Source: Candidatus Latescibacterota bacterium (GTDB lineage Bacteria; Latescibacterota; 4484-107). Taken from it: a DNA stretch of 64,000 bases. Made by a program: the position numbers and the translations under genes. Shown piece after piece: positions 1 through 64,000 of this stretch. The stretch is taken from assembly GCA_043804415.1 (NCBI GenBank), contig JAZDJA010000297.1, forward strand, positions 3,911 through 67,910, written 5' to 3'. Every line of letters starts with the position of its first letter. The first letter of the stretch is position 1. The notes beneath the pieces are model-generated. The model worked only from the letters and a program-made list of their open reading frames with translations. It did no database searches and was not told the DNA's origin.

Positions 1-1458
1 GTCTCCGAGGTGATCCTCGATGCCCAGCATGTCCGTCAACAGCAGGAAGCGCGCTCCGTCCTGAATGAGTCCAATGGAGACTCCGGCCACCGGTGCCTTG
101 ATGGGCACGCCCGCATCCAGGAGAGAAAGGATCCCGGCGCAGACGGTTGCCTGCGAGGAGGAGGCGTTGGATTCCAGGATGTCGGATACGATCCGGATGG
201 TGTAGGGGAACAGTTCGTCGTTGGGAATAACGGGCTGGATGGCGCGTTCTGCCAGTGCTCCGTGTCCGATATCCCGCCGGGACGGGCCCCGAAGGGGTTT
301 TACCTCGCCCACGCTAAACGGGGGGAAGTTATAGTGGAGCATGTAGTTTTTCCACGATTGGCCTTCCAGGGACTCGATCTTCTGCTCGTCCATCTTGGTC
401 CCCAGCGTGGTTACCGCAAGGCTCTGGGTTTGTCCTCGGGTGAAGATGGCCGAGCCGTGCGTTCTGGGCAGAACGCCCACCTCGCAGGTAATCGAGCGGA
501 TATCGTCCACTCCCCGCCCATCCACGCGACGTCCTTCCTCCAGGATCATCCGGCGGAGCTCGTGTTTCTCGACGTCTTCGAGCGCGTTCTTGATCGCCTG
601 CTCCCGCTCTGGAAAGTCTTGGGCGAGCGCCGCAAGGACTTCCTTGGCCACGCAATCCAGGGCGAGCTTTTGCTCCTGTTTGTCCTCAATGCGGTATGCG
701 GCGGCGATTCTATTCTGCGCGGCTTGGCCCACGGAGCTTCTCAGTTCTGGATCTTCGTGGATCTCCGGCGGCGCGTGCTTCGTTTTTCCGCACGCCCGCA
801 CCAGTTCCTCCTGAAGCTCCGCGATGCGGCGGATCTCCTCCATGGCCATTTGGACCGCTTGGGCGACCGGCTCTTCGGAGACCTCATGAAGCCCTGCCTC
901 CATCATGGTGATCTGGTCCGTGTGGCCCGCTACCACGATATCCCCCCGGCCCTCCGCTCGTTGTGAAAACGTGGGATTGAGGATGAGTCCGTCGTCCGTC
1001 ACTCCGATCCGCACCGCTCCGGTGGCCAGATCGAAGGGGATCGAGGAAATTCTGAGGGCTGCGGAAGCGGCGATGATTCCGAGGACATCCGCATCGTTCT
1101 CCTGGTCCGAGGAGAGGACCATCAGCATAATCTGCACTTCGTCCATATATCCTTCCGGAAACAGCGGACGAAGAGGGCGGTCAATCAAGCGGCACGTCAA
1201 GGTTTCCTTCTCTGTGGGTCGGCCTTCGCGTCGGAAGAAACTCCCCGGGATCTTGCCCGCAGCATACATTTTCTCCCGGAAATCCACAAACAACGGGAAG
1301 AAGTCGTCTCCGTCCCTCGGTTTCGCGGACACGACCGTTGCCAGCAACACCGTATCCCCATACTGGGCCCAGACTGCCCCGTCGGCCTGTCGGGCCACAT
1401 GTCCGGACTCCAATGACAGGGTTCGGCCTCCTAGTTCCATTTCTACACGATGAGTCAT
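1..1458 (-). CDS. pnp: Polynucleotide phosphorylase (PNPase). It is a partial gene: the N-terminus starts at the ATG at 1458..1456, and the 3' end runs off the window start.
   Basis: Reverse-complement translation from the ATG at 1458 reads MTHRVEMELGGRTLSLESGHVARQADGAVWAQYGDTVLLATVV..., which is a typical PNPase N-terminus. A GAGG ribosome-binding site lies upstream. The gene sits immediately downstream of rpsO, as in the conserved rpsO-pnp arrangement. The listed plus-strand ORF 10..966 is the antisense shadow of this gene. Confidence 0.9.
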   Translation of the reverse strand, partial: MTHRVEMELGGRTLSLESGHVARQADGAVWAQYGDTVLLATVVSAKPRDGDDFFPLFVDFREKMYAAGKIPGSFFRREGRPTEKETLTCRLIDRPLRPLFPEGYMDEVQIMLMVLSSDQENDADVLGIIAASAALRISSIPFDLATGAVRIGVTDDGLILNPTFSQRAEGRGDIVVAGHTDQITMMEAGLHEVSEEPVAQAVQMAMEEIRRIAELQEELVRACGKTKHAPPEIHEDPELRSSVGQAAQNRIAAAYRIEDKQEQKLALDCVAKEVLAALAQDFPEREQAIKNALEDVEKHELRRMILEEGRRVDGRGVDDIRSITCEVGVLPRTHGSAIFTRGQTQSLAVTTLGTKMDEQKIESLEGQSWKNYMLHYNFPPFSVGEVKPLRGPSRRDIGHGALAERAIQPVIPNDELFPYTIRIVSDILESNASSSQATVCAGILSLLDAGVPIKAPVAGVSIGLIQDGARFLLLTDMLGIEDHLGD

Positions 1459-1497
1459 ATAATCTACCTCTTTTCTTTCTTTGTTGGTGGGTGATTG

Positions 1498-1552
1498 GTG
1501 AGGGGTGATGGGTGCGCAGATAATTGATTGCGGATTGCCATTCCCCACTCAC
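1498..1552 (-). promoter_or_regulatory. Hairpin in the rpsO-pnp intergenic region (rpsO terminator / RNase III-type processing hairpin)
   Basis: GGTGAGGGG pairs with CCCCaCTCAC, an imperfect 8-9 bp stem around a loop of about 35 nt, between the rpsO stop and the pnp ribosome-binding site. Confidence 0.3.
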
Positions 1553-1574
1553 GACTCATCCTTCGCTTCTGGGG

Positions 1575-1844
1575 TCAGCGTCTGAGTCCGAGCGTTGCGA
1601 TCAACGCCCTGTAGGCCATGACGTCCTTCTGTGTCAGATAGTTCAGCAGTCGCCGACGCTGTCCCACCATTTTCAGCAAGCCCCTTCGTGTATCGTGGTC
1701 TTTCGTGTGCGTCCGGAGGTGGTCCGTCAATTGGCGGATTCGCTCTGTCAAGAGAGCCACCTGAACCTCTGTAACCCCCGAGTCTTTTTCGTTTTTTCCG
1801 AAAGCTGCGATGAGCTCGATCTTCTTTTCTTTTGTCAGCGGCAT
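1575..1844 (-). CDS. rpsO: 30S ribosomal protein S15
   Basis: The C-terminal 89 aa of ORF 1575..2054 read [74 protein letters not shown]..., which is canonical S15. I chose the internal ATG at 1844 as the start. Confidence 0.92.
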
Positions 1845-1890
1845 CTTATTCTCCTTGAATGCAAGGTACTTGGTGGGCGTTTTCGACCCA

Positions 1891-2814
1891 TCATGGATGT
1901 AAGAGTGTTCTTGCGCGCTCGATATCTTTTGTGATCTGCCTGGACAGCGCTTCCGGACCCTCGAAGGTCCGTTCTGCCCGGATCTTCTCCACAAAATACG
2001 CTCGAACGGTTGCCCCGTAAATGGTTTCCTCAAAATCCAAGACGTGCACCTCAATCGCGCGTCCCGATCGGAAACTGGGCCTGAATCCGATGTTCATCAG
2101 CGCCGGGAAACGTGCTCCGTTCCATTCGGCCCACATGGCATACACCCCATCTCCGGGAAGGAGCTTTCTCGGATGATCTATTTTGAGGTTTGCGGTGGGA
2201 AAGCCAAGCCTTCTTCCCCGTCCGTCCCCCCAGATCACCTCTCCGGCCAAGCTGTAAGGGCGTCCCAGCAAACGAGACGCGTCTGCAACACGTCCCTCGC
2301 TGATCAATCGGCGGATGCGGGTGCTGCTGACCGGAGCCCCATCCACGATCAAGGGAGGGACCGCAGCCACTTCGAATCCGAAGCGTTCCCCAAGACGCTT
2401 TATGGACTGGAGGTTCCCGGAGCGTCCCCGACCGAAGGCGTGGTTGGTTCCGAGCACCACCACTTCGGCTCCGATGCCCTCCACCAAAATCTCCCGAACA
2501 AAGTCCTCAGCGTCCAACCGGGCCATTTCTTCGTTGAAGGGCAGAAAGAGGGTCTCATCCATCTCCTCCTTCTGCAGCATCGCTATGCGCTCCGCCTTTG
2601 TGGTCAGCAGAAAGGGAGCCGATTCGGGAGCGATTACCGTTTGAGGATGCGGCTCGAATGTAAGTACGACGCTGGTGCCTTTTCGGATTTTCGCCTTGCA
2701 GCGCATCTCCCGAAGAATTTCCTGATGTCCCAAGTGAACGCCGTCGTAGGTGCCCACTGTTACTACGGGATGGTCCAGGGAAGGAAAAGAGTCTATGCGA
2801 TCTATGATCTTCAT
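1891..2814 (-). CDS. ribF: Bifunctional riboflavin kinase / FMN adenylyltransferase
   Basis: The 307 aa product carries the N-terminal nucleotidyltransferase motif ([11 protein letters not shown]) and the C-terminal riboflavin kinase region (GFPTANL). It occupies the conserved position between truB and rpsO. Confidence 0.9.
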
Positions 2815-2883
2815 GCACTCTGTCGGTGATAGGGGGTTGGGGAGCCGGTGTCAGATTGCCATGAAGGTCCCGCAGGTCGCAGG

Positions 2884-3765
2884 TCAGGAAAGAACGCAAA
2901 CCGGTTTGAGCACTTCTGAGCAGTGCGCGACGCCGAGAAAGTCGCCATGTGCTCCGATGACTCTTGCGGTTTCCTCGCCGGGCCTGTCTTCCAGGACATC
3001 CCACTGATGTACAGGTGCGCCGTTTCGGAAGCGCGCTTCTTCGGTTTCCGAGAGCTGCACCCGAAGGAGCGGACTGAGCGCCTCGTTCATAGAGAGCACA
3101 TGCGCCCCCATCGTGCCGTCCTTTGCGCAGGAGGCAACCTGGCTTACGGAGAGGCTTTGCGTTTCGTCAAACGGCCCGCATCGCGTCCGCCTGAGCGCTG
3201 CAAGATGTGCACCCGGCCCCAGCCTTTCGCCCAGGTCGTGGGCCAGCGCGCGGATATACGTGCCTTTTGAGCAGACGACCCGGATGTGGAGGATCGGGGC
3301 TCGATAGCTCAGGATCCTCAATTCAGAGAGGGTTACTGTTCTCGGCTTTCTGGCGATCTCCTGTCCCTTGCGGGCGAGTTCATAGAGTTTCGTGCCGGCT
3401 ACTTTAACCGCAGAAAACATCGGAGGGATCTGCTCAATGCTCCCCCGAAAGTGCTCGCACGCGGCTTCGAGTTCGGGCATCGTGAAGTTCGGCACTTCCG
3501 TGGTCTTTTCGACCCTGCCCTCGGCATCGAAGCTATCGGTCGTGATCCCCAGCCGGACTTGGGCAGTATAGGATTTCTCGTCCGTGTCCAGAAATTGGAT
3601 GATCCGCGTGGCCCGCCCCAGACAGATCACCAGGACGCCGACGGCCATTGGATCGAGTGTTCCGGTGTGTCCCACGCTCTTTTGACTTAGGATCTTCCGA
3701 ATGCGAGCCACTACATCGTGCGAGGTCCATCTCTGCTCCTTGTCAACAATGAGAACGCCGTCCAT
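2884..3765 (-). CDS. truB: tRNA pseudouridine(55) synthase
   Basis: The 293 aa product starts MDGVLIVDKEQRWTSHDVVARIRKIL and contains the catalytic motif GHTGTLDP. Operon position is consistent. Confidence 0.9.
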   Translation of the reverse strand: MDGVLIVDKEQRWTSHDVVARIRKILSQKSVGHTGTLDPMAVGVLVICLGRATRIIQFLDTDEKSYTAQVRLGITTDSFDAEGRVEKTTEVPNFTMPELEAACEHFRGSIEQIPPMFSAVKVAGTKLYELARKGQEIARKPRTVTLSELRILSYRAPILHIRVVCSKGTYIRALAHDLGERLGPGAHLAALRRTRCGPFDETQSLSVSQVASCAKDGTMGAHVLSMNEALSPLLRVQLSETEEARFRNGAPVHQWDVLEDRPGEETARVIGAHGDFLGVAHCSEVLKPVCVLS

Positions 3766-3863
3766 CGGGACCTCGTGAAAATGCCTTCAGCGAAGCTCCC
3801 CAGCCAAAAATGTGCAGGACCCTTTCAGGCTGCTTTGACTTGGGGGTTGGAATGTGGCGGGGG

Positions 3864-4214
3864 TCATTCCTCATCGTGGATGATGTTTCTCAAGAGCGCG
3901 TCCATTCGGGTGCCTCGCTCCACAGAGTCATCATACCGGAAGGAGAGCTCCGGGATTCTCCGAAGCGTGAGTAACCTTCCCAATTCCCGGCGAAGGAATC
4001 CTCCCGCGCTGTGCAACCCCTCCAGGGTCTGGGCCCGCAGGGTCTCATCATCTCCCATAACGCTAACAAAGATCTTGGCATATCGCAGATCCTGCGTCAC
4101 CTCTACGCCGGTGATCGTCACAAATCCAATGCGAGGGTCCTTCAGCTTTCTGATCAGGAGGCTGATCTCTTCCTGTAGCAAGTCATTTACGCGATCTGCG
4201 CGTTTGTATTCCAT
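3864..4214 (-). CDS. rbfA: Ribosome-binding factor A
   Basis: ORF 3864..4247 (127 aa). The start is probably the internal M at residue 12 (MEYKRADRVNDLLQEEISLLI), which aligns with the E. coli RbfA N-terminus. It lies between infB and truB. Confidence 0.85.
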   Translation of the reverse strand: MEYKRADRVNDLLQEEISLLIRKLKDPRIGFVTITGVEVTQDLRYAKIFVSVMGDDETLRAQTLEGLHSAGGFLRRELGRLLTLRRIPELSFRYDDSVERGTRMDALLRNIIHDEE

Positions 4215-4318
4215 CAGATCAATACCTGTTTCTCGTTGTGCGTGCAAAGATCGCCGGGAGAGGTAAAATGGTCCCCGTGATTTTCGTGTACTGCGGGAAA
4301 GCCCATCGCATTTTTCGA

Positions 4319-6892
4319 TCAGTCCAGATGCCGTGCGGTCTCCACCACCTCAAAGGCCTCGATCATGTCGCCGAGTTTCAGGTCGTTGAAGTTGGCTACG
4401 CCGATTCCGCACTCGTATCCCGTAGCGACTTCCCGCACATCGTCCTTGAATCGCCTCAGGGAGGTTATTTTGCCCTCGAAGATGACCACATGGTCCCGAA
4501 GGACGCGCGCTGATGCGTTGCGCCGGAGGGTGCCGGATTGCACATAGGATCCTGCAATCACTCCTATGGAGGGCACCCGGAAGATCTCCCGGATTGTGGC
4601 CGCTCCGAGGATGTTCTCACTGATCTCCGGAGGAAGAAGACCGGACAGGGCCGCCTTCACATCCTCCACGGTTTCATAGATGACCCGATACAGACGAATG
4701 TCCACGTGTTCCCGCGCTGCCAGCTCCCTGGCTCGCACATCCGGGCGCACGTGGAAACCGATTACAATGGCATCCGATGCAGCGGCCAGCAACACGTCGG
4801 ATTCGGAGATTGCGCCCACGCCCGAATGGATCACCTTGATGCGCACCTCTTCGGTGCTCAATTCCATCAAGGCGCTGCTCAAAGCCTCCACGGAGCCGTC
4901 CACGTCAGCCTTCAGGATGAGACCGAGATCCTTGACCTGACCCTCCTCGATCCGACGGTGGAAGTCCGCCAAGGTCATCCGATGTTCCCTGCGGCGAGCG
5001 TCGTGCTCGGCCTTCAATTGTCGGCGCTTTTGACTGATTTCGCGGGCCTTTCGCTCCTCGGCAAGAACGATGAACGAATCCCCGGCCTGCGGTACGCTTT
5101 CTATACCCAATACCTGCACCGGCGTCGATGGGCCTGCTTCCGCTATGCCTTGTCCCCGCTCATCCAATAGGGCTCGCACCCTACCGCTGCAAAGCCCTGT
5201 GACAAAGGCGTCGCCCACCCGCAAGGTCCCATCCTGGATTAGAACCGTGGCCACCGCTCCGCGTCCGGGATGCAACTCGGCTTCAATAATGACGCCGCGC
5301 GCCTTCCGGTCCGGGTTGGCGGTCAACTCCATCAGCTCCGCCTCCAAAAGTACCATTTCCAAAAGTCGCTCAATGCCCGCCCCGGTCTTGGCGGAAACCT
5401 CCACAGTGATCGTCTTTCCCCCCCATTCCTCCACCAGAACCCCGCGATGAGAGAGCTCCTGTCGAATCCGCTCAGGATCCGAGGTAGGCAGGTCGATCTT
5501 GTTGATGGCCACCACAATGGGTACCTCGGCCGCCCTGGCATGGTCTATTGCCTCGATGGTCTGGGGCATGACGTGATCGTCCGCTGCAACAACCAGGATC
5601 ACGATGTCTGTTGCCTGGGCACCTCTGGAACGCATCGCCGTGAACGCCTCGTGGCCCGGGGTATCCAGAAAGGCGATCTTTCCGCCCGCCAACTTCACCT
5701 CGTATGCGCCAATATGCTGGGTGATGCCCCCGGATTCTCCCGCCACTACGTTCGTCCGCCGGATCGTATCCAACAGCGACGTTTTTCCATGATCCACATG
5801 TCCCATAACCGTAACCACTGGCCCTCTTGGAAGTTCAGGCCCGGTTCTTTCTTCTTCCTCCCCAGCGAAGAGATTCTCGGTGTACTCTTCCAGGACCTCC
5901 ACATCGTATCCGAATTCATCGGCCACCATGGTGAGGGTCTCCACATCCAGACGCTGGTTGATGGAGACCATCAGTCCCATCTCAAGACACCGGGCGATTA
6001 CCTCCGAGGCAATCACGCCCATTTGATCCGACAACTCCGCAATAGAGATAAACTCGCTGGCCCGAATCACATTCCGAATCTCCTCCGGTTTCTGCTCGGT
6101 GGCATGCTGGACCTGCGTTTTTCTGCGCCTTGAACGGGGCGCTCCCTCCATCTTTGTCAACGTCTTCCGAACGTTTGCAACGATCCCCTGCGTATCCTTC
6201 TCACGCCGCCGTCTCGGAGATGGGGTTCGCTCCTTGCCAGCCAGCAGACGTTTCTTGATATGCTCCCCATTCTGCTCTTCTTCGATGGGCTTTTCCCGAG
6301 TCGGTTTTCTTCGTTTTCGGCCTTCGCCCTTCCCGGACTCTCCCGTGTCTCCCGGGAGGCGAGGTCGATCCCTTTGGGGTCTGGGGCCTTCCCTTGATGG
6401 GCGCGCGGCTCCGCTTGGCGGTCGGGGACCGTCCTTTGACGGGCGCGCGTTCTCCCTTTGGGGTCTGGGACCTTCCCTTGAGGGACGAGCGGCTCCGCTT
6501 GGCGGTCGCGGACCTTCCCTTGAGGGACGAGCGGCTCCGCTTGGCGGTCGGGGACCGTCCTTTGATGGGTGCGCGGTTTCCTTTGGGGCCTGGGGACCTT
6601 CCTTGGATGGGCGGGATCGTTCCTCCGGATCTGTCCGTGGACGTTCCCTCCGTGCGGGTGCTGGTCTCTTGGCAGGCTCCTCCCGCTTCTGGCGGTCCGT
6701 ACGCACTTTCATCTCTCTGCGGGAAGTTTCTCGTTCCTCCTCAAATCTCCGCTCAATCCAACCCAGCATATCATCCGTCATCACACTCATGTGACTTCGC
6801 GCCTCAAAACCCTTCTCCCGGAGCATACTGAGCAACGCTTCGCTGGACAGATGATTTTGTTTGGCCACTTCATAAATGCGTGTTTTCGCCAT
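4319..6892 (-). CDS. infB: Translation initiation factor IF-2
   Basis: The 857 aa product contains the GTPase G-domain ([16 protein letters not shown]) and the C-terminal IF-2 domains. An N-terminal low-complexity tandem repeat is present. It occupies the nusA-infB operon position. Confidence 0.95.
6358..6610 (-). repeat. In-frame tandem repeat inside infB. It encodes about 6 copies of a 13-14 aa unit ([14 protein letters not shown] / [14 protein letters not shown]).
   Basis: Near-identical 39-42 nt units are visible in the DNA (ccttcccttgagggacgagcggctccgcttggcggtcg...). This is the proline/arginine-rich linker of IF-2. Confidence 0.8.
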
Positions 6893-7063
6893 AAGCTTAC
6901 ACTCCCTCTAACCTTCAAATGCCAGATGCTGAAGCGCGATCCCGTTCGCTGCAGAATACCGCGGATGGAGAGGTACCTTATCCGGTTAGATGCCGGATAA
7001 AACCTTCTCCCTTTCCTTTGGGCAATTCCATTGGCAGTCACCGAACGGGGCAAGGGAGAAGGT

Positions 7064-7654
7064 TCAAGATCTGACGACAGTCGAAACTTGCAGGATTGCC
7101 CCGGCCAAATGGACATCCCGAACAAGAAGCGCGGATCGCGCCGATTTCCCAACCCATCGCCCGAGATCCTCTTTGGTCCCAATGATCACCATCGGGACCC
7201 CTTTCCCCTGCGACAATCCTGCGAAACGGGCTCTAATCGATTCGCTCACATCCTCCGCCAATACGATGAGATGTCCCTTCCCGCTGTTGAGGGCCTGGCG
7301 GCACATCGCTCCTCCGGAGATGACCTGTCTGGCCCGGGCCGCCAACCCCACGTATCCCCCCACTCGATCGATGATCGCTTGTCCGGGTTTGGCGGCTGGT
7401 ATCACAACGTTCCTCCGTTGAATAGCAAAAGCCAAAAGCCCGGTGGTTGTGCGAGAGGCGTTCAGCCCTCTGGTCGATCCTCGGTCCAAGGGGTTTTGGA
7501 ACCAGGACCGAAGGCACGCCGGGTTTCTGAATCCCTGCACGGGGCAAAAAGGGGGAAGAGATTCCCTTTGCGCCATCGGAAGAAAAGGAATTCGCTTCGC
7601 CCGAAAGGACAGGAGCGGAACAGGGCAATTTATCTTGCCATCATTCGGTAGCAA
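7064..7654 (-). CDS. RNA-binding protein of the L7Ae/YlxQ family with an N-terminal extension that may be a YlxR (DUF448)-like module. It is either a fusion or two genes in the nusA-infB spacer.
   Basis: The C-terminal approximately 80 aa (KGHLIVLAEDVSESIRARFAGLSQGKGVPMVIIGTKEDLGRWVGKSARSAL) match the L7Ae/L30e-like YlxQ fold. The N-terminal part contains a C-x3-G...RG-rich segment only loosely resembling YlxR. The position between nusA and infB matches ylxR-ylxQ in other bacteria. The true start is uncertain: alternatives are M at 7576 or M at about 7306 for an L7Ae-only product. Confidence 0.55.
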   Translation of the reverse strand: MLPNDGKINCPVPLLSFRAKRIPFLPMAQRESLPPFCPVQGFRNPACLRSWFQNPLDRGSTRGLNASRTTTGLLAFAIQRRNVVIPAAKPGQAIIDRVGGYVGLAARARQVISGGAMCRQALNSGKGHLIVLAEDVSESIRARFAGLSQGKGVPMVIIGTKEDLGRWVGKSARSALLVRDVHLAGAILQVSTVVRS

Positions 7655-8980
7655 TCAATTGTCGGCGGGCTCGCCTCCCCCCTCTTCCGGTGGGAGATCG
7701 CCTGGGGCCTTCTGAGCGGAGAGCCTGGTTTGTTCGGCCACGAGTGCGATGGCCTGATTGCGCAGGTCCTCGGCTTTCTTGGGTCCGAGCCCCGGGACCG
7801 CAGTCAGTTCGTCGATCGACGTGCGCGCCAGTTTCTCCACGGTCAGAATCTTATGGAAAAACAGATCCTCAGCCAGCTTTTTTCCGATTCCCTTCAGATC
7901 CTCCTGGAGCTGCTGTTTCATCCGTTCGGCGCGTGCCAGACGATCCCCATATTGTTCCTCGCTAAGGATGTCAATCTTCCAGTCTTCCAGAAGATTTGCT
8001 GCCAGGCGCGCGTTTTGACCGGCTCTCCCAATGGCCAGGGAAAGCTGATCCTCATCCACAATGGCGATCAGTCGCGGTTCGTTGGGCACACGCTCCACCC
8101 GTTTTACCTCAGCCGGACTCAGCGCGCGGCGAAGAAACACCTCTGGCTCCGGGTCCCACGGGATGATGTCAATGCGCTCGTTGCTCAACTCGCGCACGAT
8201 GCTTTGTACCCGCGTTCCCTTCATGCCCACGCATGCGCCCACGGGATCCACCCGGTTGTCTGTGGAGCTGACTGCAATCTTGGAGCGCTCCCCAGGAACC
8301 CGGGCAATCGCTTTGACCGCAACAATACCCTCGTAGATTTCCGGGACCTCAATTTGCAGCAGTTTCTCCAGAAAACGAGGATGTGTCCTGGAAAGGATGA
8401 CCTGTGGCCCTTTGGAGGTTCTCTGTACATCGATGATATAGGCACGAATCGTATCTCCCTGCCGATATCGCTCCCGACGAATCTGTTCCTTGACGGGCAT
8501 CACCGCCTCCGTATGTCCCAGATTGACGATGACATCCCCACGGCTGACTTGCTGGACGGAGCCTGTCACAAGCTCCCCGATTTTCTCTGAGAATACCGCA
8601 AAAACCTTCTCTCGCTCTGCTTCCCGGATGCGCTGAATCAAGATTTGCTTGGCGGTCTGGATCGCATTTCTTCCAAAATCGGAGAAGTGTAGTTCCTCCA
8701 CCACCTTGCCTCCTACCTGGGCTTCCGGATCCAATATCCGTGCTTCTTTCAGGGAAATCTCTTCGTGCGAGGCCGCCTCCTCCTCCACCACGGACCGGGT
8801 CGCAAAAAGTCCGATCTCTCCGCGTTCTTCATTGATCGTCAGATGAATATGGTCGGCCGATCCGAAACGCCGCTTGGCCGCCGAAAGCAGCCCTGCCTGC
8901 AATGTCTCGATGATCAGGCCTTTGTCCACATTGCGTTCTCTGGCAATTTGCCCAAATGCCTCCAGGACTTCATAATTCAT
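7655..8980 (-). CDS. nusA: Transcription termination/antitermination factor NusA
   Basis: The ATG at 8980 is preceded by a GGAGG ribosome-binding site, and the N-terminus MNYEVLEAFGQIARERNV resembles E. coli MNKEIL. S1, KH (GACVGMKGTRVQ) and C-terminal HhH-like regions are present. The ORF-track start at 9088 is a GTG-extended shadow. Confidence 0.93.
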   Translation of the reverse strand: MNYEVLEAFGQIARERNVDKGLIIETLQAGLLSAAKRRFGSADHIHLTINEERGEIGLFATRSVVEEEAASHEEISLKEARILDPEAQVGGKVVEELHFSDFGRNAIQTAKQILIQRIREAEREKVFAVFSEKIGELVTGSVQQVSRGDVIVNLGHTEAVMPVKEQIRRERYRQGDTIRAYIIDVQRTSKGPQVILSRTHPRFLEKLLQIEVPEIYEGIVAVKAIARVPGERSKIAVSSTDNRVDPVGACVGMKGTRVQSIVRELSNERIDIIPWDPEPEVFLRRALSPAEVKRVERVPNEPRLIAIVDEDQLSLAIGRAGQNARLAANLLEDWKIDILSEEQYGDRLARAERMKQQLQEDLKGIGKKLAEDLFFHKILTVEKLARTSIDELTAVPGLGPKKAEDLRNQAIALVAEQTRLSAQKAPGDLPPEEGGGEPADN

Positions 8981-9087
8981 GCGAAAAACCTCCGGACCTG
9001 CATAGTGCTCGGATAGCGCCACGGGTGCGCTGTGGTCCTTCCTCCAGGGGAGTCCGGAGAAGGGAATCGTGGCACCAGGGGTCAGCA

Positions 9088-9615
9088 TCAGAATTGAACG
9101 GTTATCTTTCCTTCGTGAATATCTGAAAGTGGAATCTCGACCTGTTCGTTGTTGCTCTCCAGGGTCAGGGAGTGATCCTCGACCTTCTGGAGCCGTCCCG
9201 TTTTCTCAGCGGGCTGGATGCCTTCTTCCAGCGTCAGACGGATGTTTTGTCCCACAGCGCGCTGGAAGTCCCGCTCGGAGCGCAGGGGACGATCTATCCC
9301 AGGTGAGGATACTTCCAGCGAATACGACCCTTCAAAGAGCTGCTCCATGTCAAAAAGATCTTTCGCCTCGCGGGTGAACCGCGCGCAATCTTCCACCGTC
9401 ACCCCGCCCGGCTTATCGATAAATGCGGTGATCAGGGCATTCCGCCCCCTCTGAGAGACCTTCAGCTCCACCAGCTCGATCTCCTCGCCCTGCAACACGC
9501 CATCGAGTAATCGGTGAATCACCTCGTGCCTGCGGTCGTGGACCCCCATCATGCGCTCCTTCGGGCGAAATTCAGTCGAATTGTCCGGATAAGTAAAAGA
9601 GTGGGCGACGACCAC
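9088..9615 (-). CDS. rimP: Ribosome maturation factor RimP
   Basis: The 175 aa product contains LEVSSPGIDRPL, the RimP signature. It lies directly upstream of nusA. The start may instead be the internal MMGVHD at 9552. Confidence 0.85.
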   Translation of the reverse strand: MVVAHSFTYPDNSTEFRPKERMMGVHDRRHEVIHRLLDGVLQGEEIELVELKVSQRGRNALITAFIDKPGGVTVEDCARFTREAKDLFDMEQLFEGSYSLEVSSPGIDRPLRSERDFQRAVGQNIRLTLEEGIQPAEKTGRLQKVEDHSLTLESNNEQVEIPLSDIHEGKITVQF

Positions 9616-9827
9616 CCACTCTTGACAAAAGATAATACATTTTGTCTCTTAATGCAAGGGAAAAAATGGGATAGCCGGATAGGACAGGGGAGACGCGGGA
9701 CCCAGGGAGGACTTTGGCGAAACTTCCCCTGCAGGCGAAAGCGAGGAAAGAGGGGTTATCGAGGCTTCCTCGTGTTTCGCCTGTTTCTCTTTCGCGACAC
9801 CCGGGCGTCGCCTCTTTCCCTTTCCGT

Positions 9828-11543
9828 TTACAGCGCGAATTCCTGCTCCATCTCCCGAATCAGCTCGAGGGTTCGTTCCATGATCTCCGTCTGGGGAACT
9901 TTTTGTGTGATGGGACTGTTTCGAGGTTTGATCTCCACGTTTCCCTCCGCAAGCGCGCGAGCGCCGATGGTGATCCGGATGGGAAGCCCCAGAAGATCCG
10001 CGTCCTTAAATTTGACCCCTGCGCGCTCTTCCCGGTCGTCCATTAGGACTTCGACACCGCGTCCCCCTAAGTCCTCGTAGAGTGCCTCGGCCACTTTCAT
10101 CGTGTTCGCATCGCTGACGTTGACCGGGAGGAGGTGCACGTGGTAGGGCGCAATACTGATGGGCCAGACGATCCCGTCCTCATCGGCGCGCTGTTCGATG
10201 ACGGAAGCCGCAATGCGCTCGATGCCGATGCCGTAGCTTCCCATCACCAACGGGCGATCTTCCCCCGCGGCGTCTGAGAACGTGGCACCAATGGCCTCCG
10301 AATAGCGGGTTCCCAGCTTAAAGATATGTCCCACCTCGATGGCGGTCCCAAATGTCAAGACGTTTCCGCATTCCCCACAGGTGTCGCCCTGGGCAGCGGC
10401 TCGTACGTCCGCGAAACGCGTGACCTCGAAATCCCGACCGATCTCAATGCCGGTCTGATGATAATCGTCCTCGTTTGCACCAGTGGTCAGGTTGTGCTGG
10501 CCCCTGAGCCCCTCATCCGCGATGATCTCCACCCCAGAGAGTCCGACCGGACCCACGAAGCCCACATGGGCGCCGGTGAATTTGAGCACCTCATCCGGTT
10601 CTGCGGGTCTGGGCGCAGCTCCCAACACCTTCTCAAGCTTTGCCTCACTGACCGCATAATCCCCCCGAACCAGCACCATTACCGGATTCTCATCGGCCAT
10701 AAAGAGCAGGGATTTCATCAGACCGGACGGACCGATGCCGAGAAGGCTCGAGACCTGGTCGATGGTTTTCGTGCTCGGAGTCGCGACCTTAGAGAGCTCC
10801 CTCTCAGTGCTTCCCACGGGTGAGGAAACGGAAACGGCCACCTCGATGTTCGCCGCGTACCCACACGATTTGCATCGTGCGATCCGATCCTCTCCGGCTT
10901 CAGAGGGGACCATGAATTCCTCCGAGTCGCTGCCGCCCATCAGCCCACTGAAGGCGCGCACGGTCACGAAATCCAGCCCGCATCGCGCCAGAATTCGGTG
11001 GTATGCCTCCCGCTCCTGCGCGTAGCTTTGATCCAGCCCCTCCCGGTCCCGATCGAAGCTATACGCGTCCTTCATCGTAAACTGCCGACCGCGCAACAGC
11101 CCCGAACGAGGCCGGGGCTCGTCCCGGAATTTCATCTGGATCTGGTACCACGTCTGGGGCAGGTCCCGATAGGAACGAATCTCTCCAGCCGCGATCTCCG
11201 AAAAGACCTCCTCGTGGGTGGGTGCCAGCGCCAGATCGGCATTCTTTCGATCCTTCAGACGGAACATATCATCCCCATACTCCGTCCATCGTCCGGTGCG
11301 CTCCCACAGATCGCGCCTGCTCAGGGTGGGCAGAAGAAACTCCTGCGCTCCGATCCGATCCATCTCTTCCCGCACAATGCGCTCGATGTTCCGGAGCACA
11401 CGCCGTCCAAGCGGCAGATAGCAATACACGCCCGCCACGTGCATGCGAATCATCCCGGCGCGCAGCATCAAGCGATGGCTCTTCACCTCCGCTTCGGAGG
11501 GTGTTTCCTTCAACGTGGGTATAAACGCCTTCGACAATCTCAT
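9828..11543 (-). CDS. proS: Proline--tRNA ligase (bacterial type with editing domain)
   Basis: The ATG at 11543 has a GAGGAG ribosome-binding site. The product begins MRLSKAFIPTLKETPSEAEVKSHRLMLRAGMIR... and carries class II aaRS motifs plus the INS editing domain (about 571 aa). Confidence 0.93.
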   Translation of the reverse strand: MRLSKAFIPTLKETPSEAEVKSHRLMLRAGMIRMHVAGVYCYLPLGRRVLRNIERIVREEMDRIGAQEFLLPTLSRRDLWERTGRWTEYGDDMFRLKDRKNADLALAPTHEEVFSEIAAGEIRSYRDLPQTWYQIQMKFRDEPRPRSGLLRGRQFTMKDAYSFDRDREGLDQSYAQEREAYHRILARCGLDFVTVRAFSGLMGGSDSEEFMVPSEAGEDRIARCKSCGYAANIEVAVSVSSPVGSTERELSKVATPSTKTIDQVSSLLGIGPSGLMKSLLFMADENPVMVLVRGDYAVSEAKLEKVLGAAPRPAEPDEVLKFTGAHVGFVGPVGLSGVEIIADEGLRGQHNLTTGANEDDYHQTGIEIGRDFEVTRFADVRAAAQGDTCGECGNVLTFGTAIEVGHIFKLGTRYSEAIGATFSDAAGEDRPLVMGSYGIGIERIAASVIEQRADEDGIVWPISIAPYHVHLLPVNVSDANTMKVAEALYEDLGGRGVEVLMDDREERAGVKFKDADLLGLPIRITIGARALAEGNVEIKPRNSPITQKVPQTEIMERTLELIREMEQEFAL

Positions 11544-11620
11544 GACATCTCCTCGGTTGCCCTGCTGCGATCGGTCCGACTCTTGCGAGCAGGCAGTGGA
11601 GCCGGATTGTTCCGACCGCT

Positions 11621-11666
11621 GGGGAAGGAAAAGACCCCGGGGGATTTCAGATCTCCGAGGTCTTTT
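11621..11666 (-). terminator. Candidate intrinsic, possibly bidirectional, terminator downstream of the MFS transporter gene
   Basis: On the minus-strand RNA the sequence reads AAAAGACCucgg...ccgGGGUCUUUU followed by CCUUCCCC. That is an 8-11 bp stem flanked by an A-tract and a U-tract. Confidence 0.4.
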
Positions 11667-11713
11667 ATCATCATACACCAATTCTGGAATAGTGGAATAC
11701 CTGGAGGCGGGCG

Positions 11714-13024
11714 CTATGCTTTCTTTGGGGCCTTAAGCATAAGCGCCAGCACCGCCGCGAACAGGCAGGCAATTCCGGCGATCACAAACGGCGTGATCCA
11801 TGCGCTCACGTCGCCCCCTTGGGCAGCGTCCTTGAAATGCCCGGCCACCTGGGGCCCCGCAATGCCTGCGACGCCATAGGACAGGAACACCCATCCGTAA
11901 TTGGCGCCCACATTCTTGTTTCCGAAGAAATCGGCGGTTGCAGCGGGGAAGAGTGCAAAGTTGCCCCCGAAGTTGAAGCCGATCAGGCATGCCCCTATGA
12001 TCAATCCCATGGCGCTCGTTCCCAGCCTGAAAAAGAGGAGCATGATGATTCCCTGGGAAAGACAGATCAGAAACAGGGAGCTTTTTCGCCCGATCTCATC
12101 GGAGATGGCGCCCCATGCGATCCGGCCAAGTCCATTGAAGAGGGCATACCATGCCATTGCCGTGCCTGCGATTGTTCCCGCTACAGCGGCACTGGAAGCG
12201 GCGCCACTGGCCTTGAGCGCGTCAATGCCGAACAGGCGGATGCAGTAGATCACCATCAGTCCGGCCAGGCCGGATCCGATAAACATCATAAACAGGATAT
12301 AATACTGCGGAGTCTTTCGCATCTCGGCGCTGGTAAGATCGATAGCTCCCGTGGCCTTGCCCGATTCGGTTTCCTTAGGCGGCTCCCAGCCCTTCGGTTT
12401 GTATCCCGCGGGCGGATTGACCATGACGATGCTTCCCAGAAGGACGAGCACGAGGAAGATTATTCCGTAGATGAAGAAAACGCTCTGCACACCGGGCAGC
12501 CCGAAAACGTGTGTGGTATTGAGCAGGCCGCCAAACCAGCTTCCCGCCAGTTTCACCCACAGCGTCGCGCCGAAACCGAAGCCCGCTACTGCGAGTCCGG
12601 TGATCATGCCTTTTTTGTCTGGAAACCATTTGACCCCTACTGCGATGGGGACGACGTAGGCAAGCCCGGTGCCCACGCCGCCGATGATTCCGATTGAGAG
12701 AAGTTGCGCCACAAACGAGCGGCCGAAGAGACCGCCGAGCATATACCCGACGCCCAGTACGATGCCGCCCGAAATGGCCATCGGCCGGGGACTCACTGTT
12801 GCCTGCATCCTTCCTGCAAGGACCATGACCACCGCAAACGTTGCCAGCACCGCGGAGAAAATCCACGCGGCCTGGGTGGCTGAAAAGCCATATCCGCCAT
12901 CCGTGACAGCAGCCGTTAGGTTTTTCGTGAACACACTCCACGCATAGATGACACCGAGAGAAAGCTGAATGAGCACTGCGCCGATGACTACCAACCACCG
13001 GTTCATGGGATCCTGATCTGACAT
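11714..13024 (-). CDS. MFS transporter (oxalate/formate-antiporter-like family)
   Basis: From the ATG at 13024 the product reads MSDQDPMNRWLVVIGAVLIQLSLGVIYAWSVF... It has 12 predicted transmembrane segments, and the OFA-type N-terminus is recognisable. Confidence 0.8.
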   Translation of the reverse strand: MSDQDPMNRWLVVIGAVLIQLSLGVIYAWSVFTKNLTAAVTDGGYGFSATQAAWIFSAVLATFAVVMVLAGRMQATVSPRPMAISGGIVLGVGYMLGGLFGRSFVAQLLSIGIIGGVGTGLAYVVPIAVGVKWFPDKKGMITGLAVAGFGFGATLWVKLAGSWFGGLLNTTHVFGLPGVQSVFFIYGIIFLVLVLLGSIVMVNPPAGYKPKGWEPPKETESGKATGAIDLTSAEMRKTPQYYILFMMFIGSGLAGLMVIYCIRLFGIDALKASGAASSAAVAGTIAGTAMAWYALFNGLGRIAWGAISDEIGRKSSLFLICLSQGIIMLLFFRLGTSAMGLIIGACLIGFNFGGNFALFPAATADFFGNKNVGANYGWVFLSYGVAGIAGPQVAGHFKDAAQGGDVSAWITPFVIAGIACLFAAVLALMLKAPKKA

Positions 13025-13308
13025 GTCCGTTCGTTTCCCTTGCCAACGCGGTGTTGGATTCTGATCCCGCAAGTCAAGCCTCGGGATTTTGCGATACGAC
13101 TGAATGTTCCGGACTCCGGTCAAACAGCGAGGATGTACCTGCTCGGAAACAATGAGGCTCAGAGAAAGGCAGCAGAAGGGCGTTCCTGTCATCAAACTGC
13201 CCGGAACAACCGAAGTCGATCCGGGCAGTTTTCTCGTTCTATAGGTCCATCTCCCAGTTTTCCATTCAGCCCGCCTGAGAGCCGCTGAATTCTCTCCTAA
13301 GGAGACGA

Positions 13309-15294
13309 TTACTGTCTCTCATGGACCAGCGTATCCACGACGCTCGGATCGGCCAAAGTGCTCGTATCGCCAATCTGGTCCACCGCGTCCTCCGCGATCT
13401 TCCGAAGAATGCGCCGCATGATCTTGCCGGAACGCGTTTTCGGAAGCGCTGGCGCAAACTGGATCTTATCGGGCGCGGCAATGGGACCGATCTCTTTGCG
13501 CACGTGCAGAACCAGTTCCTTGCGCAGCGCATCACTCCCTTCCACGCCGTCGACCAGGGTCACGAACGCGTATAATCCCTGGCCTTTGATCTCGTGGGGC
13601 ATGGGAGCCACTGCGGCCTCGGCCACCTTTTCGTGGCTGACCAATGCGCTTTCGACCTCTGCGGTGCCGATGCGGTGGCCGGACACGTTTACCACGTCGT
13701 CCACCCGGCCCATCAGCCAGAGATCACCGTCCTCATCCACCCGGCAGCCGTCGCCTGTAAAATACAGGTTGTTATACATCGAGAAGTAGGTATCCACGAA
13801 TCGCTCGTGATCGCCCCACATCGTGCGCATCATCCCCGGCCACGGCTTTTTGATGCAAAGCTTGCCGCCCTCGTTCACGGAGCACTCCGTGCCGTCATCG
13901 CGAAGCACCGCCGGTTCCACTCCAAAAAACGGTCGCAGCGCAGCCCCGGGTTTGAGTACATGCGCGCCCGGCAACGGAGTAATCAGCACGCCGCCGGTTT
14001 CGGTCTGCCACCATGTGTCCACGATGGGGATTTTGCCCTTGCCGATGACATTATAGTACCACATCCACGCTTCCGGATTGATCGGCTCGCCCACCGAGCC
14101 CAACACCCTCAGGCTGCTCAGGTCGTACTGATTGGGCCATTGGTCTCCCCGCGCGATCAGCGCCCGGATGGCGGTGGGTGCGGTGTAGAACACGGTGACC
14201 TTGTATTTCTCGACGATCTGCCAGAAGCGGCCCGCATCCGGATAGGTGGGCACGCCCTCAAACATCAAACTGGTGGCTCCGTTGGCCAGCGGTCCGTAAA
14301 CGATGTAACTGTGTCCGGTAACCCATCCGATGTCGGCGGTGCACCAGTAGATGTCGTCATCGTGGATGTCGAAGATATACTTGTGCGTCAGCGTGGTGTG
14401 CAGCAAGTACCCGCCAATCGTGTGCACCACACCCTTGGGTTTGCCCGTGGAGCCCGACGTATAAAGAATAAACAGCGGATCTTCCGCGTTCATTCTCTCC
14501 GGCTCACAAATAGCATCCGCTCTGGCCATCTCATCGTGGTACCATACGTCCCGGCCGTCCTGCATCTCGCAGGTCTCCGCGTTGCGCGCTATGACCACGA
14601 CTTTCTCGATGGAAGGCGTCTTTTCGAGCGCCTCATCAGAGATGTTTTTTAGGTGGATGAATTTCCCTGCGCGCAGGGACACGTTGGAGGTGATCAGCAC
14701 CTTGCAGTTCGAGTCGTTGATCCGGTCCGCCAGTGCGTCCGCGCTGAATCCACCGAATACGATGGAGTGAATGGCCCCGATCCGGGCGCATGCCAACATC
14801 ACGATTGGAAGCTCCAGAATCATCGGCATGTAGATGGCCACCCGGTCGCCCTTCTCCACCCCGTAGGATTTCAGCACATTGGAGAATTTGCAGACCTCGT
14901 GATGTAGGGCTTCGTAGGTGAGCGTTTTCGTTTCTTCCTCGGGCTCTCCCTGCCATACGAGGGCGGGTTTCGTCCGGAGGCGGGTCAAGAGATGCCGGTC
15001 CAGGCAGTTGGACGTGATGTTCAGCTCCCCGTCCTCGAACCACGTATGCTTGACCTTGCGTCCCTGCGTGTCCCATATATATTTACGCGCCACGGAGGGC
15101 GCTCTATACCAGTCCAGCGTATCGGCCTGCTCGAGCCAGAAGCCGTCGGAGTCCTCGATGGAACGTTTGTACATGGTCTTGTACTGCTCGGCGTCAAGGT
15201 GCGCTCTTCTGATCACCTCTTCCGAAGGCGGGAAAGTCCGCTTTTCGGTCATCAGCGAATCGGTTGAGTTGGCTTCTTTTTTCTCAGCAGCCAT
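13309..15294 (-). CDS. acs: Acetyl-CoA synthetase (AMP-forming)
   Basis: The ATG at 15294 is preceded by AAGGAGG. The product contains YTSGSTGKPKG and aligns with the E. coli Acs N-terminus (...QYKTMYKRSIEDSDGFW). Confidence 0.92.
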   Translation of the reverse strand: MAAEKKEANSTDSLMTEKRTFPPSEEVIRRAHLDAEQYKTMYKRSIEDSDGFWLEQADTLDWYRAPSVARKYIWDTQGRKVKHTWFEDGELNITSNCLDRHLLTRLRTKPALVWQGEPEEETKTLTYEALHHEVCKFSNVLKSYGVEKGDRVAIYMPMILELPIVMLACARIGAIHSIVFGGFSADALADRINDSNCKVLITSNVSLRAGKFIHLKNISDEALEKTPSIEKVVVIARNAETCEMQDGRDVWYHDEMARADAICEPERMNAEDPLFILYTSGSTGKPKGVVHTIGGYLLHTTLTHKYIFDIHDDDIYWCTADIGWVTGHSYIVYGPLANGATSLMFEGVPTYPDAGRFWQIVEKYKVTVFYTAPTAIRALIARGDQWPNQYDLSSLRVLGSVGEPINPEAWMWYYNVIGKGKIPIVDTWWQTETGGVLITPLPGAHVLKPGAALRPFFGVEPAVLRDDGTECSVNEGGKLCIKKPWPGMMRTMWGDHERFVDTYFSMYNNLYFTGDGCRVDEDGDLWLMGRVDDVVNVSGHRIGTAEVESALVSHEKVAEAAVAPMPHEIKGQGLYAFVTLVDGVEGSDALRKELVLHVRKEIGPIAAPDKIQFAPALPKTRSGKIMRRILRKIAEDAVDQIGDTSTLADPSVVDTLVHERQ

Positions 15295-15347
15295 TTTCTC
15301 CCTCCTTATGCTATTGGATACAAGTCGCTTGTTCTGTATCCATTCGG

Positions 15348-15707
15348 TTACCACTCCTCGACCATCCTCAGCAACTCGGCCAAGTCCTGCTTCATCCGAT
15401 CGGCGAGACTCGGAGGAGCGATCCAGTCAGAAAGCGGCAGATCCAGCTGCTCTTTCACATATGCCGGATCCTCCCTGAGTTTTTCCTGCACCGTTTCTGC
15501 GGTATAGTGCTTTTCACGCAGCAGGTGCTTTATTAAAAAGACAATCTTGAGATCACGCGCGCGATAGGCCCGATTGCCGGCTCGGTTCTTCTTTGGCTTC
15601 AGCAGGGCAAACGCGTCCTCCCAATATCTTAGGATGTGTGGCCTGACGTCGGTCAACGTCGAAACCTCACCGATTGCGAAGTACTTTTTCTCCAGGATAT
15701 CGCTCAT
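15348..15707 (-). CDS. MerR-family transcriptional regulator
   Basis: From the internal ATG at 15707 the product is MSDILEKKYFAIGEVSTLTDVRPHILRYWEDAF.... That is a MerR-type HTH followed by a coiled-coil, about 119 aa. Confidence 0.75.
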   Translation of the reverse strand: MSDILEKKYFAIGEVSTLTDVRPHILRYWEDAFALLKPKKNRAGNRAYRARDLKIVFLIKHLLREKHYTAETVQEKLREDPAYVKEQLDLPLSDWIAPPSLADRMKQDLAELLRMVEEW

Positions 15708-15819
15708 CGCAAAGCTCCCCTTTGGACCAGCAGCGGAGGTGAGAGTCTGTCTGCCTGAATTGCGCCTCCCCCTCATGGAGAAGGCCCAGATCGGGTAGTG
15801 TGATTCCTCGTGACTTATC

Positions 15820-16827
15820 TCAAGCCCACACCTCCGGCTTGGCATCCCGAACCATTAGATCGAATACCGCATCCTGAGGGGTTTTGCCCTCAAACAGCAC
15901 GCTGTACATCTGATTCGTGATCGGCATTTCCACCTGCAGTTCCTGAGCAAGCCTATAGGTGGACCGCGTAGTGGGCACCCCCTCGGCCACCATGCCGCCC
16001 ATCCTGCCCATCACCTCGTCCAGGCTTTCTCCTTTGCCGATCTTTTCTCCTACGTGGCGGTTGCGGCTGTGCGGACTGATGCACGTGGTAATCAGATCTC
16101 CCATGCCGGACAGGCCCGCAAATGTCTCTGCACAGGCTCCCATGGCCGTGCCCAGGCGGGTGATTTCCGCCGCCCCTCGAGTCAGCAGGGCTCCCTTGGT
16201 ATTGTCCCCGAACCCCAATCCGTCGCATATTCCGGACGCCAGGGCGATCACATTCTTCAGCGCGCCTCCGAGCTCAACGCCCACCAGATCGGAGTTTGTA
16301 TACACCCGAAAGGTGGGCGTCATAAAGGCATCCTGAATTCGTTCTGCCGTGCTCCGATCCTTCGAACCCGCCACCACGGTGGTGGGAATCTTCCGGCTGA
16401 CCTCCTCCGCATGGCTTGGGCCCGAGAGGGTGGCCACTCGCTCCGGGGTCAATCCCCCGATCTCCTCAAGCAACAATTCCGACATACGCTTCAGAGTTTT
16501 GTTTTCGATGCCCTTGGCCACATTGACGACTATGGCGTGCTCCGCGAGCATGGGAGCGGCTTTTCGGGCCACCAGACGCGCAAATTGACACGGAACCGCG
16601 AAAACGACCATGTCCCGATCCGACACCACGTCGGACAAATCGCTGGAGATGAGGACCTGCTTGGGGATCTCCACTCCGGGCAGATAGACCGCATTTTCCC
16701 GCTCTTGGATCATCTGCTGAACCTGATCGGCCTCAAACTGCCATAGTCCCACGTGATGCTCTTTTTCCGCCAACAGAATCGCCAGCGCGGTGCCCCATCC
16801 ACCGGCACCGATCACTCCTATATTCAT
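15820..16827 (-). CDS. gpsA: NAD(P)H-dependent glycerol-3-phosphate dehydrogenase
   Basis: The product starts MNIGVIGAGGWGTALAILLA (Rossmann fold) and contains the GpsA core GALKNVIALASG. Confidence 0.92.
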   Translation of the reverse strand: MNIGVIGAGGWGTALAILLAEKEHHVGLWQFEADQVQQMIQERENAVYLPGVEIPKQVLISSDLSDVVSDRDMVVFAVPCQFARLVARKAAPMLAEHAIVVNVAKGIENKTLKRMSELLLEEIGGLTPERVATLSGPSHAEEVSRKIPTTVVAGSKDRSTAERIQDAFMTPTFRVYTNSDLVGVELGGALKNVIALASGICDGLGFGDNTKGALLTRGAAEITRLGTAMGACAETFAGLSGMGDLITTCISPHSRNRHVGEKIGKGESLDEVMGRMGGMVAEGVPTTRSTYRLAQELQVEMPITNQMYSVLFEGKTPQDAVFDLMVRDAKPEVWA

Positions 16828-16932
16828 CTCTACTCCTTTAAGTTTCGGATAATCTTTGCGGAGGCAGGCAGAAAGGGAAGAACGTGTGAGGAGGAGAAAG
16901 TGGAACGGTTTGAAACTTCGAAGCCCACTTTC

Positions 16933-17577
16933 TCATTTTCCCGCTTTCCCGCCTTCCCGCTTGCCAAAGCGGTTCTCCTCGCCCCGGATCAGGCGTCCGA
17001 TATTGGCGCGATGCCGCAGGATAAGCAGGCCGCCGATCACACAGCCGAAAACGAGCAGGGCGTTGGAGATCTCCGCGTGGAGACCAAATCGTGCGACGAA
17101 AAGCCCGACCGGAAGTGTCAAAGATGCCGCGATTGACCCTGCAGAAACATAGCCCGTCGAGAATGTCACCATGCACCAGACTCCGAGCGCAATCAGAACC
17201 GGGATCGGAGCCAAAGCGACCCATACCCCGCCGGCTGTCATGACCCCTCGCCCCCCCCTGAATCCGGCGAACAGGCTCCAGATGTGTCCCACGACCGCCG
17301 ACATCCCCGCAGCAATCTGCAGAAGCCCCGGATCGAGGTGGGCTTCGCCAACGGAGATTCGGGATACAAAGAGCACGGCTATCGCGCCCTTGCCGCCATC
17401 GACGAGTGCTACCAGGAGGGCTGGCCCCCATCCCATTGTTCGATATACGTTTGTGGCTCCGGCGTTCTTGCTCCCAATCGCCCGAATATCCTTGCCTTTT
17501 GCCCGGCCTACGAGAATGCCTGTAGGGATCGAACCCAGAAGATAACTCAATAGGATTACTGTAACCCAAGTCAGCAT
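16933..17577 (-). CDS. plsY: Glycerol-3-phosphate acyltransferase PlsY
   Basis: From the ATG at 17577 the product is MLTWVTVILLSYLLGSIPTGILVGRAKGKDIRAIGSKNAGATNVYR..., with the canonical PlsY motifs. The ORF-track N-terminal extension to 17769 is not supported. Confidence 0.9.
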   Translation of the reverse strand: MLTWVTVILLSYLLGSIPTGILVGRAKGKDIRAIGSKNAGATNVYRTMGWGPALLVALVDGGKGAIAVLFVSRISVGEAHLDPGLLQIAAGMSAVVGHIWSLFAGFRGGRGVMTAGGVWVALAPIPVLIALGVWCMVTFSTGYVSAGSIAASLTLPVGLFVARFGLHAEISNALLVFGCVIGGLLILRHRANIGRLIRGEENRFGKREGGKAGK

Positions 17578-17838
17578 GAAACGGTCTCCTTGACGCTTTC
17601 TGGGTGGATCAGCGGGAAAAGGGAGTGCTTTTTGTTCGACAGTGCGGCAGTTGTGGACTCTGCTGCCCTCTTGAATCCATGGGCGGTACGGATCAATATA
17701 AAGAAAACTTAGCCTCCTGTCAAGGCTTCTTTTTCCACCCACAGTCGTTCGCAGCCGAGGCACTCCCAAAGTCCCGCCGGGGGGTGGCAGCGGAAGATAG
17801 CGCGGTTGAGGACGATGGCCGAACGGCGATGTGGCAGG

Positions 17839-19167
17839 CTATGTCCGATCTTCCTGTTCGATCCGTCCGTGCATCTTTCCGTTACCCATCCCTGTCAGCC
17901 GAACATGGACGATTCTGCCCATCCACGCATCCTCCCCCCCGGCCAGAATGCGGATGTAATTGTCCGACAGGCCCGTCAAAAGCCCCGTCTTCCGATCCCG
18001 TTTTCCCTCAAAGAGTACGGGCAATGTGTGCCCGACAAACTGCTTAGAGAATGCCCGACGTTTCGCCTCCCCAATCCTCCGAAGCACCGCCGCCCGCTCT
18101 TTTTTCACGTCTTCTCCAACCGGATTGGTCATCCCGGCAGCCTGGGTTCCAGGTCTTCTCGAGAAGGGGAACACGTGTAGATGAGACAGAGGCAACTCTT
18201 CGATCAAGCGCCGGGTGTTCTCAAACTGCGCATCCGACTCCCCAGGGAAGCCCACGATCACATCCGCTCCGAGCGCAATCCCTGGTACACCCTCGCATAG
18301 CTTCAATATTACCTCGCGGTAGGCAGCGCTTGTATAAGGCCGATTCATTCGTTCCAAAATCTCATCGTCACCGCTCTGCAACGGAAGATGCACATGACGG
18401 CATGCCTTCTTCGACTGCGTCAGGAAGTCTATCCACGCAGCAGACAGCTCCGTGCACTCTATGGAACCCAAGCGAAAGCGTTCTAATCCCGGCAACTTTT
18501 CCAGATACTCCATGATGTCCAGCAGATTCGTCACCGGCGAGAGATCGAGGCCATATTGTGCAATATGCACCCCCGTGAGCACGATTTCCCGATAGCCTGC
18601 CTCCACCAGCCGCTCCGCTTCCAGAAACACCCTTTCGGGTGCCCGACTCCGGCTGGGTCCTCGGGCAAACGGAACGATGCAATACGAGCAAAAACGATCG
18701 CATCCATCCTGGATTTTCAGGAGCGCCCGCGTATGCTCGGAATGTCCGCGCACTTCCCATTCAGAAAACCGACCCATGGCTTCTCTCGGGCCAACCACTA
18801 TTTTCGGTCGTCCCTTGACTGCCTGTTCCACCAGATCCGGGAGTTGCGTCTTCTCCGCTGTTCCAACCACGAGTCCCACGCCTTCGATCTCCGCCAGTCG
18901 GTCCGGATCCCTCTGTGCGTAACATCCCGTTGCCACCACCAGCCCGTCCCTGCAGACGCGCACCGCACGTCTGAGTGCCTGCCGACATTGGTAGTCGGTC
19001 CGCTGGGTGACCGAACAGGTGTGCACGACACAAATGTCCGACGGCTCCCCGAACGGGACGATTTTGATGCCCCGTTGCCGGAATGCCTCCCGCATGCCCT
19101 CCGTATCATACTGATTGAGCTTGCAGCCCAAGGTATAGAAGGATATCGTCTTGTTGGATTCGATCAT
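17839..19167 (-). CDS. mtaB: Radical-SAM methylthiotransferase of the MiaB/MtaB/RimO family, most like MtaB
   Basis: From the ATG at 19167 the product is MIESNKTISFYTLGCKLNQYDTEGM.... It has the MTTase N-domain, the radical-SAM CxxxCxxC motif (DGCDRFCSYC) and a TRAM-like C-terminus. Confidence 0.8.
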   Translation of the reverse strand: MIESNKTISFYTLGCKLNQYDTEGMREAFRQRGIKIVPFGEPSDICVVHTCSVTQRTDYQCRQALRRAVRVCRDGLVVATGCYAQRDPDRLAEIEGVGLVVGTAEKTQLPDLVEQAVKGRPKIVVGPREAMGRFSEWEVRGHSEHTRALLKIQDGCDRFCSYCIVPFARGPSRSRAPERVFLEAERLVEAGYREIVLTGVHIAQYGLDLSPVTNLLDIMEYLEKLPGLERFRLGSIECTELSAAWIDFLTQSKKACRHVHLPLQSGDDEILERMNRPYTSAAYREVILKLCEGVPGIALGADVIVGFPGESDAQFENTRRLIEELPLSHLHVFPFSRRPGTQAAGMTNPVGEDVKKERAAVLRRIGEAKRRAFSKQFVGHTLPVLFEGKRDRKTGLLTGLSDNYIRILAGGEDAWMGRIVHVRLTGMGNGKMHGRIEQEDRT

Positions 19168-19398
19168 AGGGGAGTCCCCATGGGGAATATGGATCGGTGC
19201 CCTGAAGAAGCCTGGGGAGGGAAGCAGGAACGCACTCTCGTCGCCCTCGGGAGGACTGTCCCGCACTCCTCCTGGTGGGGAGGGCCGGGAGACTGTGCAA
19301 ATGTTCAGGAAGACTTCTATACGCAGAAAGGCTGAGGAAGAAGAGCCCCCTCAGCCTTTCCATTCCATGCGCTTTTTTCCAGGAAGCGCGGTCCGAGA

Positions 19399-21489
19399 TT
19401 ATGCTTCCGTCTCGGTCACCGTCTCTTCTGGAGTTTTCTGGGCCAGCCCTTCCTCTGTTTCCATTTCTGCGTCATCGGGTGTATTAGACTCGAATGCCAT
19501 AGGCTCCACATCGTCTTCCGCTATCCTGGCGTCGCCCGGAACTTCGGGTGTCTCCTCGGTCTCTGAAGCAGCGGATGTTTCCTGCGCAGCCTCTTGAGTC
19601 GTCTGGGCTTCATCGGATTCGGATGCCTCCTTCGAAGCCTCCGGTGCGTCCGCTGGTCCTCCGGCGACGTCCTCCACCGGTGCGGGTTTTGGGGCAAACT
19701 TGACGCGGTAGGCCTCCAATTCCTCCCGATCCTTATCCCGGAAGTATTCCCGAACAGAAAGCACGATCCGGCGCTGCTGGCCGTCGAACTCGATCACCTT
19801 GAGCGGGAGTTCGTCGTCCACCGAAAGCACTTCCTCCGGCTTGTGGATGCCCGGCTGAGCCAACTGCGAGGTGGGCACGAAGCCTTCCACGTCTCCCTCC
19901 AACTCCACGATGGCACCGCGATCGAGAAGGCGGACGACTCGTCCGGTGGTCTCCGTGGCCTCGACATAGCGTGCGGCCAATTCTTCCCACGGGTTGTCGA
20001 TCGTCTGCTTGTATCCCAAGGAAATACGGCGTTTCTTGGGATCGATGCTCAGGACAACCACTTCCACGGCATCGCCCTTCTTCATTACCTCGCTGGGATG
20101 ATGGATGCGCCGGGTCCACGACATGTCCGATATATGCACCAGGCCGTCGATTCCTTCCGCCACTTCCACAAACGCGCCGAAGTTGGTCAGGTTTCGCACC
20201 TTACCCATAACCCGCGATCCCACAGGATAGTGCTCGTCCAGCGTCTCCCAGGGATCCGGCTCAACCTGCTTCAAGCCCAGAGAGATCTTCTCCTCGGCTT
20301 TATTGATCTTCAGGATCACCGCTTCCACGGCATCGCCGATGGCCACCACCTTGGACGGATGTCGGATATGCTGGGTCCACGACATTTCGGAGATGTGCAC
20401 CAATCCCTCGATGCCCTGCTCCAACTCCACGAAGGCGCCGTAGTCGGTGATGCTCACGATCTTGCCCCGCACCTTCTCGCCGACGGGATACTTCTCCTTC
20501 ACGTGCTCCCACGGATAGGCCGTCAACTGTTTCAAGCCCAACGAGATCCGATCCCTGTCGGACTCGTAGTTGAGGATCTTGACCTCCAGTTCATCTCCGA
20601 TGGCCACCAGTTCCGAGGGGTGACTCACTCGTCCCCAAGACATATCGGTGATGTGGAGCAGTCCATCTACTCCGCCCAGATCAATGAATGCTCCGAAGTC
20701 CGTGATGTTTTTCACCACGCCTTTTCGGACCTGGCCCACTTCCAGCTCTGTCAGCACCTCTTCCCGCCGTCGCTTTCGGTCATCCTCCAATACCACTCGT
20801 CGGGATACCACGATATTTCGGCGGCTTTTATTCAGCTTGATGATCTTGAGCTCAAAGACCTCTCCGATGAATTGGTCGAAGTTTTTCACCTGACGGATGT
20901 CAATCTGCGAACCCGGGAGAAACGCCTCCACTCCCATCAGATCCACAACAATGCCACCCTTGATTCGTCGGGTCAGGCGTCCTTCGACCACCTCTTCGCC
21001 TTCGTGCGCATCCCGGATTCGATCCCAGACACGCATGAAGTCGGCCTTTTGCTTGGAGAGGACAACCTGACCTTCCTGATCCTCCACGTGTTCCAGATAG
21101 ACGTGTACCTCATCGCCCACGTGGACCTCTTCCGGGCTTTCGAATTCTCCGATGGGAATGATGCCTTCCGACTTGAAGCCGATATCGATCACCACATCGT
21201 TCCCGGTGATCCGAAGCACCTTTCCGGAGACAATCTCCCCCTCGACGACGCTCTGCATGGTCTCGTCGTACATGGTGAGCATTTCCGAGAATTCTGCGTC
21301 CGAATACTCCTTTTCTTCGTAAATCGCCCATTCGGCGAAGGGATCTTCGTCGCGGGGGGTTTCTATCGCGTCTGCAAGCTTTTTCACAGGCGTTGTTTCA
21401 GCGACCGCGTCACCCCCTTTCGGATGGGTTCCGGCATCCTCAGGAATCGGTTCTTCCTGTGACGCCTCCAGGATGTTCTCCTCTGGCAT
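19399..21489 (-). CDS. rpsA: 30S ribosomal protein S1, with an acidic N-terminal leader and a long acidic C-terminal tail
   Basis: Six S1 domains are recognisable (repeated GxV.G.V......GAFV motifs). The product is 696 aa. The C-terminal approximately 100 aa are rich in E, A, T and P. Confidence 0.92.
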   Translation of the reverse strand: MPEENILEASQEEPIPEDAGTHPKGGDAVAETTPVKKLADAIETPRDEDPFAEWAIYEEKEYSDAEFSEMLTMYDETMQSVVEGEIVSGKVLRITGNDVVIDIGFKSEGIIPIGEFESPEEVHVGDEVHVYLEHVEDQEGQVVLSKQKADFMRVWDRIRDAHEGEEVVEGRLTRRIKGGIVVDLMGVEAFLPGSQIDIRQVKNFDQFIGEVFELKIIKLNKSRRNIVVSRRVVLEDDRKRRREEVLTELEVGQVRKGVVKNITDFGAFIDLGGVDGLLHITDMSWGRVSHPSELVAIGDELEVKILNYESDRDRISLGLKQLTAYPWEHVKEKYPVGEKVRGKIVSITDYGAFVELEQGIEGLVHISEMSWTQHIRHPSKVVAIGDAVEAVILKINKAEEKISLGLKQVEPDPWETLDEHYPVGSRVMGKVRNLTNFGAFVEVAEGIDGLVHISDMSWTRRIHHPSEVMKKGDAVEVVVLSIDPKKRRISLGYKQTIDNPWEELAARYVEATETTGRVVRLLDRGAIVELEGDVEGFVPTSQLAQPGIHKPEEVLSVDDELPLKVIEFDGQQRRIVLSVREYFRDKDREELEAYRVKFAPKPAPVEDVAGGPADAPEASKEASESDEAQTTQEAAQETSAASETEETPEVPGDARIAEDDVEPMAFESNTPDDAEMETEEGLAQKTPEETVTETEA

Positions 21490-21586
21490 AATCCCGTTCC
21501 TCCTTTGGAAAACAGGGCTCGGAAAAGCAAAGTCCGCTGTGCTGCCGCGACTCTCCCGCTGCCTGTTTTTCCTTACTACTCACTTC

Positions 21587-22429
21587 TCACGCCTGGGCCC
21601 AGCGATTGAGCCTGGTCATTACTTCCTCGATGAGCCAGTTCGGCGTGGAAGCGCCTGCTGAAACCCCCACGAGCGAACATCTCTCCATCCATTCGGGCGA
21701 GAGTTCTTCGGCGGTCTCAATGTGATAGGTTGACTTGCCTAACGCTCGGCACAATTCCGTCAGACGCGAAGTATTCGCGCTGTTTCGGCCTCCGACGATG
21801 ATCATCACATCCGCCTTTCCGGCCAATTCCAACGTTTTGTGTTGGCGTTCCTCCGATGAACTGCAGATTGTGTTGCACACCTTCAACTGCCGTGTCTTCC
21901 TCAGAAGTCCTCGAATCACCTCCTCAAATCGCTGAAACGGAATGGTTGTCTGTGCGACCACCCCCACCCGATCCAGCTGTCCCAATTGTTTAAGGTCTTC
22001 CTCGTCCCAGATAATGACCGCATCCCCCTCCGCATATCCCAACAGCCCTTCCACCTCAGCGTGATCTTTCTTCCCCACGATCACCAACGAATAGCCGTCC
22101 TCCTTAAGCTGCTTCACGTAATTCTGGGCCCGTTTCACAAAGGGACACGTTGCATCCACGATCCGGTGGCCATGCCGCTCCGCAGCCTGGATAACCTCCG
22201 GAGCCACACCGTGCGACCGCACAATCAGCATGCCCGGATCTCCCTCTTCGGGGTGCGCGATCATCCGGATCCCTTTTTCCTCCAGCCGCGTCACCATCTG
22301 GGGATTGTGGATAATCGGACCCAACGTGTAAAAGGGATCCGGTTCTCCCTCCGCCACCTCAAATGCCATTTGAATGGCCCGCTTCACCCCGAAACAAAAA
22401 CCCGATCCCTCCGCCAACTCGACTCTCAC
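21587..22429 (-). CDS. ispH: 4-hydroxy-3-methylbut-2-enyl diphosphate reductase
   Basis: I place the start at the GTG at 22429, with a GGAGGAG ribosome-binding site 7 nt upstream. This gives (M)RVELAEGSGFCFGVKRAIQM..., which aligns with the E. coli IspH N-terminus. The ORF-track start at 22528 adds 33 unsupported residues. Confidence 0.9.
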   Translation of the reverse strand: MRVELAEGSGFCFGVKRAIQMAFEVAEGEPDPFYTLGPIIHNPQMVTRLEEKGIRMIAHPEEGDPGMLIVRSHGVAPEVIQAAERHGHRIVDATCPFVKRAQNYVKQLKEDGYSLVIVGKKDHAEVEGLLGYAEGDAVIIWDEEDLKQLGQLDRVGVVAQTTIPFQRFEEVIRGLLRKTRQLKVCNTICSSSEERQHKTLELAGKADVMIIVGGRNSANTSRLTELCRALGKSTYHIETAEELSPEWMERCSLVGVSAGASTPNWLIEEVMTRLNRWAQA

Positions 22430-22538
22430 GCGCTCTCCTCCCTTCCCACCGATCTTGCCGCAAAGACGCAAAGAGAAGAATGTGAGAAAGGAAGCGGGTG
22501 CGGCATGGAAAGCAGGCCACTTTCTCACTTGCGCCCTC

Positions 22539-23225
22539 TTACAGAGAATCTATGGGTTTCCCCCGCGTCTCTGCGGCAGCAATCCCATGTCCCGCAATCT
22601 CGCCAATCGCTTCCATCACCTGATCGCCGATGTGCTGATAGCGTTTCCTTCGATCCTCTGTGTTACGGAATTCTTGGGGATAGATCGGTTTCCCGAAGCA
22701 GACCCGCACACGTCTGAGGCCGATGAGAGCACGCCATGCGTGGCGTGAGCCCGATACCCATACCGGGACAATTGGCTTGCCAGATTTCAGGGCAATCATT
22801 CCCACTCCGGCTCGTGCCTGTCCGAGAGCTCCGTCCTTCTGCCGCGTTCCCTCCGGAAACAAAAGCACAGCCCGATCCTCCCTGAGCATCTGCAGCACCT
22901 GCGCAATTGCCTGCCGGCCGAATCCGCGGCTTACGGGAAAGGCATGCAAGGTCGCGATCAAGAGTCCGAAAACCGGAGGGTGAAAGAGCTCCTTCTTGGC
23001 CAGAAAATACAGGGGACGCCTTGTTGCCACTCCCACCAAGGGCGGATCGAACAACGAACAATGATTGCTGGCCAGAATCACTCCGTCCTCCGGCGGCACA
23101 TTCTCTTTTCCTTCCACTTTCAGCCGGAGAAAGATCTTGAAGACCCAGCGCACCAGGAAGCGGCAGAAGAAAAAGAAATGCTCTCGCTCCTCCGGTTTTC
23201 GATCCGTATAGGAATGGCTTTTCAT
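22539..23225 (-). CDS. plsC: 1-acyl-sn-glycerol-3-phosphate acyltransferase (LPLAT family)
   Basis: The product contains the NHCSLFDP (H-x4-D) and FPEGTR motifs. The start is probably MKSHSY at 23225. Confidence 0.85.
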   Translation of the reverse strand: MKSHSYTDRKPEEREHFFFFCRFLVRWVFKIFLRLKVEGKENVPPEDGVILASNHCSLFDPPLVGVATRRPLYFLAKKELFHPPVFGLLIATLHAFPVSRGFGRQAIAQVLQMLREDRAVLLFPEGTRQKDGALGQARAGVGMIALKSGKPIVPVWVSGSRHAWRALIGLRRVRVCFGKPIYPQEFRNTEDRRKRYQHIGDQVMEAIGEIAGHGIAAAETRGKPIDSL

Positions 23226-23245
23226 ATTGTGCGGATCAGGGGCGG

Positions 23246-23587
23246 TCAAAAGCCGTCCGCCGGATGATCGGGTTGGGTTTTTTCAAGAAAGAAAGCCAAG
23301 ACCTTTTCGGAAAGGGCGTTGCCTCTATGCTTGTGATCAGGACCACTTGGAATGAAAATGCCGTCTCCTGGTTCATACACTATCCTTGCGTTTTCATATT
23401 CAATTTCCATTTGGCCCTGGATAAGATAACCATAATGTCCCTTCTCACACCAGTGGCGTGGCATCCCTTTTGAGTACTCAACCAGACTCATGCGCAACTC
23501 ATTCTGGCCAATATATTTGTGTCTCATGCCCTCGATCGGAGATTCCCATTCAAGTTTGTCAAAAGGTGCTTTATATTGGATTGTCAT
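23246..23587 (-). CDS. Small cupin-domain protein (cupin_2-like), encoded on a low-GC gene
   Basis: From the ATG at 23587 the product is MTIQYKAPFDKLEWESPIEGMRHKYIG...GDGIFIPSGPDHKHRGNAL (113 aa). The two-His cupin motif pattern is present. Local GC is clearly lower than in flanking genes. Confidence 0.7.
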   Translation of the reverse strand: MTIQYKAPFDKLEWESPIEGMRHKYIGQNELRMSLVEYSKGMPRHWCEKGHYGYLIQGQMEIEYENARIVYEPGDGIFIPSGPDHKHRGNALSEKVLAFFLEKTQPDHPADGF

Positions 23588-23662
23588 CTGAACTCCGTTT
23601 TGGGCCTGACCCAAGGATAACGTCCTTCCTGAAATCATTATCAGCCGTTCTCGCTTGGAACC

Positions 23663-24325
23663 TCAACCATTTTCCCTCGCCAATCGAACGATTCGATCCA
23701 CCTGCTCGGCTATCGTCAGGTGGGTGGTATCCACGACCACCACGTCCTTTGCGCGCCGTAAAGGACCATGTTCCCGCTCCATGTCCCGTTGGTCCCGCTC
23801 CAGCATGTCCCGCTTTACATCCTCCAGGTGTGCTTCGATCCCCTGCTTGGCCAATTCTCCGAACCGACGCCGTGCGCGTTCTTCCACGCCTGCATCGAGA
23901 AAGATCTTCAACTGGGCGTCTGGGAAGACCACGGTGCCGATGTCCCGCCCCTCCATGACAACGTCTCCTGCGGCTTGCCCAATCTCCCGCTGTCTTTGCA
24001 CGAGCACCTCCCGCACGCGGGGCACCCGGCACACCGGCGCGATCTTTGCGGTCACTTCCGGCAAGCGGATCTCCTCGCTCACGTCCTCCCCATCCAGCAG
24101 GGTCTGCAGGCCTTCATCCCTCTGCACCAGAGCCACCTGGGTTCGATCCGCCAAGATCCCCAATGCCTCTTCGTTCTCCAGATCCAACCGCTCCCGAAGG
24201 GCTTTCAGGGTCAGCGCGCGATACATCGCTCCTGTATCGAGATAGAGAAATCCCAAACGTTTCGCGACCATTCGAGCGGTCGTGCTTTTTCCTGATCCGG
24301 CCGGACCGTCTATGGCAATGACCAA
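23663..24325 (-). CDS. cmk: Cytidylate kinase
   Basis: The product starts MVIAIDGPAGSGKSTTARMVAKRLGFLYLDTGAMYRA, a P-loop plus the Cmk signature. Confidence 0.93.
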   Translation of the reverse strand: MVIAIDGPAGSGKSTTARMVAKRLGFLYLDTGAMYRALTLKALRERLDLENEEALGILADRTQVALVQRDEGLQTLLDGEDVSEEIRLPEVTAKIAPVCRVPRVREVLVQRQREIGQAAGDVVMEGRDIGTVVFPDAQLKIFLDAGVEERARRRFGELAKQGIEAHLEDVKRDMLERDQRDMEREHGPLRRAKDVVVVDTTHLTIAEQVDRIVRLARENG

Positions 24326-24368
24326 GCCGCACCTCCCTTCCCTCTTGTGATGGCAAGCGCCCTGTCAG

Positions 24369-25145
24369 TCATTGAGCCACTTTCTTGAGGCGAGCAACCT
24401 CCTGAGGTGTTAAGAGCCGCGATTTCCCCTGGGGGAGTCCTTTGACCGATAGGCCCGCAAAGCGCTTGCGCACCAAACGTTGCACGCGATGCCCAACCGC
24501 CTCGCACATCCGTTTCACCTGCCTTTTTCGCCCCTCGTGGAGGGTCAGTTCCAACAGCGCATTGCGATCTTCTGTGCGCTGTATCTTCACCTTTGCGGGA
24601 GCCGTCACAAAAGTCTTTGCGCGCTTTCCTGTGGGTGATCTTTCATTTTTCGGGGAGTCATTTTCATCTTCCCCTTCGAGTTTGAGCACAACCCCTTCCT
24701 GCAAGATTCTCAACGCTTTTTGGTCCGGGATGCCCTCCACCCAAGCCTCATAGACCTTCTCCACCTCAAATGAAGGATGAGACAGCCGACGACAAAGGGT
24801 GCCGTCGTTTGTCAACAGCAGTACGCCTGCCGTATCGAGATCCAGTCGACCCACCGAAAAAAGTCGCTCCTTCCGATGGATCAGATCGAACACAGTCGGC
24901 CTGCCCTGCGGGTCGTCGTGCGTGACCAGCAACCCGGCCGGCTTGTTGAGCAAAAGGTAAACAAACGATGGCGTCGCCTTGGTGCGGCCCCCATCAAACC
25001 TGACCACGTCTGTTTCCGGATCTATCTTCACGCCCAGCTCACGCACCACCACGTCGTTGACGGTTACCCGCCCCTCCTCAATGAGCTGATCGCACTTCCT
25101 GCGGGAGGCGATCCCCGCCTGGGCCAGCCACTTGTTCAGTCTTAT
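24369..25145 (-). CDS. rluB: Pseudouridine synthase of the RsuA/RluB family. The S4 domain is encoded in-frame upstream of the first canonical start.
   Basis: The catalytic domain is clear (VYLLLNKPAGLLVTHDDPQGRPTV...GRLDLDTAGVLLLTNDG). The in-frame reverse-complement upstream of the GTG at 25052 encodes IRLNKWLAQAGIASRRKCDQLIEEGRVTVNDVVV, which is a textbook S4 domain. The codon where ATG is expected (25145..25143) is ATA. The gene overlaps the scpB 3' end. A conservative gene call would be 24369..25052. Confidence 0.7.
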   Translation of the reverse strand: MRLNKWLAQAGIASRRKCDQLIEEGRVTVNDVVVRELGVKIDPETDVVRFDGGRTKATPSFVYLLLNKPAGLLVTHDDPQGRPTVFDLIHRKERLFSVGRLDLDTAGVLLLTNDGTLCRRLSHPSFEVEKVYEAWVEGIPDQKALRILQEGVVLKLEGEDENDSPKNERSPTGKRAKTFVTAPAKVKIQRTEDRNALLELTLHEGRKRQVKRMCEAVGHRVQRLVRKRFAGLSVKGLPQGKSRLLTPQEVARLKKVAQ

Positions 25146-25704
25146 CTTCGACGTGTTTCTCCCCTCGCCTTTCCTGCCCGATCAGGTCTTCGATCTCCTT
25201 GGGCTTCGGCAAATCGGATAGCACATTCAATCCGAAATGCCGCAAGAATTTCTTGGTGGTCCCATAACGCAATGGTCTTCCCAGCGCCTCCGAACGTCCC
25301 GCAATCCGAATCAGTCCTCGATCCAGCAACGTAGCCAACACACCTCCGGAATCCACGCCTCGAATCGCCTGGATCTCTGCGCGAACCACCGGCTGCTTGA
25401 ACGCAATGATGGCCAGCGTCTCCAGCGCGGCCGGAGACAGCCTCGACTCCGTTCGTCCGAGAAAGAGTTTCTTCACCCAGGGCCCATACTGCGTCCGCGT
25501 GGTCATCTGAAATCCTCCTCCGACCTCCGCAATGAGAAAGGCCCTGCCCTGCTCCCAGTATTCCTGATTGAGATGCGCGATCACCTCCCGGACGGGCGCA
25601 GGAGGGTCGCTCCCAACCAGGGACTCCAAACGGTCTGGACTCAGGGGAACGTCCGTGGCAAACAACAGCGCTTCCACAATGGATTTGACTTGGTCGTGTT
25701 CCAT
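25078..25704 (-). CDS. scpB: Segregation and condensation protein B
   Basis: The ATG at 25704 has a GGTGGA ribosome-binding site. The product MEHDQVKSIVEALLFATDVPLSPDRL... shows tandem winged-helix ScpB motifs. Confidence 0.88.
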   Translation of the reverse strand: MEHDQVKSIVEALLFATDVPLSPDRLESLVGSDPPAPVREVIAHLNQEYWEQGRAFLIAEVGGGFQMTTRTQYGPWVKKLFLGRTESRLSPAALETLAIIAFKQPVVRAEIQAIRGVDSGGVLATLLDRGLIRIAGRSEALGRPLRYGTTKKFLRHFGLNVLSDLPKPKEIEDLIGQERRGEKHVEDKTEQVAGPGGDRLPQEVRSAH

Positions 25705-25738
25705 TTTCCACCAAAACATCAAGTTGGATCTGGCACCG

Positions 25739-26863
25739 CTATTCCGGCCAGTGGTCCCAGAATCTTGCCTGGCCTTGGGCGGATACTCCTTGGCCGATCT
25801 CTTCGCGGCGTATTCCTTCGTCGAGCATCTGTTCCACGTCCTCGGCAGCCCGGATGAACGTGTGGACCTTTCTTACGGTATCGGCATCCGTCATCGTATT
25901 GCTCACGAAGGTGAATACGTAACTTGCGCCATCCGAGACCGCTTTGAACACAAAATCATGAATGTCTGCACAGGTCATATACGGATAGTGGAAATTTCCC
26001 AATCGCCATCCAAAGGGCACGCGGCATCTTTTGGCGATGATCTCAGGATTGATCTTCCTGGAAATGGAGGGATCAAACCTGGAGAGCCCAATCTCCTCCA
26101 GAAACGGCAGCTGATCGGGTTTGAGATCTTCCACGTGCGCCTCACGGGTTCCGCTGGTTGTCCCCCGATAATACTGTTCCCAGTATGGGAGGACACATTC
26201 TCGAAATCGGTCCGGAGGCACCATGCTGGCGATGTCATCGCACATTGCACCTTGTTGAGGGTTGACCGGAGGCTGGTCGAGGACCCTCGAAAGGAACCGA
26301 TGAAAGTCCAGGATGCTTTCGGTAAGCAGGCCAAGGAACTCTTTGACCGGATCCCTTTGGTCCATCAAATCGAAGAAGAAGCCCTCCCCGCGCAACTCAT
26401 AGGCTGTTGTGATGGGGCCTTCCAGCCCGTATCCGAACCCCATCGGCTCGTCAGGAAAGGCGTCCTGAAGCTCCCGGCGGAAATCAAGATAGAACGGCGC
26501 CATGCCTGCACGGGCAAAGTCCACGGGTTTCTTCAGAGCTCGGATGCCTTCCTCCAGCGAGGCATAGAGGTGTGCGTGCCCGACCTCTCCGTCTTCGGGG
26601 AAGGTCAGTTTGGAGCCGAGTCCGTTGGGATGCCCGTAGCTGATCGGAGGGGTGCTCACCCCGGGCAGACCCACCTTGTCGCCGAAAAGCGCGCGAATGA
26701 GCGGACGTCCCTTCCGATAGGCCTCAATGCACGCCTTGGGATTCAGATTGAACTCCCGGAGCGGAATGTCGGTAACCTCTAGGAGCGCCAGACAGGTCGA
26801 ACCCACGAACCACCGAAACCCGGTTTCCTGCCTCAAGGTGTCGTAATTTGGCCTCTTGAACAT
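25739..26863 (-). CDS. Uroporphyrinogen-decarboxylase (URO-D) family protein of uncertain function
   Basis: From the ATG at 26863 (MFKRPNYD...) the product is about 375 aa. It contains a GFGYGLEGPITTAYEL segment resembling the URO-D/MtaA glycine-rich substrate loop. There is no convincing HemE N-terminal motif. Confidence 0.45.
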   Translation of the reverse strand: MFKRPNYDTLRQETGFRWFVGSTCLALLEVTDIPLREFNLNPKACIEAYRKGRPLIRALFGDKVGLPGVSTPPISYGHPNGLGSKLTFPEDGEVGHAHLYASLEEGIRALKKPVDFARAGMAPFYLDFRRELQDAFPDEPMGFGYGLEGPITTAYELRGEGFFFDLMDQRDPVKEFLGLLTESILDFHRFLSRVLDQPPVNPQQGAMCDDIASMVPPDRFRECVLPYWEQYYRGTTSGTREAHVEDLKPDQLPFLEEIGLSRFDPSISRKINPEIIAKRCRVPFGWRLGNFHYPYMTCADIHDFVFKAVSDGASYVFTFVSNTMTDADTVRKVHTFIRAAEDVEQMLDEGIRREEIGQGVSAQGQARFWDHWPE

Positions 26864-27050
26864 AGGGGTTTCTTTTCTTGCCCTTTGTGTATGAAAACGC
26901 AGGAGAACAACGCGATGGACTGCAGGTGGAAAGGATCCATACCGGGTCGTCTTTTGGTGTTTCAGGCGCGCGGCCCCGGGCGTCGTCAACCCCTTTTATA
27001 AAAGGCATAGAGTGGAAAATCCTCTTGGCATACCGGCGGGTTCTGTCTCC

Positions 27051-28466
27051 TTATTCATCCACCCCCGCCCGATCCACCACCATCGCCATCAGCTCCGCTT
27101 CCGCCACCAAGTCGCCATCCACATAGGCCTTTCCCTGCATTTTGCACATGGTCCGGCGTTTTCGAACCATCTCCAGCTCAAAGCGGATCTGATCCCCAGG
27201 CACCACAGGCTTGCGAAACCGGGCGTTGTCAATGCCCATAAAATAGACCAGTTTGCTTTCCGGATCGTCCTCTCCGTTCAGTAGCAGAATGCCGCCCACC
27301 TGCGCCATCGCCTCTATCTGAAGCACGCCCGGCATCACGGGTTGTCCCGGAAAATGCCCGTTGAAGAATTCCTCATTGATCGTCACATTCTTGAGCCCAA
27401 CCACGCGCTCTCCGGGAACCAATTCAAGAATCCGGTCCATCAACAGGAACGGATAACGGTGGGGCATGATTTTCTGGATGGCCCGAACATCAAACACCAG
27501 CTTTTTGTCCTTCGCGCTCTTTCCCTGGTATTTCTTGACCAGTTGTTTCTTCTGACACGCTGCCCGAATTTTCTTCGCCAGTTCGATGTTGGCCGCGTGT
27601 CCGGAGCTGGCCCCCATCACGTGGCCCTTGATCGGCATTCCCAATAGGAACAGATCACCGATCAGGTCCAGCACTTTGTGACGGCAGAACTCGTTGGGGA
27701 ACCGGAGCGGCATATCGTTGAGCACTCCCGTGGTGCCCAGATGGATCGGCTCCGAGATGCCGAACAATTCCCGGAGATGTTCCAACTCATCCTCTGCCAT
27801 CTGTTTGTCCACAATAACCACCGCGTTATCCAGGGCTCCGCCTTTGATCAGCCCCCGCTCCCTGAGCATCTCGATCTCACTGAGGAAGGAGGAAGTGCGC
27901 GCGGACGCGTATTCTTTCGCAAACTCGTCCAGCGAAAACATCGTGGTATATTGCGTGCCCACAGTTGGGTTCTTGGGGTCGCTCATAAACGTAATCTTGA
28001 AGTCATCGGAGGGGAGCGCCAGCAGTTCCACGCCCTTGGATTTCATATCGTCGTAGGAGACGACTTCTTCGATCACAAGGTAGTTTTTGGGCGCATTCTG
28101 CTGAACGATCCCCGCGGCAAGCAACGGTTTCAGGAAAGGAAGGGCACTGCCGTCCCCTACGGGCGGCTCAATCCCGTCCAGCTCCACCACTAGGTTGTCA
28201 ATCTCCAATCCCGCAATCGCGGCCAGCACATGCTCCACGGTGCGCACCTCCGCGCCGTTCAACCCCAGATTCGTTCCCCGCGAAACATCGACCACGTGCG
28301 CCACATCCGCCGGAATCTCCGGCTGTCCGGGTAAATCTGTCCGCACAAACCGAACTCCGGCATCAACCGGCGCAGGCTTGAAGGTCAGCTGGGTCGTCTC
28401 TCCCGTGTGGAGCCCGATGCCCGAAAACGAGGTTGCCCGTCCAATTGTTTGCTGTTGTTTGATCAT
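27051..28466 (-). CDS. lpxC/fabZ: Bifunctional UDP-3-O-acyl-GlcNAc deacetylase / 3-hydroxyacyl-ACP dehydratase (LpxC-FabZ fusion)
   Basis: The N-terminal approximately 300 aa are LpxC (GIGLHTGETTQLTFKPA..., HKVLDLIGDLFLLG). The C-terminal approximately 150 aa are FabZ hot-dog (IMPHRYPFLLMDRILE...FFNGHFPGQPVMPGVLQIEAMAQ). Confidence 0.93.
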   Translation of the reverse strand: MIKQQQTIGRATSFSGIGLHTGETTQLTFKPAPVDAGVRFVRTDLPGQPEIPADVAHVVDVSRGTNLGLNGAEVRTVEHVLAAIAGLEIDNLVVELDGIEPPVGDGSALPFLKPLLAAGIVQQNAPKNYLVIEEVVSYDDMKSKGVELLALPSDDFKITFMSDPKNPTVGTQYTTMFSLDEFAKEYASARTSSFLSEIEMLRERGLIKGGALDNAVVIVDKQMAEDELEHLRELFGISEPIHLGTTGVLNDMPLRFPNEFCRHKVLDLIGDLFLLGMPIKGHVMGASSGHAANIELAKKIRAACQKKQLVKKYQGKSAKDKKLVFDVRAIQKIMPHRYPFLLMDRILELVPGERVVGLKNVTINEEFFNGHFPGQPVMPGVLQIEAMAQVGGILLLNGEDDPESKLVYFMGIDNARFRKPVVPGDQIRFELEMVRKRRTMCKMQGKAYVDGDLVAEAELMAMVVDRAGVDE

Positions 28467-28559
28467 CAAATGTCTCTCCGTCCGACCACAATAATGCACG
28501 AAAACTCCCGGAGGTTTTTCAGAAGGCTTTCGGGAGAATCCGCAGTAAGAGCTTGGCTC

Positions 28560-29609
28560 TCATTTCCTATGGACCTGCCTCAAGGCCTCCTCCAACGCTT
28601 CGATTCGCTTTCCCTGCTCCTTCACGATTTTCAGCAGTTCGGGAACCTTGCCCAGGGCGGCTTCGAGTCGGACCTGATCCCGGTGTGGCCGAGCCGGGTA
28701 GCCAGATACGACGATTCCCTCCGGCACCGACTTGCTCACCCCGGCCTGTGCCCCGATGCGCGCCCGATCTCCGACCTCGAGGTGTCCGGACAGTCCGGCC
28801 TGTCCCCCGATCTGAACGCCATTTCCGATCTTCGTGCTCCCCGAGATGCCTGTCTGCCCTGCAATCACGGTATGGCAGCCCACCGTTGCGTTGTGACCGA
28901 TCTGAACCAGATTATCTATCTTCGTGCCCCGCCCGATTCGCGTCACGCCCAGCGCCGCACGGTCTATCGCCGTATTTGCTCCGATCTCCACATCCTCTTC
29001 AATGATGACTCTGCCCACCTGGGGGATCTTGTGGTACTGTTTCCCGTCCCAGGCGAAACCGAACCCGTCCGATCCGATCACTGCGCCGCTGTGCACGATC
29101 ACTGTCTGTCCGATCTCCGTGCCGTGATATACCGTAACATTGGGATACAGGATCGTCCGGTCCCCGATTCGGGAACCTCGCCCTACGACGCAGCCCGCCC
29201 CGATGATCACCCCGTTCCCGAGTTCGCACCCGTCCTCGATGACCGCGTAAGGACCCAGAGAAACATCCGTTCCCAACCGGACATCCGCGCCCAATATCGC
29301 GGTCTCGTGCACGCCCTTCGGAAAATCCACCCCATCACCATAAAGAAGCCGAATCACCCTCTGGATGGAGAGATAGGGGTTCGGCGATACAATATAGGTC
29401 CCGACGGCATCCTGTTCCATGTCCGGGGGCACAATCACCGCCGATGCTTTGGTAGTCGAGAGGAAACGCCGGTACTTCCGATTGGCCACAAAGGAAATGG
29501 CCCCCACGTCCGCCTCCTCAATCGGCGCCACCTTTCGAATGGCGACCGTCCCGTCCCCAACCAATCTCCCCTCCACCAACCGGGCTATTTCGTCCAGACT
29601 TGTTCCCAT
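28560..29609 (-). CDS. lpxD: UDP-3-O-(3-hydroxyacyl)glucosamine N-acyltransferase
   Basis: From the ATG at 29609 the product is MGTSLDEIARLVEG.... The left-handed beta-helix hexapeptide repeats are present (IGxxxxIGxxxxIG). Confidence 0.9.
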   Translation of the reverse strand: MGTSLDEIARLVEGRLVGDGTVAIRKVAPIEEADVGAISFVANRKYRRFLSTTKASAVIVPPDMEQDAVGTYIVSPNPYLSIQRVIRLLYGDGVDFPKGVHETAILGADVRLGTDVSLGPYAVIEDGCELGNGVIIGAGCVVGRGSRIGDRTILYPNVTVYHGTEIGQTVIVHSGAVIGSDGFGFAWDGKQYHKIPQVGRVIIEEDVEIGANTAIDRAALGVTRIGRGTKIDNLVQIGHNATVGCHTVIAGQTGISGSTKIGNGVQIGGQAGLSGHLEVGDRARIGAQAGVSKSVPEGIVVSGYPARPHRDQVRLEAALGKVPELLKIVKEQGKRIEALEEALRQVHRK

Positions 29610-29678
29610 CCCCTTCCTTTCCCCCGCGATGGGTGACTGACCAGAGGTGCTCCCCACCTCCCGGCGCCCGATCGCCCG

Positions 29679-30215
29679 CTATTCCATCTCTTTGTTCAGT
29701 TCCTCCAACACCCGATCGGTCAGCTCATATTCCGGTTTGGCGAACACCACAGCCGGAATGGCCACATCAAAAATGAAATCGTTGTCTCCTTCCTTCCCGA
29801 GTCGATCGAGGATATCATTGATCTTGCTGTAGATGGGTTGGAGGAGTTCCTCGCGACGCTGGGCGAATTTCCCGCCGGGGGCGATGATTTCGTTGACAAA
29901 CTGCTGGTATGCCGCGATCTTCTTCTGGATGGCCTGCTGCTTCTGCTGCTGAGTGGTTTCACTCCACATCAAAGACTGGGCATCGTATTCTTCGCGTAGT
30001 TTGTCCAGCTCCGTTTCCTTGGCCTGGGTTTGTTTGTCCCATTCCAATTTGGCTTTTTCCAACTGGGCCTGCACATCGGCCATCCCATTATACTCCGTCA
30101 GGATTCGGTTGGAGTCAATATATCCGATCTTTAGCTCTTTCGCCAGCGTATTCCCTGAAAAGGTCACCATCAGTCCGAGAAACAACGATGCGCCAATCCA
30201 CGTCTTTGTGCCCAT
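29679..30215 (-). CDS. skp: Periplasmic chaperone Skp/OmpH
   Basis: The product has a signal peptide (MGTKTWIGASLFLGLMVTFSGNTLA) and a coiled-coil of about 150 aa. It lies between bamA and lpxD. Confidence 0.85.
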   Translation of the reverse strand: MGTKTWIGASLFLGLMVTFSGNTLAKELKIGYIDSNRILTEYNGMADVQAQLEKAKLEWDKQTQAKETELDKLREEYDAQSLMWSETTQQQKQQAIQKKIAAYQQFVNEIIAPGGKFAQRREELLQPIYSKINDILDRLGKEGDNDFIFDVAIPAVVFAKPEYELTDRVLEELNKEME

Positions 30216-30284
30216 GCCGTCCTCCCTATGAAGAGATCAATCTGCTGATGACTGGTGAGCGGAATTCTCTTCGTAATCACGAAC

Positions 30285-32549
30285 TTAAAAGCTCTTTCCG
30301 AATTGAAAGTGGGTATGCCACTCGCCTGCCCGCTTTCCGTTCCTGAGATGGTCGAATCCGTACGCGAAATCAAAGCCGATCAGACCGATCATCGGTGCCA
30401 TCACCCGCGCGCCGAATCCCAGTGAGCGCTTCAGATCGAAAGGATCCGTTTCCGAGAACCACAGCCACGAGTTTCCGGCGTCCGCGAAGATCAGGCCATA
30501 GATCTGTTGCTCCACAATGGGGAACTGGCACTCCAGCCCGGCGATAAACATTGCGCGTCCACCTTCGGATGGGCCGACGGACATATCGTTGTACCCGCGG
30601 ATGACGCCATCAAAGCTCGTACCTCCCGGGCGAAACCGTTCCCGTGGCAGTACATCGTGATCCGATCCGAAGCCATTTACATATCCCATCCGGTTCTTGA
30701 CAAGAAGCGCCGTCTTCCAGAACATCGGATAGTAGAATTCGGAGTTCACCTCGTGCTTGTGAAACCCCTCGTCGCTCCCCAGAAATTTGCTGGCGAACTC
30801 CGTTCGGTAGGAATACACCGAGCCGCGGGAAGGAAATTCCGGTCTGTCCCGGCTGTCTCGGAAATACGTGGCGCTGATGCTGCTGGTTGTCTGGGGCCAT
30901 TTGCGCTTCTGGAGACCATAGGGATCGCTGTATCCCGCCCTAAAATCCCGGTATTCCACCTCCTCCAGACGATAGAGGAGACGGATCGTGGAATAATCGT
31001 CCGGCCAGGTCAGTTTTCTTCCCACGCTGACCGATCCTCCGCTTCGCAACTCATCGTAATCGCTATATTTGTAGGTCAATTGATAGACGCTGAAGCTCCC
31101 GCTTGTGGGGGTATCCAAAAGCCAGGGCTCGGAGAAGCTTAACTGAAAACGTTCCTGCCGGCTTCCAAAATCCCAGTTGAAATCCAACGCCTGGCCGTTT
31201 CCGAAAAGATTGGGAATGCCGAATCCGAGCGATCCCGTCAACTTATACTGTTCGCTGTATCCCGCGCCCATCATGGCCTGGCCGGTGGGTTTTTCCTCCA
31301 CCCGGAACGTGACATCCACGTCCCCATTCGGGAGCGGCTCCACGTCAGGTTCCACGTTCCCAAAGTAGTTGAGGAGATAGATATTTCGGGCGCTCCGTTC
31401 CAGCGCCGAACGCCGGAACACGTCCCCGGGAATGAGCTTCAGCTCCCTCCGAATCACCTTCTCCTTGGTTTTTGTGTTGCCCGCGATCTCCACCTTCCGA
31501 ATCTTGGAGGGCTGTCCCTCTTCGATTACAAAATGGAAATCTACGGTTTGTCCCTCCTCCACCGTCTCAGGAACGATCTTTGCACCCAGATAGCCCTGCT
31601 CCTGATAGGCGAAGGTCAGACCGGCATACATCCGGTCAAATTTCTCCTGATCGTAGGTATCCCCCTCCGAAATGGTGATCTTCTCTGCGATCTGAGCATC
31701 GGAGAAGAGTGCATTTCCCTCCCAGGTAAAGGTTCCAAACCAATATGGCGGTCCTTCCTGTATGGTAATGTCGATGAACAGATGCCGTTTCGAATCGTCG
31801 TAGTAGAGGCTGTCCCGTGCGACAGTCGCATCGCGGTATCCATGTGCACGGTAGAATGCGGTGATTTTCTTCAGATCCTCCCGAAAGGCGTCTTCCTTGA
31901 AATCGCCCCTGCGCCACCAACGATTTTCTTTGGTCTCCATCAGTTTCCTGATCTTGGTCCCTTCGAAAGTCTCATTTCCGACCACCGAAATGTGCTTGAC
32001 CTTGACCTTCCCGCCCTCATGAATGAGAAGCACAAGCGCCACCTTCCCCGTTTCATCCGGTTTCGAAAACTCGGATGAGACCCGAGCCAGCAGATAGCCT
32101 TCTTTCTCGTAAAGTCGCTTGATTCGCACCTGGGCGTTCTTGACCCCTTTCTCTCCTACAACCTGTCCCTCGGCAAAGTGTAACGCATCCTTGAGTTCCT
32201 TGGTCTTGATCTTTTCATTTCCCTCGAACGCGATTTTTGACACAGTGGGGAATTCCTCCACTGCGATAGCAATATGCAGCCCTTCCGGTCCTTGTCCCAC
32301 GACCACAACGCGAATATCCCGGTACACCCCCAGCGCATACAGCCGCCGAATCGCGTGCTGCGTATTCTCCAACGTCAGGTCATTTCCGACTGACAATCCA
32401 GACGTGGCCAGAACCAACGAGGCATCCGACCGGATATTTCCCCGCACCTCCAGCTGGCCGATCCGCGTGGGTGCCATCTGAGCCTCACTCAGGCCGATCC
32501 CTAGGGAAAGGCACGTGCACAAGAGCAGAATGCCCAGTTTTGCATGCAT
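30285..32549 (-). CDS. bamA: Outer membrane protein assembly factor BamA
   Basis: The 754 aa product has a signal peptide, POTRA repeats and an Omp85 beta-barrel with a C-terminal ...HFQFGKSF (terminal aromatic). Confidence 0.92.
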   Translation of the reverse strand: MHAKLGILLLCTCLSLGIGLSEAQMAPTRIGQLEVRGNIRSDASLVLATSGLSVGNDLTLENTQHAIRRLYALGVYRDIRVVVVGQGPEGLHIAIAVEEFPTVSKIAFEGNEKIKTKELKDALHFAEGQVVGEKGVKNAQVRIKRLYEKEGYLLARVSSEFSKPDETGKVALVLLIHEGGKVKVKHISVVGNETFEGTKIRKLMETKENRWWRRGDFKEDAFREDLKKITAFYRAHGYRDATVARDSLYYDDSKRHLFIDITIQEGPPYWFGTFTWEGNALFSDAQIAEKITISEGDTYDQEKFDRMYAGLTFAYQEQGYLGAKIVPETVEEGQTVDFHFVIEEGQPSKIRKVEIAGNTKTKEKVIRRELKLIPGDVFRRSALERSARNIYLLNYFGNVEPDVEPLPNGDVDVTFRVEEKPTGQAMMGAGYSEQYKLTGSLGFGIPNLFGNGQALDFNWDFGSRQERFQLSFSEPWLLDTPTSGSFSVYQLTYKYSDYDELRSGGSVSVGRKLTWPDDYSTIRLLYRLEEVEYRDFRAGYSDPYGLQKRKWPQTTSSISATYFRDSRDRPEFPSRGSVYSYRTEFASKFLGSDEGFHKHEVNSEFYYPMFWKTALLVKNRMGYVNGFGSDHDVLPRERFRPGGTSFDGVIRGYNDMSVGPSEGGRAMFIAGLECQFPIVEQQIYGLIFADAGNSWLWFSETDPFDLKRSLGFGARVMAPMIGLIGFDFAYGFDHLRNGKRAGEWHTHFQFGKSF

Positions 32550-32959
32550 AGAAACTTCTCCTTATCCCGAGCTCTTCGAGTGGTAGTTTTTCCGCTACAG
32601 CTTCCCATATGTTACCATGTCGCGCGTCACATAAGGCTTCTTCCGCGTCTATGTCCTCCACGCGACCCCGGACCAACGCTTCGGATGGCTGCCTGATTCG
32701 GAAAGATCCGTCTGTGATGCATCGAAAAGATACGGAATATAGTGAAAGGTCCGTGCTCTTATCCCGAGCAAGACAACGGGTTCTCCTTTTTGCGAGTTTT
32801 CGCGTAGACGTATAAAGATACGATTTTTACGGCTTTTATGCAAGCGATTTCTGATGTCCTTTCGGAAGACGGTGTGCCCAAAGCCGGGACCTCTTTCAAG
32901 TCGCCCCCTCAGGGCTCTCGTTTCTCTCGCCGTGCCCCTCTCCCCCTCTGGACAAGCCC

Positions 32960-35900
32960 CTAAAACGGAAACCAATGCTGCACCCGAACCCGCCGATCCT
33001 TCTCTTTCAGGAGAACGTCGTAGTCGTATTCGAACTGAAAGATCGTGTTGTTACCCGTCCGAAACTCGACCCCGAATCGGTGTTTGACGCCCCAGGTTTC
33101 CTTCTTATAGAGATCCCGTCCGATCTCCAATTGGCCGGAATAGAAAAGATACCAATCTCTGGCCACATATTGCCCCAGAGTCCACTGGGTCCCGCGAAAA
33201 AGGGCAAGATCGGAGGCGGTCTGATCGAGCGCGAGCGATTCCTGGCGCTGCAGGAGATTCCGGGCGATCGAGGGCTGGAAGTGGACCACATCCAATCCCA
33301 ACGCCCGGCGCAGTTGCCGTTCCATCGGGTTGAGCAACGGTCGAAGGAGGTAGCTCTCCACCCCCATAGTCAGTCCCGCCCAGGCCCGACGCTCGTATTC
33401 TCCCTCCACGTAGCCCAGCTTGGAAAGTATCTTTTCCCGGGAATCGTCCTTTGGGTCGCCCGAACGCAGGTTGAGTTCAAAATCGCCCCAACGCGCTTGC
33501 TCCAGGCGGGATCCGGTGCGTTCGTCCCTCTGATAGGCTTCGAGAAAAATGTCCGTGGCCGCTTTCGTCGAATCGTCGTACACGGTGGTTTTGGCCAGAA
33601 AACGCAGCAGGGGCTTTCCGCCATATCGCGTGTCAAACTCCAATCCCGCTTTTTCCACCTTAAATTCCGTGTCCAGATAAGATACCGTCCCCTCCGTGGC
33701 CCTCAATTCGCCATCGAGCCAGAACGTCTTCCTGAAAACGATGCCGTGAAATCCCAGGACGTCCCCCTCAACGAGCTTCAAGTGAACGCCGCCGCTGGCC
33801 AATTCTGCGTCCCTGAAATACCAGACATCCTCGCCGGTGAGCACATCCAGATCCCAGGACACCGATTTGAGCGCCTGTTTGAATGCATCCTGCGCATCCG
33901 ATCCGGATTTTGGGGGCAGGAAGGGATAGGTGATCTCCCCATTCCGCACCTTGATTTTCCCCCGTAACCGAGGGGTCTTGGCAGGTCCTCCGATGTAGAA
34001 GCTCTCCCCTTCCGCCTTCCCAAGAAACTGCAGCCGCCCTTTCTCGTTTGCCCGCATCAGCCCGGGGATCGCCAACTCAACCCCCCTTTCCCCCGTGCCC
34101 ACGGCCAAAATGCCGAAATGGACTCCAAGCCGATTCCAGATAAGGGGCGCCATCTGTTCTCCATCCACCTCCTTCTCCCGAAGGCTCTTGATCCAGAATG
34201 GGTCACCATCCAGACGTCCCGACACGTCCTCGATCCTCACATATTGCCCCTCCGGATCGAAAATGACCTTTCCTTTCAGGCCGCTGATCTGGTCCGTGAG
34301 CATGGTGGCGCGAAGGGCTCCATCGTCCAGGTCGATCTCAAATTCCTCCAGCGCAGGAGTTTTCCATCCCCCCGTCAGTCGCACATCCACGCTCCCTTGC
34401 CCGGATGCCTGTCGGATCATCTTTGTAAGCGGAGAGAGGAGTGCCAGAATGTCGCCCTGCGCGTGTGCCGAAAGATCCATCTCCTCCGTGGATCTCAAGG
34501 GGAGTTTCCCGCTGATCTGGCCCTTATAGGTGCCGCTTTTCTCAAAGGTCGCCTCTGCTGACAGGGTACCGCCCAGATTTCGTAAAACGGAGAATGCTCC
34601 ATAGGGAGTATTCTGGACTTGCTCTGGCGGTGCGGCAGAGGGAGTCTCCGCCTGCGGCTTGCCGATGAGACCCGAAAGGCGGCCCTCCAGCCGATCGAAC
34701 CCGATGCCCTTTATGTGTCCGCCCACGATGTCAAAATGGGCCTTCAAGATACCCGGGGGCGCCGGAAGCGACACCTCGTAGCTCAGCAGTCCCCCTATGG
34801 ATTTGGCGCGGGGATCCAGTAAACCAAGCAGGGAAGCGGCATGAATGGCATCGGCTTTTGCGCGAATCCCGCCTTCTGGCAACTGCTCGAGCGCAAAGAG
34901 CGTCTCCTCCCGCGTGCGAAGGAATCCCTCTCGAATGGTGATGACCTGCTTGTCCCAGTCGAAGGCAAGCTTTCCCTCCAATCCAGACACCCCTTCCAGA
35001 AGTCCGTCTGTCATCCGGAGCGTGGCGGACCCGTCCAGTCCGTCCACGGAAACCTGTCCGTTCAGCAATCCCGTTCCGTTCCTCCGCTTTATGCGCACAG
35101 CGTCAAGCGCATCCGAGAGCGGGAAATCACGCACCACCACCGTTCCCCGCAACCCCTCCCAAATGGAGGGTGTGGGAGGGGGGAGGGGCTGCTGCTCCCC
35201 ATCAGCCTGTCTGTATCGCGCCCTTTCGCCGCGCAAGACGAGGTGGCCGTCCTGCGTGGCACATGCCAGGCGGAGAAGCTCATCTTCTACGGTAAGGTCC
35301 CCATCCAGTGCGGTTTTCAGGGCTCCGATCTTGAGCCCGCGGGAGGAAAAAGTCCCTTTGAAGGTCCCCAGGTTCCGGGAGAGATCGCCGAGCATGGCTT
35401 GGGCATTCTTCACAGGGGGATCCGCGTCCTCCGCACGTTTTGTGGGGAGCGGTCCAGTATGCACGCCCGAGAACACTACGGTGCCATCCAACCGGTCTCC
35501 GCTTGTGTGGAGCGCGCCCTCCACCTGCAGAGAGGACAGCGGACCTTCTACACGAATCTGTCCCTTCAAGGGGATTCCCGCTTCCGCAAGGGCCGGGAAC
35601 GCCCCGCTCTCGATCCGTCCCTCCGCTTCAAGATGGCCCCGTCCGGCCCACGAGAATATCCCCTTACCCGCGATCTCCCGATTTTCTCCTGCGAAGGAGA
35701 ACCCTCGCTCGCGTCCCCTAATCTCCAAATGAAGATCGGGCCACTGCCTGCCTGTCCAGGACGGTTGGATCAGATTGACCTCCGCACGCCAGTCCGGATG
35801 GGGCATGGTTCCGCTTGCCCGAAGCACGGCATTTACCCGGCCGCCCAAGTGGGCTTCTGTTCCCAGGAGACGCTGGACACTCACCACGTCCACACTATCC

Positions 35901-37147
35901 ACTGCAAGCGTTGCGGAAAACACTTTCGTGCTGTCCAGCGCGAGGTGTCCTTTCCCGCGAACGGATCCGCCCCCTATGCGTGCCATCATCTCGTCCACCA
36001 CCAGCCTGTCTGCATCTGCGTGGAACGCTCCTGAAAACCCCTCAAACGTCATTTTTCCGTAAGAGATGGTTTGGCTGGTCCATCCTCCGCGCAGGGACAG
36101 GTGATTTGTCGGGCCGAACAGGGAAAGATTGAGCGCTCCCACACCTGTTGGGCAGAGGGATTCTTCGGTCAGGAAGGAGCGCCCCATTTGGCCTATGTTC
36201 ACCTCCGAAAATAGAAGCTCCAGTTGGATGGGCGAGGGATCAAAAGGACGGAGGCTTCCCGAACAGCGGAAGGTTTGTCCCATCAGCACACCGCTTCCCT
36301 CCGCTATGGTCAGCGCTCGATCCGCAAATGTCCCCCGCATGGACACCGACTGAACCGGGCCCCATTTCGGAGCCAGATCAAGCACGCCTTCGGATAGCGC
36401 CCATTCTCCCGATAAACGCCATTTTTGCTCCTCCTTCGACAGGTTCCCCTTCAGGTCGAGGGTCGCCTTCCTGATCCCCAGATCCGATAGCGGGGTTTTC
36501 CCCCACCGCTCCAAATCCATTGCCGTTCCCGTTATTTTCAGCCCATCCGCTCCTCGGGCATCTTCAATCGTTCCCTCCAAGAGGAGCTTCCCTCCCGCCT
36601 TTCCAGCATGCCCTTCCAGCCGAATGGCGATGCCGCCCTCCTCGCGTCCCTCAAACCACCCAGAGAGCACGCAGTCCGGTGACCATGTTGTTTCCCCTTT
36701 TCGAACAGAAACCGTTCCATCCAAAAGACGTACCTTGATCCCGGCCATCCCCTGTTTCGCCAAGGGGAGCAGCACGGGGGCGTGGGGGGCGTCTTTTTCC
36801 GGCCAGGAGAACATGGCATGTGGCCGATGCAGTGTCACCTCGTAGATGCCTGCCTTGGGATCGAACCCAGAAGACAGGAGCTTTAGCAGGTGGTAGGAGA
36901 TCGTCGCCCGTCCCACTTCCAGCTCAACTCCGGAAGCGGAGGCTCGCACCTCGCCGAGTTCGATGGCTCCGCGGGTCATCTTTATGGTCTTTGCAGATAG
37001 CCCGCCCTGTGTCGCGGAGGACATCACCTGCAGCAGATACTGCTGGGTTCGCTCCCGAACATCCAACAGCTGCCACATCCCCCAGAGGCTCAGGCCCACC
37101 ACTGCCAACACCCCCAATCCGACTGCAATCCATTTGCGATAGACCAT
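32960..37147 (-). CDS. tamB: Translocation and assembly module subunit TamB (AsmA-like giant inner-membrane-anchored protein)
   Basis: From the ATG at 37147 the product begins MVYRKWIAVGLGVLAVVGLSLWGMW (an N-terminal transmembrane anchor). It has a long beta-rich body and a DUF490-type C-terminus (...GVEFRTGNNTIFQFEYDYDVLLKEKDRRVRVQHWFPF). It lies immediately upstream of bamA. Confidence 0.85.
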   Translation of the reverse strand: MVYRKWIAVGLGVLAVVGLSLWGMWQLLDVRERTQQYLLQVMSSATQGGLSAKTIKMTRGAIELGEVRASASGVELEVGRATISYHLLKLLSSGFDPKAGIYEVTLHRPHAMFSWPEKDAPHAPVLLPLAKQGMAGIKVRLLDGTVSVRKGETTWSPDCVLSGWFEGREEGGIAIRLEGHAGKAGGKLLLEGTIEDARGADGLKITGTAMDLERWGKTPLSDLGIRKATLDLKGNLSKEEQKWRLSGEWALSEGVLDLAPKWGPVQSVSMRGTFADRALTIAEGSGVLMGQTFRCSGSLRPFDPSPIQLELLFSEVNIGQMGRSFLTEESLCPTGVGALNLSLFGPTNHLSLRGGWTSQTISYGKMTFEGFSGAFHADADRLVVDEMMARIGGGSVRGKGHLALDSTKVFSATLAVDSVDVVSVQRLLGTEAHLGGRVNAVLRASGTMPHPDWRAEVNLIQPSWTGRQWPDLHLEIRGRERGFSFAGENREIAGKGIFSWAGRGHLEAEGRIESGAFPALAEAGIPLKGQIRVEGPLSSLQVEGALHTSGDRLDGTVVFSGVHTGPLPTKRAEDADPPVKNAQAMLGDLSRNLGTFKGTFSSRGLKIGALKTALDGDLTVEDELLRLACATQDGHLVLRGERARYRQADGEQQPLPPPTPSIWEGLRGTVVVRDFPLSDALDAVRIKRRNGTGLLNGQVSVDGLDGSATLRMTDGLLEGVSGLEGKLAFDWDKQVITIREGFLRTREETLFALEQLPEGGIRAKADAIHAASLLGLLDPRAKSIGGLLSYEVSLPAPPGILKAHFDIVGGHIKGIGFDRLEGRLSGLIGKPQAETPSAAPPEQVQNTPYGAFSVLRNLGGTLSAEATFEKSGTYKGQISGKLPLRSTEEMDLSAHAQGDILALLSPLTKMIRQASGQGSVDVRLTGGWKTPALEEFEIDLDDGALRATMLTDQISGLKGKVIFDPEGQYVRIEDVSGRLDGDPFWIKSLREKEVDGEQMAPLIWNRLGVHFGILAVGTGERGVELAIPGLMRANEKGRLQFLGKAEGESFYIGGPAKTPRLRGKIKVRNGEITYPFLPPKSGSDAQDAFKQALKSVSWDLDVLTGEDVWYFRDAELASGGVHLKLVEGDVLGFHGIVFRKTFWLDGELRATEGTVSYLDTEFKVEKAGLEFDTRYGGKPLLRFLAKTTVYDDSTKAATDIFLEAYQRDERTGSRLEQARWGDFELNLRSGDPKDDSREKILSKLGYVEGEYERRAWAGLTMGVESYLLRPLLNPMERQLRRALGLDVVHFQPSIARNLLQRQESLALDQTASDLALFRGTQWTLGQYVARDWYLFYSGQLEIGRDLYKKETWGVKHRFGVEFRTGNNTIFQFEYDYDVLLKEKDRRVRVQHWFPF

Positions 37148-37294
37148 AGAAAAGTCGCCCGATAAACAATGAGCAATGAATAATGAATGACGAACCAGAC
37201 CCCCTCCACCGGCAAAATGCGCGGAGAAGCAAGAGGGTTCTTGCTCATTGTTCATTACTCATTGCTCATGGTGCATGAGAACATGATCACCGCG

Positions 37295-39733
37295 TTATTC
37301 GTTGTCTTTTTCACCAAGCAATGCGAATGTCAGATCATCCCCTTTCTTGCTCACGCGCACGCTATCCCCCTTCCTAAATTTCCCCCCCAAAAGTTCCTCT
37401 GTCAAGGGATCCTCCACCAGCTTCTGGATAGCGCGCCGAAGGGGTCTGGCTCCGTAGGCGGGATCGTACCCCTTATCTGCGATAAGGCTTCTGGCACCGG
37501 GCGTCAGATTGAGGGTCAGGTCCCTTCCTGCCGCACGTTTGTTGACTTCCTCGAGCAGCATATCAATGATGCGGAGGATTTCTTTTCGGCCCAATGAATG
37601 GAACACCATGGATTCATCCACGCGATTTAAGAATTCCGGATTGAAGGTCCGTTTCATCTCAGCCAGAATCTTTTCCTTCATCCGCTCGTGGTTCCATTTC
37701 TCTCCCGTCTTCTGAAAGCCCAGCGAACGGCCTTCCCCGATGTCCCGGGTCCCCAGGTTTGAGGTCATAATGATCACCGTATTTCGAAAATCCACGTGCC
37801 GTCCGAAGCTGTCTGTGAGGCGGCCGTCATCCAAGACCTGAAGCAGGAGATTGAAGAAATCCGGATGGGCTTTCTCTATCTCGTCGAAGAGCACCACCGA
37901 ATACGGTTTTCTGCGCACCTTCTCGGTTAATTGCCCGCCCTCATCGTATCCCACGTATCCCGGGGGAGCACCGATCAGCCGGGACAGAGAGAATCGTTCC
38001 GAGTACTCCGACATATCGATCTGGATCAACGCGTCCCTGTCCTCGAAGAGATACTCGGCCAGCACGCGTGCCAACTCCGTCTTGCCCACGCCCGTTGGGC
38101 CCAGAAAGACGAACGAACCGATGGGACGCTTTGGGTCCTTGAGTCCCGATCGGCTTCTTCGAATGGCCTTGGAGATCGCGGTGATTGCCTCGTCCTGTCC
38201 GACGATCCGCTTCTTTAGGGCCTCCTCCATCTGAAGCAGTTTCTCCGATTCCTCCCGTGCCAGGCGAAATACCGGAATGCCCGTCATAGAGGAAATGACC
38301 TCCGCGATATCCTCCTCGGTTACCTCCACCTGATAGTTGGATACCTCTTCTTCCCACTCCCTGTTCCTCTGTCCCAGCTTTTCTTTCAAACGGCGCCCTT
38401 CGTCGCGCAGCGCGATGGCCTCCTCGAAATGCTGCTCTTCGATGACCGTCCCCTTCTTCTTCTCAATATCCTCAATCGCCTGCTCCAGATTCCGGATGTC
38501 CACCGGCACGACCACTTTCGACAAATGCACGCGGGATCCTGCCTCGTCAATCACATCTATGGCCTTGTCAGGCAGATATCGATTGCTGATGTACCGATCC
38601 GACAATGTGGCCGCTGCCACGACCGCCTCGTCCATGTACTTCGCATGATGGTGTTCCTCGTACCTTTTCCGAAGCCCCTTCAAGATCTCGATACTGTCCG
38701 CCACCGAGGGCGGGTCCACCATGATGGTCTGAAAACGTCGCTCCAGAGCGCCGTCCTTTTCGATGTGTCTCCGATACTCGTCCAATGTGGTGGCACCGAT
38801 GCACTGGAGTTCCCCTCGCGCCAACGCCGGCTTGAACATATTGGATGCATCAAGGGTGCCTTCCGCGCTGCCCGCGCCCACAATCGTATGCATTTCGTCG
38901 ATGAAGAGGAATACGTCCTTATTCTGCTGGAGCTCGTTGATGATCCCCTTGATGCGCTCTTCGAATTGCCCGCGGTACTTCGTGCCGGATACGACGCCGC
39001 CCAGATCCAGGGCGACCAGACGCTTTCCGTTCAGTATCTGAGGCACCTTCTTGTCCACGATTCGCTGAGCCAGCCCTTCCACAATCGCGGTCTTGCCCAC
39101 GCCGGGCTCTCCGATTAGCACCGGATTGTTCTTCTTGCGCCGACTTAAAACCTGGGACACGCGCTCGATCTCCCTTTCCCGGCCGATGGTCGGATCGATC
39201 TTTCCTTCCCGAGCCAACTGGGTCAGATCTCTGCTGAAGTGATCCAAGAACGGGGTTTTGCTCTTGGGCTGCTCTTTATTGTCGACGCTCTTTCCCGAAA
39301 GGAGGGCCATCACCACATCCTGCACGGCATCAAAGGTGACCCCATAGGTCGTCAAGATCCGAGCAGCTACGCCCTCTTTATCCTTGATCAGCGCCAGGAG
39401 GAGGTGTTCCGTGCCCGTATAATCCACCTTCATCTGCCGGGACAGCTGAACCGAGATCTCGAGAATCTGTCGCGCACGCGGCGTAAGTGGCAGTTGCTGT
39501 TGCGCCAATGCCGTTCCCCCAGAGGTCTCCACCGCATCCTCAATAGCCTGACGAATGGCATCCAAATCCAACCCCAAATGAATGAGCGCAGCAACCGCCA
39601 CACCCTCTCCTTCCTGAATCAATCCCAAAAGGAAGTGTTCGCTGCCAATATAGTTGTGGTTCAGTCGATCTGCCTCCTCGCGGGCCAATTGCAGCACTTT
39701 CTGCATTCTGGCTGTAAACACTGGAGCACTCAT
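37295..39733 (-). CDS. clpC: ATP-dependent Clp protease ATP-binding subunit ClpC
   Basis: The ATG at 39733 has a GGAGG ribosome-binding site. The product has two Clp_N repeats, two AAA+ modules ([16 protein letters not shown]) and a UVR-like linker. Confidence 0.93.
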
Positions 39734-40217
39734 AATTTCCTCCAAAATAGGCGGAGATGTTGTCGCAGAGATCATCGTGCGGTCGCAGAGCCGCAACGCA
39801 AGAACGCAATCACCCAGCGGGCAAATTGGGAAGCACGGATTGGGTCTGAAAAACGAGTCTTCGTGGGTTGGGTGGGCAGAGCGTGTGAGAAGAGATCGCG
39901 CTCAATGGTTCCAGTTTCTCGTGCCATGCCGCTGGCCGTTTCCGGTTGAATGCGCATCAGATTCTTGATCTTCTTGGGAAGGAGCACGGTATATGGAAGG
40001 ACTCCGAACGAAACGTAGCCCCTCTTGTGCGGTACAGAAGACTCGGGAAGGGAGGGCGGGCCTTGCCCACAGTCCAGCGCGCGGAAAAGGGGGTACGGCC
40101 TTCGACGCCGGCACGCATCTCAGGGATCGGATGAGGAAAGGGTGCTCCGATGTCCTCGCGGGAGTTCCCACCCCATTCGATGCCGCTTCCTCCCTGCCTT
40201 TGCACGCCCCGTCTCTT

Positions 40218-41294
40218 CTAGGGCTTTTCCGGTGCAGACGGATCGGCCCGGTGAAACCGTTTCCGCACCAGATTGGCTCGCAGGGCATCGCGCCTGGCCG
40301 GATCCAGGTTTTTGCCGGCTCGTTGTTGGAGATGGGAGGGTTGGGTGGTTACCATCAGTTCGTTTAAGATCCGAATGTCCGGTCTGGAGATTATGCCCAT
40401 CGAGACTCCCAGTCGCACGGCGGAAGCAAGGTTCATGAACTCCTGGCTCGTAAGCAGTCTCGCATTTTCCAGGATGCCAAACGCCCTCCAGATTTTGTCC
40501 TCGATCTGGAAACGGGCTTCTCTCATAAGTTTTGCCCGGGCAAGTTCTTCGACGCGAATAAGTTCCAGGCTGACTTTTTTCAGATGGTCGATCGTTTCCT
40601 GCTCGTCTTGGCCGAGTGTTCTCTGGTTGGATATTTGGAACAGGTTTCCGATGATCTCAGAGCCCTCTCCATAGAATCCCCGAGCCACCAAACCCAACTG
40701 AGAAATCCCCCGAAGTGCGGCGTCCTTTTGGCGGGTCAGAACGAGTCCAGGAAGATGAATGAGGACAGAGGCTCTCAATCCCGTTCCCACATTGGTCGGA
40801 CAGGTCGTCAGATAACCCCACTTTTCCGAATAGGCATAGGCCAATGAGTCCGAGAGTTCGTCGTCCATCCGATTCACCAGCTCCCAGGCCTTTTGTGGCG
40901 AGAAGCCCGATTGAATGGTCTGAATCCTCAGATGGTCCTCCTCGTTGATCATGACGCTGCACCGTTCCCGATGCGCCACCAAAACCCCCCGATGCCCGCG
41001 GACCTTTGCCAGTGCGGGGCTGATCAGATGGCGTTCCACCAGAACCTGGCGGGGAATCTTCGGGAGATGGGAGGTGTCAAAAAAAGAAGCCTCTCTCAAG
41101 ATCTCAGAGCGCACCCCGGCCGCCAATACCTCTGCCGAAATCTCCGAAAGCTGGTTCTCCTTCGCCCGATGAACGAACGGAAACGCCCCAAGGTTCCGGG
41201 CCAACCGCACGCGAGTGCTCACTACCAAGTCGGCATGCGAGCCCGTTCCGTCAAGCCATGCGGCCATGTGATGGGAGAGATCTTCCAAGGTCAT
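40218..41294 (-). CDS. mcsB: Protein-arginine kinase McsB (phosphagen-kinase fold)
   Basis: The product begins MTLEDLSHHMAAWL... and contains the active-site motif CPTNVGTGLRASVLIHLPGL (CPxNxGTxxR). Confidence 0.88.
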   Translation of the reverse strand: MTLEDLSHHMAAWLDGTGSHADLVVSTRVRLARNLGAFPFVHRAKENQLSEISAEVLAAGVRSEILREASFFDTSHLPKIPRQVLVERHLISPALAKVRGHRGVLVAHRERCSVMINEEDHLRIQTIQSGFSPQKAWELVNRMDDELSDSLAYAYSEKWGYLTTCPTNVGTGLRASVLIHLPGLVLTRQKDAALRGISQLGLVARGFYGEGSEIIGNLFQISNQRTLGQDEQETIDHLKKVSLELIRVEELARAKLMREARFQIEDKIWRAFGILENARLLTSQEFMNLASAVRLGVSMGIISRPDIRILNELMVTTQPSHLQQRAGKNLDPARRDALRANLVRKRFHRADPSAPEKP

Positions 41295-41340
41295 CGGTGA
41301 CCTTCCGAATCTGGGCAAAGGGAGGACGAGGGATCAGGTC

Positions 41341-41871
41341 TCAGGGCGTATCGTCTCTCAGGATCTCTGATGCCATCGGTTCTTGAGCCATGGCTGCAAT
41401 CCGGTCCCGAAGGCGAGCCGCTTCCTCGAATTCCTCCTGCTGAATAGCCTGTTTGAGTGCGACCCGCATGGTGCCTATTTTCTGGCGCCGCTTCGCCGCA
41501 AAAAGTTGTGCGGCCGGAACTTTTCCGGTGTGGGAGGTGTTCCCGTGAACGTTCTTGAGTATCTGCTCCAGCGGCTCTGCAAAAGCCCGGTAGCACGCTT
41601 CGCATCCCAGTCGTCCCTTTGCCTTAAACTCCGCATAGGACCACCCGCACGAGGGGCACGTTCCTGCGGGCTCTTCCCCCTCCTCGTTTTGGCTCGCGGC
41701 GAGTGCTCCCGCTATCAGACTGTTCACCGAACTCTGGATGGTTTCCAGGGAAATGGTCAGTCCCCGTTTCTCCGCACACGTTTCACAAAGGTGCAGTGCC
41801 GTTTTCTCATTCTTGACAATCTGGGTGAACAGCACCACGGCCGGCTTTTTCCCGCACATTTCACAGGTCAT
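41341..41871 (-). CDS. mcsA: Protein-arginine kinase activator McsA
   Basis: The product has two CxxC...CxxC zinc-finger pairs (CEMCGKKP...CETC, CPSCGW...CEAC) and a UVR motif (QEEFEEAARLRDRI). It lies directly upstream of mcsB-clpC. Confidence 0.85.
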   Translation of the reverse strand: MTCEMCGKKPAVVLFTQIVKNEKTALHLCETCAEKRGLTISLETIQSSVNSLIAGALAASQNEEGEEPAGTCPSCGWSYAEFKAKGRLGCEACYRAFAEPLEQILKNVHGNTSHTGKVPAAQLFAAKRRQKIGTMRVALKQAIQQEEFEEAARLRDRIAAMAQEPMASEILRDDTP

Positions 41872-41966
41872 ATCGTACTTTCATCTTTCCTCGAGCGAAT
41901 GCCGAACAAGGCGATGAGTGGGTCAGGGCCCCAGTCGTCAATACACGCGTATCCGGCACCCAAGCG

Positions 41967-42764
41967 CTATATTGCCTCAGCGGCAATTTTCCCGTTCTTC
42001 ATTCGGATCACGCGGTCTGAGTTACTCGCTAACTCCAGGTTGTGTGTTACGATGACAAAGGCTTGCCCAATCGATCGGGACAGATCCCAGATCAATTCGT
42101 GGAGCGCGCAGCTGTTATCTGCGTCGAGGTTTCCCGACGGTTCATCCGCAAAGACCACCATGGGGTGGTTCACCAATGCCCGTGCCACAGCGACCCGCTG
42201 TTGTTCTCCCCCTGAGAGTTCGCTGGGTCTGTTCTGGATTCGGCTGGACAGCCCCACCCGCTCCAGCAACTCCTCGGCGGGCTTTCGTGCCTCTGTGGTG
42301 CCTATCCCTCCGATCAACAAAGGCATCATCACATTTTCCAGCGCGGTAAATTCCGGAAGCAGGCGGTGAAACTGGAAGACAAAACCGATCGTCTTGTTCC
42401 GAAAACGGGCAAGCTCTTCGTCTGACAACTCGAAAACGTTTGTTGAGTCCAACGTAACTTCCCCCTCGGTTGGACGATCCAGGGTGCCCAGAATGTGTAG
42501 TAACGTGCTCTTTCCGACTCCGGAGGGGCCCACAATGGAGATGATCTCTCCTCTTCCGATCTTCAGATCAATGCCCCTGAGCACCTCTAAGGTCTGCTCT
42601 CCCGCGCCGTAGTGTTTGGTTATTCCCTGTGCCGAGAGCACCCATCCCTGGTTCCTCCCGTCCTTCGGTAGAAAGGGAGTGGGCGGCCCGTTTGCAGCCC
42701 CGCCGGAGGAAAAGGGCATTTTTCGTGCTTTTTCGGGTTCTGCCTGTTCCAAAGGCTTACTCAT
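41967..42764 (-). CDS. lolD: ABC transporter ATP-binding protein of the LolD/MacB family
   Basis: The ATG at 42764 (MSKPLEQ...) overlaps the lolE stop by a few nt. Walker A (GPSGVGKST), the ABC signature (LSGGEQQRVAVARA) and Walker B are present. Confidence 0.85.
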   Translation of the reverse strand: MSKPLEQAEPEKARKMPFSSGGAANGPPTPFLPKDGRNQGWVLSAQGITKHYGAGEQTLEVLRGIDLKIGRGEIISIVGPSGVGKSTLLHILGTLDRPTEGEVTLDSTNVFELSDEELARFRNKTIGFVFQFHRLLPEFTALENVMMPLLIGGIGTTEARKPAEELLERVGLSSRIQNRPSELSGGEQQRVAVARALVNHPMVVFADEPSGNLDADNSCALHELIWDLSRSIGQAFVIVTHNLELASNSDRVIRMKNGKIAAEAI

Positions 42765-43992
42765 AGCGGATGGCCTCCACCGGATCCATGGAAGCCGCTT
42801 TCCGGGCCGGATAGAGCGACGCCAGGATACAGATTCCCAGACTTGCCGCAGAGACCCAGACAAAGTCGAGCGCGCGCATATCGATGGGCACGGCGTTGAT
42901 AATGTAGATTTCGGCGGGAAGGCTGATCAGCTCAAATTGATCCTGAACCCAGCAAAGGGCAAAACCTATGATCGCTCCCAGCATCGTTCCCACTATGCCC
43001 ACCACGAGCCCTTCAAGCATGAAGATGCGCTTGATGCTTCGGGCCGTGGCTCCCATGGATTTGAGAATCCCGATGTCTTTGGTTTTCTCCATCACCACCA
43101 TAATCAGGGTGGAAATGATGTTGAACGCCGCGACCATAACGATCAGACTGAGCACGATGAAGCTTCCCCATTTCTCCATCGTCATCCAACTGAACAACTG
43201 CCGATTGATCTGCGTCCAGCTCCGGGCGTAGTAGGGATACCCCAGCGCATCGGAGATCCGTTCTCCCACCCGATCGGCCAGATACAGATCGTCCAGTTTG
43301 ACCTCCAGCCCGGTTACGGCTTTCTCCAGCCCAAAAATCCGTTGCGCAGCTTCGATGGAGGTGATGGCCAGCGCCGCGTCGAACTCGTAATAACCGATTT
43401 CAAAGATCCCGGTCAGCACAAAACGCCGCAGTTTCGGCATGGTCATCATCAAGCCTGGCTGCATATTCTGCAGCGTCGCCACATAGATCTCATCTCCGAT
43501 GCCCACCCGCAGGCGACTCGCCAAGCCGCTCCCCAACAGGATCGGAGGGGCGCTCTCCTCTGAAGTGGTTTTCAGGTCAAGAGTTCCCGCCACCAAGTGT
43601 TGATCGAGGTCGTACATGGCTTGCATGGCGCCGGGATCCATGCCCTTGACCGTTCCGCCTCCACGGCTTTCCTTGGAGAGCAGCATCGCCTCTCCGAATA
43701 CGTAAGGCGAAACCGCCGCGACGTGATGAATCTTGGCGACCTGGGACATCAAGACCGGGTATTCTTCCATCGGCAGTCCGTGAAACCGCTGCACCCGGAT
43801 GTGGGCATCCATTCCCACCAAGCGCGTACGCACCTCGGTGGCAAATCCATTCATCAGAGAGAGCACAATCACCAGTGCGGCCACGCCCACGGCCACACCC
43901 CCGATGGAAATATAGGTGATGATGGAGATAAACTGCACTTTGCGTTTGGACTTGAGGTATCTCTTGGCTATGAAGAATTCGTAGGAGGGCAA
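42757..43992 (-). CDS. lolE: Lipoprotein-releasing system permease (LolC/LolE, FtsX/MacB type)
   Basis: The 411 aa product starts MPSYEFFIAKRYLKSKRKVQFISIITYISIGGVAVGVAAL. It has a MacB-type periplasmic domain followed by an FtsX permease domain. Confidence 0.85.
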   Translation of the reverse strand: MPSYEFFIAKRYLKSKRKVQFISIITYISIGGVAVGVAALVIVLSLMNGFATEVRTRLVGMDAHIRVQRFHGLPMEEYPVLMSQVAKIHHVAAVSPYVFGEAMLLSKESRGGGTVKGMDPGAMQAMYDLDQHLVAGTLDLKTTSEESAPPILLGSGLASRLRVGIGDEIYVATLQNMQPGLMMTMPKLRRFVLTGIFEIGYYEFDAALAITSIEAAQRIFGLEKAVTGLEVKLDDLYLADRVGERISDALGYPYYARSWTQINRQLFSWMTMEKWGSFIVLSLIVMVAAFNIISTLIMVVMEKTKDIGILKSMGATARSIKRIFMLEGLVVGIVGTMLGAIIGFALCWVQDQFELISLPAEIYIINAVPIDMRALDFVWVSAASLGICILASLYPARKAASMDPVEAIRYE

Positions 43993-44372
43993 TGAATTGT
44001 TCCCTTTTCCCTTCCCCGGTCAGATACTGGAAAGCAGGCAGCAGATGGAAGAACGGCAGGAAGTCGGACTGTGAAGGAACGAGAAGTGGAGAAAGTGAGA
44101 GCGTGAGAAAAGGAGAAATTGGGAAACCCCGGAAATGTTCATGAGGGTACTCATCTTCTCGCTATTCCACTTTCTCTGCTTCTTTGCCACCAAGGTCCCA
44201 AGTTACCTGGACGGGGATCTGTTCTTGGTGTCATCGGATCTATCGGAAAACCAAGCCCGGAAGACCGCTCCATGCCACCACCTATTCCTCAATCCGGGGC
44301 ATGATGGGAAGCCAAGGAATCCATTCCATGGGAGGAGTGGTTCTTGAAGATACTCCGAATGGCCTGGTGGCT

Positions 44373-44407
44373 GGACCGGAGACTCTTGTCTTTACAGAGT
44401 CCGGTCC
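44373..44407. other. Stable stem-loop in the lysS-lolE spacer, possibly a terminator for lysS
   Basis: The sequence is GGACCGGAGACTCT-tgtctttac-AGAGTCCGGTCC, a 12 bp stem with a 2-nt bulge. There is no clean U-tract on either strand. Confidence 0.4.
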
Positions 44408-44432
44408 CTTTGGACCACCTTGACAGGCCTGC

Positions 44433-45980
44433 CTACTCCGGCCGCATCTGCGGAAAGAACAGTACGTCCCGGATGGAGGGGGCATTGGTAAGGAACATCA
44501 CCAACCGATCGATTCCGATCCCCAGTCCCCCTGTAGGGGGCATCCCATATTCCAGCGCACGCAGAAAATCCTCGTCCAGGGTCTGTGCCTCGTCGTCTCC
44601 CATTGCCTGCAGTCGGGCCTGTGCCTCGAATCGTTCCCGCTGATCGATCGGATCGTTCAGCTCCGAGAAGGCGTTGGCAATCTCACATCCGTTCACAAAC
44701 GCCTCGAATCGCTCGGTCAGCGCTGGGTTGTTTCGGTGTCGCTTGGCCAGGGGCGCGGTCTCCACCGGATAGTCCGTCACGAACGTGGGCTGAATCAGAT
44801 GCGGCTCCACATATTTCTTGAAGATCTCGTCGATCATCTTCCCCGATCCCATCCTGCTGTCGACTTCCACATCCAGCCCGGCGCACGTCTTTCGCATGGC
44901 ATCCTCTGAAAGGCCCGCCACATCGATCCCCGCATATTCTGCGATCGCCTCCAGCATCGTCACCCGCTTCCACGGCGGCGAAAAATCAATTTCCGTTCCC
45001 TGGTATGCCACGGTCAGCGATCCCACCACCTCCTGGGCAACATGGGAGACCATCTCCTCCGTGATGCGCATCATGTCCCCGTAATCCGCGTAAGCCTGAT
45101 ACAGCTCGAGCAGGGTGAACTCGGGATTATGAGACCGATCCATGCCCTCGTTTCGGAAATCCTTACAAAACTCGTATACCCGCTCGAATCCGCCCACGAT
45201 CAGGCGTTTGAGGTAAAGCTCGTCGGAAATTCGAAGATAGAGATCGAAATCCAGCGCATTGTGATGGGTTACAAAAGGCCGCGCAGAAGCGCCTCCATAC
45301 AAAGGCTGCAGGACCGGTGTTTCCACCTCCATAAAATCTCGGTTGTCCAGAAAACGCCGCATCGCAGAAACGATTTTCGTGCGCAGCTGAAAGGTCTGCC
45401 GGACCTCGGGGTGGAGAATCAGATCCACATACCGCTGGCGATAGCGCAGTTCTTTGTCCGATACCTCATCGAAGGTGACCTTCTGTCCGCCCTCCATTCG
45501 TTCCTTCTCAATGGGGAGCGGCCTTAATGATTTGCAGAGGATCTCGATGCCTTGGGTCTGGACGGTGATTTCCCCGGTTCGGGTCTGAAAAACTGTGCCC
45601 TCAACGCCGATCATGTCGCCGATATCCAGGAGCTCGTAGAGCGCAAAGAGCTCTTCCCCGAGCGTATCTTTGCGAAGGTAGATCTGAATTCGTCCCGCTC
45701 CATCCTGCAGGTGGGCAAAACTCGTTTTTCCATGCCCGCGGACGGACATCAGCCGTCCGGCGATTCGCACGTTGTCATTAGACGCGGATAACTCCTCAAA
45801 GTTCCCGATAATACCGGAAGAGAGATGGGTCGCCTCGAAGCGATAGGGGTAGGGGTTGATTCCTTTCTCCCGGATCTGGGTCAGCTTTGAGAGCCGCTGC
45901 AAAAAGAGGTCATTTTGTTCGTTCAAAGGGTTCTCCGGGTTCGGATGAAAGGGAGTTGCGTCACTGGGATTATCAGTCAT
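44433..45980 (-). CDS. lysS: Lysine--tRNA ligase (class II)
   Basis: The 515 aa product has an OB-fold anticodon-binding domain and class II motifs (FRNEGMDRSHNPEFTLLE, GGLGIGIDRLVMF). Confidence 0.93.
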   Translation of the reverse strand: MTDNPSDATPFHPNPENPLNEQNDLFLQRLSKLTQIREKGINPYPYRFEATHLSSGIIGNFEELSASNDNVRIAGRLMSVRGHGKTSFAHLQDGAGRIQIYLRKDTLGEELFALYELLDIGDMIGVEGTVFQTRTGEITVQTQGIEILCKSLRPLPIEKERMEGGQKVTFDEVSDKELRYRQRYVDLILHPEVRQTFQLRTKIVSAMRRFLDNRDFMEVETPVLQPLYGGASARPFVTHHNALDFDLYLRISDELYLKRLIVGGFERVYEFCKDFRNEGMDRSHNPEFTLLELYQAYADYGDMMRITEEMVSHVAQEVVGSLTVAYQGTEIDFSPPWKRVTMLEAIAEYAGIDVAGLSEDAMRKTCAGLDVEVDSRMGSGKMIDEIFKKYVEPHLIQPTFVTDYPVETAPLAKRHRNNPALTERFEAFVNGCEIANAFSELNDPIDQRERFEAQARLQAMGDDEAQTLDEDFLRALEYGMPPTGGLGIGIDRLVMFLTNAPSIRDVLFFPQMRPE

Positions 45981-46160
45981 CAGTCAGAAGGTTGCCACAA
46001 ACCTCGGATCGATCAGGGATATTCGGGAGTCCTTCCGGATCGTTGCCAGGAAAACGAGATGCTAGGCAGATATTTGCGGAAAGATAACAAAATCCCTCCC
46101 TAAAGTCAATAGCGAAAAGGGCGCCAATCGGAAGCGGCAAGGAGCGATCTTGGTCTCCTT

Positions 46161-47259
46161 TTAGGCCTCTTTCCCACTTAGATACGCGTAGATGAAGGCA
46201 TCAAGTTTCCCATCCATCACGGCTTCCACGTTGCTCGTTTCCTCGCCGGTGCGATGATCTTTCACCATGTTGTAGGGATGGAACACATACGAGCGGATCT
46301 GGTTGCCCCACTCGATGCGCTTTTTCGTGTCTTCTACCACATCCTGTCGTTTCTGCTTTTCGTCTTCGTGGAACTGATACAGTCGTGCGCGCAGAATCTT
46401 CATCGCGCTCATTCGATTCTTGTGCTGCGACCGCTCGTTCTGGCACTGCACCACAATCCCGGTCGGAAGGTGCGTGATGCGCACGGCCGAATCCGTCTTG
46501 TTTACATGCTGTCCGCCGGCCCCGCTGGAGCGATAGGTATCCACGCGAAGCTCCGAATCGTTGATCGCCATCTCGACAGCCTCTTCCACTTCGGGATACA
46601 CGAACACCGATGCAAAGGAGGTGTGTCGCCGATTCTGCGAGTCAAACGGCGAAAGACGCACGAGGCGATGGACCCCCGCCTCCGCCTTCAGATAGCCATA
46701 CGCATACTTCCCGGTCACCTCCACTGTTACGCTCTTGATCCCGGCTTCATCTCCCGGCTGAAGGTCCATCAGTTCCCGTTCAAATCCCCTGCGCTCGATC
46801 CACCGCATATACATTCGGAGGAGCATCTGCGCCCAATCCGCAGACTCCGTTCCGCCTGCTCCTGGATGGATGGTCAGGATGGCGTTTTTTTCATCGTGTT
46901 TGTCGGAGAGCATATTCTGAAACTCCAACTCCGCAAGGCCCTTTTCCAGGGCGTCCGCCTCCGTCCTTACCTCGGCCATGGCCTCGCCATCTTCCTCCTC
47001 CGCCGCAAGTTCAAAGAGTATCATCAGGTCTTCCCGCTGATTCTCCAGTCCCTGCCATGCTTCCACCCAGTGCTTATGCCCATTGACCTCGCTGATGGTT
47101 GCCTGTGCGCTCTCCCGATCCTCCCAGAAACCCGGAGCGCTCATCGGCAGTTCCAGACGAGCAATCTCCTCCTTCCGCCTTTCGACGTCAAAGGTACCTC
47201 CGCAGTTTGGCCAACCGTTCCCCGAAATCCACCAACGTCAATTCCAATTCATCCGCCAT
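46161..47259 (-). CDS. prfB: Peptide chain release factor 2, with a programmed +1 ribosomal frameshift
   Basis: Frame 0 starts at the ATG at 47259 and encodes MADELELTLVDFGERLAKLRRYL, then the in-frame TGA at 47190..47188 within CTT TGA C. A +1 shift gives DVERRKEEIARLELPMSAPGFWEDRE... continuing to 46161. The product is 365 aa in total and carries the SPF and GGQ motif regions. An SD-like GGAGG lies 3 nt upstream of CTT. Confidence 0.9.
47187..47199 (-). other. The prfB +1 frameshift site (AGG-TAC-CTT-TGA-C)
   Basis: This is the canonical autoregulatory RF2 recoding cassette: an internal SD-like element, a CUU slippery codon and a UGA-C poor stop context. Confidence 0.85.
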
Positions 47260-47323
47260 TATCCATTCTCCTCTGAATGGGAGTGGGGAAGTGGTGACTG
47301 GTAAAGCCAGTGCACACCACAAC

Positions 47324-47776
47324 CTACTTCCTGAAATGCAGATGGCTTGCTTTGGCCATCCGGGGTATTTTGAATACCATTTCTCCGCGAATTTCCCCGC
47401 CGGGCTCCAGCGGAAATTCCGATCCGGGCGCCATAAACAGCGGAGAGGACGCCAAGGCCAGATGCTTGGTCTGGGTTGCGTCCACCAGCTGAAAATTGCG
47501 CTGTCCCAGTATCAGCTTCTTCACTTCCTCCTTGGACCCTATCGTGACGTAGAGCCGCACGTACTTCCATCCCTCCTCCACGGGCTCGCCGTCCAACTCG
47601 TGTTCCTCACGAAGTTTTTCCACGCTCACCGCAATGTCTGTGGTCTTGCGGGTATTCCTGGACTGGTCGAATACGCCGCCGAGGGTTTTCGTCAGGTCCA
47701 TAGAACGCAGGGAGAGCATGATCCAAAGAAGTACCAACAAAACGCCTGAATACACGACGATGCGAATCGTCCTCAT
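47324..47776 (-). CDS. Hypothetical membrane-anchored protein
   Basis: ORF 47324..47827. One N-terminal transmembrane segment (IRIVVYSGVLLVLLWIMLSL) is followed by a beta-rich domain of about 110 aa. I recognised no family; DUF4352-like is only a guess. Confidence 0.45.
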   Translation of the reverse strand: MRTIRIVVYSGVLLVLLWIMLSLRSMDLTKTLGGVFDQSRNTRKTTDIAVSVEKLREEHELDGEPVEEGWKYVRLYVTIGSKEEVKKLILGQRNFQLVDATQTKHLALASSPLFMAPGSEFPLEPGGEIRGEMVFKIPRMAKASHLHFRK

Positions 47777-48961
47777 GATCCTTTTTCTACGCTGGCGCCT
47801 TCGATCGTCCTCGAGCGTTCTCAACATCCGATCGCACCTCCGTGTGCTTGGTTGTCTGCCGATAGGGGACCTGATTCGTCATTTTGCCGAACCCTTCCAT
47901 GGGTTCCATAGCCCCGGCCTGATTAGGGGAGAATCCGCTTTCTCCAGGGACTTTTCATAAAGGATAGACAATCGAATATAACCCATAATCGCTTTCCGGT
48001 CAAGCGAAAAGTGCGTCTCCAGAGGACAAGGGGGCGGCATCGACTCTTCTGTCGAGCGAACCAACGGAAAAAGGATTTGCATTCTCGCGCTTATGTGTGT
48101 ATCTTAGAGAGTAGTCTCGAGTATTCCAAGGCCTGGGGACCCTCTTTTATCCAGGCGGATCAGCAGGGAAAATGTGCAGTTATACGACATTTGTTCAATC
48201 CCCAAAGATTCCCGGCTCCCCCAGGTGCATGCGAGTGTGCCTCGCGGCCCAAATCTTGGGGCCATCGCATTTTGGAACGCGCTGGTTTTCGCGGATGTCG
48301 TTCTGTAAATCCCGCACTGCGGTAGAAGCCCCAGCCGGCAGCGCCCTATGGATAGTGAGTAAGATGCCCCTTTTTCGGCCATCCGTGCAGGGGTGGCAGG
48401 GCGCAGCATCCCGCAATACCCGTGTTGAGAGAGCGGGAAGGCATGCCTTATGTGCGACATGATGGCCGATCCCGGGCCGGTCGCGCTGTTGTCTTCTGAT
48501 CCCGAGTCGGATGCTTTCCGCTCCGTATTCCTGCGGGTCGAGACATTCCCGAGCACCCACCACTCCGCAAGGGTACGCAGCCGTTTCGCTCCATGACCGT
48601 GTCGAACATCCGGTCCCCGATGGCGAAGAGCGGGAGCACTTGCGGGCGTGTGAGGTCGTTTCCGATTTTCCTGCCCAGCCCAATGGGAACGAGGACGACT
48701 GACAAAGAGGAGGATTTCGGCTCGGCTCGAATGCTGCGCGAATCCGGTTTGCGTTTCTCGCCAAGGTGCGCAGGCCGATCTCGGAGGTGGCGAATCTCAA
48801 AGAGAACCCAGGTCCCAGACAGCTAGCATGGAGCGCATTTTCCTGTATATACAAGGTCGGGATAAACCGATCACTCCATACCGGGGGGATAAGAAAGGCT
48901 CCCTTCAAAATGCGGCGGCGGCGACATGCTGTTGGCGTGTTTTGTAGATTGGGTTTTGAGT

Positions 48962-49642
48962 ATGGCCACACAATCGCAGTCGGTGGGAGGGGGAATCGGT
49001 CAGCAGATCGTGCTGCCGTTGAGCAAGGCCGTGGAGATCAGTGCAAAGAGTCTGAAGATTCGCCTGGGGCGCTCGTTGATTACGATGAGTGGGATTATCC
49101 TGGCGATAGCCTTTCTGATGTCCATCTGGACGTCCAGCGCGATCGTGGATGGTCTGCGGGCCGCAGACGATGCAAACATCAATCTGTTGCTCCAGCGGAA
49201 GGGGATCGAGACCGGTTCGGATGCCATGGGTGAGGAGCGCGCGAAGAATACCTGGCTGGTGGTGCTGTCGCTTATGGTGTGTGTGGTGGGCATTGTCAAT
49301 TCGATGCTGATGTCGGTGACGGAGCGCTTCCGCGAGATCGGGACGATGAAGTGTCTGGGGGCCTTGGATTCCTTTATAATTAAGTTATTTGTGCTGGAGT
49401 CCTCGTTTCAAGGCACAGTGGGGACCGTGATCGGGGTGATCATCGGTTTGCTGCTGACGATTCTGATGTCCATGGGAAGCTACGGAACGTTGATCTTTGA
49501 TCATTTCCCCGGGGTGGATATCCTCAAGTGGGGTGCGCTTTCCATTGTGATTGGCTCGTTTCTTTCGGTCATTGGAGCGATCTATCCCTCCTATACCGCA
49601 GCCCGGATGGAACCGGTGGATGCGATGCGCGTGGATCAATAG
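48962..49642 (+). CDS. ABC transporter permease, short FtsX-family (4 transmembrane segments)
   Basis: From the ATG at 48962 the product is MATQSQSVGG.... The FtsX/MacB C-terminal signature TERFREIGTMKCLGA is present and the C-terminus is ...AARMEPVDAMRVDQ. It is followed by a cognate ATPase. Confidence 0.7.
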   Translation: MATQSQSVGGGIGQQIVLPLSKAVEISAKSLKIRLGRSLITMSGIILAIAFLMSIWTSSAIVDGLRAADDANINLLLQRKGIETGSDAMGEERAKNTWLVVLSLMVCVVGIVNSMLMSVTERFREIGTMKCLGALDSFIIKLFVLESSFQGTVGTVIGVIIGLLLTILMSMGSYGTLIFDHFPGVDILKWGALSIVIGSFLSVIGAIYPSYTAARMEPVDAMRVDQ

Positions 49643-49724
49643 TCATCAGTCATTTGTCATTCGTCATTAGGGAGTGCGGTGGGGCACTGAAGGTCTGATG
49701 ACCCATGACCAAAAGGAGTGGGGC

Positions 49725-50462
49725 ATGGCGGAACAAACGGTTGTGCGGACGCAGGATGTGAAGAAGATGTACCGGATGGGGGAGATGGAACTGGAGGCCC
49801 TTAAAGGGGTTAGTGTGGAGATTTTCGCGGGGGAGTATATCTCGATCATGGGGCCCTCGGGTTCTGGGAAGACGACGTTGTTCAACATGGTGGGCGGGTT
49901 GGATAAGCCGTCGTCCGGGAAAGTGTATATTGACGAGGTGGATGTGGCGCAGTTGGATGCGTATGAGCTGGCGTGGCTGCGGTGTCGAAAAATCGGATAT
50001 ATCTTTCAGACGTTCAATCTCATTCCGGTGATGACCGCACTGGAGAATGTGACCCTTCCGATGGTATTTGCCGGGCTGACGAGCGACGAGGCGCGGGACA
50101 AAGGGGCCGATCTGCTCGATCGCGTGGGGCTCGGGGAGCGGATCATGCATAAGCCATACGAGCTCTCCGGGGGACAGCAGCAACGGGTGGCTGTGGCCCG
50201 GGCGATGGCCAATGATCCGGCCATTCTCTTGGCTGATGAGCCCACAGGGAATCTGGATCTGGCTACGGGAACGGAGATTATCAATCTGCTGAGAGAGGTG
50301 AACGAGGTGTCCGGGGTGACGGTGATCTCGGCAACACACGATCACAAGATGCTCAACGTGTCCGATCGGGTGGTATGGATTCGGGATGGCAGGCTGGATC
50401 GAATCATCAAGCGCGAAGATCTCAGAATTGAAGTAGGGACGATAGACGGGAAGACGGACTAG
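49725..50462 (+). CDS. ABC transporter ATP-binding protein (FtsE/LolD/MacB-like)
   Basis: The ATG at 49725 has an AAAGGAGTGG ribosome-binding site. Walker A (GPSGSGKTT), the signature (LSGGQQQRVAVARA) and Walker B (ILLADEPTGNLD) are present. Confidence 0.85.
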   Translation: MAEQTVVRTQDVKKMYRMGEMELEALKGVSVEIFAGEYISIMGPSGSGKTTLFNMVGGLDKPSSGKVYIDEVDVAQLDAYELAWLRCRKIGYIFQTFNLIPVMTALENVTLPMVFAGLTSDEARDKGADLLDRVGLGERIMHKPYELSGGQQQRVAVARAMANDPAILLADEPTGNLDLATGTEIINLLREVNEVSGVTVISATHDHKMLNVSDRVVWIRDGRLDRIIKREDLRIEVGTIDGKTD

Positions 50463-50616
50463 ATCATTCTCCATGCAAGTCACCCAGTGAAAGACAATGA
50501 GGATTCGTGGACAAAGGGCTATATTCCCTATTCGCTGTCTTCTTTTGAGTTCCATGGTGAGGCATCTTTCCCGCCAAACGGTGACAACCATGAAGTTTCC
50601 TTGCACTCGATGTGCC

Positions 50617-50648
50617 AAGCCCAACAGAACTCCTTGTTGGGCTTTCTT
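50617..50648 (+). terminator. Rho-independent terminator after the ABC transporter pair
   Basis: The sequence is AAGCCCAACA-gaactcc-TGTTGGGCTT followed by TTCTTG. That is a perfect 10 bp GC-rich stem with a U-rich tail. Confidence 0.6.
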
Positions 50649-50830
50649 GCGGCAGAATAGAGAATCTCGCCAGCCTCATGCGAAAGCCATGTAGCGGGCG
50701 AAGGTCTTCTGAAATTGTGCGAATAGAACACCAGCAATACTCCTGTGATCCCTGGTCCATCCGATGTCAGATGGCCAAGACCATTCCTGTTCTATGGTGT
50801 CCTATTCCATCTCTTTGTCTCAAGGATAAA

Positions 50831-51520
50831 ATGGAACTGAAAATCAAAGATATTGTCGATCTATTGCAGGTGTCTGAAAAAACGGTATACCGCTGGATCA
50901 AGGAGAAGAAGATTCCCTGTTACCGCATTCATCATCATTACCACTTCAATCGTGCAGAAGTAAATGAGTGGATCATGAGCAATGGGATCGGATTATCGAC
51001 CCAATTGCTGAATCTACCCCTGACTGGAAGGCCGACCCATCTTACTGACCTGCTCCTGCATGGCGGAGTCTACACGGGTATTACCGGAAATACGATTCGG
51101 GATGTTCTGCACAACGCCATCGAATCCATTGATACCCCTCAGGATATGGATAAGGAAGACATTATTTCAGCATTGCTGAATCGTGAAGAACTGATGTCCA
51201 CGGCCATCGGAAACGGTATAGCCATTCCACATCCCCGTAAGCCGTTGATCACCAATGTCAAGGATGCCAGTGTGTCTATCTGTTTCTTAGCAGAAGGGGT
51301 GAATTTTGGTGCACTGGACGGACATCCGGTACATACGCTATTCCTGCTGTTAACGTGCAGCCCCAGGAGACACCTGGAAGTATTATCCAAAATATCTTAT
51401 CTGTGCCAGATGGATGATTTTCGGTCTATGCTTGAACGTCGTGCTTCAGCACAGGAAATAAGTGATTTTGTTCAGGGGAAAGAACGGTCATGGCAGCAGA
51501 AGGAGTTGGCTGAGCGATGA
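50831..51520 (+). CDS. Fusion regulator: N-terminal excisionase/MerR-like HTH plus C-terminal PTS EIIA (PtsN/EIIA-Ntr-like) domain
   Basis: The product begins MELKIKDIVDLLQVSEKTVYRWIKEKKIPCYRIHHHYHFNRAEVNEWI (an HTH_17-like module). The C-terminus contains ...STAIGNGIAIPHPRKPL... (EIIA-2 phospho-histidine loop). Its stop overlaps the next gene start (ATGA at 51517-51520). Confidence 0.75.
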   Translation: MELKIKDIVDLLQVSEKTVYRWIKEKKIPCYRIHHHYHFNRAEVNEWIMSNGIGLSTQLLNLPLTGRPTHLTDLLLHGGVYTGITGNTIRDVLHNAIESIDTPQDMDKEDIISALLNREELMSTAIGNGIAIPHPRKPLITNVKDASVSICFLAEGVNFGALDGHPVHTLFLLLTCSPRRHLEVLSKISYLCQMDDFRSMLERRASAQEISDFVQGKERSWQQKELAER

Positions 51521-53493
51521 ATCTACTACTTATTGGGGTTGCCTTATTTTTCGCAGCTGGATTGGTAGCCATCCCTTTGCCACAAAAGAGAAAGGGAATA
51601 GCGTATGTCAGCTTCGCTGCATCAGCGCAGATTTTCATTCTGCCGTTGGTGATAAAGGCATTGTTGGGAAGCCCGACACTGAATTTGTCCGTTCATTTTT
51701 CCGGACCCATTGGAGATGTAACTCTGCTACTGGATCCACTTGCTGCTTTCTTCATGTTTTTCATCTCGCTCGGCGGATTGCTTGCTGGTATCTATTCGCT
51801 CGGCTATATGAAAATGTATCAAGATAGTGATCGTCATTCTCTTTCCACTTATTACTTTTTCATGGGCTTGTTGGTTGTTGCCATGCTTCTCGTTGTCATC
51901 GTACAGAATGCCCTGTTCTTTTTGATCGTCTGGGAAATCATGTCACTGGCATCCTTCTTTCTGGTCAGTTTTGAACACCAGAAAGAAGAAGTGCGAAAAG
52001 CAGGACTCTATTATCTGATCGCCATGCAAATTGGCGCAGCAGCGCTGCTTGTTGCTTTCGGCTGGAGCACTGTATTGACTGGCAGCATGGATTTTGGTGC
52101 ACTATCCACACTGAGTCCGGCAGCAGCCACGTTTGTTTTCATTTTGTTCTTTATCGGTTTTGGCACTAAAGCTGGTTTTGTTCCCCTGCATACCTGGCTC
52201 CCGCTGGCACATCCGGCGGCGCCGACTGCTGTGTCTGCCATGATGTCCGGCGTGATGATCAAAACTGGAATTTACGGCATTTTGCGGATCATTTTGATCA
52301 TCGGTGTTCCCAGCCCTTGGCTCGCGTATCTGGTTTTTGGAATTGCGCTGCTTTCCGGTCTTCTGGGAGTCATACACGCCATAGCTCAACACGATTTGAA
52401 GAAGCTACTTGCCTACCATAGCATCGAAAATATCGGCATTATTGGTTTGGGGATTGGCGTGGGCATGCTGGGAATAATAAGTGGGCGAGCACTCATTGCG
52501 GTCGCAGGTTTCCTGGGCGCGCTGTTGCATGTATTCAATCATTTTACGTTCAAAAGTTTGCTCTTCTATGGAGCCGGAATAATCTACTCAAAAACGCACA
52601 CGCGAAATATCGATCAATTGGGCGGATTGGTTCGCGTTCTGCCTTACACGGCCGCGCTTTTTCTGATTGGCTCACTGGCCATCAGCGGGCTTCCACTCCT
52701 AAGCGGTTTTGTCAGCGAATTTGCCGTCTATTTCGGAATGGCTCAGAGCCTGTCTGAGCATAATATATATCTTAATGTGACAGCTGGAATCGGCCTTGCT
52801 GGACTGGCTCTTATCGGTACCATGGCTGCATTATGTTTCACCAAAGTGTTCAGCATATGCTTTCTTGGCAATCCACGAACGAGTTGGCAGGGCACCCCTT
52901 CCGAAGCTTCATCGACCATGCTGGCGCCCATGATTGTACTGGCGAGTTTCATAGTTTTCATCGGGTTGTTCACCCCGCTGATCCTTCCATTTCTCTCCGG
53001 GGTGGTGAAGCAATTCTGTCATGAATCTTTCTATCCCGCATGGAATGAAATTCTGGATATCTTTCTGGAGATCAATGGTGCGCTATTGATTTTCGGGGGA
53101 CTCATTCTATTCTTTATAGGATTGCGCTGGATGTTGTTACGTAACAAAACGGTCGCTCTATTCAAAACATGGGATTGTGGTTACCAGGCTCAAAGCAGCC
53201 GCATTCAATATACTGCCAGCTCATTTGCCTGCTCCTTTCTGAGGTTGGCGGCCAACATAGTGCCGCAGAAGAAGCATATCGTTCGTCCGCAGGGGTTGTT
53301 TCCGACACAGGCGCTCTATGAGAGCCATAGCGACGACCTGATTGCGCGCTGGATGATTCGACCGCTTGTCGGCCTGTTACACTATTTTCTCGGGCTGCTA
53401 TCGTGGATTCAGAGCGGACATACCCAACAATACATTCTTTATGGTCTGGTCTTTCTGGTTATGCTCGTCATCTGGGTTATCGGAGTCCGCTAA
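51517..53493 (+). CDS. NuoL/MnhA-type antiporter-like membrane subunit (HyfB/HycC-like)
   Basis: The 658 aa polytopic product contains the motif HTWLPLAHPAAPTAVSAMMSGVMIKTGIYG, shared by complex I NuoL/M/N and hydrogenase-3/4 membrane subunits. Confidence 0.8.
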   Translation: MNLLLIGVALFFAAGLVAIPLPQKRKGIAYVSFAASAQIFILPLVIKALLGSPTLNLSVHFSGPIGDVTLLLDPLAAFFMFFISLGGLLAGIYSLGYMKMYQDSDRHSLSTYYFFMGLLVVAMLLVVIVQNALFFLIVWEIMSLASFFLVSFEHQKEEVRKAGLYYLIAMQIGAAALLVAFGWSTVLTGSMDFGALSTLSPAAATFVFILFFIGFGTKAGFVPLHTWLPLAHPAAPTAVSAMMSGVMIKTGIYGILRIILIIGVPSPWLAYLVFGIALLSGLLGVIHAIAQHDLKKLLAYHSIENIGIIGLGIGVGMLGIISGRALIAVAGFLGALLHVFNHFTFKSLLFYGAGIIYSKTHTRNIDQLGGLVRVLPYTAALFLIGSLAISGLPLLSGFVSEFAVYFGMAQSLSEHNIYLNVTAGIGLAGLALIGTMAALCFTKVFSICFLGNPRTSWQGTPSEASSTMLAPMIVLASFIVFIGLFTPLILPFLSGVVKQFCHESFYPAWNEILDIFLEINGALLIFGGLILFFIGLRWMLLRNKTVALFKTWDCGYQAQSSRIQYTASSFACSFLRLAANIVPQKKHIVRPQGLFPTQALYESHSDDLIARWMIRPLVGLLHYFLGLLSWIQSGHTQQYILYGLVFLVMLVIWVIGVR

Positions 53494-54410
53494 TGCAAAA
53501 AGGAATCTGTCTACTCATCATCTTGATGGTCCCGTTTGTCTTTACAGGCCTGATAAACCGGGTAAAAGCGCTTTGGGCGGGACGCAGAGGCGCTCCATTG
53601 TGGCAGCCATTCTACGATTTCAGGAAACTGCTGAGAAAAGGGGACGTGCTCAGCAAAACAACCTCATTTGTGTTTCGCCTCAGTCCGTCACTGAATATTG
53701 CAGCCGTTATTTTTGTCGCCCTGATCATCCCATTGCCACAGCAAAAAGCCATAATCAGCTTTCCCGCTGATTTCGTACTGTTCGCTTACACGCTGGGACT
53801 GGCAAGATTCATGCTAGTCCTTTCTGCGATGGATACAGGCAGTCCGTTTGAAGGCATGGGAGCTGCCCGTGAAGTTACCTTCTCCAACATCGTTGAGCCT
53901 GCTTTCTTCGTGCTGATCGGTTCTCTGGCGCTGATTACCGGACAGACTTCATTTGAATCTATTTTTGCGCAACTGAATACCAGCGCCCGCTATACGGTGC
54001 TTGTGAAATCGCTCTGCCTGGCGTCCCTGTTTGTCATGCTGCTAACCGAAGGATCGCGGTCGCCGGTGGACGATCCCAACACCCATCTGGAACTGACCAT
54101 GATTCACGAAGTGATGATCCTCGATTATTCGGGTCCTGATCTGGCATTTATGCAGTATGCCTCCGGTCTGAAAATGGTGGTCATCACCGCCCTGATGGCC
54201 AATCTGTTCGCACCCTCAGGAGTCGGAGCGCTATATGGTATCATGATTTTTCTGATCGTGCTGGCTGGGGTCGCGGTGGCTATAGGATGGGTCGAATCTT
54301 TTTTCGCCAGGCTGAGAATGTCGCATGTTCCCCAGTTTATTTTTATGATGGTGGCCTTGTCGGTAACTCTCTTTGCCGTAGTAATATTTTTTCTGTACGG
54401 AGGGAATTAA
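53493..54410 (+). CDS. NuoH/HycD-like membrane subunit (formate hydrogenlyase subunit 4-like)
   Basis: From the ATG at 53493 (a TAATG overlap with the upstream gene) the product contains RRGAPLWQPFYDFRKLL and LDTGSPFEGMGAAREV, matching the HycD/NuoH signature regions. It is 305 aa. Confidence 0.8.
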   Translation: MQKGICLLIILMVPFVFTGLINRVKALWAGRRGAPLWQPFYDFRKLLRKGDVLSKTTSFVFRLSPSLNIAAVIFVALIIPLPQQKAIISFPADFVLFAYTLGLARFMLVLSAMDTGSPFEGMGAAREVTFSNIVEPAFFVLIGSLALITGQTSFESIFAQLNTSARYTVLVKSLCLASLFVMLLTEGSRSPVDDPNTHLELTMIHEVMILDYSGPDLAFMQYASGLKMVVITALMANLFAPSGVGALYGIMIFLIVLAGVAVAIGWVESFFARLRMSHVPQFIFMMVALSVTLFAVVIFFLYGGN

Positions 54411-55045
54411 TGGCTGACGTTGTGATCATTCTGCTTGGTACCGGTATGTTTTATGTTTTCGCAGCCAGCCGTATTGAAGCCTTCATTAAGACACTGGCAT
54501 TACAGGGGATGCTACTATTTCTGCTTGTCATTATCGATCTTCGCGAAATCAACTGGCTCAACATCGCTTTTTTGGTTTTGGAAACGCTGGTCATCAAATC
54601 AACGGTGATTCCCTTGTTTCTGTTGAATGCGATTCGTCGTAACGAGATCGACCGTGAAGTGGAGCCGTATGTATCGCAGTTCTATTCGCTGATGATCGGC
54701 AGTATCATTTTTATTTTCGGATTTGTCGTCGCTTTCTGGGCTGCTCGCGTGGAACCAGGCATACATCCGCTCTATTTTGGTGTGTCTATAGCGCTGATCA
54801 TTGCCAGTCTGTTTCTTATTGTTACCCGCAAACGCATTATCACCCATATTCTCTGCTTCATGATGCTGGAGAACGGGATCTTTCTGCTATCCCTATCCGT
54901 TGCCCATGAGATGCCTATGCTGGTTAATCTGGGTGTATTGCTTGACCTCTTTGTAGGCCTATTCCTGTTGGTGATCTTTTTCAACAAAATACAATTGATG
55001 TTTGATGGCAGCCATATCGATGTATTGACTCAATTGAAGGATTGA
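54410..55045 (+). CDS. HyfE-like small polytopic membrane subunit
   Basis: The ATG at 54410 overlaps the upstream stop (TAATG). The product is about 211 aa with six transmembrane segments. Its position and size match hydrogenase-4 component E. Confidence 0.6.
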   Translation: MADVVIILLGTGMFYVFAASRIEAFIKTLALQGMLLFLLVIIDLREINWLNIAFLVLETLVIKSTVIPLFLLNAIRRNEIDREVEPYVSQFYSLMIGSIIFIFGFVVAFWAARVEPGIHPLYFGVSIALIIASLFLIVTRKRIITHILCFMMLENGIFLLSLSVAHEMPMLVNLGVLLDLFVGLFLLVIFFNKIQLMFDGSHIDVLTQLKD

Positions 55046-55047
55046 AC

Positions 55048-56478
55048 ATGTTCATTCTGATGCTATTTGCACCCGTTGTTTTGGCTGCGCTCGTCATGTT
55101 CTGGCAGAACCGGTTTGTGATTCGTCTTTCACTTCTGGCCGCCGCCGCTCTCTACCTTCTTGCGGCTTTCGGCTGGGGGTTCGACTTCATTCACAAGGAG
55201 GTGGATGGTTGGCTGTCCAATTATTTTCAGATTGATGCCATTGGTCTTTTCTTTCTGACCATTATGGCGCTGGTATTCGCCGGAACGGCCATTTACAGCC
55301 TGTTCTTCTTTAAGGAGACCGGTACAGGTGTTCCTCAGGAAGCGCGCTACGTAGCTTCTATGCTCCTATTTGTGGATGCTATGGCGGGGGTCATATTAGC
55401 CAGCCATCTGGGGCTATTGTGGGTTTTTGTGGAAGCGACAACCCTGACCAGCGCCGTGCTGATCTATTTTGAAAAGAAAAAATCATCCTTGGAAGCGGCC
55501 TGGAAATACGTGTTTATCTGCTCAGTGGGTATAGCCATGGCCTTTGTTGGGATCATCATTTTGTCAATGGGCAGCAGAAGCATCGGCACACTCTTTTTCA
55601 CCGATCTGTATCAACGTGCCTACGAAATCAATCCATTTTGGCTTAAAATGGCATTTGCCTTTATTCTGGTCGGCTTTGGCACCAAAGTCGGTATAGCGCC
55701 GATTCATGCCTGGCTGCCAGACGCCCATTCCGAGGCTCCTTCCCCAGTATCCGCTTTGCTTTCAGGCACTCTGCTGAACACCGCTTTTCTGGGTTTAATA
55801 CGCGTGCAGGAGATCATGATTCAGGCTAGACTCGATTCCTTTTCAAATCTGCTATTGCTCATTACCGGATTTCTATCATTATTGATCAGCGCTGTATTTA
55901 TGCTGGGTACCGTCAATTACAAGCGGATGCTGGCCTATTCCTCCATTGAGAACATGGGGATTCTGTTTATCGGCATTGCCATGGGTAAGACGGGCATCTA
56001 TGCCGCCATGCTCCACACGGTGGCGCACTCGCTCTCCAAGTCATCCCTGTTTCTCACATCGGGGAATATTCTGCACCTGTATGGAAGCAAAAAAATTTCT
56101 GATGTGAAAGGGCTGCTGCATCGGGAACCGCTTACTGGTTGGCTCTGGATCGTATCTTTGCTGGCGATTATCGGACTGCCACCGTTTCCATCATTTCTGA
56201 GTAAATTTCTATTGATCACAGCTTTTTTCGAAGCGGGTCAGGGCTGGTTGGCTGTTCCCTTCTTTCTGTTTGTCGCAGTGATTATCTATGGCATGGGGGG
56301 AGCAATATTCCGCATGTCATTCGGTGATCTTCCGCCAGGAACCTGCCTTTCCCCAAAACTGGGCCTGAGCGCCTACATCCCCCAGGTGGTCTTTTTGTTG
56401 GGGTTGGCAGCGATTGGAATCTATATACCGGAACGGGCCCTGGCATTTATTCAGAGCGCCGCCGGATTCTTGAAGTAG
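55048..56478 (+). CDS. NuoN/M-type antiporter-like membrane subunit (HyfF/HyfD-like)
   Basis: The product contains the motif IHAWLPDAHSEAPSPVSALLSGTLLNTAFLGLIR. It is about 476 aa. Its start is adjacent to the upstream TGA. Confidence 0.8.
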   Translation: MFILMLFAPVVLAALVMFWQNRFVIRLSLLAAAALYLLAAFGWGFDFIHKEVDGWLSNYFQIDAIGLFFLTIMALVFAGTAIYSLFFFKETGTGVPQEARYVASMLLFVDAMAGVILASHLGLLWVFVEATTLTSAVLIYFEKKKSSLEAAWKYVFICSVGIAMAFVGIIILSMGSRSIGTLFFTDLYQRAYEINPFWLKMAFAFILVGFGTKVGIAPIHAWLPDAHSEAPSPVSALLSGTLLNTAFLGLIRVQEIMIQARLDSFSNLLLLITGFLSLLISAVFMLGTVNYKRMLAYSSIENMGILFIGIAMGKTGIYAAMLHTVAHSLSKSSLFLTSGNILHLYGSKKISDVKGLLHREPLTGWLWIVSLLAIIGLPPFPSFLSKFLLITAFFEAGQGWLAVPFFLFVAVIIYGMGGAIFRMSFGDLPPGTCLSPKLGLSAYIPQVVFLLGLAAIGIYIPERALAFIQSAAGFLK

Positions 56479-56487
56479 AGGAATAAT

Positions 56488-57978
56488 GTGGTGAATTGGA
56501 CTGAAACAAATAATTTGCAGGCCGTGGATCTGGCGGACATCCCACAACTGCCGATTGATTCATTCCGTTCTCAAATTTTGGAAAGTCTTGCTGCCAAACG
56601 GCGATGTGTACAATTCTTCGGGGATGAGGAGGGAGACAAGGTAATCGTCTACGCAGTGCTGGCTGATCACCATCTTTCCCGACTGTATGTCGCTGCCACT
56701 GTTTTTGACAACGAAAAGAAATATCCCTCGCTTACGCCTCAGGCGCCGTCCATGCACCTGTTCGAACGGGAATTGTTTGAGCAGGTCGAAATCGAACCAC
56801 TAGGACATCCCTGGCTAAAGCCGGTGCGCAAGGGAATTGCCGGTATCCGTGCCACTGAAACGCCCTATCCGTTTTTCCAGATGGATGGTGAGGAGACCCA
56901 TGAGGTGGGTGTGGGACCCATCCACGCCGGCGTCATCGAGCCCGGACATTTTCGCTTTTCCTGTCACGGTGAGGAAGTCTATCATCTTGAAATTGAGCTG
57001 GGATTTGGACACCGCGGCGTGGAGGATCTATTCATTCGCCACCGCGAACGACCGAGCTGTTTGCTTCACTTAGCCGAATCTATTGCCGGTGATACGGTCA
57101 TTGGTCATGGCGGCGCCTTTGTCAGAGCGATGGAATCGTTAAGCGGGATTTCGGTTTCCCGTCGGGCTATGATCGTTCGTACTGTTGCCCTGGAATTGGA
57201 GCGTGTCGGCGTTCATCTCGGCGATCTGTCTGCATTGGCGGGTGACGTGGCGTATCTCACCGGCAATGCGATCTTCGGCGCGCTGCGCACCCGTGCGATC
57301 AATACCAGTATGGCTGTCTGTGGAAGCCGTTTCGGGCGTGGTTTGCTCGCCATCGGTGGAATTCGTTTTGATATTTCCAATGAGCTGAGAAAGACCATTG
57401 AAACCACGCTGTCGGAAGTTGAGGACCAGGTGGAATTGGCTGGCGCAGTGATGTTTTCATCTGCATCAACCATGGAGCGATTTGAGAAAACAGGCGTCGT
57501 TTCCGAATCGACGGCGATCGAAATCGGGATGGTTGGGCCAGCCGCCCGCGCCAGTGGTCGCGCAATGGACGTGCGTGCAGATTTTCCGTTTGGCCCGTAT
57601 AACCAGTTTCCGGTTCATCCAATCACTTACCATACGGGGGATGTGTTCGCCAGGGCCTATATCCGCTATGTCGAGATCAAACAGTCCCTCCGAATCATAA
57701 GAGAGCAGTTGGCCAACCTCAGTGGTCAAACGCTGAAATCTCAGAAGGCCGCCTTGCAGCCCAATCGTCTGGTCGTTTCATTGGCTGAAGGCTGGAGAGG
57801 GGAAATTGCCCATGTCGCAATTACGAACGCTGATGGCAAATTGAGACGCTACAAGATCAAGGACCCCTCATTCCATAACTGGCTGGCCTTGGCGCTTGCG
57901 GTACGCAATGAAGGAATATCTGATTTCCCATTGTGCAACAAAAGCTTCAATCTGTCCTATTGTGGGTTTGACCTATAA
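56488..57978 (+). CDS. Fused NuoC-NuoD-like 'large subunit' (HycE-like) without the canonical [NiFe]-site cysteines
   Basis: The product contains VGVGPIHAGVIEPGHFRF...GFGHRGVEDL. Where group-4 hydrogenases carry E-R-x-C-G-x-C-x-x-x-H, the sequence here is ESIAGDTVIGH. The C-terminus ends DFPLCNKSFNLSYCGFDL and lacks a DPCxxC motif. The start is GTG at 56488 or 56491, after a GAGGAA ribosome-binding site. Confidence 0.8.
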   Translation: MVNWTETNNLQAVDLADIPQLPIDSFRSQILESLAAKRRCVQFFGDEEGDKVIVYAVLADHHLSRLYVAATVFDNEKKYPSLTPQAPSMHLFERELFEQVEIEPLGHPWLKPVRKGIAGIRATETPYPFFQMDGEETHEVGVGPIHAGVIEPGHFRFSCHGEEVYHLEIELGFGHRGVEDLFIRHRERPSCLLHLAESIAGDTVIGHGGAFVRAMESLSGISVSRRAMIVRTVALELERVGVHLGDLSALAGDVAYLTGNAIFGALRTRAINTSMAVCGSRFGRGLLAIGGIRFDISNELRKTIETTLSEVEDQVELAGAVMFSSASTMERFEKTGVVSESTAIEIGMVGPAARASGRAMDVRADFPFGPYNQFPVHPITYHTGDVFARAYIRYVEIKQSLRIIREQLANLSGQTLKSQKAALQPNRLVVSLAEGWRGEIAHVAITNADGKLRRYKIKDPSFHNWLALALAVRNEGISDFPLCNKSFNLSYCGFDL

Positions 57979-57996
57979 ACCTATCAGGAACTCGCC

Positions 57997-58782
57997 ATGT
58001 TTGAGTTGCTCAGAGCTCGCAAAAACCACGGCTTTCAGGCTATACGTGATATTGGTAGTGCCCAGTTGCCATCCCCATTTCGTGGTTTCCCGCTGCTGGA
58101 TGAAAAATGCTGCACAAAGGATTGCGGCGCCTGTGCCGAAGTTTGCCCAACTCATGCCATCCAGCTTAAGCCGCTGCAAATAGATTTGGGTCGCTGTATT
58201 TTCTGCGGCGATTGTGTTCACGAATGTCTCTCCGGCGCCATCGAGTTCTCCTCCCAATATCGCTTGGGCAATATGAGCCGCGATGGGCTGGTTATTCCCT
58301 CAGCGCTGACTCCCGAGCACTACCAAGAAGAAGCCATTGTCGCACGGAAGGAAATCAGGCGCCTCTTCGGCCACTCGCTCAAATTGCGTCAGGTTTCTGC
58401 TGGCGGCTGCAACGGGTGCGAGATGGAACTCGCGGCTGCCGGAAATGTTAATTTTGACATGGGGCGATTCGGTTTTGATTTTGTCGCTTCTCCTCGTCAC
58501 GCAGACGGCCTCGTGATCACGGGCCCGATTTCGAGCAATATGGCTCCGGCGCTTGTGGATGCCTACAATAGTGTCAGTCAACCACGACTGGTCATTGTGG
58601 TTGGTGCCTGCGCAATCAGTGGTGGCGTGTTTGTCGAATCTGATCAACTCCATCGCAGCTTTCTGGACAATGTAGCGATCGATCTCTTTATTCCCGGATG
58701 TCCGACACACCCATTGACCTTTATTAATGCCTTACTCGATCTTCTGGATAGAAAGAAGAACAGAACAGCCAGAACCTCCTGA
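57997..58782 (+). CDS. Fused 2x[4Fe-4S] ferredoxin (HycF/NuoI-like) plus NuoB/HycG-like small subunit
   Basis: The N-terminus carries CCTKDCGACAEVCP...CIFCGDCVHEC, which is two CxxCxxCxxxC(P) ferredoxin motifs. The C-terminus carries SAGGCNGCEMEL...VVGACAISGG...IPGCPTHP (the NuoB cluster-N2-type cysteine pattern). Confidence 0.8.
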   Translation: MFELLRARKNHGFQAIRDIGSAQLPSPFRGFPLLDEKCCTKDCGACAEVCPTHAIQLKPLQIDLGRCIFCGDCVHECLSGAIEFSSQYRLGNMSRDGLVIPSALTPEHYQEEAIVARKEIRRLFGHSLKLRQVSAGGCNGCEMELAAAGNVNFDMGRFGFDFVASPRHADGLVITGPISSNMAPALVDAYNSVSQPRLVIVVGACAISGGVFVESDQLHRSFLDNVAIDLFIPGCPTHPLTFINALLDLLDRKKNRTARTS

Positions 58783-58919
58783 AAAGGGAACAAAATAGCG
58801 GGCGGGATCTGCCTCTGAAAATATGCGGATTCCGCATAAAGGATAATTGTATGATTCCACATTCATTCTCAGTGTGGCAGATACCGAGTTGTCCTTCGCT
58901 CGCATAAACGGAGGCCAGG

Positions 58920-59369
58920 ATGCGTGTTGTGGTTCAGCGGGTCAAGCGCGCCGCCCTGCGGATCGAAGGGCAGATGCACGCGGAGATCGAAGAAGGATTG
59001 GTGCTTTTGATCGGGATCGGTCGTGGTGATACGGATGAGGATGCGGAATATGTGGCCGGGAAGTGCGCGGGGCTTCGGATTTTCGGGGACGAGTCCGGGA
59101 AGATGAGCTATACGGTCTCGGATGTCGGAGGCGAGATACTGGCCATCTCCCAGTTCACCCTATGCGGAGATACCCGAAAGGGGAAGCGGCCGAGCTTCAC
59201 GGAGGCTGCCCGTCCCGAGCATGCGGAGCCGTTGTATGAACGATTCCTGGCCGTGTTGCGGGGGCACGGATTGGACGTCCGAACGGGCGTTTTCGGAGCG
59301 CACATGGTGGTGGAGATTCTAAACGACGGGCCGGTGACCTTGATCGTGGAAGGAAGGCCGATTCAGTGA
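58920..59369 (+). CDS. dtd: D-aminoacyl-tRNA deacylase
   Basis: The product begins MRVVVQRVKRAALRIEG... and contains SQFTLCGDTRKGKRPSF and NDGPVT, aligning with E. coli Dtd. An ACGGAGG ribosome-binding site is present. Confidence 0.9.
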   Translation: MRVVVQRVKRAALRIEGQMHAEIEEGLVLLIGIGRGDTDEDAEYVAGKCAGLRIFGDESGKMSYTVSDVGGEILAISQFTLCGDTRKGKRPSFTEAARPEHAEPLYERFLAVLRGHGLDVRTGVFGAHMVVEILNDGPVTLIVEGRPIQ

Positions 59370-59556
59370 AGAGGGCTATTTTGGCAGGAAAAGTCACTGA
59401 ATGGCGTTTCTTGTGGCGCAATAATGCCACATGGGCAGTCTGATACTGGGTGTTGTTCGCAGTTGAAGAGGGATGGTCGGCGATCATTTTTCACGAGAAA
59501 GCCATTTAGAAAAGAAACAATAGATTGTAGTTACTGGCATCGACTTCTTTGTGGAT

Positions 59557-59572
59557 TGGCACGGGTTTTGCA
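59557..59572 (+). promoter_or_regulatory. Sigma-54 (RpoN) -24/-12 promoter upstream of hsp20
   Basis: The sequence is TGGCAC-gggtt-TTGCA. GG and GC are 12 nt apart, a perfect match to the YTGGCACG-N4-TTGCW consensus. It lies about 75 nt upstream of the hsp20 ATG. Confidence 0.6.
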
Positions 59573-59646
59573 TCAGGTAACAGGCAAGCGTGAAAACCAC
59601 GCAGGTGAATCCGTAACCATAAACACAAAGAAAGGAGGTGTCCATC

Positions 59647-60090
59647 ATGTCACTGGTGAAATGGAGCCCCAGAGGAAATCTCGACGTTCGGGATGAGATC
59701 AACCGGTTGTTCGGCAACTTCCTTCCTGATTTTTCGTGGGGAGGGGAGGCAATGGAAGGCTCGTGGGTACCGAAGGTGGATATTTCGGAGACCAACGGAG
59801 ATTTGGAGGTCGCTGCCGAGCTTCCCGGCTTGAGACGCGACGATCTCTCGATCCGTATCGAGAACAACGTGCTGACCCTAAAGGGGAAGAAACAGCGCGA
59901 AGAGAAAAAGGAAGGGGCGAATTACTATCGGGTAGAGCGTTGTTGTGGGGACTTCACCCGGTCGTTCGCGCTTCCGAGCGCGGTAGATACAGGCAAGACG
60001 AAGGCTACCTTCAAAGATGGGGTGTTGACCATCGTGCTTCCGAAGACGGAGGAGGCGAAGGGAAAGGAGATCCCGATCGTCGTGGAATAG
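59647..60090 (+). CDS. Small heat-shock protein (Hsp20/alpha-crystallin family)
   Basis: The ATG at 59647 has AAAGGAGG 8 nt upstream. The alpha-crystallin domain is recognisable (ELPGLRRDDLSIRIENNVLTLKGKK...GVLTIVLPK). Confidence 0.88.
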   Translation: MSLVKWSPRGNLDVRDEINRLFGNFLPDFSWGGEAMEGSWVPKVDISETNGDLEVAAELPGLRRDDLSIRIENNVLTLKGKKQREEKKEGANYYRVERCCGDFTRSFALPSAVDTGKTKATFKDGVLTIVLPKTEEAKGKEIPIVVE

Positions 60091-60102
60091 GCAGGGACTG
60101 AG

Positions 60103-60143
60103 CATTGGGGACCGGTGGTGTGACGGTCCCCAATGCTTTTCTT
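60103..60143 (+). terminator. Rho-independent terminator of hsp20
   Basis: The sequence is CATTGGGGACCG-gtggtgtga-CGGTCCCCAATG followed by CTTTTCTT. That is a perfect 12 bp stem with a U-rich tail, 13 nt after the stop. Confidence 0.75.
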
Positions 60144-60543
60144 GAGGACCAGAGGGGTGAACACGAGTTTTGGGCGAGCGGAGTCTATTTCGATCGCCCT
60201 TTTTTTGTTTGTTCTTTCCACGGAGGGATGTCTCCGGAACGATGGCACCAAGGCTGCGGGGTGTTAGGTTGGCATGTCCATTCTGGCGAACCGTCGATTG
60301 CACTGTCGCCCTCTCGCCCTTTTCGGTCTTTTCATTTTGATCAGCCCGGGCACAAAGAGAAAGATGGAACAAATGTGCCGTAAGGGTCGTATAATGAGGC
60401 ACTGCGAACTGAACGGAAGTTTGGAAGCCCGAATCCCAATCCGACTCATCAAGACCAGGAAGGAGTCGGCATCGCCTTCCAGGAGAGGGTTCGGAGTGGG
60501 CGGCTGGTCCCTCATCATCATACTTAAAGGAAGGAGCTCTGCT

Positions 60544-62043
60544 ATGACACGATCCATGAAAATCCTCCCGATGGTCTTCCTGTTGCTGGTCCTTGGCGTT
60601 TTTCTGTCTGCGGAGGTGGGATGGCTTGGTGAGGGACAAGCCGTTGCTGCCGAGAAGACAGCGGCTCTGGGATCCAATGAGGAAATCCCGGAGGCGATCC
60701 ATGCACTACAGAACACGGGTAAGGCGTTTGTGGCCATCGGAAAGAGCGTCAAACCTGCGGTGGTGGCCATTGAGACCAAGACCCAGGTTGAGCAACCGAA
60801 AGCTCAAGAGAGGCTTCGTACGCCTTTTGACGACTTTTTCGGCGGCGACCTTCGGCGACATTTCTCGCCCTTTCCTGAGGGACCGAGAAAAGGCCTCGGG
60901 TCCGGGGTGATCGTCAGGAAAGAGGGCTATATTCTGACCAACAATCACGTGATCCAGGGCGCGGATAAAATCAGCGTTTCCCTTTCGGACGGCAGGAAGT
61001 TCGAGGCGGAGGTTATTGGAAAGGACAAGCTGACCGATCTGGCGGTGATCAAGATCGACGGCGAGGATCTGTCGGTGATTCGGTTCGGGGATTCGGATGC
61101 GTTGGAAGTCGGAGAATGGGTGCTGGCGTTTGGAAATCCCTTCGAGCAGTATAATACCATGACCCAAGGCATTGTCAGCGCAAAAGGCAGGGAGCATCTC
61201 AACTTCGGGAGCACCACCCCCACCTACCAAAATTTCATCCAGACCACTGCCTTTATCAATCCCGGAAACAGCGGAGGGGCCCTCGTCAATTTGAAGGGGG
61301 AACTGGTGGGCATTAATGCGGCCATCCAATCCACGAACGGCGGGTTCATGGGCATCGGGTTCGCCATTCCGGTCAATATGGCGCAGAGCGTGATGGAGGA
61401 CCTAATAGGCAAGGGGCGAGTTGTTCGGGGATATCTCGGTGTGAATATCAGTGAAGTTGATGCCGATATGGCAGACGCGTTGAAACTGGATGAACCCCAT
61501 GGTGCGATGGTTCAGGAGGTAATGGAGGACGAGGGCGCCCAGCAGGCGGGCATGCAGGCCGGCGATGTGATCCTGGAGGTAAACGGGGAACGTATCGAGA
61601 ATACCAGTCACCTGCAGCGCACTATCGCACAGCAGGATCCTGGAAAACGAGTGGAACTGACCGTGTGGCGGGACGGCTCGAAGAAGAAGCTTCGTGTCCA
61701 GCTGGGAGAGCGCCCCGATGCGGAGCAGATGGCAGTGCACAAAGAGGAAGAGGACAGCAAATTGGGTGTTCAGGTGCAGGCACTGACCGAAGATATGGGG
61801 AGTCAACTAGGCTATCAGGACGAAAAGGGTGTGGTGGTCTCCTGGGTGGATCCGAACGGGCCGGCGGCGGAGAAGGGTATTCGGCGGGGCGATTTGATTC
61901 AGCAGATCGGGCGACGGAAGATCGCCTCGACCAAGGAGTATGACAAGGCGATGAAGGAACTTATCGCAGGTCAGGCGGTCATGATTTTGGTCAAACGCCA
62001 GGAAAGCGTGTTTTTTGTAGCCATCAAAATCCCGAAGGAGTAG
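60544..62043 (+). CDS. htrA: Periplasmic serine endoprotease DegP/HtrA (two PDZ domains)
   Basis: The ATG at 60544 has an AAAGGAAGGAG ribosome-binding site. The product has a signal peptide, the catalytic triad context (TNNHV, DLAVIKI, GNSGGAL) and two PDZ domains. The ORF-track N-terminal extension from 60274 is not supported. Confidence 0.9.
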   Translation: MTRSMKILPMVFLLLVLGVFLSAEVGWLGEGQAVAAEKTAALGSNEEIPEAIHALQNTGKAFVAIGKSVKPAVVAIETKTQVEQPKAQERLRTPFDDFFGGDLRRHFSPFPEGPRKGLGSGVIVRKEGYILTNNHVIQGADKISVSLSDGRKFEAEVIGKDKLTDLAVIKIDGEDLSVIRFGDSDALEVGEWVLAFGNPFEQYNTMTQGIVSAKGREHLNFGSTTPTYQNFIQTTAFINPGNSGGALVNLKGELVGINAAIQSTNGGFMGIGFAIPVNMAQSVMEDLIGKGRVVRGYLGVNISEVDADMADALKLDEPHGAMVQEVMEDEGAQQAGMQAGDVILEVNGERIENTSHLQRTIAQQDPGKRVELTVWRDGSKKKLRVQLGERPDAEQMAVHKEEEDSKLGVQVQALTEDMGSQLGYQDEKGVVVSWVDPNGPAAEKGIRRGDLIQQIGRRKIASTKEYDKAMKELIAGQAVMILVKRQESVFFVAIKIPKE

Positions 62044-62107
62044 CGAACTCGCTGATCAACTGCGGCCACCGCTCGGCTGAGGTCCCGCTCCGTCCGAGAA
62101 TCATCGA

Positions 62108-62170
62108 ACACCGAAGGCTAGCGAACAAGCTGAATCTGGGCTTTTTCTGCGACCTTCGGTGTTTCTTTTG
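62108..62170 (+). terminator. Candidate intrinsic terminator after htrA
   Basis: The sequence is ACACCGAAGG...(35-nt loop)...CCTTCGGTGT followed by TTCTTTTGGGGG. The loop is unusually long, and inner pairing is possible. Confidence 0.45.
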
Positions 62171-62451
62171 GGGGTTTGACCCAGACCATTGCCCTTCTTC
62201 GGGAGCAGTCGGAGATGTGCTGCCACGGCGGTGTTATGGATTCAATAGAGATGTCGTATTGACGTGATAAATGTCATAGTGGCCGCTCCTCCCTCAATGG
62301 AAGGGCCGGTTTTTGTTTCTGAGAAGGATGATTTGTGTCCCGAGCTCTTTTTACTTAAGGAATAGGAATCATCCGGTGATGTTGAGAGATAAGCGTTTAG
62401 CTCGTTGTGCTGCTAAGGAATAGCAGAGAGTAAGCGAGATGGGTCACTTGT

Positions 62452-62467
62452 TGGCACGTGGTTTGCG
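62452..62467 (+). promoter_or_regulatory. Sigma-54-like -24/-12 element upstream of dnaK
   Basis: The sequence is TGGCAC-gtggt-TTGCG, with GG and GC 12 nt apart. It lies about 95 nt upstream of the dnaK ATG. The -12 element is TTGCG rather than TTGCA/T. Confidence 0.45.
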
Positions 62468-62558
62468 TAGATTTATGCCAAAGGCTGAGCATGCTATCTG
62501 TTTCATATACCTTCTCACTGTATAGGCGCAGGGGGAGCATCCGACAAGGAGTGAAAAA

Positions 62559-64000
62559 ATGGGAAAAGTTATCGGCATTGACTTGGGAACAACGAACTCG
62601 TGTGTCGCGATTATGGAGGGCGGCGATGCCACGGTGATCCCCAATTCGGAAGGCGGACGTACGACACCCTCGGTGGTGGCCTTCACGAAGAGCGGCGAAC
62701 GCCCGGTCGGGGCCGCTGCCAAGCGACAGGCTATCACGAATCCTGAGAAGACTGTGTTCTCGATTAAGCGGTTTATGGGCAGGCGATACAACGAAGTGGT
62801 GCGGGAGATCGAGGAGGTGCCATTCAAGGTTTCGCGAGGGGGAAATGATACCGCGATGGTGGATATTGACGGGAAACATTACTCACCTCCGGAGATCTCC
62901 GCCATGATCCTTCAGAAGATGCGTCAGACCGCAGAGGACTATCTTGGAGAAAAGGTGACGCAGGCGGTGATCACTGTACCAGCCTATTTCAATGACAGCC
63001 AGCGTCAGGCCACGAGGGATGCTGGACAGATTGCTGGTCTGGAGGTGCTTCGGATCATCAATGAGCCTACGGCGGCTTCTTTGGCCTATGGATTGGCCAA
63101 GGAGCAGAAAGAGGAGAAGATCGCGGTCTATGACCTGGGTGGCGGGACATTCGACATCTCGATCCTGGAACTGGGCGATGGGGTATTCGAGGTGAAATCC
63201 ACCAACGGAGACACGCATCTTGGCGGAGATGACTTCGACAAGCGGATCATTGACTGGCTGGCTGATGAATTCCGGACTCAGCAGGGAATCGATCTCAGGA
63301 ACGATCCGATGGCTCTCCAACGCTTGAAGGAAGCGGCGGAGAAGGCCAAGTGTGAATTATCCTCCTCCATGCAGACAGAGATCAACCTTCCGTTTCTCAC
63401 CGCGGATCAATCGGGGCCTAAACATTTGCAGATCACCCTGTCTCGTGCCAAGTTAGAGCAGCTGGTGGACGACCTGATCCAGCGGTCGGTCGGGCCGTGT
63501 CGTCAGGCATTGGCCGATGCGGGAATGAGCGCCGATGACATAGACGAGGTGATTCTCGTCGGTGGTCAGACGCGGATGCCCAAGGTGCAGGAGATCGTGC
63601 GAAACGTCTTTGGAAAGGAGCCGCACAAGGGGGTCAATCCCGACGAGGTGGTGGCGCTCGGAGCGGCGATCCAGGGCGGCGTCCTTTCCGGTGACGTGAC
63701 GGATGTATTGCTTTTGGATGTGACCCCGCTGACTTTGGGGATTGAAACCTTGGGAAGCGTCGCCACGCCGCTGATCGAGCGCAATACGACGATTCCGACC
63801 AGGAAGAGCCAGATATTCAGCACGGCTGCGGACAACCAGACCACCGTGGAGATTCATGTGCTGCAGGGCGAACGGAAGATGGCTGTGGACAATCGGTCGT
63901 TGGGGCGATTTCATCTGGACGGAATTCCGCCTTCGCCCAGAGGCATGCCGCAGATCGAGGTGGCGTTCGATCTGGATGCGAACGGGATCCTGAACGTCTC
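62559..64000 (+). CDS. dnaK: Chaperone DnaK (Hsp70). Only the 5' part is present; the gene continues beyond the window.
   Basis: The ATG at 62559 has an AAGGAG ribosome-binding site. The product begins [22 protein letters not shown]... and contains [14 protein letters not shown] and [14 protein letters not shown]. It is absent from the ORF track because there is no stop in the window. Confidence 0.95.

Follow-up and report, generated by a model that had tools for sequence, protein, structure and literature searches.

A long spacer at a gene-strand and GC-skew switch in a Candidatus Latescibacterota contig is probably a composite of promoter regions and a decayed gene

Background

What lies in a 1.1-kb gap from which the genes on both sides are directed away, at the very point where GC skew changes sign? 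We addressed this question in a 64,000-nt window (the whole stretch of DNA analysed here). The contig it comes from belongs to a Candidatus Latescibacterota MAG and is 74,753 bp long; two proteins of the window are 100% identical to NCBI entries from this contig. A sequence-only reading of this window had proposed that the gap is a replication origin and/or an unannotated RNA, and had mentioned a large structured RNA or a decayed gene as further options. Comparison with the loci of relatives (numbered L003 to L100 below) and profile searches suggest another answer: the gap is probably a composite intergenic region between two divergent operons and not a dedicated functional element. This account of its content leaves the switch in gene polarity and skew needing a separate cause.

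Results

Boundaries and parts of the spacer

The spacer spans 47828-48961 (1,134 nt) between two back-to-back operons and contains no intact gene. Its parts and the adjoining genes, in window coordinates, are the following.

47324..47827, minus strand: DUF4352-like small membrane protein (167 aa), which heads the minus-strand operon ahead of prfB and lysS; its ATG at 47827 is the left edge of the spacer
47828..47968, minus strand: 5' leader of the minus operon, about 140 nt, with the Shine-Dalgarno sequence GGAGGTG (CACCTCC on the plus strand, 47835-47841)
47975..48003, minus strand: sigma-70-type promoter TTGACC-17 nt-TATATT, 10 of 12 consensus matches, predicted to drive DUF4352-like/prfB/lysS
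48077..48105, plus strand: conserved block TTGCAT-17 nt-TATCTT, 7 of 12 consensus matches, missed by the consensus scan
48106..48358: 253 nt, GC 0.56, where synteny with relatives breaks
48359..48702, plus strand: Pro_CA_2 (PF20393, "putative carbonic anhydrase") pseudogene, recognised by profile, tblastn and nucleotide homology; frame pieces 48359-48454, 48456-48566 and 48571-48699, stop at 48700-48702
48703..48814: 112 nt between the pseudogene stop and the FtsX-proximal conserved region
48815..48961, plus strand: conserved FtsX-proximal region with two cores, GGGGAnAAGAAAGGCTCCCTTCAAAA at about 48885-48917 and GTTTTGTAGATnGGGTTT just before the ATG
48962..49642, plus strand: short FtsX-like ABC permease (226 aa, PF02687), first gene of the plus-strand operon; its ATG at 48962 is the right edge of the spacer
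49674-50462, plus strand: ABC ATPase partner of the FtsX-like permease, second gene of the plus-strand operon

The left start at 47827 agrees with 164-aa homologues that align full-length to the 167-aa protein, and a conserved GGAGGTG precedes the ATG. The right start at 48962 agrees with the identical 226-aa NCBI protein P0007 and is also kept in L007. We found five homologues of the DUF4352-like protein (57-61% identity, full-length coverage), one of which carries PF11611, and the gene order DUF4352-like, prfB, lysS recurs in L003, L004 and L005; a search of the genome contig collection with the 167-aa protein returned no relatives. A scan with the FtsX-like protein returned 80 loci in which the FtsX/ABC pair is conserved. 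No ORF of the spacer matched Pfam or PHROGs, which agrees with the earlier description of the spacer as non-coding with short ORFs only.

Gene polarity and GC skew

We scanned every long ORF of the window against Pfam and additionally called genes by codon usage, with training on this window. The genes on the two sides are as follows.

Left of the spacer, minus strand (Pfam scan): pnp, ribF, truB, infB, nusA, rimP, proS; MFS transporter, acs, gpsA, plsY, MiaB-like enzyme; rpsA, ispH, plsC, cmk, pseudouridine synthase, scpB; lpxC-fabZ fusion, lpxD, skp, bamA, TamB-like protein; clpC, mcsB, mcsA, lolD, lolC/E, lysS, prfB
Right of the spacer, plus strand (Pfam scan): FtsX-like permease, ABC ATPase, HTH/PTS-EIIA regulator; complex-I/Mbh-like membrane module, dtd, hsp20, htrA, dnaK

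All 30 Pfam-supported genes on the left, together with the DUF4352-like gene, are on the minus strand, and all 12 Pfam-supported genes on the right are on the plus strand. The codon-usage caller likewise placed 33 minus-strand genes and no plus-strand gene on the left, so both gene maps confirm the perfect strand switch that the sequence-only reading had described. Two minus-strand calls of the codon-usage caller on the right overlap a Pfam-supported NuoB-like plus-strand gene and were taken as false.

GC skew runs from about -0.05 to -0.17 left of the spacer and from +0.17 to +0.19 just right of it, and the cumulative GC-skew minimum falls at about 47.9-48.6 kb, as calculated over the 64-kb window and not over a whole chromosome. 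The skew check suggested with the origin proposal thus yielded, within these 64 kb, an origin-type sign change and a cumulative minimum at the spacer. In the L014 clade, plus-strand genes have a third-codon-position GC skew of +0.3 and minus-strand genes one of -0.48, and L096 has the same sign pattern. In these related loci, which contain genes on both strands, skew thus tracks the strand of the DNA whichever way the genes point. Gene direction is therefore no trivial explanation of the flip, which probably reflects a changed leading strand.

Initiator sites, AT-rich patches and origin-linked genes

We searched 47828-48961 for DnaA boxes and found no TTATCCACA site and no TTWTNCACA site at up to one mismatch. 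With two mismatches allowed, the spacer has four DnaA-box sites; stretches of the same size contain 2.85 +/- 1.65, and four or more occur in 31% of them. One of the four is TTATCCAGG at 48147-48155, the DnaA-box-like 9-mer that had been singled out previously; it is indeed present, with two mismatches to the box, but such sites are not enriched in the spacer. In case the box consensus of this phylum differs, we allowed any sequence in a test for iterated motifs against dinucleotide shuffles. The best 9-mer occurred in 4 copies with one mismatch (shuffle mean 4.4) and in 12 copies with two mismatches (shuffle mean 12.7), and the best 12-mer occurred in 3 copies with two mismatches (shuffle mean 3.4). 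A repeat search of the spacer returned two-copy chance families only. Elsewhere in the window, relaxed DnaA-box sites cluster at 51.0-52.2 kb; we rejected this cluster as an origin, since GC is low there, the sites fall within genes supported by Pfam, and the cluster is on the wrong side of the switch in skew.

The AT-rich patches that had been listed are present and coincide with promoter -10 regions. The strongest, 47952-47981 (23% GC over 30 nt, a value reached by 0.05% of window positions), is the -10 and start region of the conserved minus-strand promoter and contains no tandem AT-rich 13-mers. GC is raised in the middle of the spacer, at 0.62 in 48359-48702 vs about 0.56 for the window. 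We found none of dnaA, dnaN, gyrB, recF, parAB, gidAB or rpmH/rnpA in the 64-kb window; dnaA and dnaN, which the sequence-only reading had suggested locating, are both missing from its 42 Pfam-annotated genes. A search of the literature on replication origins in Latescibacteria returned nothing useful.

Two conserved promoter-like blocks on the left

The left part of the spacer resembles an ordinary divergent sigma-70 promoter region: it has a canonical TTGACC-17-TATATT with a downstream Shine-Dalgarno sequence, both conserved in relatives, and, about 75 nt from the promoter, a second conserved block that is oriented the other way. It differs in length, since about 1.1 kb is far beyond what such a region needs, the excess being largely decayed gene and unmatched sequence. 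We examined the minus-strand promoter in L004, L005 and L006, short contigs found through the DUF4352-like homologues. The promoter region is 80-85% identical in nucleotides to these relatives over 53-85 nt, and the promoter block itself is nearly invariant over about 45 nt, while the proteins are about 60% identical. Both hexamers are invariant in the three contigs, and their 17-nt spacing lies within the 16-18 nt expected; the block includes the first of the AT-rich patches discussed above. Judging from the -10 hexamer, transcription of the minus operon would start near 47968. Conservation of the leader with L004, L005 and L006 is patchy, and its consensus fold is weak (-11 kcal/mol from only 3 distinct sequences), so we make no structural claim for it. 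A search of the metagenome contig collection with the conserved promoter pattern gave no match.

The second block lies in a stretch (48068-48105) that is 84% identical over 38 nt to L004, where TTGCAT-17-TATTTT occupies the same back-to-back position. The L004 contig stops about 17 nt past this block, and L004 is the single relative that supports it. By its hexamers, the block at 48077-48105 may be a divergent plus-strand promoter.

A Pro_CA_2 pseudogene in the centre

To the right of the unmatched 253 nt, we identified the relic of a Pro_CA_2 gene. Its merged three-frame translation matched positions 11-97 of the 125 in the PF20393 profile with 36.7 bits (E 5.7e-9), a score that barely exceeds the gathering score of 30 and was obtained with frame joins chosen via the L088 alignment; a two-frame merged version scored 30.9 bits. 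The single raw frames (63, 48 and 46 aa) did not match PF20393, and a raw 55-aa frame had 0 matches among 1.84 billion representative proteins, the fragment being too short alone. We scanned the metagenome with a conserved 20-mer upstream of FtsX and found L087 and L088, in which the corresponding segment lies between DUF3795 and FtsX. Using tblastn, the L088 copy matched 48456-48575 (57.5% over 40 aa, E 4.7e-11) and, colinearly but in another frame, 48386-48454 (E 0.04); these are the best two matches in the whole 64-kb window. At the nucleotide level, the relic is 65.6% identical to L087 and L088 over 180 nt (48386-48565), in the same position upstream of FtsX. The L100 locus (FtsX 90% identical) starts within the relic and has its 3' end, also upstream of FtsX.

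The L087/L088 copy is itself frameshifted, with a 10-nt deletion relative to the window. Its translation in L088 reads "CMDGRVRLPVISYLRERLGVQHVDVITEPGP" and then, in the other frame, "LSSHPESDASRSIFRRVKGSLNAHHSGGIAMVAHYDCA"; the unedited frames matched PF20393 at positions 5-45 (52.7 bits) and 48-82 (25.5 bits), and the joined frames scored 89.5 bits. The relic shares the segment order of this copy (CxDxR region, EPGP, SDPESD, HHS, HxDC region). It differs from Pro_CA_2 in being frameshifted, lacking an in-frame start and having lost both Cys motifs, with CRGGR in place of the CMDGR of L088 and LHDR in place of HYDC. By analogy with beta-carbonic anhydrases, the CxDxR and HxDC motifs would bind metal. 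At least two frameshifts interrupt the relic, and an ATG at 48364 lies in the wrong frame. In the corrected frames, GC at the three codon positions is 0.70/0.47/0.70, a gene-like pattern; this accounts for the periodicity at 48.5-48.8 kb as well as for the high GC of the centre. Taken on these homologies, 48359-48702 is a pseudogene and not a Pro_CA_2 member gene. The sequence-only reading had named a frameshifted known gene as evidence against its origin or RNA proposal; its decayed-gene option was right for this segment, and such a gene makes up about 30% of the spacer. We found nothing useful in the literature on PF20393.

The FtsX-proximal region and its variable upstream neighbours

The last part of the spacer, 48815-48961, is presumably the promoter and leader of the FtsX operon. 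It is kept in L007, L087, L088, L090, L091 and L100 (FtsX 88-90% identical), in which an insert of 54-75 nt, absent from the window, separates the two cores. Further upstream, these loci diverge. L007, the closest relative (FtsX 89% identical), matches the window only in the ~150 nt that immediately precede the start codon; at least 8 kb upstream of its FtsX is occupied by DUF3795, methyltransferase, restriction-type genes and four native-GC genes, all plus-strand, with positive skew, and none of them found in the window. Conservation of the spacer had been proposed as a check on the origin, and the position of the switch is thus not kept. L087 and L088 (FtsX 89% identical) carry the relic, L090 (88% identical) has an unrelated 84-aa gene upstream instead, and in L096 (75% identical) a 2-hydroxyacid dehydrogenase lies 78 nt upstream. 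The stretch upstream of the FtsX operon is, on this sequence comparison, variable among close relatives. In L007 and L088, the neighbour upstream is DUF3795; a tblastn search of the spacer for a remnant of it gave no significant match (best E 5.9).

Segments of unassigned ancestry and a synteny break

About 365 nt of the spacer (48106-48358 and 48703-48814) have no assigned ancestry. The first of these segments had no nucleotide match in 100 loci and no Pfam or PHROG match, and all its stop-free frames of at least 66 aa were within the joined protein search described below, which gave no match. A homology search of the second against the relatives' loci was empty. Homology on the left, to L004, ends at about 48125 and homology on the right, to L087 and L088, begins at about 48386, which places a synteny break in 48106-48358.

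Searches for structured RNAs and unannotated genes

We searched the whole window against Rfam and found 0 matches at gathering score; in a permissive run, the best matches (17.5 and 15.8 bits, E 3.3 and 4) were at chance level. No tRNA or tmRNA was predicted by ARAGORN, in agreement with the sequence-only reading, which had seen no such signature. The minimum free energy of 48100-48900 relative to shuffles gave z-scores of +0.57 and +0.31 on the two strands. The structured RNA that had been left as an option therefore gained neither an Rfam match nor an excess of folding energy.

The ten longest stop-free frames of the spacer, joined into one query of 1,407 aa, had no match among 5.8 billion proteins. 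This query lacked 48359-48496 and 48429-48593, which hold the first two pseudogene segments, and the third segment was inside it and went undetected. One minus-strand frame, 48451-48822 ("LFAIGDRMFDTV"), was considered as a HAD-hydrolase-like remnant and rejected: Pfam and PHROGs were empty, and its periodicity is the antisense of that of the Pro_CA_2 relic.

Discussion

We propose that this spacer is probably what remains between two divergent operons after gene decay. From left to right, it would consist of the Shine-Dalgarno sequence, the leader of about 140 nt and the conserved sigma-70 promoter of the minus operon; a conserved block about 75 nt from that promoter that is possibly a divergent promoter; 253 nt without recognisable ancestry; about 340 nt of Pro_CA_2 relic, which at least two frameshifts and the loss of both Cys-containing motifs would have left dead; and the conserved region that would serve as promoter and leader of the FtsX-like/ABC operon. 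The unusual length of 1.1 kb and the GC-rich centre would both stem from gene decay in the variable stretch upstream of FtsX, a stretch that in relatives appears to hold DUF3795 and a restriction-modification island, DUF3795 and a frameshifted Pro_CA_2, or an unrelated small gene.

Two further readings of the content were weighed against the pseudogene. A large structured RNA appears highly improbable, and so does a long 5' leader that would start from the block at 48077-48105 and regulate the FtsX operon. The promoter-like block does point into the region, the centre is GC-rich, a conserved 33-nt core precedes FtsX in all close relatives, and the pseudogene would be co-transcribed as leader if the promoter at 48077-48105 were active. 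Yet the spacer contains no Rfam family at gathering score and folds no more stably than shuffles, its centre is missing from L007 and L090 (FtsX 88-89% identical), and what is conserved there is protein-like, with colinear amino-acid matches and gene-like codon-position GC. We regard it as extremely improbable that one or more of the short ORFs (for example plus-strand 48450-48596 and 48511-48702, or minus-strand 48195-48971) is a real unannotated gene. Open frames of 48-258 aa exist and GC periodicity at 48.5-48.8 kb is codon-like, but the Pro_CA_2 relic accounts for the periodicity, and the two plus-strand ORFs are successive pieces of one domain in different frames, without the Cys motifs. 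The long frames have no match in Pfam, PHROGs or the protein databases, and the NCBI annotation of the MAG has no matching protein for the ten longest.

The composite spacer does not explain the polarity switch, for which a true origin, a lineage-specific rearrangement and an assembly join are candidate causes. It seems very unlikely to us that an origin lies inside the spacer, its initiator sites having diverged beyond recognition and its replication running outward along the flanking genes, even though the spacer is like a bacterial oriC in being long, non-coding and located at an origin-type skew change and a divergent strand switch. The skew changes sign exactly here, some 31 genes on the left and 13 on the right are all directed away, the strand-following third-position skew of relatives makes the flip suggestive of a leading-strand change, and no other sizeable non-coding DNA lies at the switch. 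Against this, the spacer has neither a DnaA-box cluster (no site of either consensus at up to one mismatch, and no enrichment at two) nor a 9- or 12-mer repeated beyond shuffles. Its GC-rich centre is a pseudogene, and its AT-rich patches coincide with promoter -10 regions kept in relatives with other upstream neighbours; in L005 and L006, a Bro-N gene lies opposite the same minus-operon promoter, at a distance of about 370 nt. Origin-linked genes, dnaA and dnaN among them, are absent within -48 kb or +15 kb, and L007, the closest relative, has no switch upstream of FtsX. The origin proposed by the sequence-only reading thus finds no support in the spacer itself, and we rate it low because of the missing initiator-site array, the lack of origin-linked genes nearby and the synteny break. 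A chromosomal origin without recognisable boxes, unlinked to dnaA/dnaN and set in a strain-variable stretch that tolerates the insertion and decay of genes, is likewise very unlikely; if true, it would imply unusual initiator recognition in an uncultured phylum and would be of moderate interest. A structural junction within 48106-48358, either the endpoint of a lineage-specific inversion or indel or a chimeric MAG join, is possible though less likely than not; it would set segments of opposite replication orientation against each other, and it is compatible with the composite explanation of the content. Left and right homologies are separated there by the 253 unmatched nt, and the closest species-level relative has the two flanks on different contigs. 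The L003 contig ends 32 nt upstream of the DUF4352-like gene, and breaks near this point in L003 and L004 would be expected of a strain-variable site, but may be coincidence. The 8 kb of plus-strand genes before FtsX in L007 include none of those in the window, and the other FtsX loci of the 80-locus scan have no prfB, lysS or DUF4352-like gene upstream of FtsX. An inversion, however, would set a flank rich in essential genes head-on, yet the skew of both flanks is well developed and of the "correct" sign.

Under the composite explanation, the significance for new biology is small, as the spacer is an ordinary intergenic region with a newly recognised pseudogene. It does illustrate that, where strand and skew switch, even a long "empty" spacer can prove fully ordinary, consisting of promoters and a decayed gene, and that an origin in a MAG contig should not be called from polarity alone. 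For the annotation of this MAG, the Pro_CA_2 pseudogene is new, and the stretch upstream of the FtsX/ABC operon can be flagged as a variable, island-accepting site among close relatives. In L007, this stretch contains the methyltransferase and restriction-type genes, together with a low-GC segment (0.31-0.36) at 3-5 kb.

Conserved and variable DNA upstream of the FtsX-like gene

In all close relatives, the DNA upstream of the FtsX-like permease gene holds an almost invariant core roughly 30 nt long (GGGGAnAAGAAAGGCTCCCTTCAAAA), and a second conserved block (GTTTTGTAGATnGGGTTT) lies immediately before the ATG of the same gene. There is no gap between core and block in the window, and the other loci (related genome or metagenome contigs) carry an insert of 54-75 nt at this point. 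The core is a candidate sequence that may act as an operator or promoter element.

Positions of the GGGGAnAAGAAAGGCTCCCTTCAAAA core
Window, 48885-48917
L007, 7984-8016
L087, 382-414
L090, 781-805
L100, 129-158

The DNA preceding the FtsX/ABC operon varies among relatives whose FtsX proteins are 88-90% identical.

Content of the variable DNA in three relatives
L007, 3191-7691: genes of methyltransferase and restriction type, with a stretch of low GC; DUF3795 gene
L088 (reverse complement), 1-350: DUF3795 and a frameshifted Pro_CA_2 copy
L090, 401-655: an unrelated 84-aa gene

Because this upstream DNA differs among the three loci, sequence comparison suggests that the region is a local hotspot of gene gain and loss. 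The Pro_CA_2 copy, a frameshifted relic in the window, is also frameshifted in relatives: in two independent metagenome contigs (L087 at about 110-115; L088 at about 518) a deletion removes 10 nt that the window has; this copy diverges past the HYDC motif. Since the relatives' copy is broken too, in at least two lineages the gene seems to be decaying independently, with lesions that differ between them.

Leader of the DUF4352-like/prfB operon and frameshifting in prfB

Features of the minus-strand operon
47828-47968, minus: leader of the DUF4352-like/prfB operon, about 140 nt
47259-46161, minus: prfB, with the frameshift site at 47193-47187

Conservation of the leader was patchy in three relatives. 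A weak hairpin, predicted from few sequences, is possible in it, with CCCCTAT pairing to the GGAGGTG Shine-Dalgarno region. Within the window, prfB contains a classical programmed +1 frameshift: the frame that begins at its ATG (47259) is 23 codons long and closes with CTT TGA C, and an internal GGAGG lies 3 nt upstream of this site. The ORF finder's 327-aa ORF thus covers RF2 only from the shift onward.

Base composition and strand asymmetry

To the right of the spacer, at about 50500-58000, GC content is 0.40-0.50 as compared with about 0.56 for the window, and GC skew is near zero although every gene there is on the plus strand.

Genes within about 50500-58000
Plus: HTH/PTS-EIIA regulator
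Plus: complex-I/Mbh-like membrane module (NuoL-, NuoH-, NuoM/N-, NuoCD- and NuoB-plus-4Fe-4S-like proteins)

This stretch looks horizontally acquired. Seven relaxed DnaA-box-like matches fall inside its genes at 51.0-52.2 kb and are probably a compositional effect.

Third-position GC skew is very strong and strand-based in one Latescibacterota clade (loci L014, L015, L017, L024, L028, L032, L037, L041 and L044), with coding-strand values of about +0.3 for plus-strand and about -0.48 for minus-strand genes within the same 20 kb, which points to a marked mutational asymmetry linked to replication in this phylum.

Minus-strand genes of the left arm

A single 482-aa ORF (window 27051-28499, minus) is an lpxC-fabZ fusion, with LpxC at residues 16-241 and a FabA/FabZ-like dehydratase at residues 345-469. 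At 37295-41871 (minus), mcsB (ATP:guanido phosphotransferase) and an mcsA-like UVR-motif gene precede a clpC-like AAA+ gene. This order is the arginine-kinase/ClpC arrangement, which is familiar chiefly from Firmicutes.

Follow-up and report, generated by a model that had tools for sequence, protein, structure and literature searches.

Complexes related to the energy-converting hydrogenases (Ehr complexes), which are relatives of membrane-bound hydrogenases and of respiratory complex I that no longer have the nickel-iron site, are an already described and very widespread family. The six-subunit layout considered here was described as Ehr in 2019 (PMC6349859, Supplementary Note 4), and the same type of complex has also been described as Ehr in PMC10284858. 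A further [NiFe]-less relative, MBS, reduces sulfane sulfur. The catalytic feature of MBS is a proximal-cluster motif that is three residues shorter and leaves three Cys ligands, and the cysteines retained in its large subunit were shown to be non-catalytic (PMC7684303). Relatives of the complex described below, which is encoded within a 64,000-nucleotide stretch of Candidatus Latescibacterota DNA (hereafter the window), were found in at least 593 genomes from many phyla.

Seven tightly packed plus-strand genes, at positions 50831-58782, encode an HTH_17-EIIA regulator and six Hyf-like subunits. All of the genes and domains listed by the initial annotation were recovered (HTH_17 and PTS_EIIA_2; HyfB-like; NuoH/HyfC-like; HyfE-like; HyfF-like; NuoC and NuoD; 2x[4Fe-4S] and NuoB), as were the gene junctions ATGA at 51517-51520, TAATG at 53491-53495 and 54408-54412, and TGAACATG at 55043-55050. 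The motifs quoted from the products are present in the translations, except that the NuoH-like motif reads MDTGSPFEG and not LDTGSPFEG. The large subunit, previously given as 496 aa, is 495 aa in length if translation starts at GTG 56491, the most likely start, which fits both the database entry P0001 (495 aa) and the family N-terminus MNW.... The stop/start codon overlaps and the position of the regulator gene in relatives (see below) support the proposal of a single operon that includes the regulator.

In the upstream intergenic region (50463-50830, plus strand, 368 nt), no sigma-70-like sites were detected above chance on the plus strand. The region contains one exact copy of GGACAA, at 50509, a motif that is enriched 5' of the regulator gene in relatives. 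A candidate operator motif of relatives has no clear copy near the gene in this window, and DNA likeness to the nearest relative (L083) starts only at ∼50823. Downstream, the palindrome TATGCGGA-T-TCCGCATA (58824-58840, plus strand) was read directly from the sequence 42 nt past the last stop codon. It may form a transcript-end hairpin, but lacks a T-run, and the terminator scan made no call there. As claimed previously, no hyp, endopeptidase (hycI) or fdh gene was present among the larger window open reading frames scanned, all of which were housekeeping genes. The window was also devoid of tRNA genes and Rfam matches, and no ferredoxin, PFOR or PTS EI/HPr genes were seen in it.

The six subunits reproduce the scaffold of a Hyf-type formate hydrogenlyase (HyfB, HyfC, HyfE, HyfF, NuoC-NuoD and NuoI-NuoB). 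The fused NuoC-NuoD large subunit (56491-57978, plus strand; PF00329 and PF00346) matched HycE (7z0s_E, 6e-47) and MbhL (4.5e-38) among PDB sequences, and its best fold match was HycE, with a TM score of 0.76. The positions of the four [NiFe] ligands are occupied by A200, T203, S490 and G493, such that none of the four cysteines remains. In the L1 region, ESIAGDTVIGH lies opposite RVCGICGFAH of HycE (7Z0S), with Cys replaced by Ala and by Thr, and the same loss was evident against MbhL (6CFW); in L2, NLSYCG lies opposite DPCYSC of HycE, with replacement by Ser and Gly. The initial annotation had allowed that its motif might be mis-anchored. An exhaustive search gave the nearest cysteine-bearing relatives, which carry ER[IV]CG[VA]C..H and KSF[EN]LCY[SA]C.DR. 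Given that the C-terminal frame is common to KSFELCYSCxDR of these relatives and KSFNLSYCGFDL of the window protein, the anchoring is secure and the loss of all four ligands stands. The protein also stops where mature HycE stops and thus has no protease-cleaved extension.

In a rough neighbor-joining tree, the large subunit falls within a large cysteine-less clade that is monophyletic and sister to a four-cysteine clade. Of the 127 full-length representatives among the closest 150, 120 lack at least three of the four ligands, and one subclade retains the first L1 cysteine. Judged by the absent ligands, the clade and a six-subunit composition identical to that of the Ehr complex of PMC6349859, the operon encodes an Ehr complex and not a hydrogenase, in agreement with the earlier assignment.

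Despite loss of the metal ligands, the pocket is not decayed, given that ∼20 pocket residues are invariant, including D202 and D253. The pocket signature comprises E151, E197, D202, H207, D253, R281, C483, N484, K485, Y491, C492 and D495. Across 83 loci, I150-F157, C159, G201, D202, D253, R281, N484, K485, Y491 and D495 are invariant, C483 is found in 82, C492 in 67 and a cysteine at position 200 or 278 in 81. D202 and D253 are Ehr-specific, the hydrogenase sister clade having V/A and G at these positions. E151, in the β1-β2 loop, is the equivalent of MbhL E21. The conserved Asp and Cys residues may line one cavity, but the single-chain AlphaFold model is unreliable at the pocket, with pLDDT <50 for residues 127-152 and 466-496.

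The 261-aa small subunit (57997-58782, plus strand; PF01058, 3.2e-25, and Fer4 families) consists of an N-terminal NuoI/HycF-like 2x[4Fe-4S] domain fused to a NuoB/HycG-like domain. The first two cysteines of the proximal [4Fe-4S] cluster, C138 and C141 (GCNGCE), were present in all 77 small subunits, and the GACA..GG and PGCP motifs are at least 95% conserved. The CxxC spacing is that of HycG and HyfI, unlike the types found in complex I and MBS as described in PMC7684303. One ferredoxin-type cluster (C50, C67, C70 and C73) is likewise invariant (77/77). For the second cluster (C39, C43, C46 and C77), each ligand position is a Cys in 61-82% of these 77 proteins, and the window protein has all four.

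The HyfB-like antiporter-like subunit of the NuoL/Mrp class (51517-53493, plus strand, 658 aa; PF00361, 7e-54) shares 35% identity with Escherichia coli HyfB (E 1e-103) and scored 548 bits against the NCBIfam HyfB model, under its cut-off of 667. Its W.CGY loop is common to HyfB and HycC, and channel residues E140 (TM5), K218 (TM7), K249 (TM8), K346 and E401 (TM12) are kept in ≥95% of sequences (n = 66). The NuoH/HyfC/HycD-like membrane anchor (53493-54410, plus strand, start ATG 53493; PF00146, 1.7e-36) is 305 aa, as is its orthologue in L001, and is 35% identical to E. coli HyfC; its acidic loops, D.GS.FEGMGA.RE and E..R.P.DDP.THLELTMIHEVM, are kept in ≥95% of sequences (n = 67). The small HyfE-like membrane subunit (54410-55045, plus strand, 211 aa) matched the NCBIfam hydrogenase-4 membrane subunit (4.7e-13) and, weakly, NuoK (PF00420). 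It has 28% identity with E. coli HyfE and a conserved ENG motif. The HyfF-like antiporter-like subunit of the NuoN/M class (55048-56478, plus strand, start ATG 55048; PF00361, 2.4e-56) is 39% identical to E. coli HyfF (E 2e-83), with E131, K215 and K333 conserved and orthologues of the same length of 476 aa. The antiporter charges are thus kept at the sequence level, and the complex is probably ion-translocating, by analogy. Judged by residue conservation, every functional element other than the lost [NiFe] site is strongly constrained, namely the proximal [4Fe-4S] cluster with its hydrogenase-type CxxC ligation, one or more additional [4Fe-4S] clusters, E151, the acidic loops of the NuoH-like subunit and the Glu/Lys chain in both antiporter-like subunits.

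The first gene (50831-51520, plus strand), which overlaps the HyfB-like gene through ATGA, encodes a 229-aa regulator in which an N-terminal DNA-binding HTH_17 domain (PF12728, 1.2e-13) is fused to a PtsN-like PTS EIIA-2 domain (PF00359, 1.1e-25). Its best PDB matches are all PtsN proteins (2a0j at 2e-12, then 3urr, 4gqx and 1a6j), and the phosphorylatable His of GxGxAxPH, here H134 in GIAIPH, is invariant, which bears out its description as a PTS-Ntr-type regulator; conservation of G127, G129, A131, P133 and H134 among 37 orthologues is 90% or higher. Of 65 loci with sufficient upstream sequence, 41 have the gene immediately upstream on the same strand, namely 36 of 60 genome-scan loci and all five of those fetched further, three of which had been picked via the regulator. 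It is present at nearly all loci outside a gut Melainabacteria-type clade. In that clade the complex occurs without it, so the regulator is not essential to the complex. The module is self-contained: the genes flanking 84 loci include no recurring family, a pattern that fits a ubiquitous soluble donor. This linkage of the regulator gene and the lack of a partner enzyme conserved in cis go beyond the initial annotation.

Horizontal acquisition of the operon, proposed previously, is supported by sequence composition and tree grouping. The operon is indeed lower in GC, although the size of the contrast had been overstated: flanks taken to exceed 60% GC are 55-59%, with a spread of 52-62% in 1-kb windows (mostly 54-60%), and the rest of the window is 56.9%, compared with 46-53% in 1-kb windows of the island and 49.5% for the seven-gene block. 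The 7.4-point deficit is not a feature of the family, the operons of 71 relatives averaging ∼1.1 points above their flanks. The seven genes have a GC3 of 0.49-0.58, whereas nearly all other called window open reading frames, membrane proteins included, have 0.59-0.76. The large subunit groups with Zhuqueibacterota and Ignavibacteria sequences, apart from another Latescibacterota copy. Low GC could instead be a native property arising from membrane-protein amino acid bias or from codon usage linked to expression. Hydrophobicity is very high in four of the seven products (FILVMWA content of 55-57% in the three tabulated), and no integrase, tRNA or flanking repeats were found as marks of insertion. 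This explanation is improbable, given that the soluble products are also low in GC3 (regulator, 0.49; large subunit, 0.56; small subunit, 0.54) and the other membrane proteins of the window are at 0.69-0.72. In addition, the operons of the nearest relatives have 45-48% GC, and a distant version found in a second Latescibacterota genome, at 48% identity, has 72% GC.

With respect to function, the retained scaffold and proton-relay Glu E151, together with the L1 cysteine kept in one subclade, might suggest a hydrogenase with unconventional metal ligands or a decaying, non-functional remnant. The ligand counts given above, the missing maturation extension and the lack of hyp or hycI among the larger window open reading frames scanned leave this reading almost no probability, and decay is ruled out, since reading frames are intact and pocket residues invariant in orthologues of 45-80% identity from >10 phyla. 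Thiol or sulfur chemistry, such as polysulfide or disulfide reduction as in MBS/Mbx, could occur through the proximal cluster or the family-specific cysteines, since the clade of the window protein gained C159, C483 and C492, which are missing from the hydrogenase sister clade, and nearly always has a Cys at position 200 or 278. However, the proximal motif has full HycG spacing and not the MBS-type shortening, MBS cysteines are kept yet non-catalytic, and more distant Ehr clades do not have these residues (in 54 of 144 representatives, neither position 200 nor 278 is a Cys). The cysteines may lie close together in space, but the model has low pLDDT in the pocket, and we regard this chemistry as quite unlikely.

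Many of the host phyla, including Ignavibacteria, Acidobacteriota and Planctomycetota, are known to use menaquinone, and the acceptor could be a membrane quinone, which would make the complex a minimal ferredoxin:menaquinone oxidoreductase like NDH-1, Fpo or the 11-subunit complex I. D253 aligns with D139 of Nqo4 in the quinone site of complex I, where the hydrogenase sister clade has Gly, and the complex includes a NuoH-like subunit whose loops are conserved. By contrast, the head-group ligands of complex I are missing (Nqo4 H38 aligns with invariant I150, and Y87 with A200/G201), the proximal cluster has hydrogenase-type CxxC where complex I has a tandem CC, and the complex is abundant in gut Gastranaerophilales, regarded as fermenters. 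Ehr-bearing Riflemargulisbacteria, moreover, have no quinone biosynthesis (PMC6349859), and a quinone acceptor is possible but unlikely. The complex has also been proposed to serve as membrane module in a larger enzyme (PMC6349859), with a catalytic partner encoded elsewhere. The scaffold is homologous to FHL-2, and FHL docks FdhF via HycB. Yet the operon has no HycB/HyfA-type connector, no dehydrogenase, for formate or otherwise, is conserved next to the 84 loci or present among the larger window open reading frames scanned, and an N-terminal ferredoxin-like domain, as found in the small subunit, is itself a usual point of entry for ferredoxin (cf. MbhN and NdhI). A larger enzyme has only a small probability.

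The operon is instead likely to encode a horizontally acquired, self-contained Ehr complex with a dedicated regulator, for which the following mechanism can be proposed, its donor, acceptor and pumped ion being drawn by analogy with MBH, FHL and complex I. In this scheme, the donor would be soluble and of low potential, most probably reduced ferredoxin, and would dock at the exposed NuoI-like domain, from which electrons would run via the Fe-S clusters to the proximal cluster. There, an acceptor other than protons to H2 would be reduced in the remodeled pocket formed by D202, D253 and the family cysteines C483, C492 and C278, and the NuoH-like loops would couple this reaction to translocation of H+ or Na+ by the HyfB-like and HyfF-like subunits. 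The operon is probably controlled by the HTH_17-EIIA(Ntr-like) protein, which may bind close to its own promoter, with the phosphorylation state of H134 switching the operon. Expression could in this way be tied to PEP, carbon/nitrogen or ion-homeostasis status via a PTS phosphorelay. As a constant companion of the complex, the regulator gene provides a new handle on when the Ehr complex is used.

Seven successive plus-strand genes were present in the ORF list between positions 50831 and 58782 of the window, and their products were assigned by comparison with Pfam and NCBIfam models. The first gene encodes a regulator of 229 aa that contains an HTH_17 and a PTS_EIIA_2 domain. It is followed by genes for a HyfB-like antiporter-like subunit (658 aa), a NuoH/HyfC-like subunit (305 aa, start ATG 53493), a HyfE-like subunit (211 aa), a HyfF-like antiporter-like subunit (476 aa, start ATG 55048), a large subunit in which NuoC (30 kDa) and NuoD (49 kDa) are fused (495 aa, 56491-57978), and a small subunit (57997-58782) in which a 2x[4Fe-4S] ferredoxin-like domain is fused to NuoB (20 kDa). 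Here, the starts of the NuoH/HyfC-like and HyfF-like genes were set by orthologues, and the GTG start of the large subunit at 56491 agrees with P0001, the NCBI entry identical to this protein, and with the family N-terminus MNW. The overlapping gene junctions described in the initial annotation, namely ATGA, TAATG (twice) and TGAACATG, were found as stated. In the Pfam assignments, HyfB, C, E and F are the operon's only membrane genes. All related loci that are long enough share the order B-C-E-F-G-I. Given that every match to the NCBIfam Hyf and Nuo models fell under the curated cut-off, none of the seven products can be classed as the equivalog of any named subunit of Hyf or Nuo. A palindrome, TATGCGGA-T-TCCGCATA (58824-58840), has perfect 8-bp arms and begins 42 nt past the stop codon of the last gene; as it has no T-run, it could be either a terminator stem or a protein-binding site. 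Promoter and terminator scans gave no more matches than expected from shuffled sequence.

The large subunit matches PF00346 (7.7e-39). A phmmer search against PDB sequences placed Escherichia coli HycE (7Z0S chain E, 6e-47) and Pyrococcus furiosus MbhL (6CFW, 4.5e-38) at the top, with Nqo4/NuoD of complex I ranking below both. The window protein had been reported to lack the L1 and L2 cysteine pairs that bind the NiFe centre of group 4 hydrogenases, and alignment with HycE, MbhL and NuoD bore this out, as none of the four cysteines is present. Thus, ESIAGDTVIGH lies opposite RVCGICGFAH of HycE (the same in HyfG) and RMCGICSFSH of MbhL, and the L1 motif C-G-x-C-x-x-x-H was not found in the alignment with these three proteins. 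Near the C terminus, the L2 motif C-x-x-C was likewise not found, the window protein having NLSYCGFDL in place of DPCYSCTDR in HycE and of ELCYSCxDR in the nearest relatives with four cysteines. The former ligand positions are occupied by A200, T203, S490 and G493.

The anchoring of these positions was checked by an exhaustive search of 1.84 billion cluster representatives, from which the best 150 sequences were aligned. In the 127 sequences that span all four ligand positions, that of the window included, none of the four cysteines was found in 108, the first only in 12, all four in 6 and three of four in 1. The six four-cysteine relatives carry the motifs ER[IV]CG[VA]C..H and FPL[IV]NKSF[EN]LCY[SA]C.DR, and they have the frame FPLxNKSFxLxYxxxD in common with the window protein (FPLCNKSFNLSYCGFDL). 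Given this shared frame, all four ligands are truly replaced. The window protein ends where mature HycE ends (D-L versus D-R), and the C-terminal peptide of HycE that is cleaved by HycI is absent. Also as previously noted, no HypA-F or endopeptidase genes were found among the ORFs scanned in the 64-kb window.

By contrast with the lost NiFe ligands, the proximal cluster is intact. In the small subunit, C138 and C141 were invariant in 77 of 77 sequences, and the GACA and PGCP motifs were at least 95% conserved. The CxxC spacing of its GGCNGCE motif is identical to that of HycG and HyfI. The N2 cluster of complex I has a tandem CC pair and MBS a shortened three-ligand motif (PMC7684303); the tandem pair was not found in the window small subunit, which reads GGC-NG-CE. 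Judged from its ligand pattern, the proximal cluster is therefore of the hydrogenase type. In the ferredoxin-like domain, the ligands of one cluster (C50, C67, C70 and C73) were invariant across the 77 sequences. Those of the second (C39, C43, C46 and C77) were Cys in 61-82% of the 77 per position, and all four are present in the window. This distal cluster is lost in some Ignavibacteria-type and Melainabacteria lineages (related loci L001, L017, L021 and L064); as the other cluster shows no variation, the point of electron entry may vary between lineages. In the membrane arm, the TM5 Glu, TM7 and TM8 Lys and TM12 Glu of the HyfB-like subunit, E131, K215 and K333 of the HyfF-like subunit, the acidic loops of the NuoH-like subunit and the ENG motif of the HyfE-like subunit are all conserved. 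The membrane subunits thus retain the residues expected for ion translocation.

Several characterized systems were considered as possible identities for the complex. E. coli hydrogenase-4/FHL-2 (HyfA-J) and FHL-1 (HycB-G; 7Z0S) match the complex in fold and in gene order, B-C-(D)-E-F-G-(H)-I, and its subunits are each 27-39% identical to theirs. The membrane arm is Hyf-type (HyfB, 35%; HyfC, 35%; HyfE, 28%; HyfF, 39% identity to E. coli), HycE is the best PDB match of the large subunit in both sequence and fold, and the GGCNGCE motif occurs in HycG/HyfI as in the window. However, all four [NiFe] cysteines of Hyf/Hyc are replaced, the C-terminal extension of the large subunit is missing, and the HyfA/HycB connector, HyfD, HyfJ/HycH and HycI have no counterpart in the operon. 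HyfH and HyfI form one fused protein in the window, and an HTH-EIIA regulator is found where E. coli employs a sigma-54 activator (HyfR/FhlA). Given that neither the L1 nor the L2 motif is present, identity with a group 4 [NiFe] hydrogenase was rejected. MBS/Mbx, the sulfane-sulfur reductase of P. furiosus (6U8Y; PMC7684303), is a pump that resembles complex I, is driven by ferredoxin and also has a large subunit without NiFe. It nevertheless retains two of the four cysteines, has a shortened three-Cys proximal motif and has no equivalent of MbhL E21 (PMC7684303), whereas the window complex keeps none of the four cysteines, has a full CxxC and retains this glutamate as E151. MbsL is, moreover, a weak match to the large subunit (3e-21, compared with 6e-47 for HycE), and the multisubunit Mrp Na+/H+ module of MBS is absent from the operon. 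Identity with MBS/Mbx was accordingly rejected on the grounds of the full CxxC spacing, the loss of all four cysteines and the missing Mrp module. With the Q-module of complex I/NDH-1 (Nqo4/NuoD, Nqo6/NuoB and Nqo8/NuoH), the window complex shares the fold (TM 0.71-0.76 to E. coli NuoCD), the NuoC-NuoD fusion seen in E. coli, and an aspartate (D253, equivalent to Nqo4 D139). By contrast, H38, Y87 and the N2-adjacent H169 of complex I correspond to I150, A200/G201 and G283, the proximal CC is replaced by CxxC, and the NuoEFG module and the NuoA, NuoJ, NuoM set are lacking.

The combination of NuoD/hydrogenase homology, lost cysteines, intact proximal cluster, membrane subunits and tree placement agrees with the earlier assignment to the Ehr (energy-converting hydrogenase-related) type of complex, and on this sequence evidence the window complex is an Ehr complex. 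In a rough neighbor-joining tree of 477 columns, without support values, the window protein grouped with cysteine-less sequences, apart from true group 4 hydrogenases. A word-indexed search with the large subunit gave at least 8000 candidates, all with E <= 1e-10; among the 120 matches listed, identity was 61-100%. The genome scan located the Ehr subfamily in at least 593 species-level genomes/loci, and its subunits are 45-80% identical between phyla. The 80 loci retained from these at least 593 belong to Bacteroidota and Ignavibacteria, Zhuqueibacterota, Spirochaetota, Gastranaerophilales and other Melainabacteria, Acidobacteriota, Planctomycetota, Verrucomicrobiota, Lentisphaerota, Zixibacteria, Desulfobacterota, Binatia and Clostridia. 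Close homologues are carried by Ignavibacteria and relatives of Melioribacter, locus L006 being from an uncultured Melioribacter sp. In a related locus (L079, Phycisphaerales), a second partial gene set lies downstream on the opposite strand, comprising small, NuoH-like, large and small subunit genes (string RBCEFGII'C'G'I').

Ehr complexes were reportedly named by Marreiros et al. in 2013. The Ehr complex of Riflemargulisbacteria consists of a NuoC-NuoD fusion, a NuoI-NuoB fusion, HyfB, HyfF, NuoH and HyfE, and sequences of Melainabacteria, Lentisphaerae and Spirochaetes fall into the same group; Ehr was described there for Saganbacteria as well (PMC6349859). Ehr has been described for Nitrospira (PMC10284858), and additional Ehr clades are known (PMC10284858 and PMC7304191). 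The window complex has the same subunit set as those described, the same lack of [NiFe] cysteines and the same relation to group 4 hydrogenases, with no essential difference, and its relatives at 46-56% identity belong to phyla named in PMC6349859. The operon is thus a further case of a very common, previously described family and not a new kind of system. The Ehr papers examined discuss neither Latescibacterota nor the FCB-type subclade (Ignavibacteria, Bacteroidota and Zhuqueibacterota), nor do they mention a linked HTH-EIIA regulator. In those of the papers examined that use the term Ehr, no experiment on the complex is reported.

Conservation within the large subunit was analyzed in 83 loci spanning 45-100% identity. 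Residues G201, D202, C159, D253, G279, R281, N484 and K485 were invariant, as were the tract I150-E151-P152-G153-H154-F155-R156-F157 and L489, Y491, G493, D495 and L496; C483 was present in 82 of the 83 loci and C492 in 67. Such conservation indicates that the [NiFe]-less site is not a decayed one. Comparison with the four-cysteine sister sequences revealed several Ehr-specific states: D202 (V/A in hydrogenases), D253 (G in hydrogenases), and S/T198 and L496, both of which are R in the hydrogenase sister sequences. E151 is equivalent by alignment to MbhL E21, a proton-relay residue reported missing from MBS and complex I (PMC7684303). At position 200, where the first NiFe ligand used to be, or at 278, a Cys was observed in 81 of 83 loci (278 alone, 52; 200 alone, 21; both, 8). 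Position 278 lies five residues ahead of the Nqo4 H169 equivalent, near the proximal cluster, and this either-or pattern may be phylogenetic rather than compensatory. An AlphaFold2 single-chain model of the large subunit had a mean pLDDT of 73 and a pTM of 0.77, with pLDDT <50 in the pocket loops and C terminus. Foldseek comparison of this model returned HycE as the best match (TM 0.76), followed by E. coli NuoCD and MbhL.

The exposed NuoI-like domain would, by analogy with MBH, FHL and MBS (PMC7684303, PMC9474812 and general knowledge), take electrons from reduced ferredoxin and pass them to the proximal cluster, a substrate would be reduced in the cavity between the large, small and NuoH-like subunits, and coupling through the conserved loops would drive ion translocation by HyfB and HyfF. 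Reduction of protons to H2 is ruled out as the acceptor reaction because the NiFe site is missing. Quinone is a possible acceptor, given that D253 aligns with D139 of the complex I quinone site in Nqo4. However, the usual quinone ligands are missing: the head-group ligands His38 (beta1-beta2 loop) and Tyr87 of Nqo4 were not found in the window large subunit, where they align with the invariant I150 and with A200/G201. A sulfur- or thiol-based reaction is possible, though unsupported; MBS does show that a NiFe-less complex can work with another acceptor (PMC7684303). On the donor side, the function of Ehr was called unknown and a formate dehydrogenase (FDH) partner was speculated upon in PMC6349859. 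All-against-all clustering of the flanks of 84 loci revealed no recurrent gene family besides the seven genes. This lack of a partner enzyme in cis argues for ferredoxin as the probable donor and against FDH as an obligatory partner. In the window, the operon is flanked upstream by an FtsX/ABC transporter pair and downstream by genes for Dtd, Hsp20 and an HtrA-type protease, and the remaining genes are housekeeping, among them IF-2-region genes, ProRS, LpxC/D, BamA, TamB and ClpC/McsB.

The initial annotation had also described the operon as compositionally foreign and horizontally acquired. The computed GC content of the seven-gene block is 49.5%, under the 56.9% of the rest of the window. 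Each of the seven genes, the three with soluble products included, has a GC3 of 0.49-0.58, as against 0.59-0.76 in nearly all other window ORFs, among them three for other membrane proteins. The window ORFs with lower GC3 are short and mostly doubtful, plus a cupin gene. This cupin-domain gene (23246-23638, minus strand, 130 aa) has 45.5% GC and a GC3 of 0.47, with neighbors at about 56-60% GC. In 71 relatives, operon GC minus that of the operon's own flanks averaged +1.1 points (range -8.4 to +6.7); the dip thus does not belong to the family as such. Membrane-protein composition was rejected as its cause, given that the soluble products are equally shifted and the other membrane proteins and the relatives are not. 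The operons of the nearest relatives have 45-48% GC and reside in low-GC genomes. DNA similarity to these relatives is 72% and is confined to the seven genes, and the flanks of the operon differ in each genome. The rough neighbor-joining tree pairs the window protein with a Zhuqueibacterota sequence within the Ignavibacteria/Bacteroidota subclade and puts a further Latescibacterota copy (L067, 48% identity, 72% GC) elsewhere. At the island borders, no integrase was found among the neighbors, no tRNA and no Rfam element, and flanking direct or inverted repeats were none above chance. GC content, GC3, the GC of the relatives and the tree agree, and acquisition by horizontal transfer is supported by these comparisons. 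L083 (77% identity) is the nearest relative whose flank could be read, and it has a RelB/YafQ toxin-antitoxin pair (3333-3862) ~0.5 kb upstream of the regulator gene, which fits a mobile or variable neighborhood.

Of the 60 genome-scan loci with 900 nt or more of upstream DNA, 36 have the HTH-EIIA gene directly upstream of the complex on the same strand. It is missing from 24, namely 21 of gut Melainabacteria type and one each from Acidobacteriota, Spirochaetia and Desulfobacterales. Five more loci all have the regulator gene, two being close relatives and three having been picked starting from the regulator. In the Desulfobacterales locus (L064, 3568-5025), the HTH-EIIA gene is replaced by a sigma-54 response regulator (Response_reg + Sigma54_activat + HTH_8) that recalls E. 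coli HyfR/FhlA. No regulator was recognizable in four Melainabacteria-type loci checked; of their upstream ORFs, two match non-regulatory families only (CxxCxxCC and diacylglycerol kinase) and two match nothing. Regulator identity is 58-64% in Bacteroidota, Ignavibacteria and Zhuqueibacterota relatives, 30-49% in other phyla and up to 80% among database matches; the regulator thus diverges in step with the Ehr complex.

The EIIA-2 domain (PF00359, 1.1e-25) carries the motif GIAIPH134, aligned with GVAIPH of PtsN (2a0j), and GxGxAxPH134 is conserved in 37 orthologues. The nearest solved relatives are PtsN proteins, in line with the earlier description of the regulator as PTS-Ntr-type, and it scores 57.4 bits against the PtsN equivalog TIGR01419 (cut-off 138.7). 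The EIIA-2 domain and phosphohistidine motif are thus held in common with PtsN (EIIA-Ntr), but PtsN is a stand-alone protein of ~150-160 aa that acts by protein-protein contacts, whereas the window regulator has 229 aa with an N-terminal HTH_17 fusion, and because of this fusion is predicted to act directly on DNA. It would, by prediction, link transcription of the operon to a PTS phosphorelay; ptsP, ptsO, ptsI and ptsH were not found among the window ORFs scanned. Other EIIA fusions adjoin the operon in two related loci: the gene directly upstream of the regulator in one encodes a Na+/H+ exchanger with a fused PTS_EIIA_2 domain (L085, 6853-8613), and in the other an EIIA + CBS protein adjoins a CitMHS-type transporter (L087, 18295-18690). 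These fusions hint that ion transporters of these bacteria are under the control of EIIA domains.

Upstream of the HTH-EIIA gene, within 370 nt, the sequence GGAC[AT][AT] (mostly TGGACAT or TGGACAA) is enriched, with 52 matches in 40 loci compared with 22.4 ± 4.5 in shuffles, often as paired copies 10 bp apart. It occurs at about -90/-80 on the plus strand in FCB-type loci and at about -50/-40 on the minus strand in PVC-type loci, and was noted in L001, L003, L006-L008, L010, L044, L058, L061, L076, L083, L084 and L087. The window has a single exact copy (50509, at -322). This sequence is a candidate for an operator or a promoter element.

In summary, the original reading of the operon is essentially right. 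The increments are the HTH-EIIA companion, the Ehr-specific pocket residues, the lack of a cis partner enzyme and the quantitative support for horizontal transfer. The companion gene is useful in that it suggests the condition for expression of the complex and provides a genetic switch, and the Ehr-specific invariant pocket residues D202, D253, C483, K485 and Y491 provide targets for mutagenesis. Ehr complexes rank among the larger "known unknowns" in microbial bioenergetics, and the carriers of this subfamily include gut Melainabacteria, Ignavibacteria, Spirochaetota and PVC phyla. We consider it possible, albeit rather unlikely, that the Ehr pocket is a newly built catalytic site and not an emptied hydrogenase site, in a module that acts as a ferredoxin-driven cation pump under a DNA-binding PtsN homologue. 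Such a site would have gained D202 and D253 at the former NiFe position, together with the clade-specific C483, C492 and C200 or C278, would adjoin the fully ligated proximal cluster and the kept proton-relay Glu, and could take a different metal or substrate. If this were true, a PTS-Ntr carbon/nitrogen/K+ signal would be tied to membrane energization in many anaerobes, relatives of the gut Melainabacteria included.

Follow-up and report, generated by a model that had tools for sequence, protein, structure and literature searches.

Predicted sigma-54 promoters and candidate enhancer dyads upstream of hsp20 and dnaK in a Latescibacterota genome

Sigma-54 and chaperone genes in described systems

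In the textbook account, bacterial heat-shock genes are controlled by sigma-32 or by the repressors HrcA, HspR and CtsR. Activation of stress or heat-shock genes through sigma-54 by a dedicated enhancer-binding protein (EBP) is known from Myxococcus xanthus HsfA/HsfB-lonD and E. coli PspF-PspA, and PspA is a stress protein that holds its activator inactive until stress. The locus described here resembles both systems in combining stress genes, sigma-54 and, putatively, a dedicated EBP, but it differs from them in target genes and phyla, and neither a two-component kinase nor a PspA-like inhibitor is indicated.

In F. psychrophilum, sigma-54 promoters with mapped transcription start sites lie upstream of groESL, lon, dnaK, grpE-dnaJ, htpG and clpB (Guerin et al. 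2021, PMC9723704), and the genome contains three EBP genes, none of which is assigned to the chaperone promoters (PMC9723704). This sigma-54 (SM4) protein-quality-control regulon shares with our locus the FCB superphylum, promoters of the form TGGCACG-N4-TTGC and the inclusion of dnaK. In contrast, hsp20 is absent from its published promoter selection and no enhancer motif is described there, whereas our locus belongs to an uncultured member of the Latescibacterota, known from sequence alone, in which clpC and htrA are not under sigma-54. By analogy, the module described below is a candidate-phylum counterpart of the F. psychrophilum regulon.

On a wider scale, the available portion of a recent survey reports that, in Bacteroidota and Planctomycetota, sigma-54 promoters are enriched upstream of GroEL, IbpA, GroES, GrpE, DnaJ and DnaK genes (Carrera-Reyna et al. 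2025, PMC12316311). As in our locus, an IbpA-type small heat-shock protein (COG0071) and DnaK are among the sigma-54 targets predicted there; however, that portion of the survey is confined to promoters, contains no upstream activator sites, assigns no activator, and does not name Latescibacterota, Zixibacteria or Marinimicrobia.

In E. coli, ibpB has a functional sigma-54 promoter at which the holoenzyme is bound in vivo (Kuczynska-Wisnik et al. 2001, cited in PMC2831329). The precedent for a sigma-54-driven small heat-shock gene that a first-pass annotation of our locus had drawn from ibpB is thus real. Both loci place a small heat-shock gene behind a sigma-54 promoter, but the one in E. coli is a weak site (TGGTAA-N5-TTGCT) added to sigma-32 control, whereas ours is a perfect consensus, and dnaK, which is included here, is explicitly stated not to depend on sigma-54 in E. 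coli (PMC2831329). Sigma-54 control of chaperones is therefore already documented, in E. coli ibpB and in the sister phylum Bacteroidota, and the enhancer motif is the new lead. Our literature search returned no paper joining Latescibacteria with sigma-54, and a search for the dyad motif returned PpsR only.

The hsp20 transcription unit and its predicted sigma-54 promoter

We analysed a 64-kb stretch of DNA, hereafter the window. Its source organism lies within the FCB superphylum, on the basis of an Hsp20 that matches, at 100% identity, a GenBank protein from a Candidatus Latescibacterota MAG and of an LpxC-FabZ fusion encoded in the window, which we take to be typical of the FCB group. The hsp20 locus comprises the following features.

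58920-59369: dtd, the gene upstream of hsp20
59557-59572, + strand: sigma-54 (-24/-12) promoter of hsp20, TGGCACGGGTTTTGCA, with GG at 59558-59559 and GC at 59570-59571
59583-59646, + strand: predicted hsp20 5' leader, about 64 nt, read from the sequence
59634-59638, + strand: Shine-Dalgarno sequence GGAGG of hsp20, read from the sequence
59647-60090, + strand: hsp20, alpha-crystallin-type small heat-shock protein of 147 aa (Pfam HSP20 match, 1.2e-22)
60102-60143, + strand: intrinsic terminator of hsp20, a 13-bp stem GCATTGGGGACCG / CGGTCCCCAATGC followed by TTTTCTT, read from the sequence
60171-60206: second hairpin with a T-run 3' of hsp20, read from the sequence

The first-pass annotation had placed a sigma-54 consensus at 59557-59572, about 75 nt upstream of the hsp20 ATG, and both statements hold. 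Specifically, TGGCACGGGTTTTGCA has 0 mismatches to TGGCACG-N4-TTGCW, its GG and GC doublets are exactly 10 nt apart within TGGCAC-N5-TTGC, and its end lies 75 nt before the ATG (59647) on the same strand; in the hsp20 loci of other lineages, the distance from motif to start codon is 46-133 nt. With both strands of the window counted, TGGCACG-N4-TTGCW is matched exactly at TGGCACGGGTTTTGCA and nowhere else, where 0.04 matches would be expected from dinucleotide shuffles (4 of 100 shuffles contain the pattern), which argues that the hsp20 promoter is real and non-random.

The promoter is also conserved. Among seven aligned Latescibacterota lineages, whose Hsp20 proteins have just 68-80% identity, 14 of the 15 columns of the sigma-54 element are invariant, compared with 38 of 186 (20%) in the remaining intergenic DNA (Fisher p = 2e-8). 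The -24/-12 element is thus nearly invariant in orthologous hsp20 upstream regions, the comparison on which the first-pass annotation had staked its proposal, and it accompanies hsp20 despite a different upstream gene (loci L013, L014 and L099). From these sequence comparisons we infer that hsp20 is transcribed from the sigma-54 promoter at 59557-59572; given the usual 12-nt distance after such a promoter, transcription would start at about 59583.

Other promoter and operator types were also sought. Upstream of hsp20 and of dnaK, a scan for sigma-70-type promoters gave no + strand match, which is weak evidence because the housekeeping-sigma promoter rules of Latescibacterota are not known. The sigma-32 consensus CTTGAA-N11-17-CCCAT is absent from the whole window, so that, unlike in the dual control of E. 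coli ibpB, no sigma-32-type promoter is seen here, although this consensus is proteobacterial and the test hence weak. The CIRCE operator TTAGCACTC-N9-GAGTGCTAA has 0 matches in the window with up to 3 mismatches allowed.

We also looked for an RNA thermometer (ROSE, fourU or a similar type) or another leader RNA upstream of hsp20. A search of positions 58500-63000 gave no Rfam match at E <= 1. The fold of the hsp20 leader is not significant for the window sequence (z = -0.06), and its consensus structure is weak (-2.7 kcal/mol), with 3 invariant ACC/GGU pairs that touch the Shine-Dalgarno sequence, 0/3 of which covary; neither fold exceeds chance. The hairpin at 60102-60143 was missed by a simple terminator scanner, its loop being larger than the scanner's limit; with this intrinsic terminator after the gene, hsp20 is read as monocistronic.

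Conserved dyads upstream of hsp20 and dnaK

The DNA between dtd and the hsp20 promoter contains an inverted repeat, a candidate enhancer and a possible DNA-bending site.

59366-59424, unstranded: candidate distal enhancer block, with degenerate sites GGGCTATTTTGGCA at 59373-59386 and GCGTTTCTTGTGG at 59404-59416
59412-59431: inverted repeat TGTGGC-N8-GCCACA, arms at 59412-59417 and 59426-59431, specific to the window
59425-59437, unstranded: promoter-proximal enhancer dyad TGCCACATGGGCA (TGYC-N5-GRCA), a putative EBP site, centred at about -150 from the predicted start
59515-59527, + strand: possible IHF-like DNA-bending site AAACAATAGATTG in the gap between enhancer and promoter, centred at about -62

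The palindrome TGTGGC-N8-GCCACA had been proposed as the site of the activator. It is indeed present, 126 nt upstream of the hsp20 sigma-54 promoter and with 8 nt between its arms, but it is at chance level: the 281-nt hsp20 intergenic region contains 3 perfect 6-nt inverted repeats versus ~2.8 expected by our own estimate (281 positions x 41 spacings x 4^-6), and, with up to 2 mismatches allowed, the window has 3 copies of the palindrome pattern versus 2.7 expected. Nor is it conserved in register, since 50% of cells pair across six related lineages, equal to shuffled controls. The conserved element is instead the dyad TGYC-N5-GRCA, the left half of which is overlapped by the right arm of the window-specific palindrome. 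Likewise, the literal palindrome does not recur upstream of other RpoN promoters, as had been suggested it might, but the dyad does, upstream of dnaK.

At hsp20, the aligned counterpart of TGCCACATGGGCA in every relative is CG[TC]CACATAGGCA, located between -151 and -153. The window has one intact dyad only upstream of hsp20, the distal copies being degenerate; the distal block of the relatives contains TGTC-N5-GACA (at about -203) and GGTC-N5-GACC (at about -171). Over the whole enhancer block (~70 bp), 20 of 70 columns are invariant, versus 4 of 71 over the 70 nt that follow, and the hsp20 enhancers of the relatives have three to four dyads with whole-helical-turn phasing (20, 32 and 52 bp). 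Across the window, the dyad pattern is at chance (4 found versus 4.65 expected); with one intact dyad here and a window frequency at chance, the case for an enhancer comes wholly from comparison with other loci.

Between enhancer and promoter, 15 of the 46 columns in 59511-59556 are invariant. AAACAATAGATTG in this interval has one mismatch to WATCAANNNNTTR, which we take to be the IHF-type consensus, and its ACA-N5-TT core is kept in all aligned relatives. By its sequence, AAACAATAGATTG is a possible IHF-like DNA-bending site.

A second copy of the arrangement lies in front of dnaK.

62221-62284, unstranded: candidate dnaK enhancer of three dyads, TGCCACGGCGGTG at 62221-62233, TGTCGTATTGACG at 62252-62264 and TGTCATAGTGGCC at 62272-62284
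62452-62467, + strand: sigma-54 promoter of dnaK, TGGCACGTGGTTTGCG, with GC at 62465-62466, 93 nt before the ATG at 62559
62559-64000, + strand: dnaK (Hsp70), running past the end of the window (Pfam HSP70 match, 1.9e-241)

The aligned sigma-54 sites of related dnaK genes read TGGCGCCGTTTTTGCA (L009/L010) and TGGCATATTTTTTGCA (L012). TGTCGTATTGACG and TGTCATAGTGGCC are 20 bp apart and each is one mismatch from the dyad TGYC-N5-GRCA; the centres of the three dnaK dyads lie at about -198, at -218 and at roughly -250, and L009/L010 and L012 keep the dyads at the same 20-bp and ~30-bp spacing.

Two further stress loci of the window gave no such module. A sigma-54-like site upstream of htrA (TGGCACCAAGGCTGCG, 60243-60258) has three mismatches and is not conserved, and the htrA upstream regions of the relatives share GGAAC-N17-(C/A)GTATAA instead. 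At the mcsA-clpC operon, a sigma-54-like site at 42187-42172 (- strand) has no GC at -12 and is 300 nt away from the start codon, and the intergenic region of the operon contains no -24/-12 element. A circuit covering part of the heat-shock regulon, as the first-pass annotation had it, is accordingly the right description: hsp20 and dnaK have a sigma-54 site and dyads, and the word "part" is correct because htrA and the clpC operon lack the site. Of the other targets known from F. psychrophilum, groESL, grpE-dnaJ, htpG, lon and clpB lie outside the window.

We extended the comparison to 83 hsp20 loci, chosen without regard to promoters. A sigma-54-like site lies within 300 nt upstream of hsp20 in 9 of them, against ~0.94 expected from background (Poisson p = 7e-7), and in these loci TGGCA-N6-TTGC is kept while the spacer varies, a sigma-54 signature. 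Upstream of sigma-54-bearing hsp20 genes (2,640 nt), TGYC-N5-GRCA occurs 9 times, versus once upstream of hsp20 genes without a sigma-54 site (23,794 nt) and 0.06 times in shuffles, and one-mismatch dyads number 36 versus 4.9 +/- 2.2 in shuffles, enrichments that are inflated to some degree because the dyad consensus was defined after viewing these sequences and that include Latescibacterota loci which, many of them being related, are not independent observations. The one-mismatch dyads have preferred centres at about -150 and -109, and in Latescibacterota at -203 and -151. Among ~100 loci, every case in which a sigma-54 site and a dyad occur together is in front of an hsp20 gene.

Sigma-54 element and dyads are thus present, conserved and co-occurring. 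As judged by sequence, the module is conserved in Latescibacterota and recurs in Zixibacteria. Specifically, sigma-54-promoted hsp20 genes of Zixibacteria and other lineages have the dyad at about -150 and -109, and in Zixibacteria dnaK follows directly after the sigma-54-promoted hsp20, without a promoter of its own. The module is also found in one FCB-group lineage carrying a type IX secretion protein. A reversed form of the dyad occurs in Marinimicrobia; the reversed dyad TGAC-N5-GTCA is present in two lineages (L007 and L042), and in L007 its position, by our own reading, is much nearer the promoter (about -45 and -85). Nor is the module universal: hsp20-dnaK of the complete Zixibacteria chromosome CP070839 (L101) is without a clear module; no EBP gene lies within 10 kb of that hsp20-dnaK.

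Sigma-54 enhancers of known EBPs offer a further comparison. NorR has the consensus GT-N7-AC, and GlrR/QseF has three TGTC-N10-GACA sites. The arrays described here resemble both enhancers in having two to four dyads on one helix face, 100-250 bp upstream of a sigma-54 promoter. In addition, the half-site TGTC is similar to the GlrR half-site, and GT-N7-AC is formally included in TGTC-N5-GACA. However, the half-sites are spaced by 5 nt here versus 10 nt for GlrR, many dyad copies here have GGCA rather than GACA and so break the NorR rule, and the target genes of NorR and GlrR/QseF are unrelated to the chaperones found here. The NorR enhancer has three sites, described as essential in the available part of PMC2831303. 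Taken by its sequence, the TGYC-N5-GRCA dyad is most likely the binding unit of an EBP. Comparative evidence thus favours the proposal that hsp20 is under an RpoN-type promoter needing an upstream activator site, the specific palindrome excepted.

A model of activator-dependent chaperone expression

We consider it likely that hsp20 is a single-gene unit with a sigma-54 promoter and upstream EBP enhancer dyads, and that the same module is present at dnaK. The sigma-54 holoenzyme would form a closed complex at the promoter and would be unable to open the DNA alone, so that hsp20 transcription should need an AAA+ EBP acting from 150-200 bp upstream. This EBP would bind the 13-bp dyad TGYC-N5-GRCA, in its intact copy at 59425-59437 and in the degenerate ones further upstream, binding that we infer from the sequence pattern, and the conserved A/T-rich CAA-N4-TT element at about -62 may aid DNA looping. 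Because the same module fronts both genes, one activator would co-regulate at least hsp20 and dnaK, while htrA and the mcsA-mcsB-clpC operon would use other promoters. The inducing signal would presumably be protein-folding stress, and the activator might be titrated by chaperones, as PspA controls PspF.

The model presupposes rpoN and EBP genes in this genome. Pfam scans of ~40 window ORFs found no rpoN in the 64-kb window, and no PF00158/GAFTGA activator gene was found there by Pfam (~40 ORFs) or by a GAFTGA/Walker A regular expression. The same regular expression, applied to ~95-100 loci, found no activator either, and neither an rpoN nor a PF00158/GAFTGA activator gene lies within 5-6 kb of any related locus. 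PF00158 matched just once, as a weak secondary hit within ClpC.

A different reading of the dyads accepts the sigma-54 promoter as real but makes them operators of another regulator, a repressor or a helix-turn-helix factor like HrcA, HspR or CtsR, with the true activator binding elsewhere or acting from solution. CIRCE is an inverted repeat with a 9-bp spacer, and the composite GTC-N5-GAC-N9-GTC-N5-GGC holds a CIRCE-like repeat of this architecture; moreover, the L007 dyads lie upstream of -24 by just ~20-60 bp, a short distance for an enhancer, and no nearby activator gene links the motif to an EBP. We nevertheless judge this reading improbable. The dyads are mostly 100-250 bp upstream of the promoter and not over it, a position that fits an enhancer but is ill suited to a repressor, they are essentially confined to loci with a sigma-54 site, and several helically phased dyads are typical of EBP sites, such as the three NorR sites in the available part of PMC2831303.

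That the sigma-54 match is a chance or non-productive site, and that transcription of hsp20 starts at an unrecognised housekeeping promoter, is very unlikely. Many E. coli sigma-54 sites are intragenic or of unknown function, according to the accessible part of PMC4591121, and the negative sigma-70 scan weighs little, for the reason given above; but an exact match would be expected so rarely in the window, and the site is near-perfectly conserved amid diverging flanks, has the right position and orientation relative to hsp20 in several phyla and to dnaK, and has a transcription-start-mapped precedent in a related phylum. Extremely unlikely, in turn, is the possibility that the palindrome at 59412-59431 is not a protein site but an RNA hairpin that terminates or stabilises the dtd transcript. 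The palindrome does lie 43 nt past the dtd stop codon, a 7-bp stem of -13.7 kcal/mol can be drawn, and in the relatives a shifted inner repeat, TGAC-N9-GTCA, occurs with G-C, G-U and A-U variants. However, the fold does not stand out from that of shuffled sequence (z = -1.24 for the window and between -0.3 and -0.6 for relatives), no U-run follows the palindrome, the pairs are not conserved in register, and the conserved block stays with hsp20 rather than dtd where dtd is missing (L013, L014 and L099). We therefore rejected the palindrome as a dtd terminator.

With the sigma-54 promoter and EBP enhancer as the preferred reading, core chaperone genes of the FCB group appear to be read by sigma-54 instead of the textbook regulators, requiring an ATP-driven activator. 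A broader reading, which we regard as possible but rather unlikely, is that the TGYC-N5-GRCA array is the enhancer of one EBP that would act as master proteostasis regulator in a large part of the FCB superphylum (Latescibacterota, Zixibacteria, Marinimicrobia, perhaps also Bacteroidota), replacing sigma-32, HrcA, HspR and CtsR, and that may be held inactive by free DnaK or Hsp20 until unfolded proteins titrate them. The module extends the known arrangement of a sigma-54 chaperone regulon to uncultured Latescibacterota and Zixibacteria, with hsp20 and dnaK as the core of the regulon. It also supplies a candidate enhancer motif with defined positions, so that the activator can be sought directly, and the motif would allow regulon prediction in unculturable genomes.

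Putative sigma-54 promoter of hsp20

The first-pass annotation placed an exact sigma-54 (RpoN) −24/−12 element about 75 nt upstream of the start codon of hsp20, and the element is there as described. The surrounding region contains the following features:

58920–59369, +, dtd, D-Tyr-tRNA deacylase (Pfam)
59412–59431, inverted repeat TGTGGC-N8-GCCACA
59425–59437, proximal hsp20 dyad TGCCACATGGGCA, about −150
59557–59572, +, putative sigma-54 promoter TGGCACGGGTTTTGCA, its 3′ end 75 nt from the hsp20 ATG
59634–59638, GGAGG ribosome-binding site of hsp20
59647–60090, +, hsp20, small heat-shock protein (Pfam)
60102–60143, strong hairpin and T-run, 3′ of hsp20
60171–60206, second hairpin and T-run after hsp20
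about 60544–62043, +, htrA/degP, protease (Pfam)
62452–62467, +, putative sigma-54 site of dnaK, TGGCACGTGGTTTGCG, 93 nt before the dnaK ATG
62559 to window end, +, dnaK, Hsp70 (Pfam)

The hsp20 site is the sole exact TGGCACG-N4-TTGCW match on both strands of the window (0.04 expected from dinucleotide shuffles); the motif is beyond chance. We collected orthologous loci by protein search and exact-protein look-ups, and obtained a second locus set from a promoter-blind metagenome scan using an Hsp20 alignment. The window belongs to an uncultured bacterium: in the protein search, its Hsp20 is 100% identical to a GenBank protein from a Candidatus Latescibacterota MAG, encoded on a contig of 74,753 bp, and the Hsp20 proteins of seven Latescibacterota lineages are only 68–80% identical to it. 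All seven lineages carry TGGCACGG(G/C)TTTTGC at the same position, with 14 of 15 promoter columns invariant versus 38 of 186 in the remaining intergenic DNA (Fisher p = 2e-8), confirming that the site is conserved in related hsp20 upstream regions. In addition, the element accompanies hsp20 in L013, L014 and L099, three loci in which a gene other than dtd precedes it.

The promoter-blind set comprises 83 hsp20 loci with enough upstream sequence. Nine of them have a sigma-54-like site no more than 300 nt upstream (≤2 mismatches, none in GG or GC), versus ~0.94 expected from the background rate of the same loci (Poisson p = 7e-7), the promoter counts, like the dyad counts below, including related loci and hence non-independent observations. 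The nine loci retain TGGCA-N6-TTGC with a variable spacer, the pattern that would be expected of a sigma-54 site. We infer that the hsp20 promoter is used by sigma-54, with a start near 59583, from which upstream positions are counted here.

In our classification, the identifiable hosts of sigma-54-bearing hsp20 loci all fall within the FCB superphylum, which includes Bacteroidota. L065 belongs to Zixibacteria by name, L021 and L017 are placed there by DnaK proteins 85–92% identical to those of named MAGs, and L033 is grouped with them because its Hsp20 closely resembles the L021 protein; L007 belongs to Marinimicrobia, and L028 to a lineage encoding a type IX secretion protein. The window also encodes an LpxC-FabZ fusion protein (PF03331 + PF07977; 27051–28499, − strand), a fusion typical of Bacteroidota and relatives and consistent with an FCB placement of the window organism.

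Two hairpin/T-run signals lie directly behind hsp20, which is therefore a single-gene unit. Its predicted leader of ~64 nt (59583–59646) shares the conserved blocks CGAAAGCGGAA and CCGTAACC with L009, L012, L013, L097 and L099. Rfam gives no match to this leader, and its folds are not convincing; an invariant ACC and the GGU of the Shine-Dalgarno region could form three pairs, with zero covariation among them. The complementarity between GGTTTT in the promoter spacer (59564–59569) and AAAACC in the leader (59593–59598) is probably accidental, given that the spacer arm precedes the predicted transcription start and would be missing from the RNA. In one Latescibacterota relative, a tandem hsp20 duplication (L010 6001–6444, 6513–6956) follows a single sigma-54 promoter.

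Conserved upstream block and TGYC-N5-GRCA dyad

The inverted repeat that the first-pass annotation proposed as an activator site is present, but is at chance level and is not the conserved element. The 281-nt hsp20 spacer alone contains three perfect 6-nt inverted repeats, approximately the expected number; a relaxed search finds three matches in the window versus 2.7 expected; and 50% of cells pair in register across the seven lineages, as in shuffled controls. The repeat is located inside a conserved ~70-bp block with 20 invariant columns out of 70; the adjoining 70 nt have 4 out of 71.

In relatives, the block reads ATGATGTCAAAACGACAGCGGAAAGCCACAATGAAAGGTCTTATTGACCATAATAACGTCACATAGGCAG and contains TGTC-N5-GACA (centre about −203), GGTC-N5-GACC (about −171) and CGTC-N5-GGCA (about −151), with starts 32 and 52 bp apart, i.e., three and five helical turns. 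Upstream of dnaK in the window, L009/L010 and L012, TGTCGTAYTGAC and TGTCAYARTGGC are exactly 20 bp apart, with a third site ~30 bp further up. The architecture GTC-N5-GAC-N9-GTC-N5-GGC, common to the dnaK sites and the two proximal hsp20 sites, argues that the recurring unit is TGYC-N5-GRCA. The proximal hsp20 dyad of the window is perfect, its left half being the right arm of the inverted repeat, while the two distal copies are degenerate. The same dyad is found in loci outside Latescibacterota with a sigma-54 site before hsp20, for example:

L026, dyads TGTCAGAATGACA and TGTCAGTTTGGCA
L028, dyads TGCCATTTTGACA and TGTCATTTTGGCA
L033, dyads TGCCATTATGACA and TGTCAAACTGACA
L065, dyad TGTCGTTTTGACA

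With a consensus defined post hoc from data also used for these counts, the 2,640 nt preceding hsp20 genes that have a sigma-54 site contain nine dyads, and the 23,794 nt preceding those that lack one contain a single dyad; 0.06 are expected in shuffles. Allowing one mismatch yields 36 sites versus 4.9 ± 2.2 in shuffles, with centres near −150 and −109. The dyad alone is at chance frequency across the window (4 found versus 4.65 expected); among ~100 loci, wherever a sigma-54 site and a dyad occur together, the gene behind them is hsp20. A reversed dyad, TGAC-N5-GTCA, takes its place in the unassigned lineage L042 (about 4715–4727) and in the Marinimicrobia locus L007 (5872–5927), where two identical copies 41 bp apart lie only ~20–60 bp upstream of the −24 element. 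No clear sigma-54/dyad module was found in the one complete Zixibacteria chromosome examined (CP070839). A conserved A/T-rich stretch built around CAA-N4-TT is located between the enhancer block and the promoter; its window version, AAACAATAGATTG (59515–59527, about −62), differs from the IHF consensus at one position and is a plausible candidate DNA-bending site.

dnaK and other stress genes

The aligned dnaK sites of relatives read TGGCGCCGTTTTTGCA (L009/L010) and TGGCATATTTTTTGCA (L012). In Zixibacteria (L065 5433–5513; L017 4549–7505; L021 5448–5717), dnaK is immediately 3′ of sigma-54-promoted hsp20, of which L017 has two tandem copies, and no promoter-like element was found in the short gap. 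In both arrangements, with its own site or via hsp20, dnaK lies behind a predicted sigma-54 promoter. The Zixibacteria spacer contains a hairpin without a T-run, suggesting that hsp20 and dnaK form an operon driven by sigma-54, with a signal for processing or attenuation inside it. A DksA/TraR-type zinc-finger gene separates htrA and dnaK in relatives (L009 8485–8919; L010 9002–9421; L012 5951–6388); the window gap has no such gene at 62044–62220, and holds only the htrA terminator (62110–62170) and then the dnaK enhancer.

As the first-pass annotation had suggested, sigma-54 covers part of the stress genes of the window and not all, since hsp20 and dnaK have a site, htrA has a different promoter, and the mcsA (UVR motif)-mcsB (arginine/guanidino kinase)-clpC operon (37295–41871, − strand) has no −24/−12 element. 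The htrA element, GGAAC-N17-CGTATAAT (60366–60395), is common to the window, L009 and L012 and precedes a leader of ~150 nt reaching 60544; the element belongs to the sigma-70 family of promoters and may be ECF/sigmaE-like or, alternatively, combine a perfect TATAAT with a weak −35. A sigma-54-like match near htrA (60243–60258) is not conserved and was dismissed. The 95-nt gap before mcsA-mcsB-clpC shows neither a CtsR-like nor a sigma-54 element, and the preceding gene encodes an ABC ATPase, not CtsR; the genome carrying this Firmicutes-type operon also has genes for the outer membrane (BamA, TamB, LpxC, LpxD). Neither hsp20 nor dnaK is preceded by a sigma-70-type match on the + strand, and the sigma-32 consensus and the CIRCE operator are absent from the whole window.

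Genes for RpoN or an AAA+ enhancer-binding protein (EBP) occur neither in the window nor within 5–6 kb of any related locus. One window protein (50612–51520, +) is a fusion of an HTH_17 DNA-binding domain and a PTS EIIA-2 (PtsN-like) domain; its gene is directly 5′ of a Mrp/complex-I-like group-4 hydrogenase-type cluster (51517–58782), and the 5′ end of the gene has, on the other strand, a sigma-54-like site with two mismatches, TGGCACATCGAGTGCA (50602–50617, −).

Proposed activation and relation to known regulons

Sigma-54 holoenzyme would form a closed complex on 59557–59572, and dimers of a putative NtrC-family-type activator would bind the phased dyads 150–200 bp upstream, where they would form a ring. 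The ring would contact the polymerase through a DNA loop, to which a bending protein at about −62 might contribute, and would open the promoter at the expense of ATP; dnaK would be served by this activator as well. Stress could be sensed by a partner kinase, on the model of Myxococcus HsfA/HsfB, or through inhibition of the activator by free chaperone, as PspF is inhibited by PspA.

The E. coli ibpB precedent invoked by the first-pass annotation is a known case of a small heat-shock gene under sigma-54 control; in contrast to dnaK here, E. coli dnaK is explicitly not sigma-54 dependent (PMC2831329). The more relevant precedent is Flavobacterium psychrophilum, in which start mapping revealed typical sigma-54 promoters before groESL, lon, dnaK, grpE-dnaJ, htpG and clpB, and whose genome has three unassigned EBP genes (PMC9723704). 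A 2025 survey likewise reports, for Bacteroidota and Planctomycetota, sigma-54 promoters enriched before genes for GroEL, IbpA-type small heat-shock proteins, GroES, GrpE, DnaJ and DnaK (PMC12316311). Unlike the present work with its candidate dyad, neither the F. psychrophilum study nor the survey describes an enhancer motif or activator. Our literature search found no paper linking Latescibacteria with sigma-54 and none describing the TGYC-N5-GRCA dyad.

The finding is real and the main reading of the first-pass annotation right. The window provides a Latescibacterota case of the sigma-54 chaperone regulon of the FCB group. While this is of little surprise to those who know the Flavobacterium work, it adds a candidate enhancer motif common to hsp20 and dnaK across several candidate phyla, through which identification of the activator is now directly testable.
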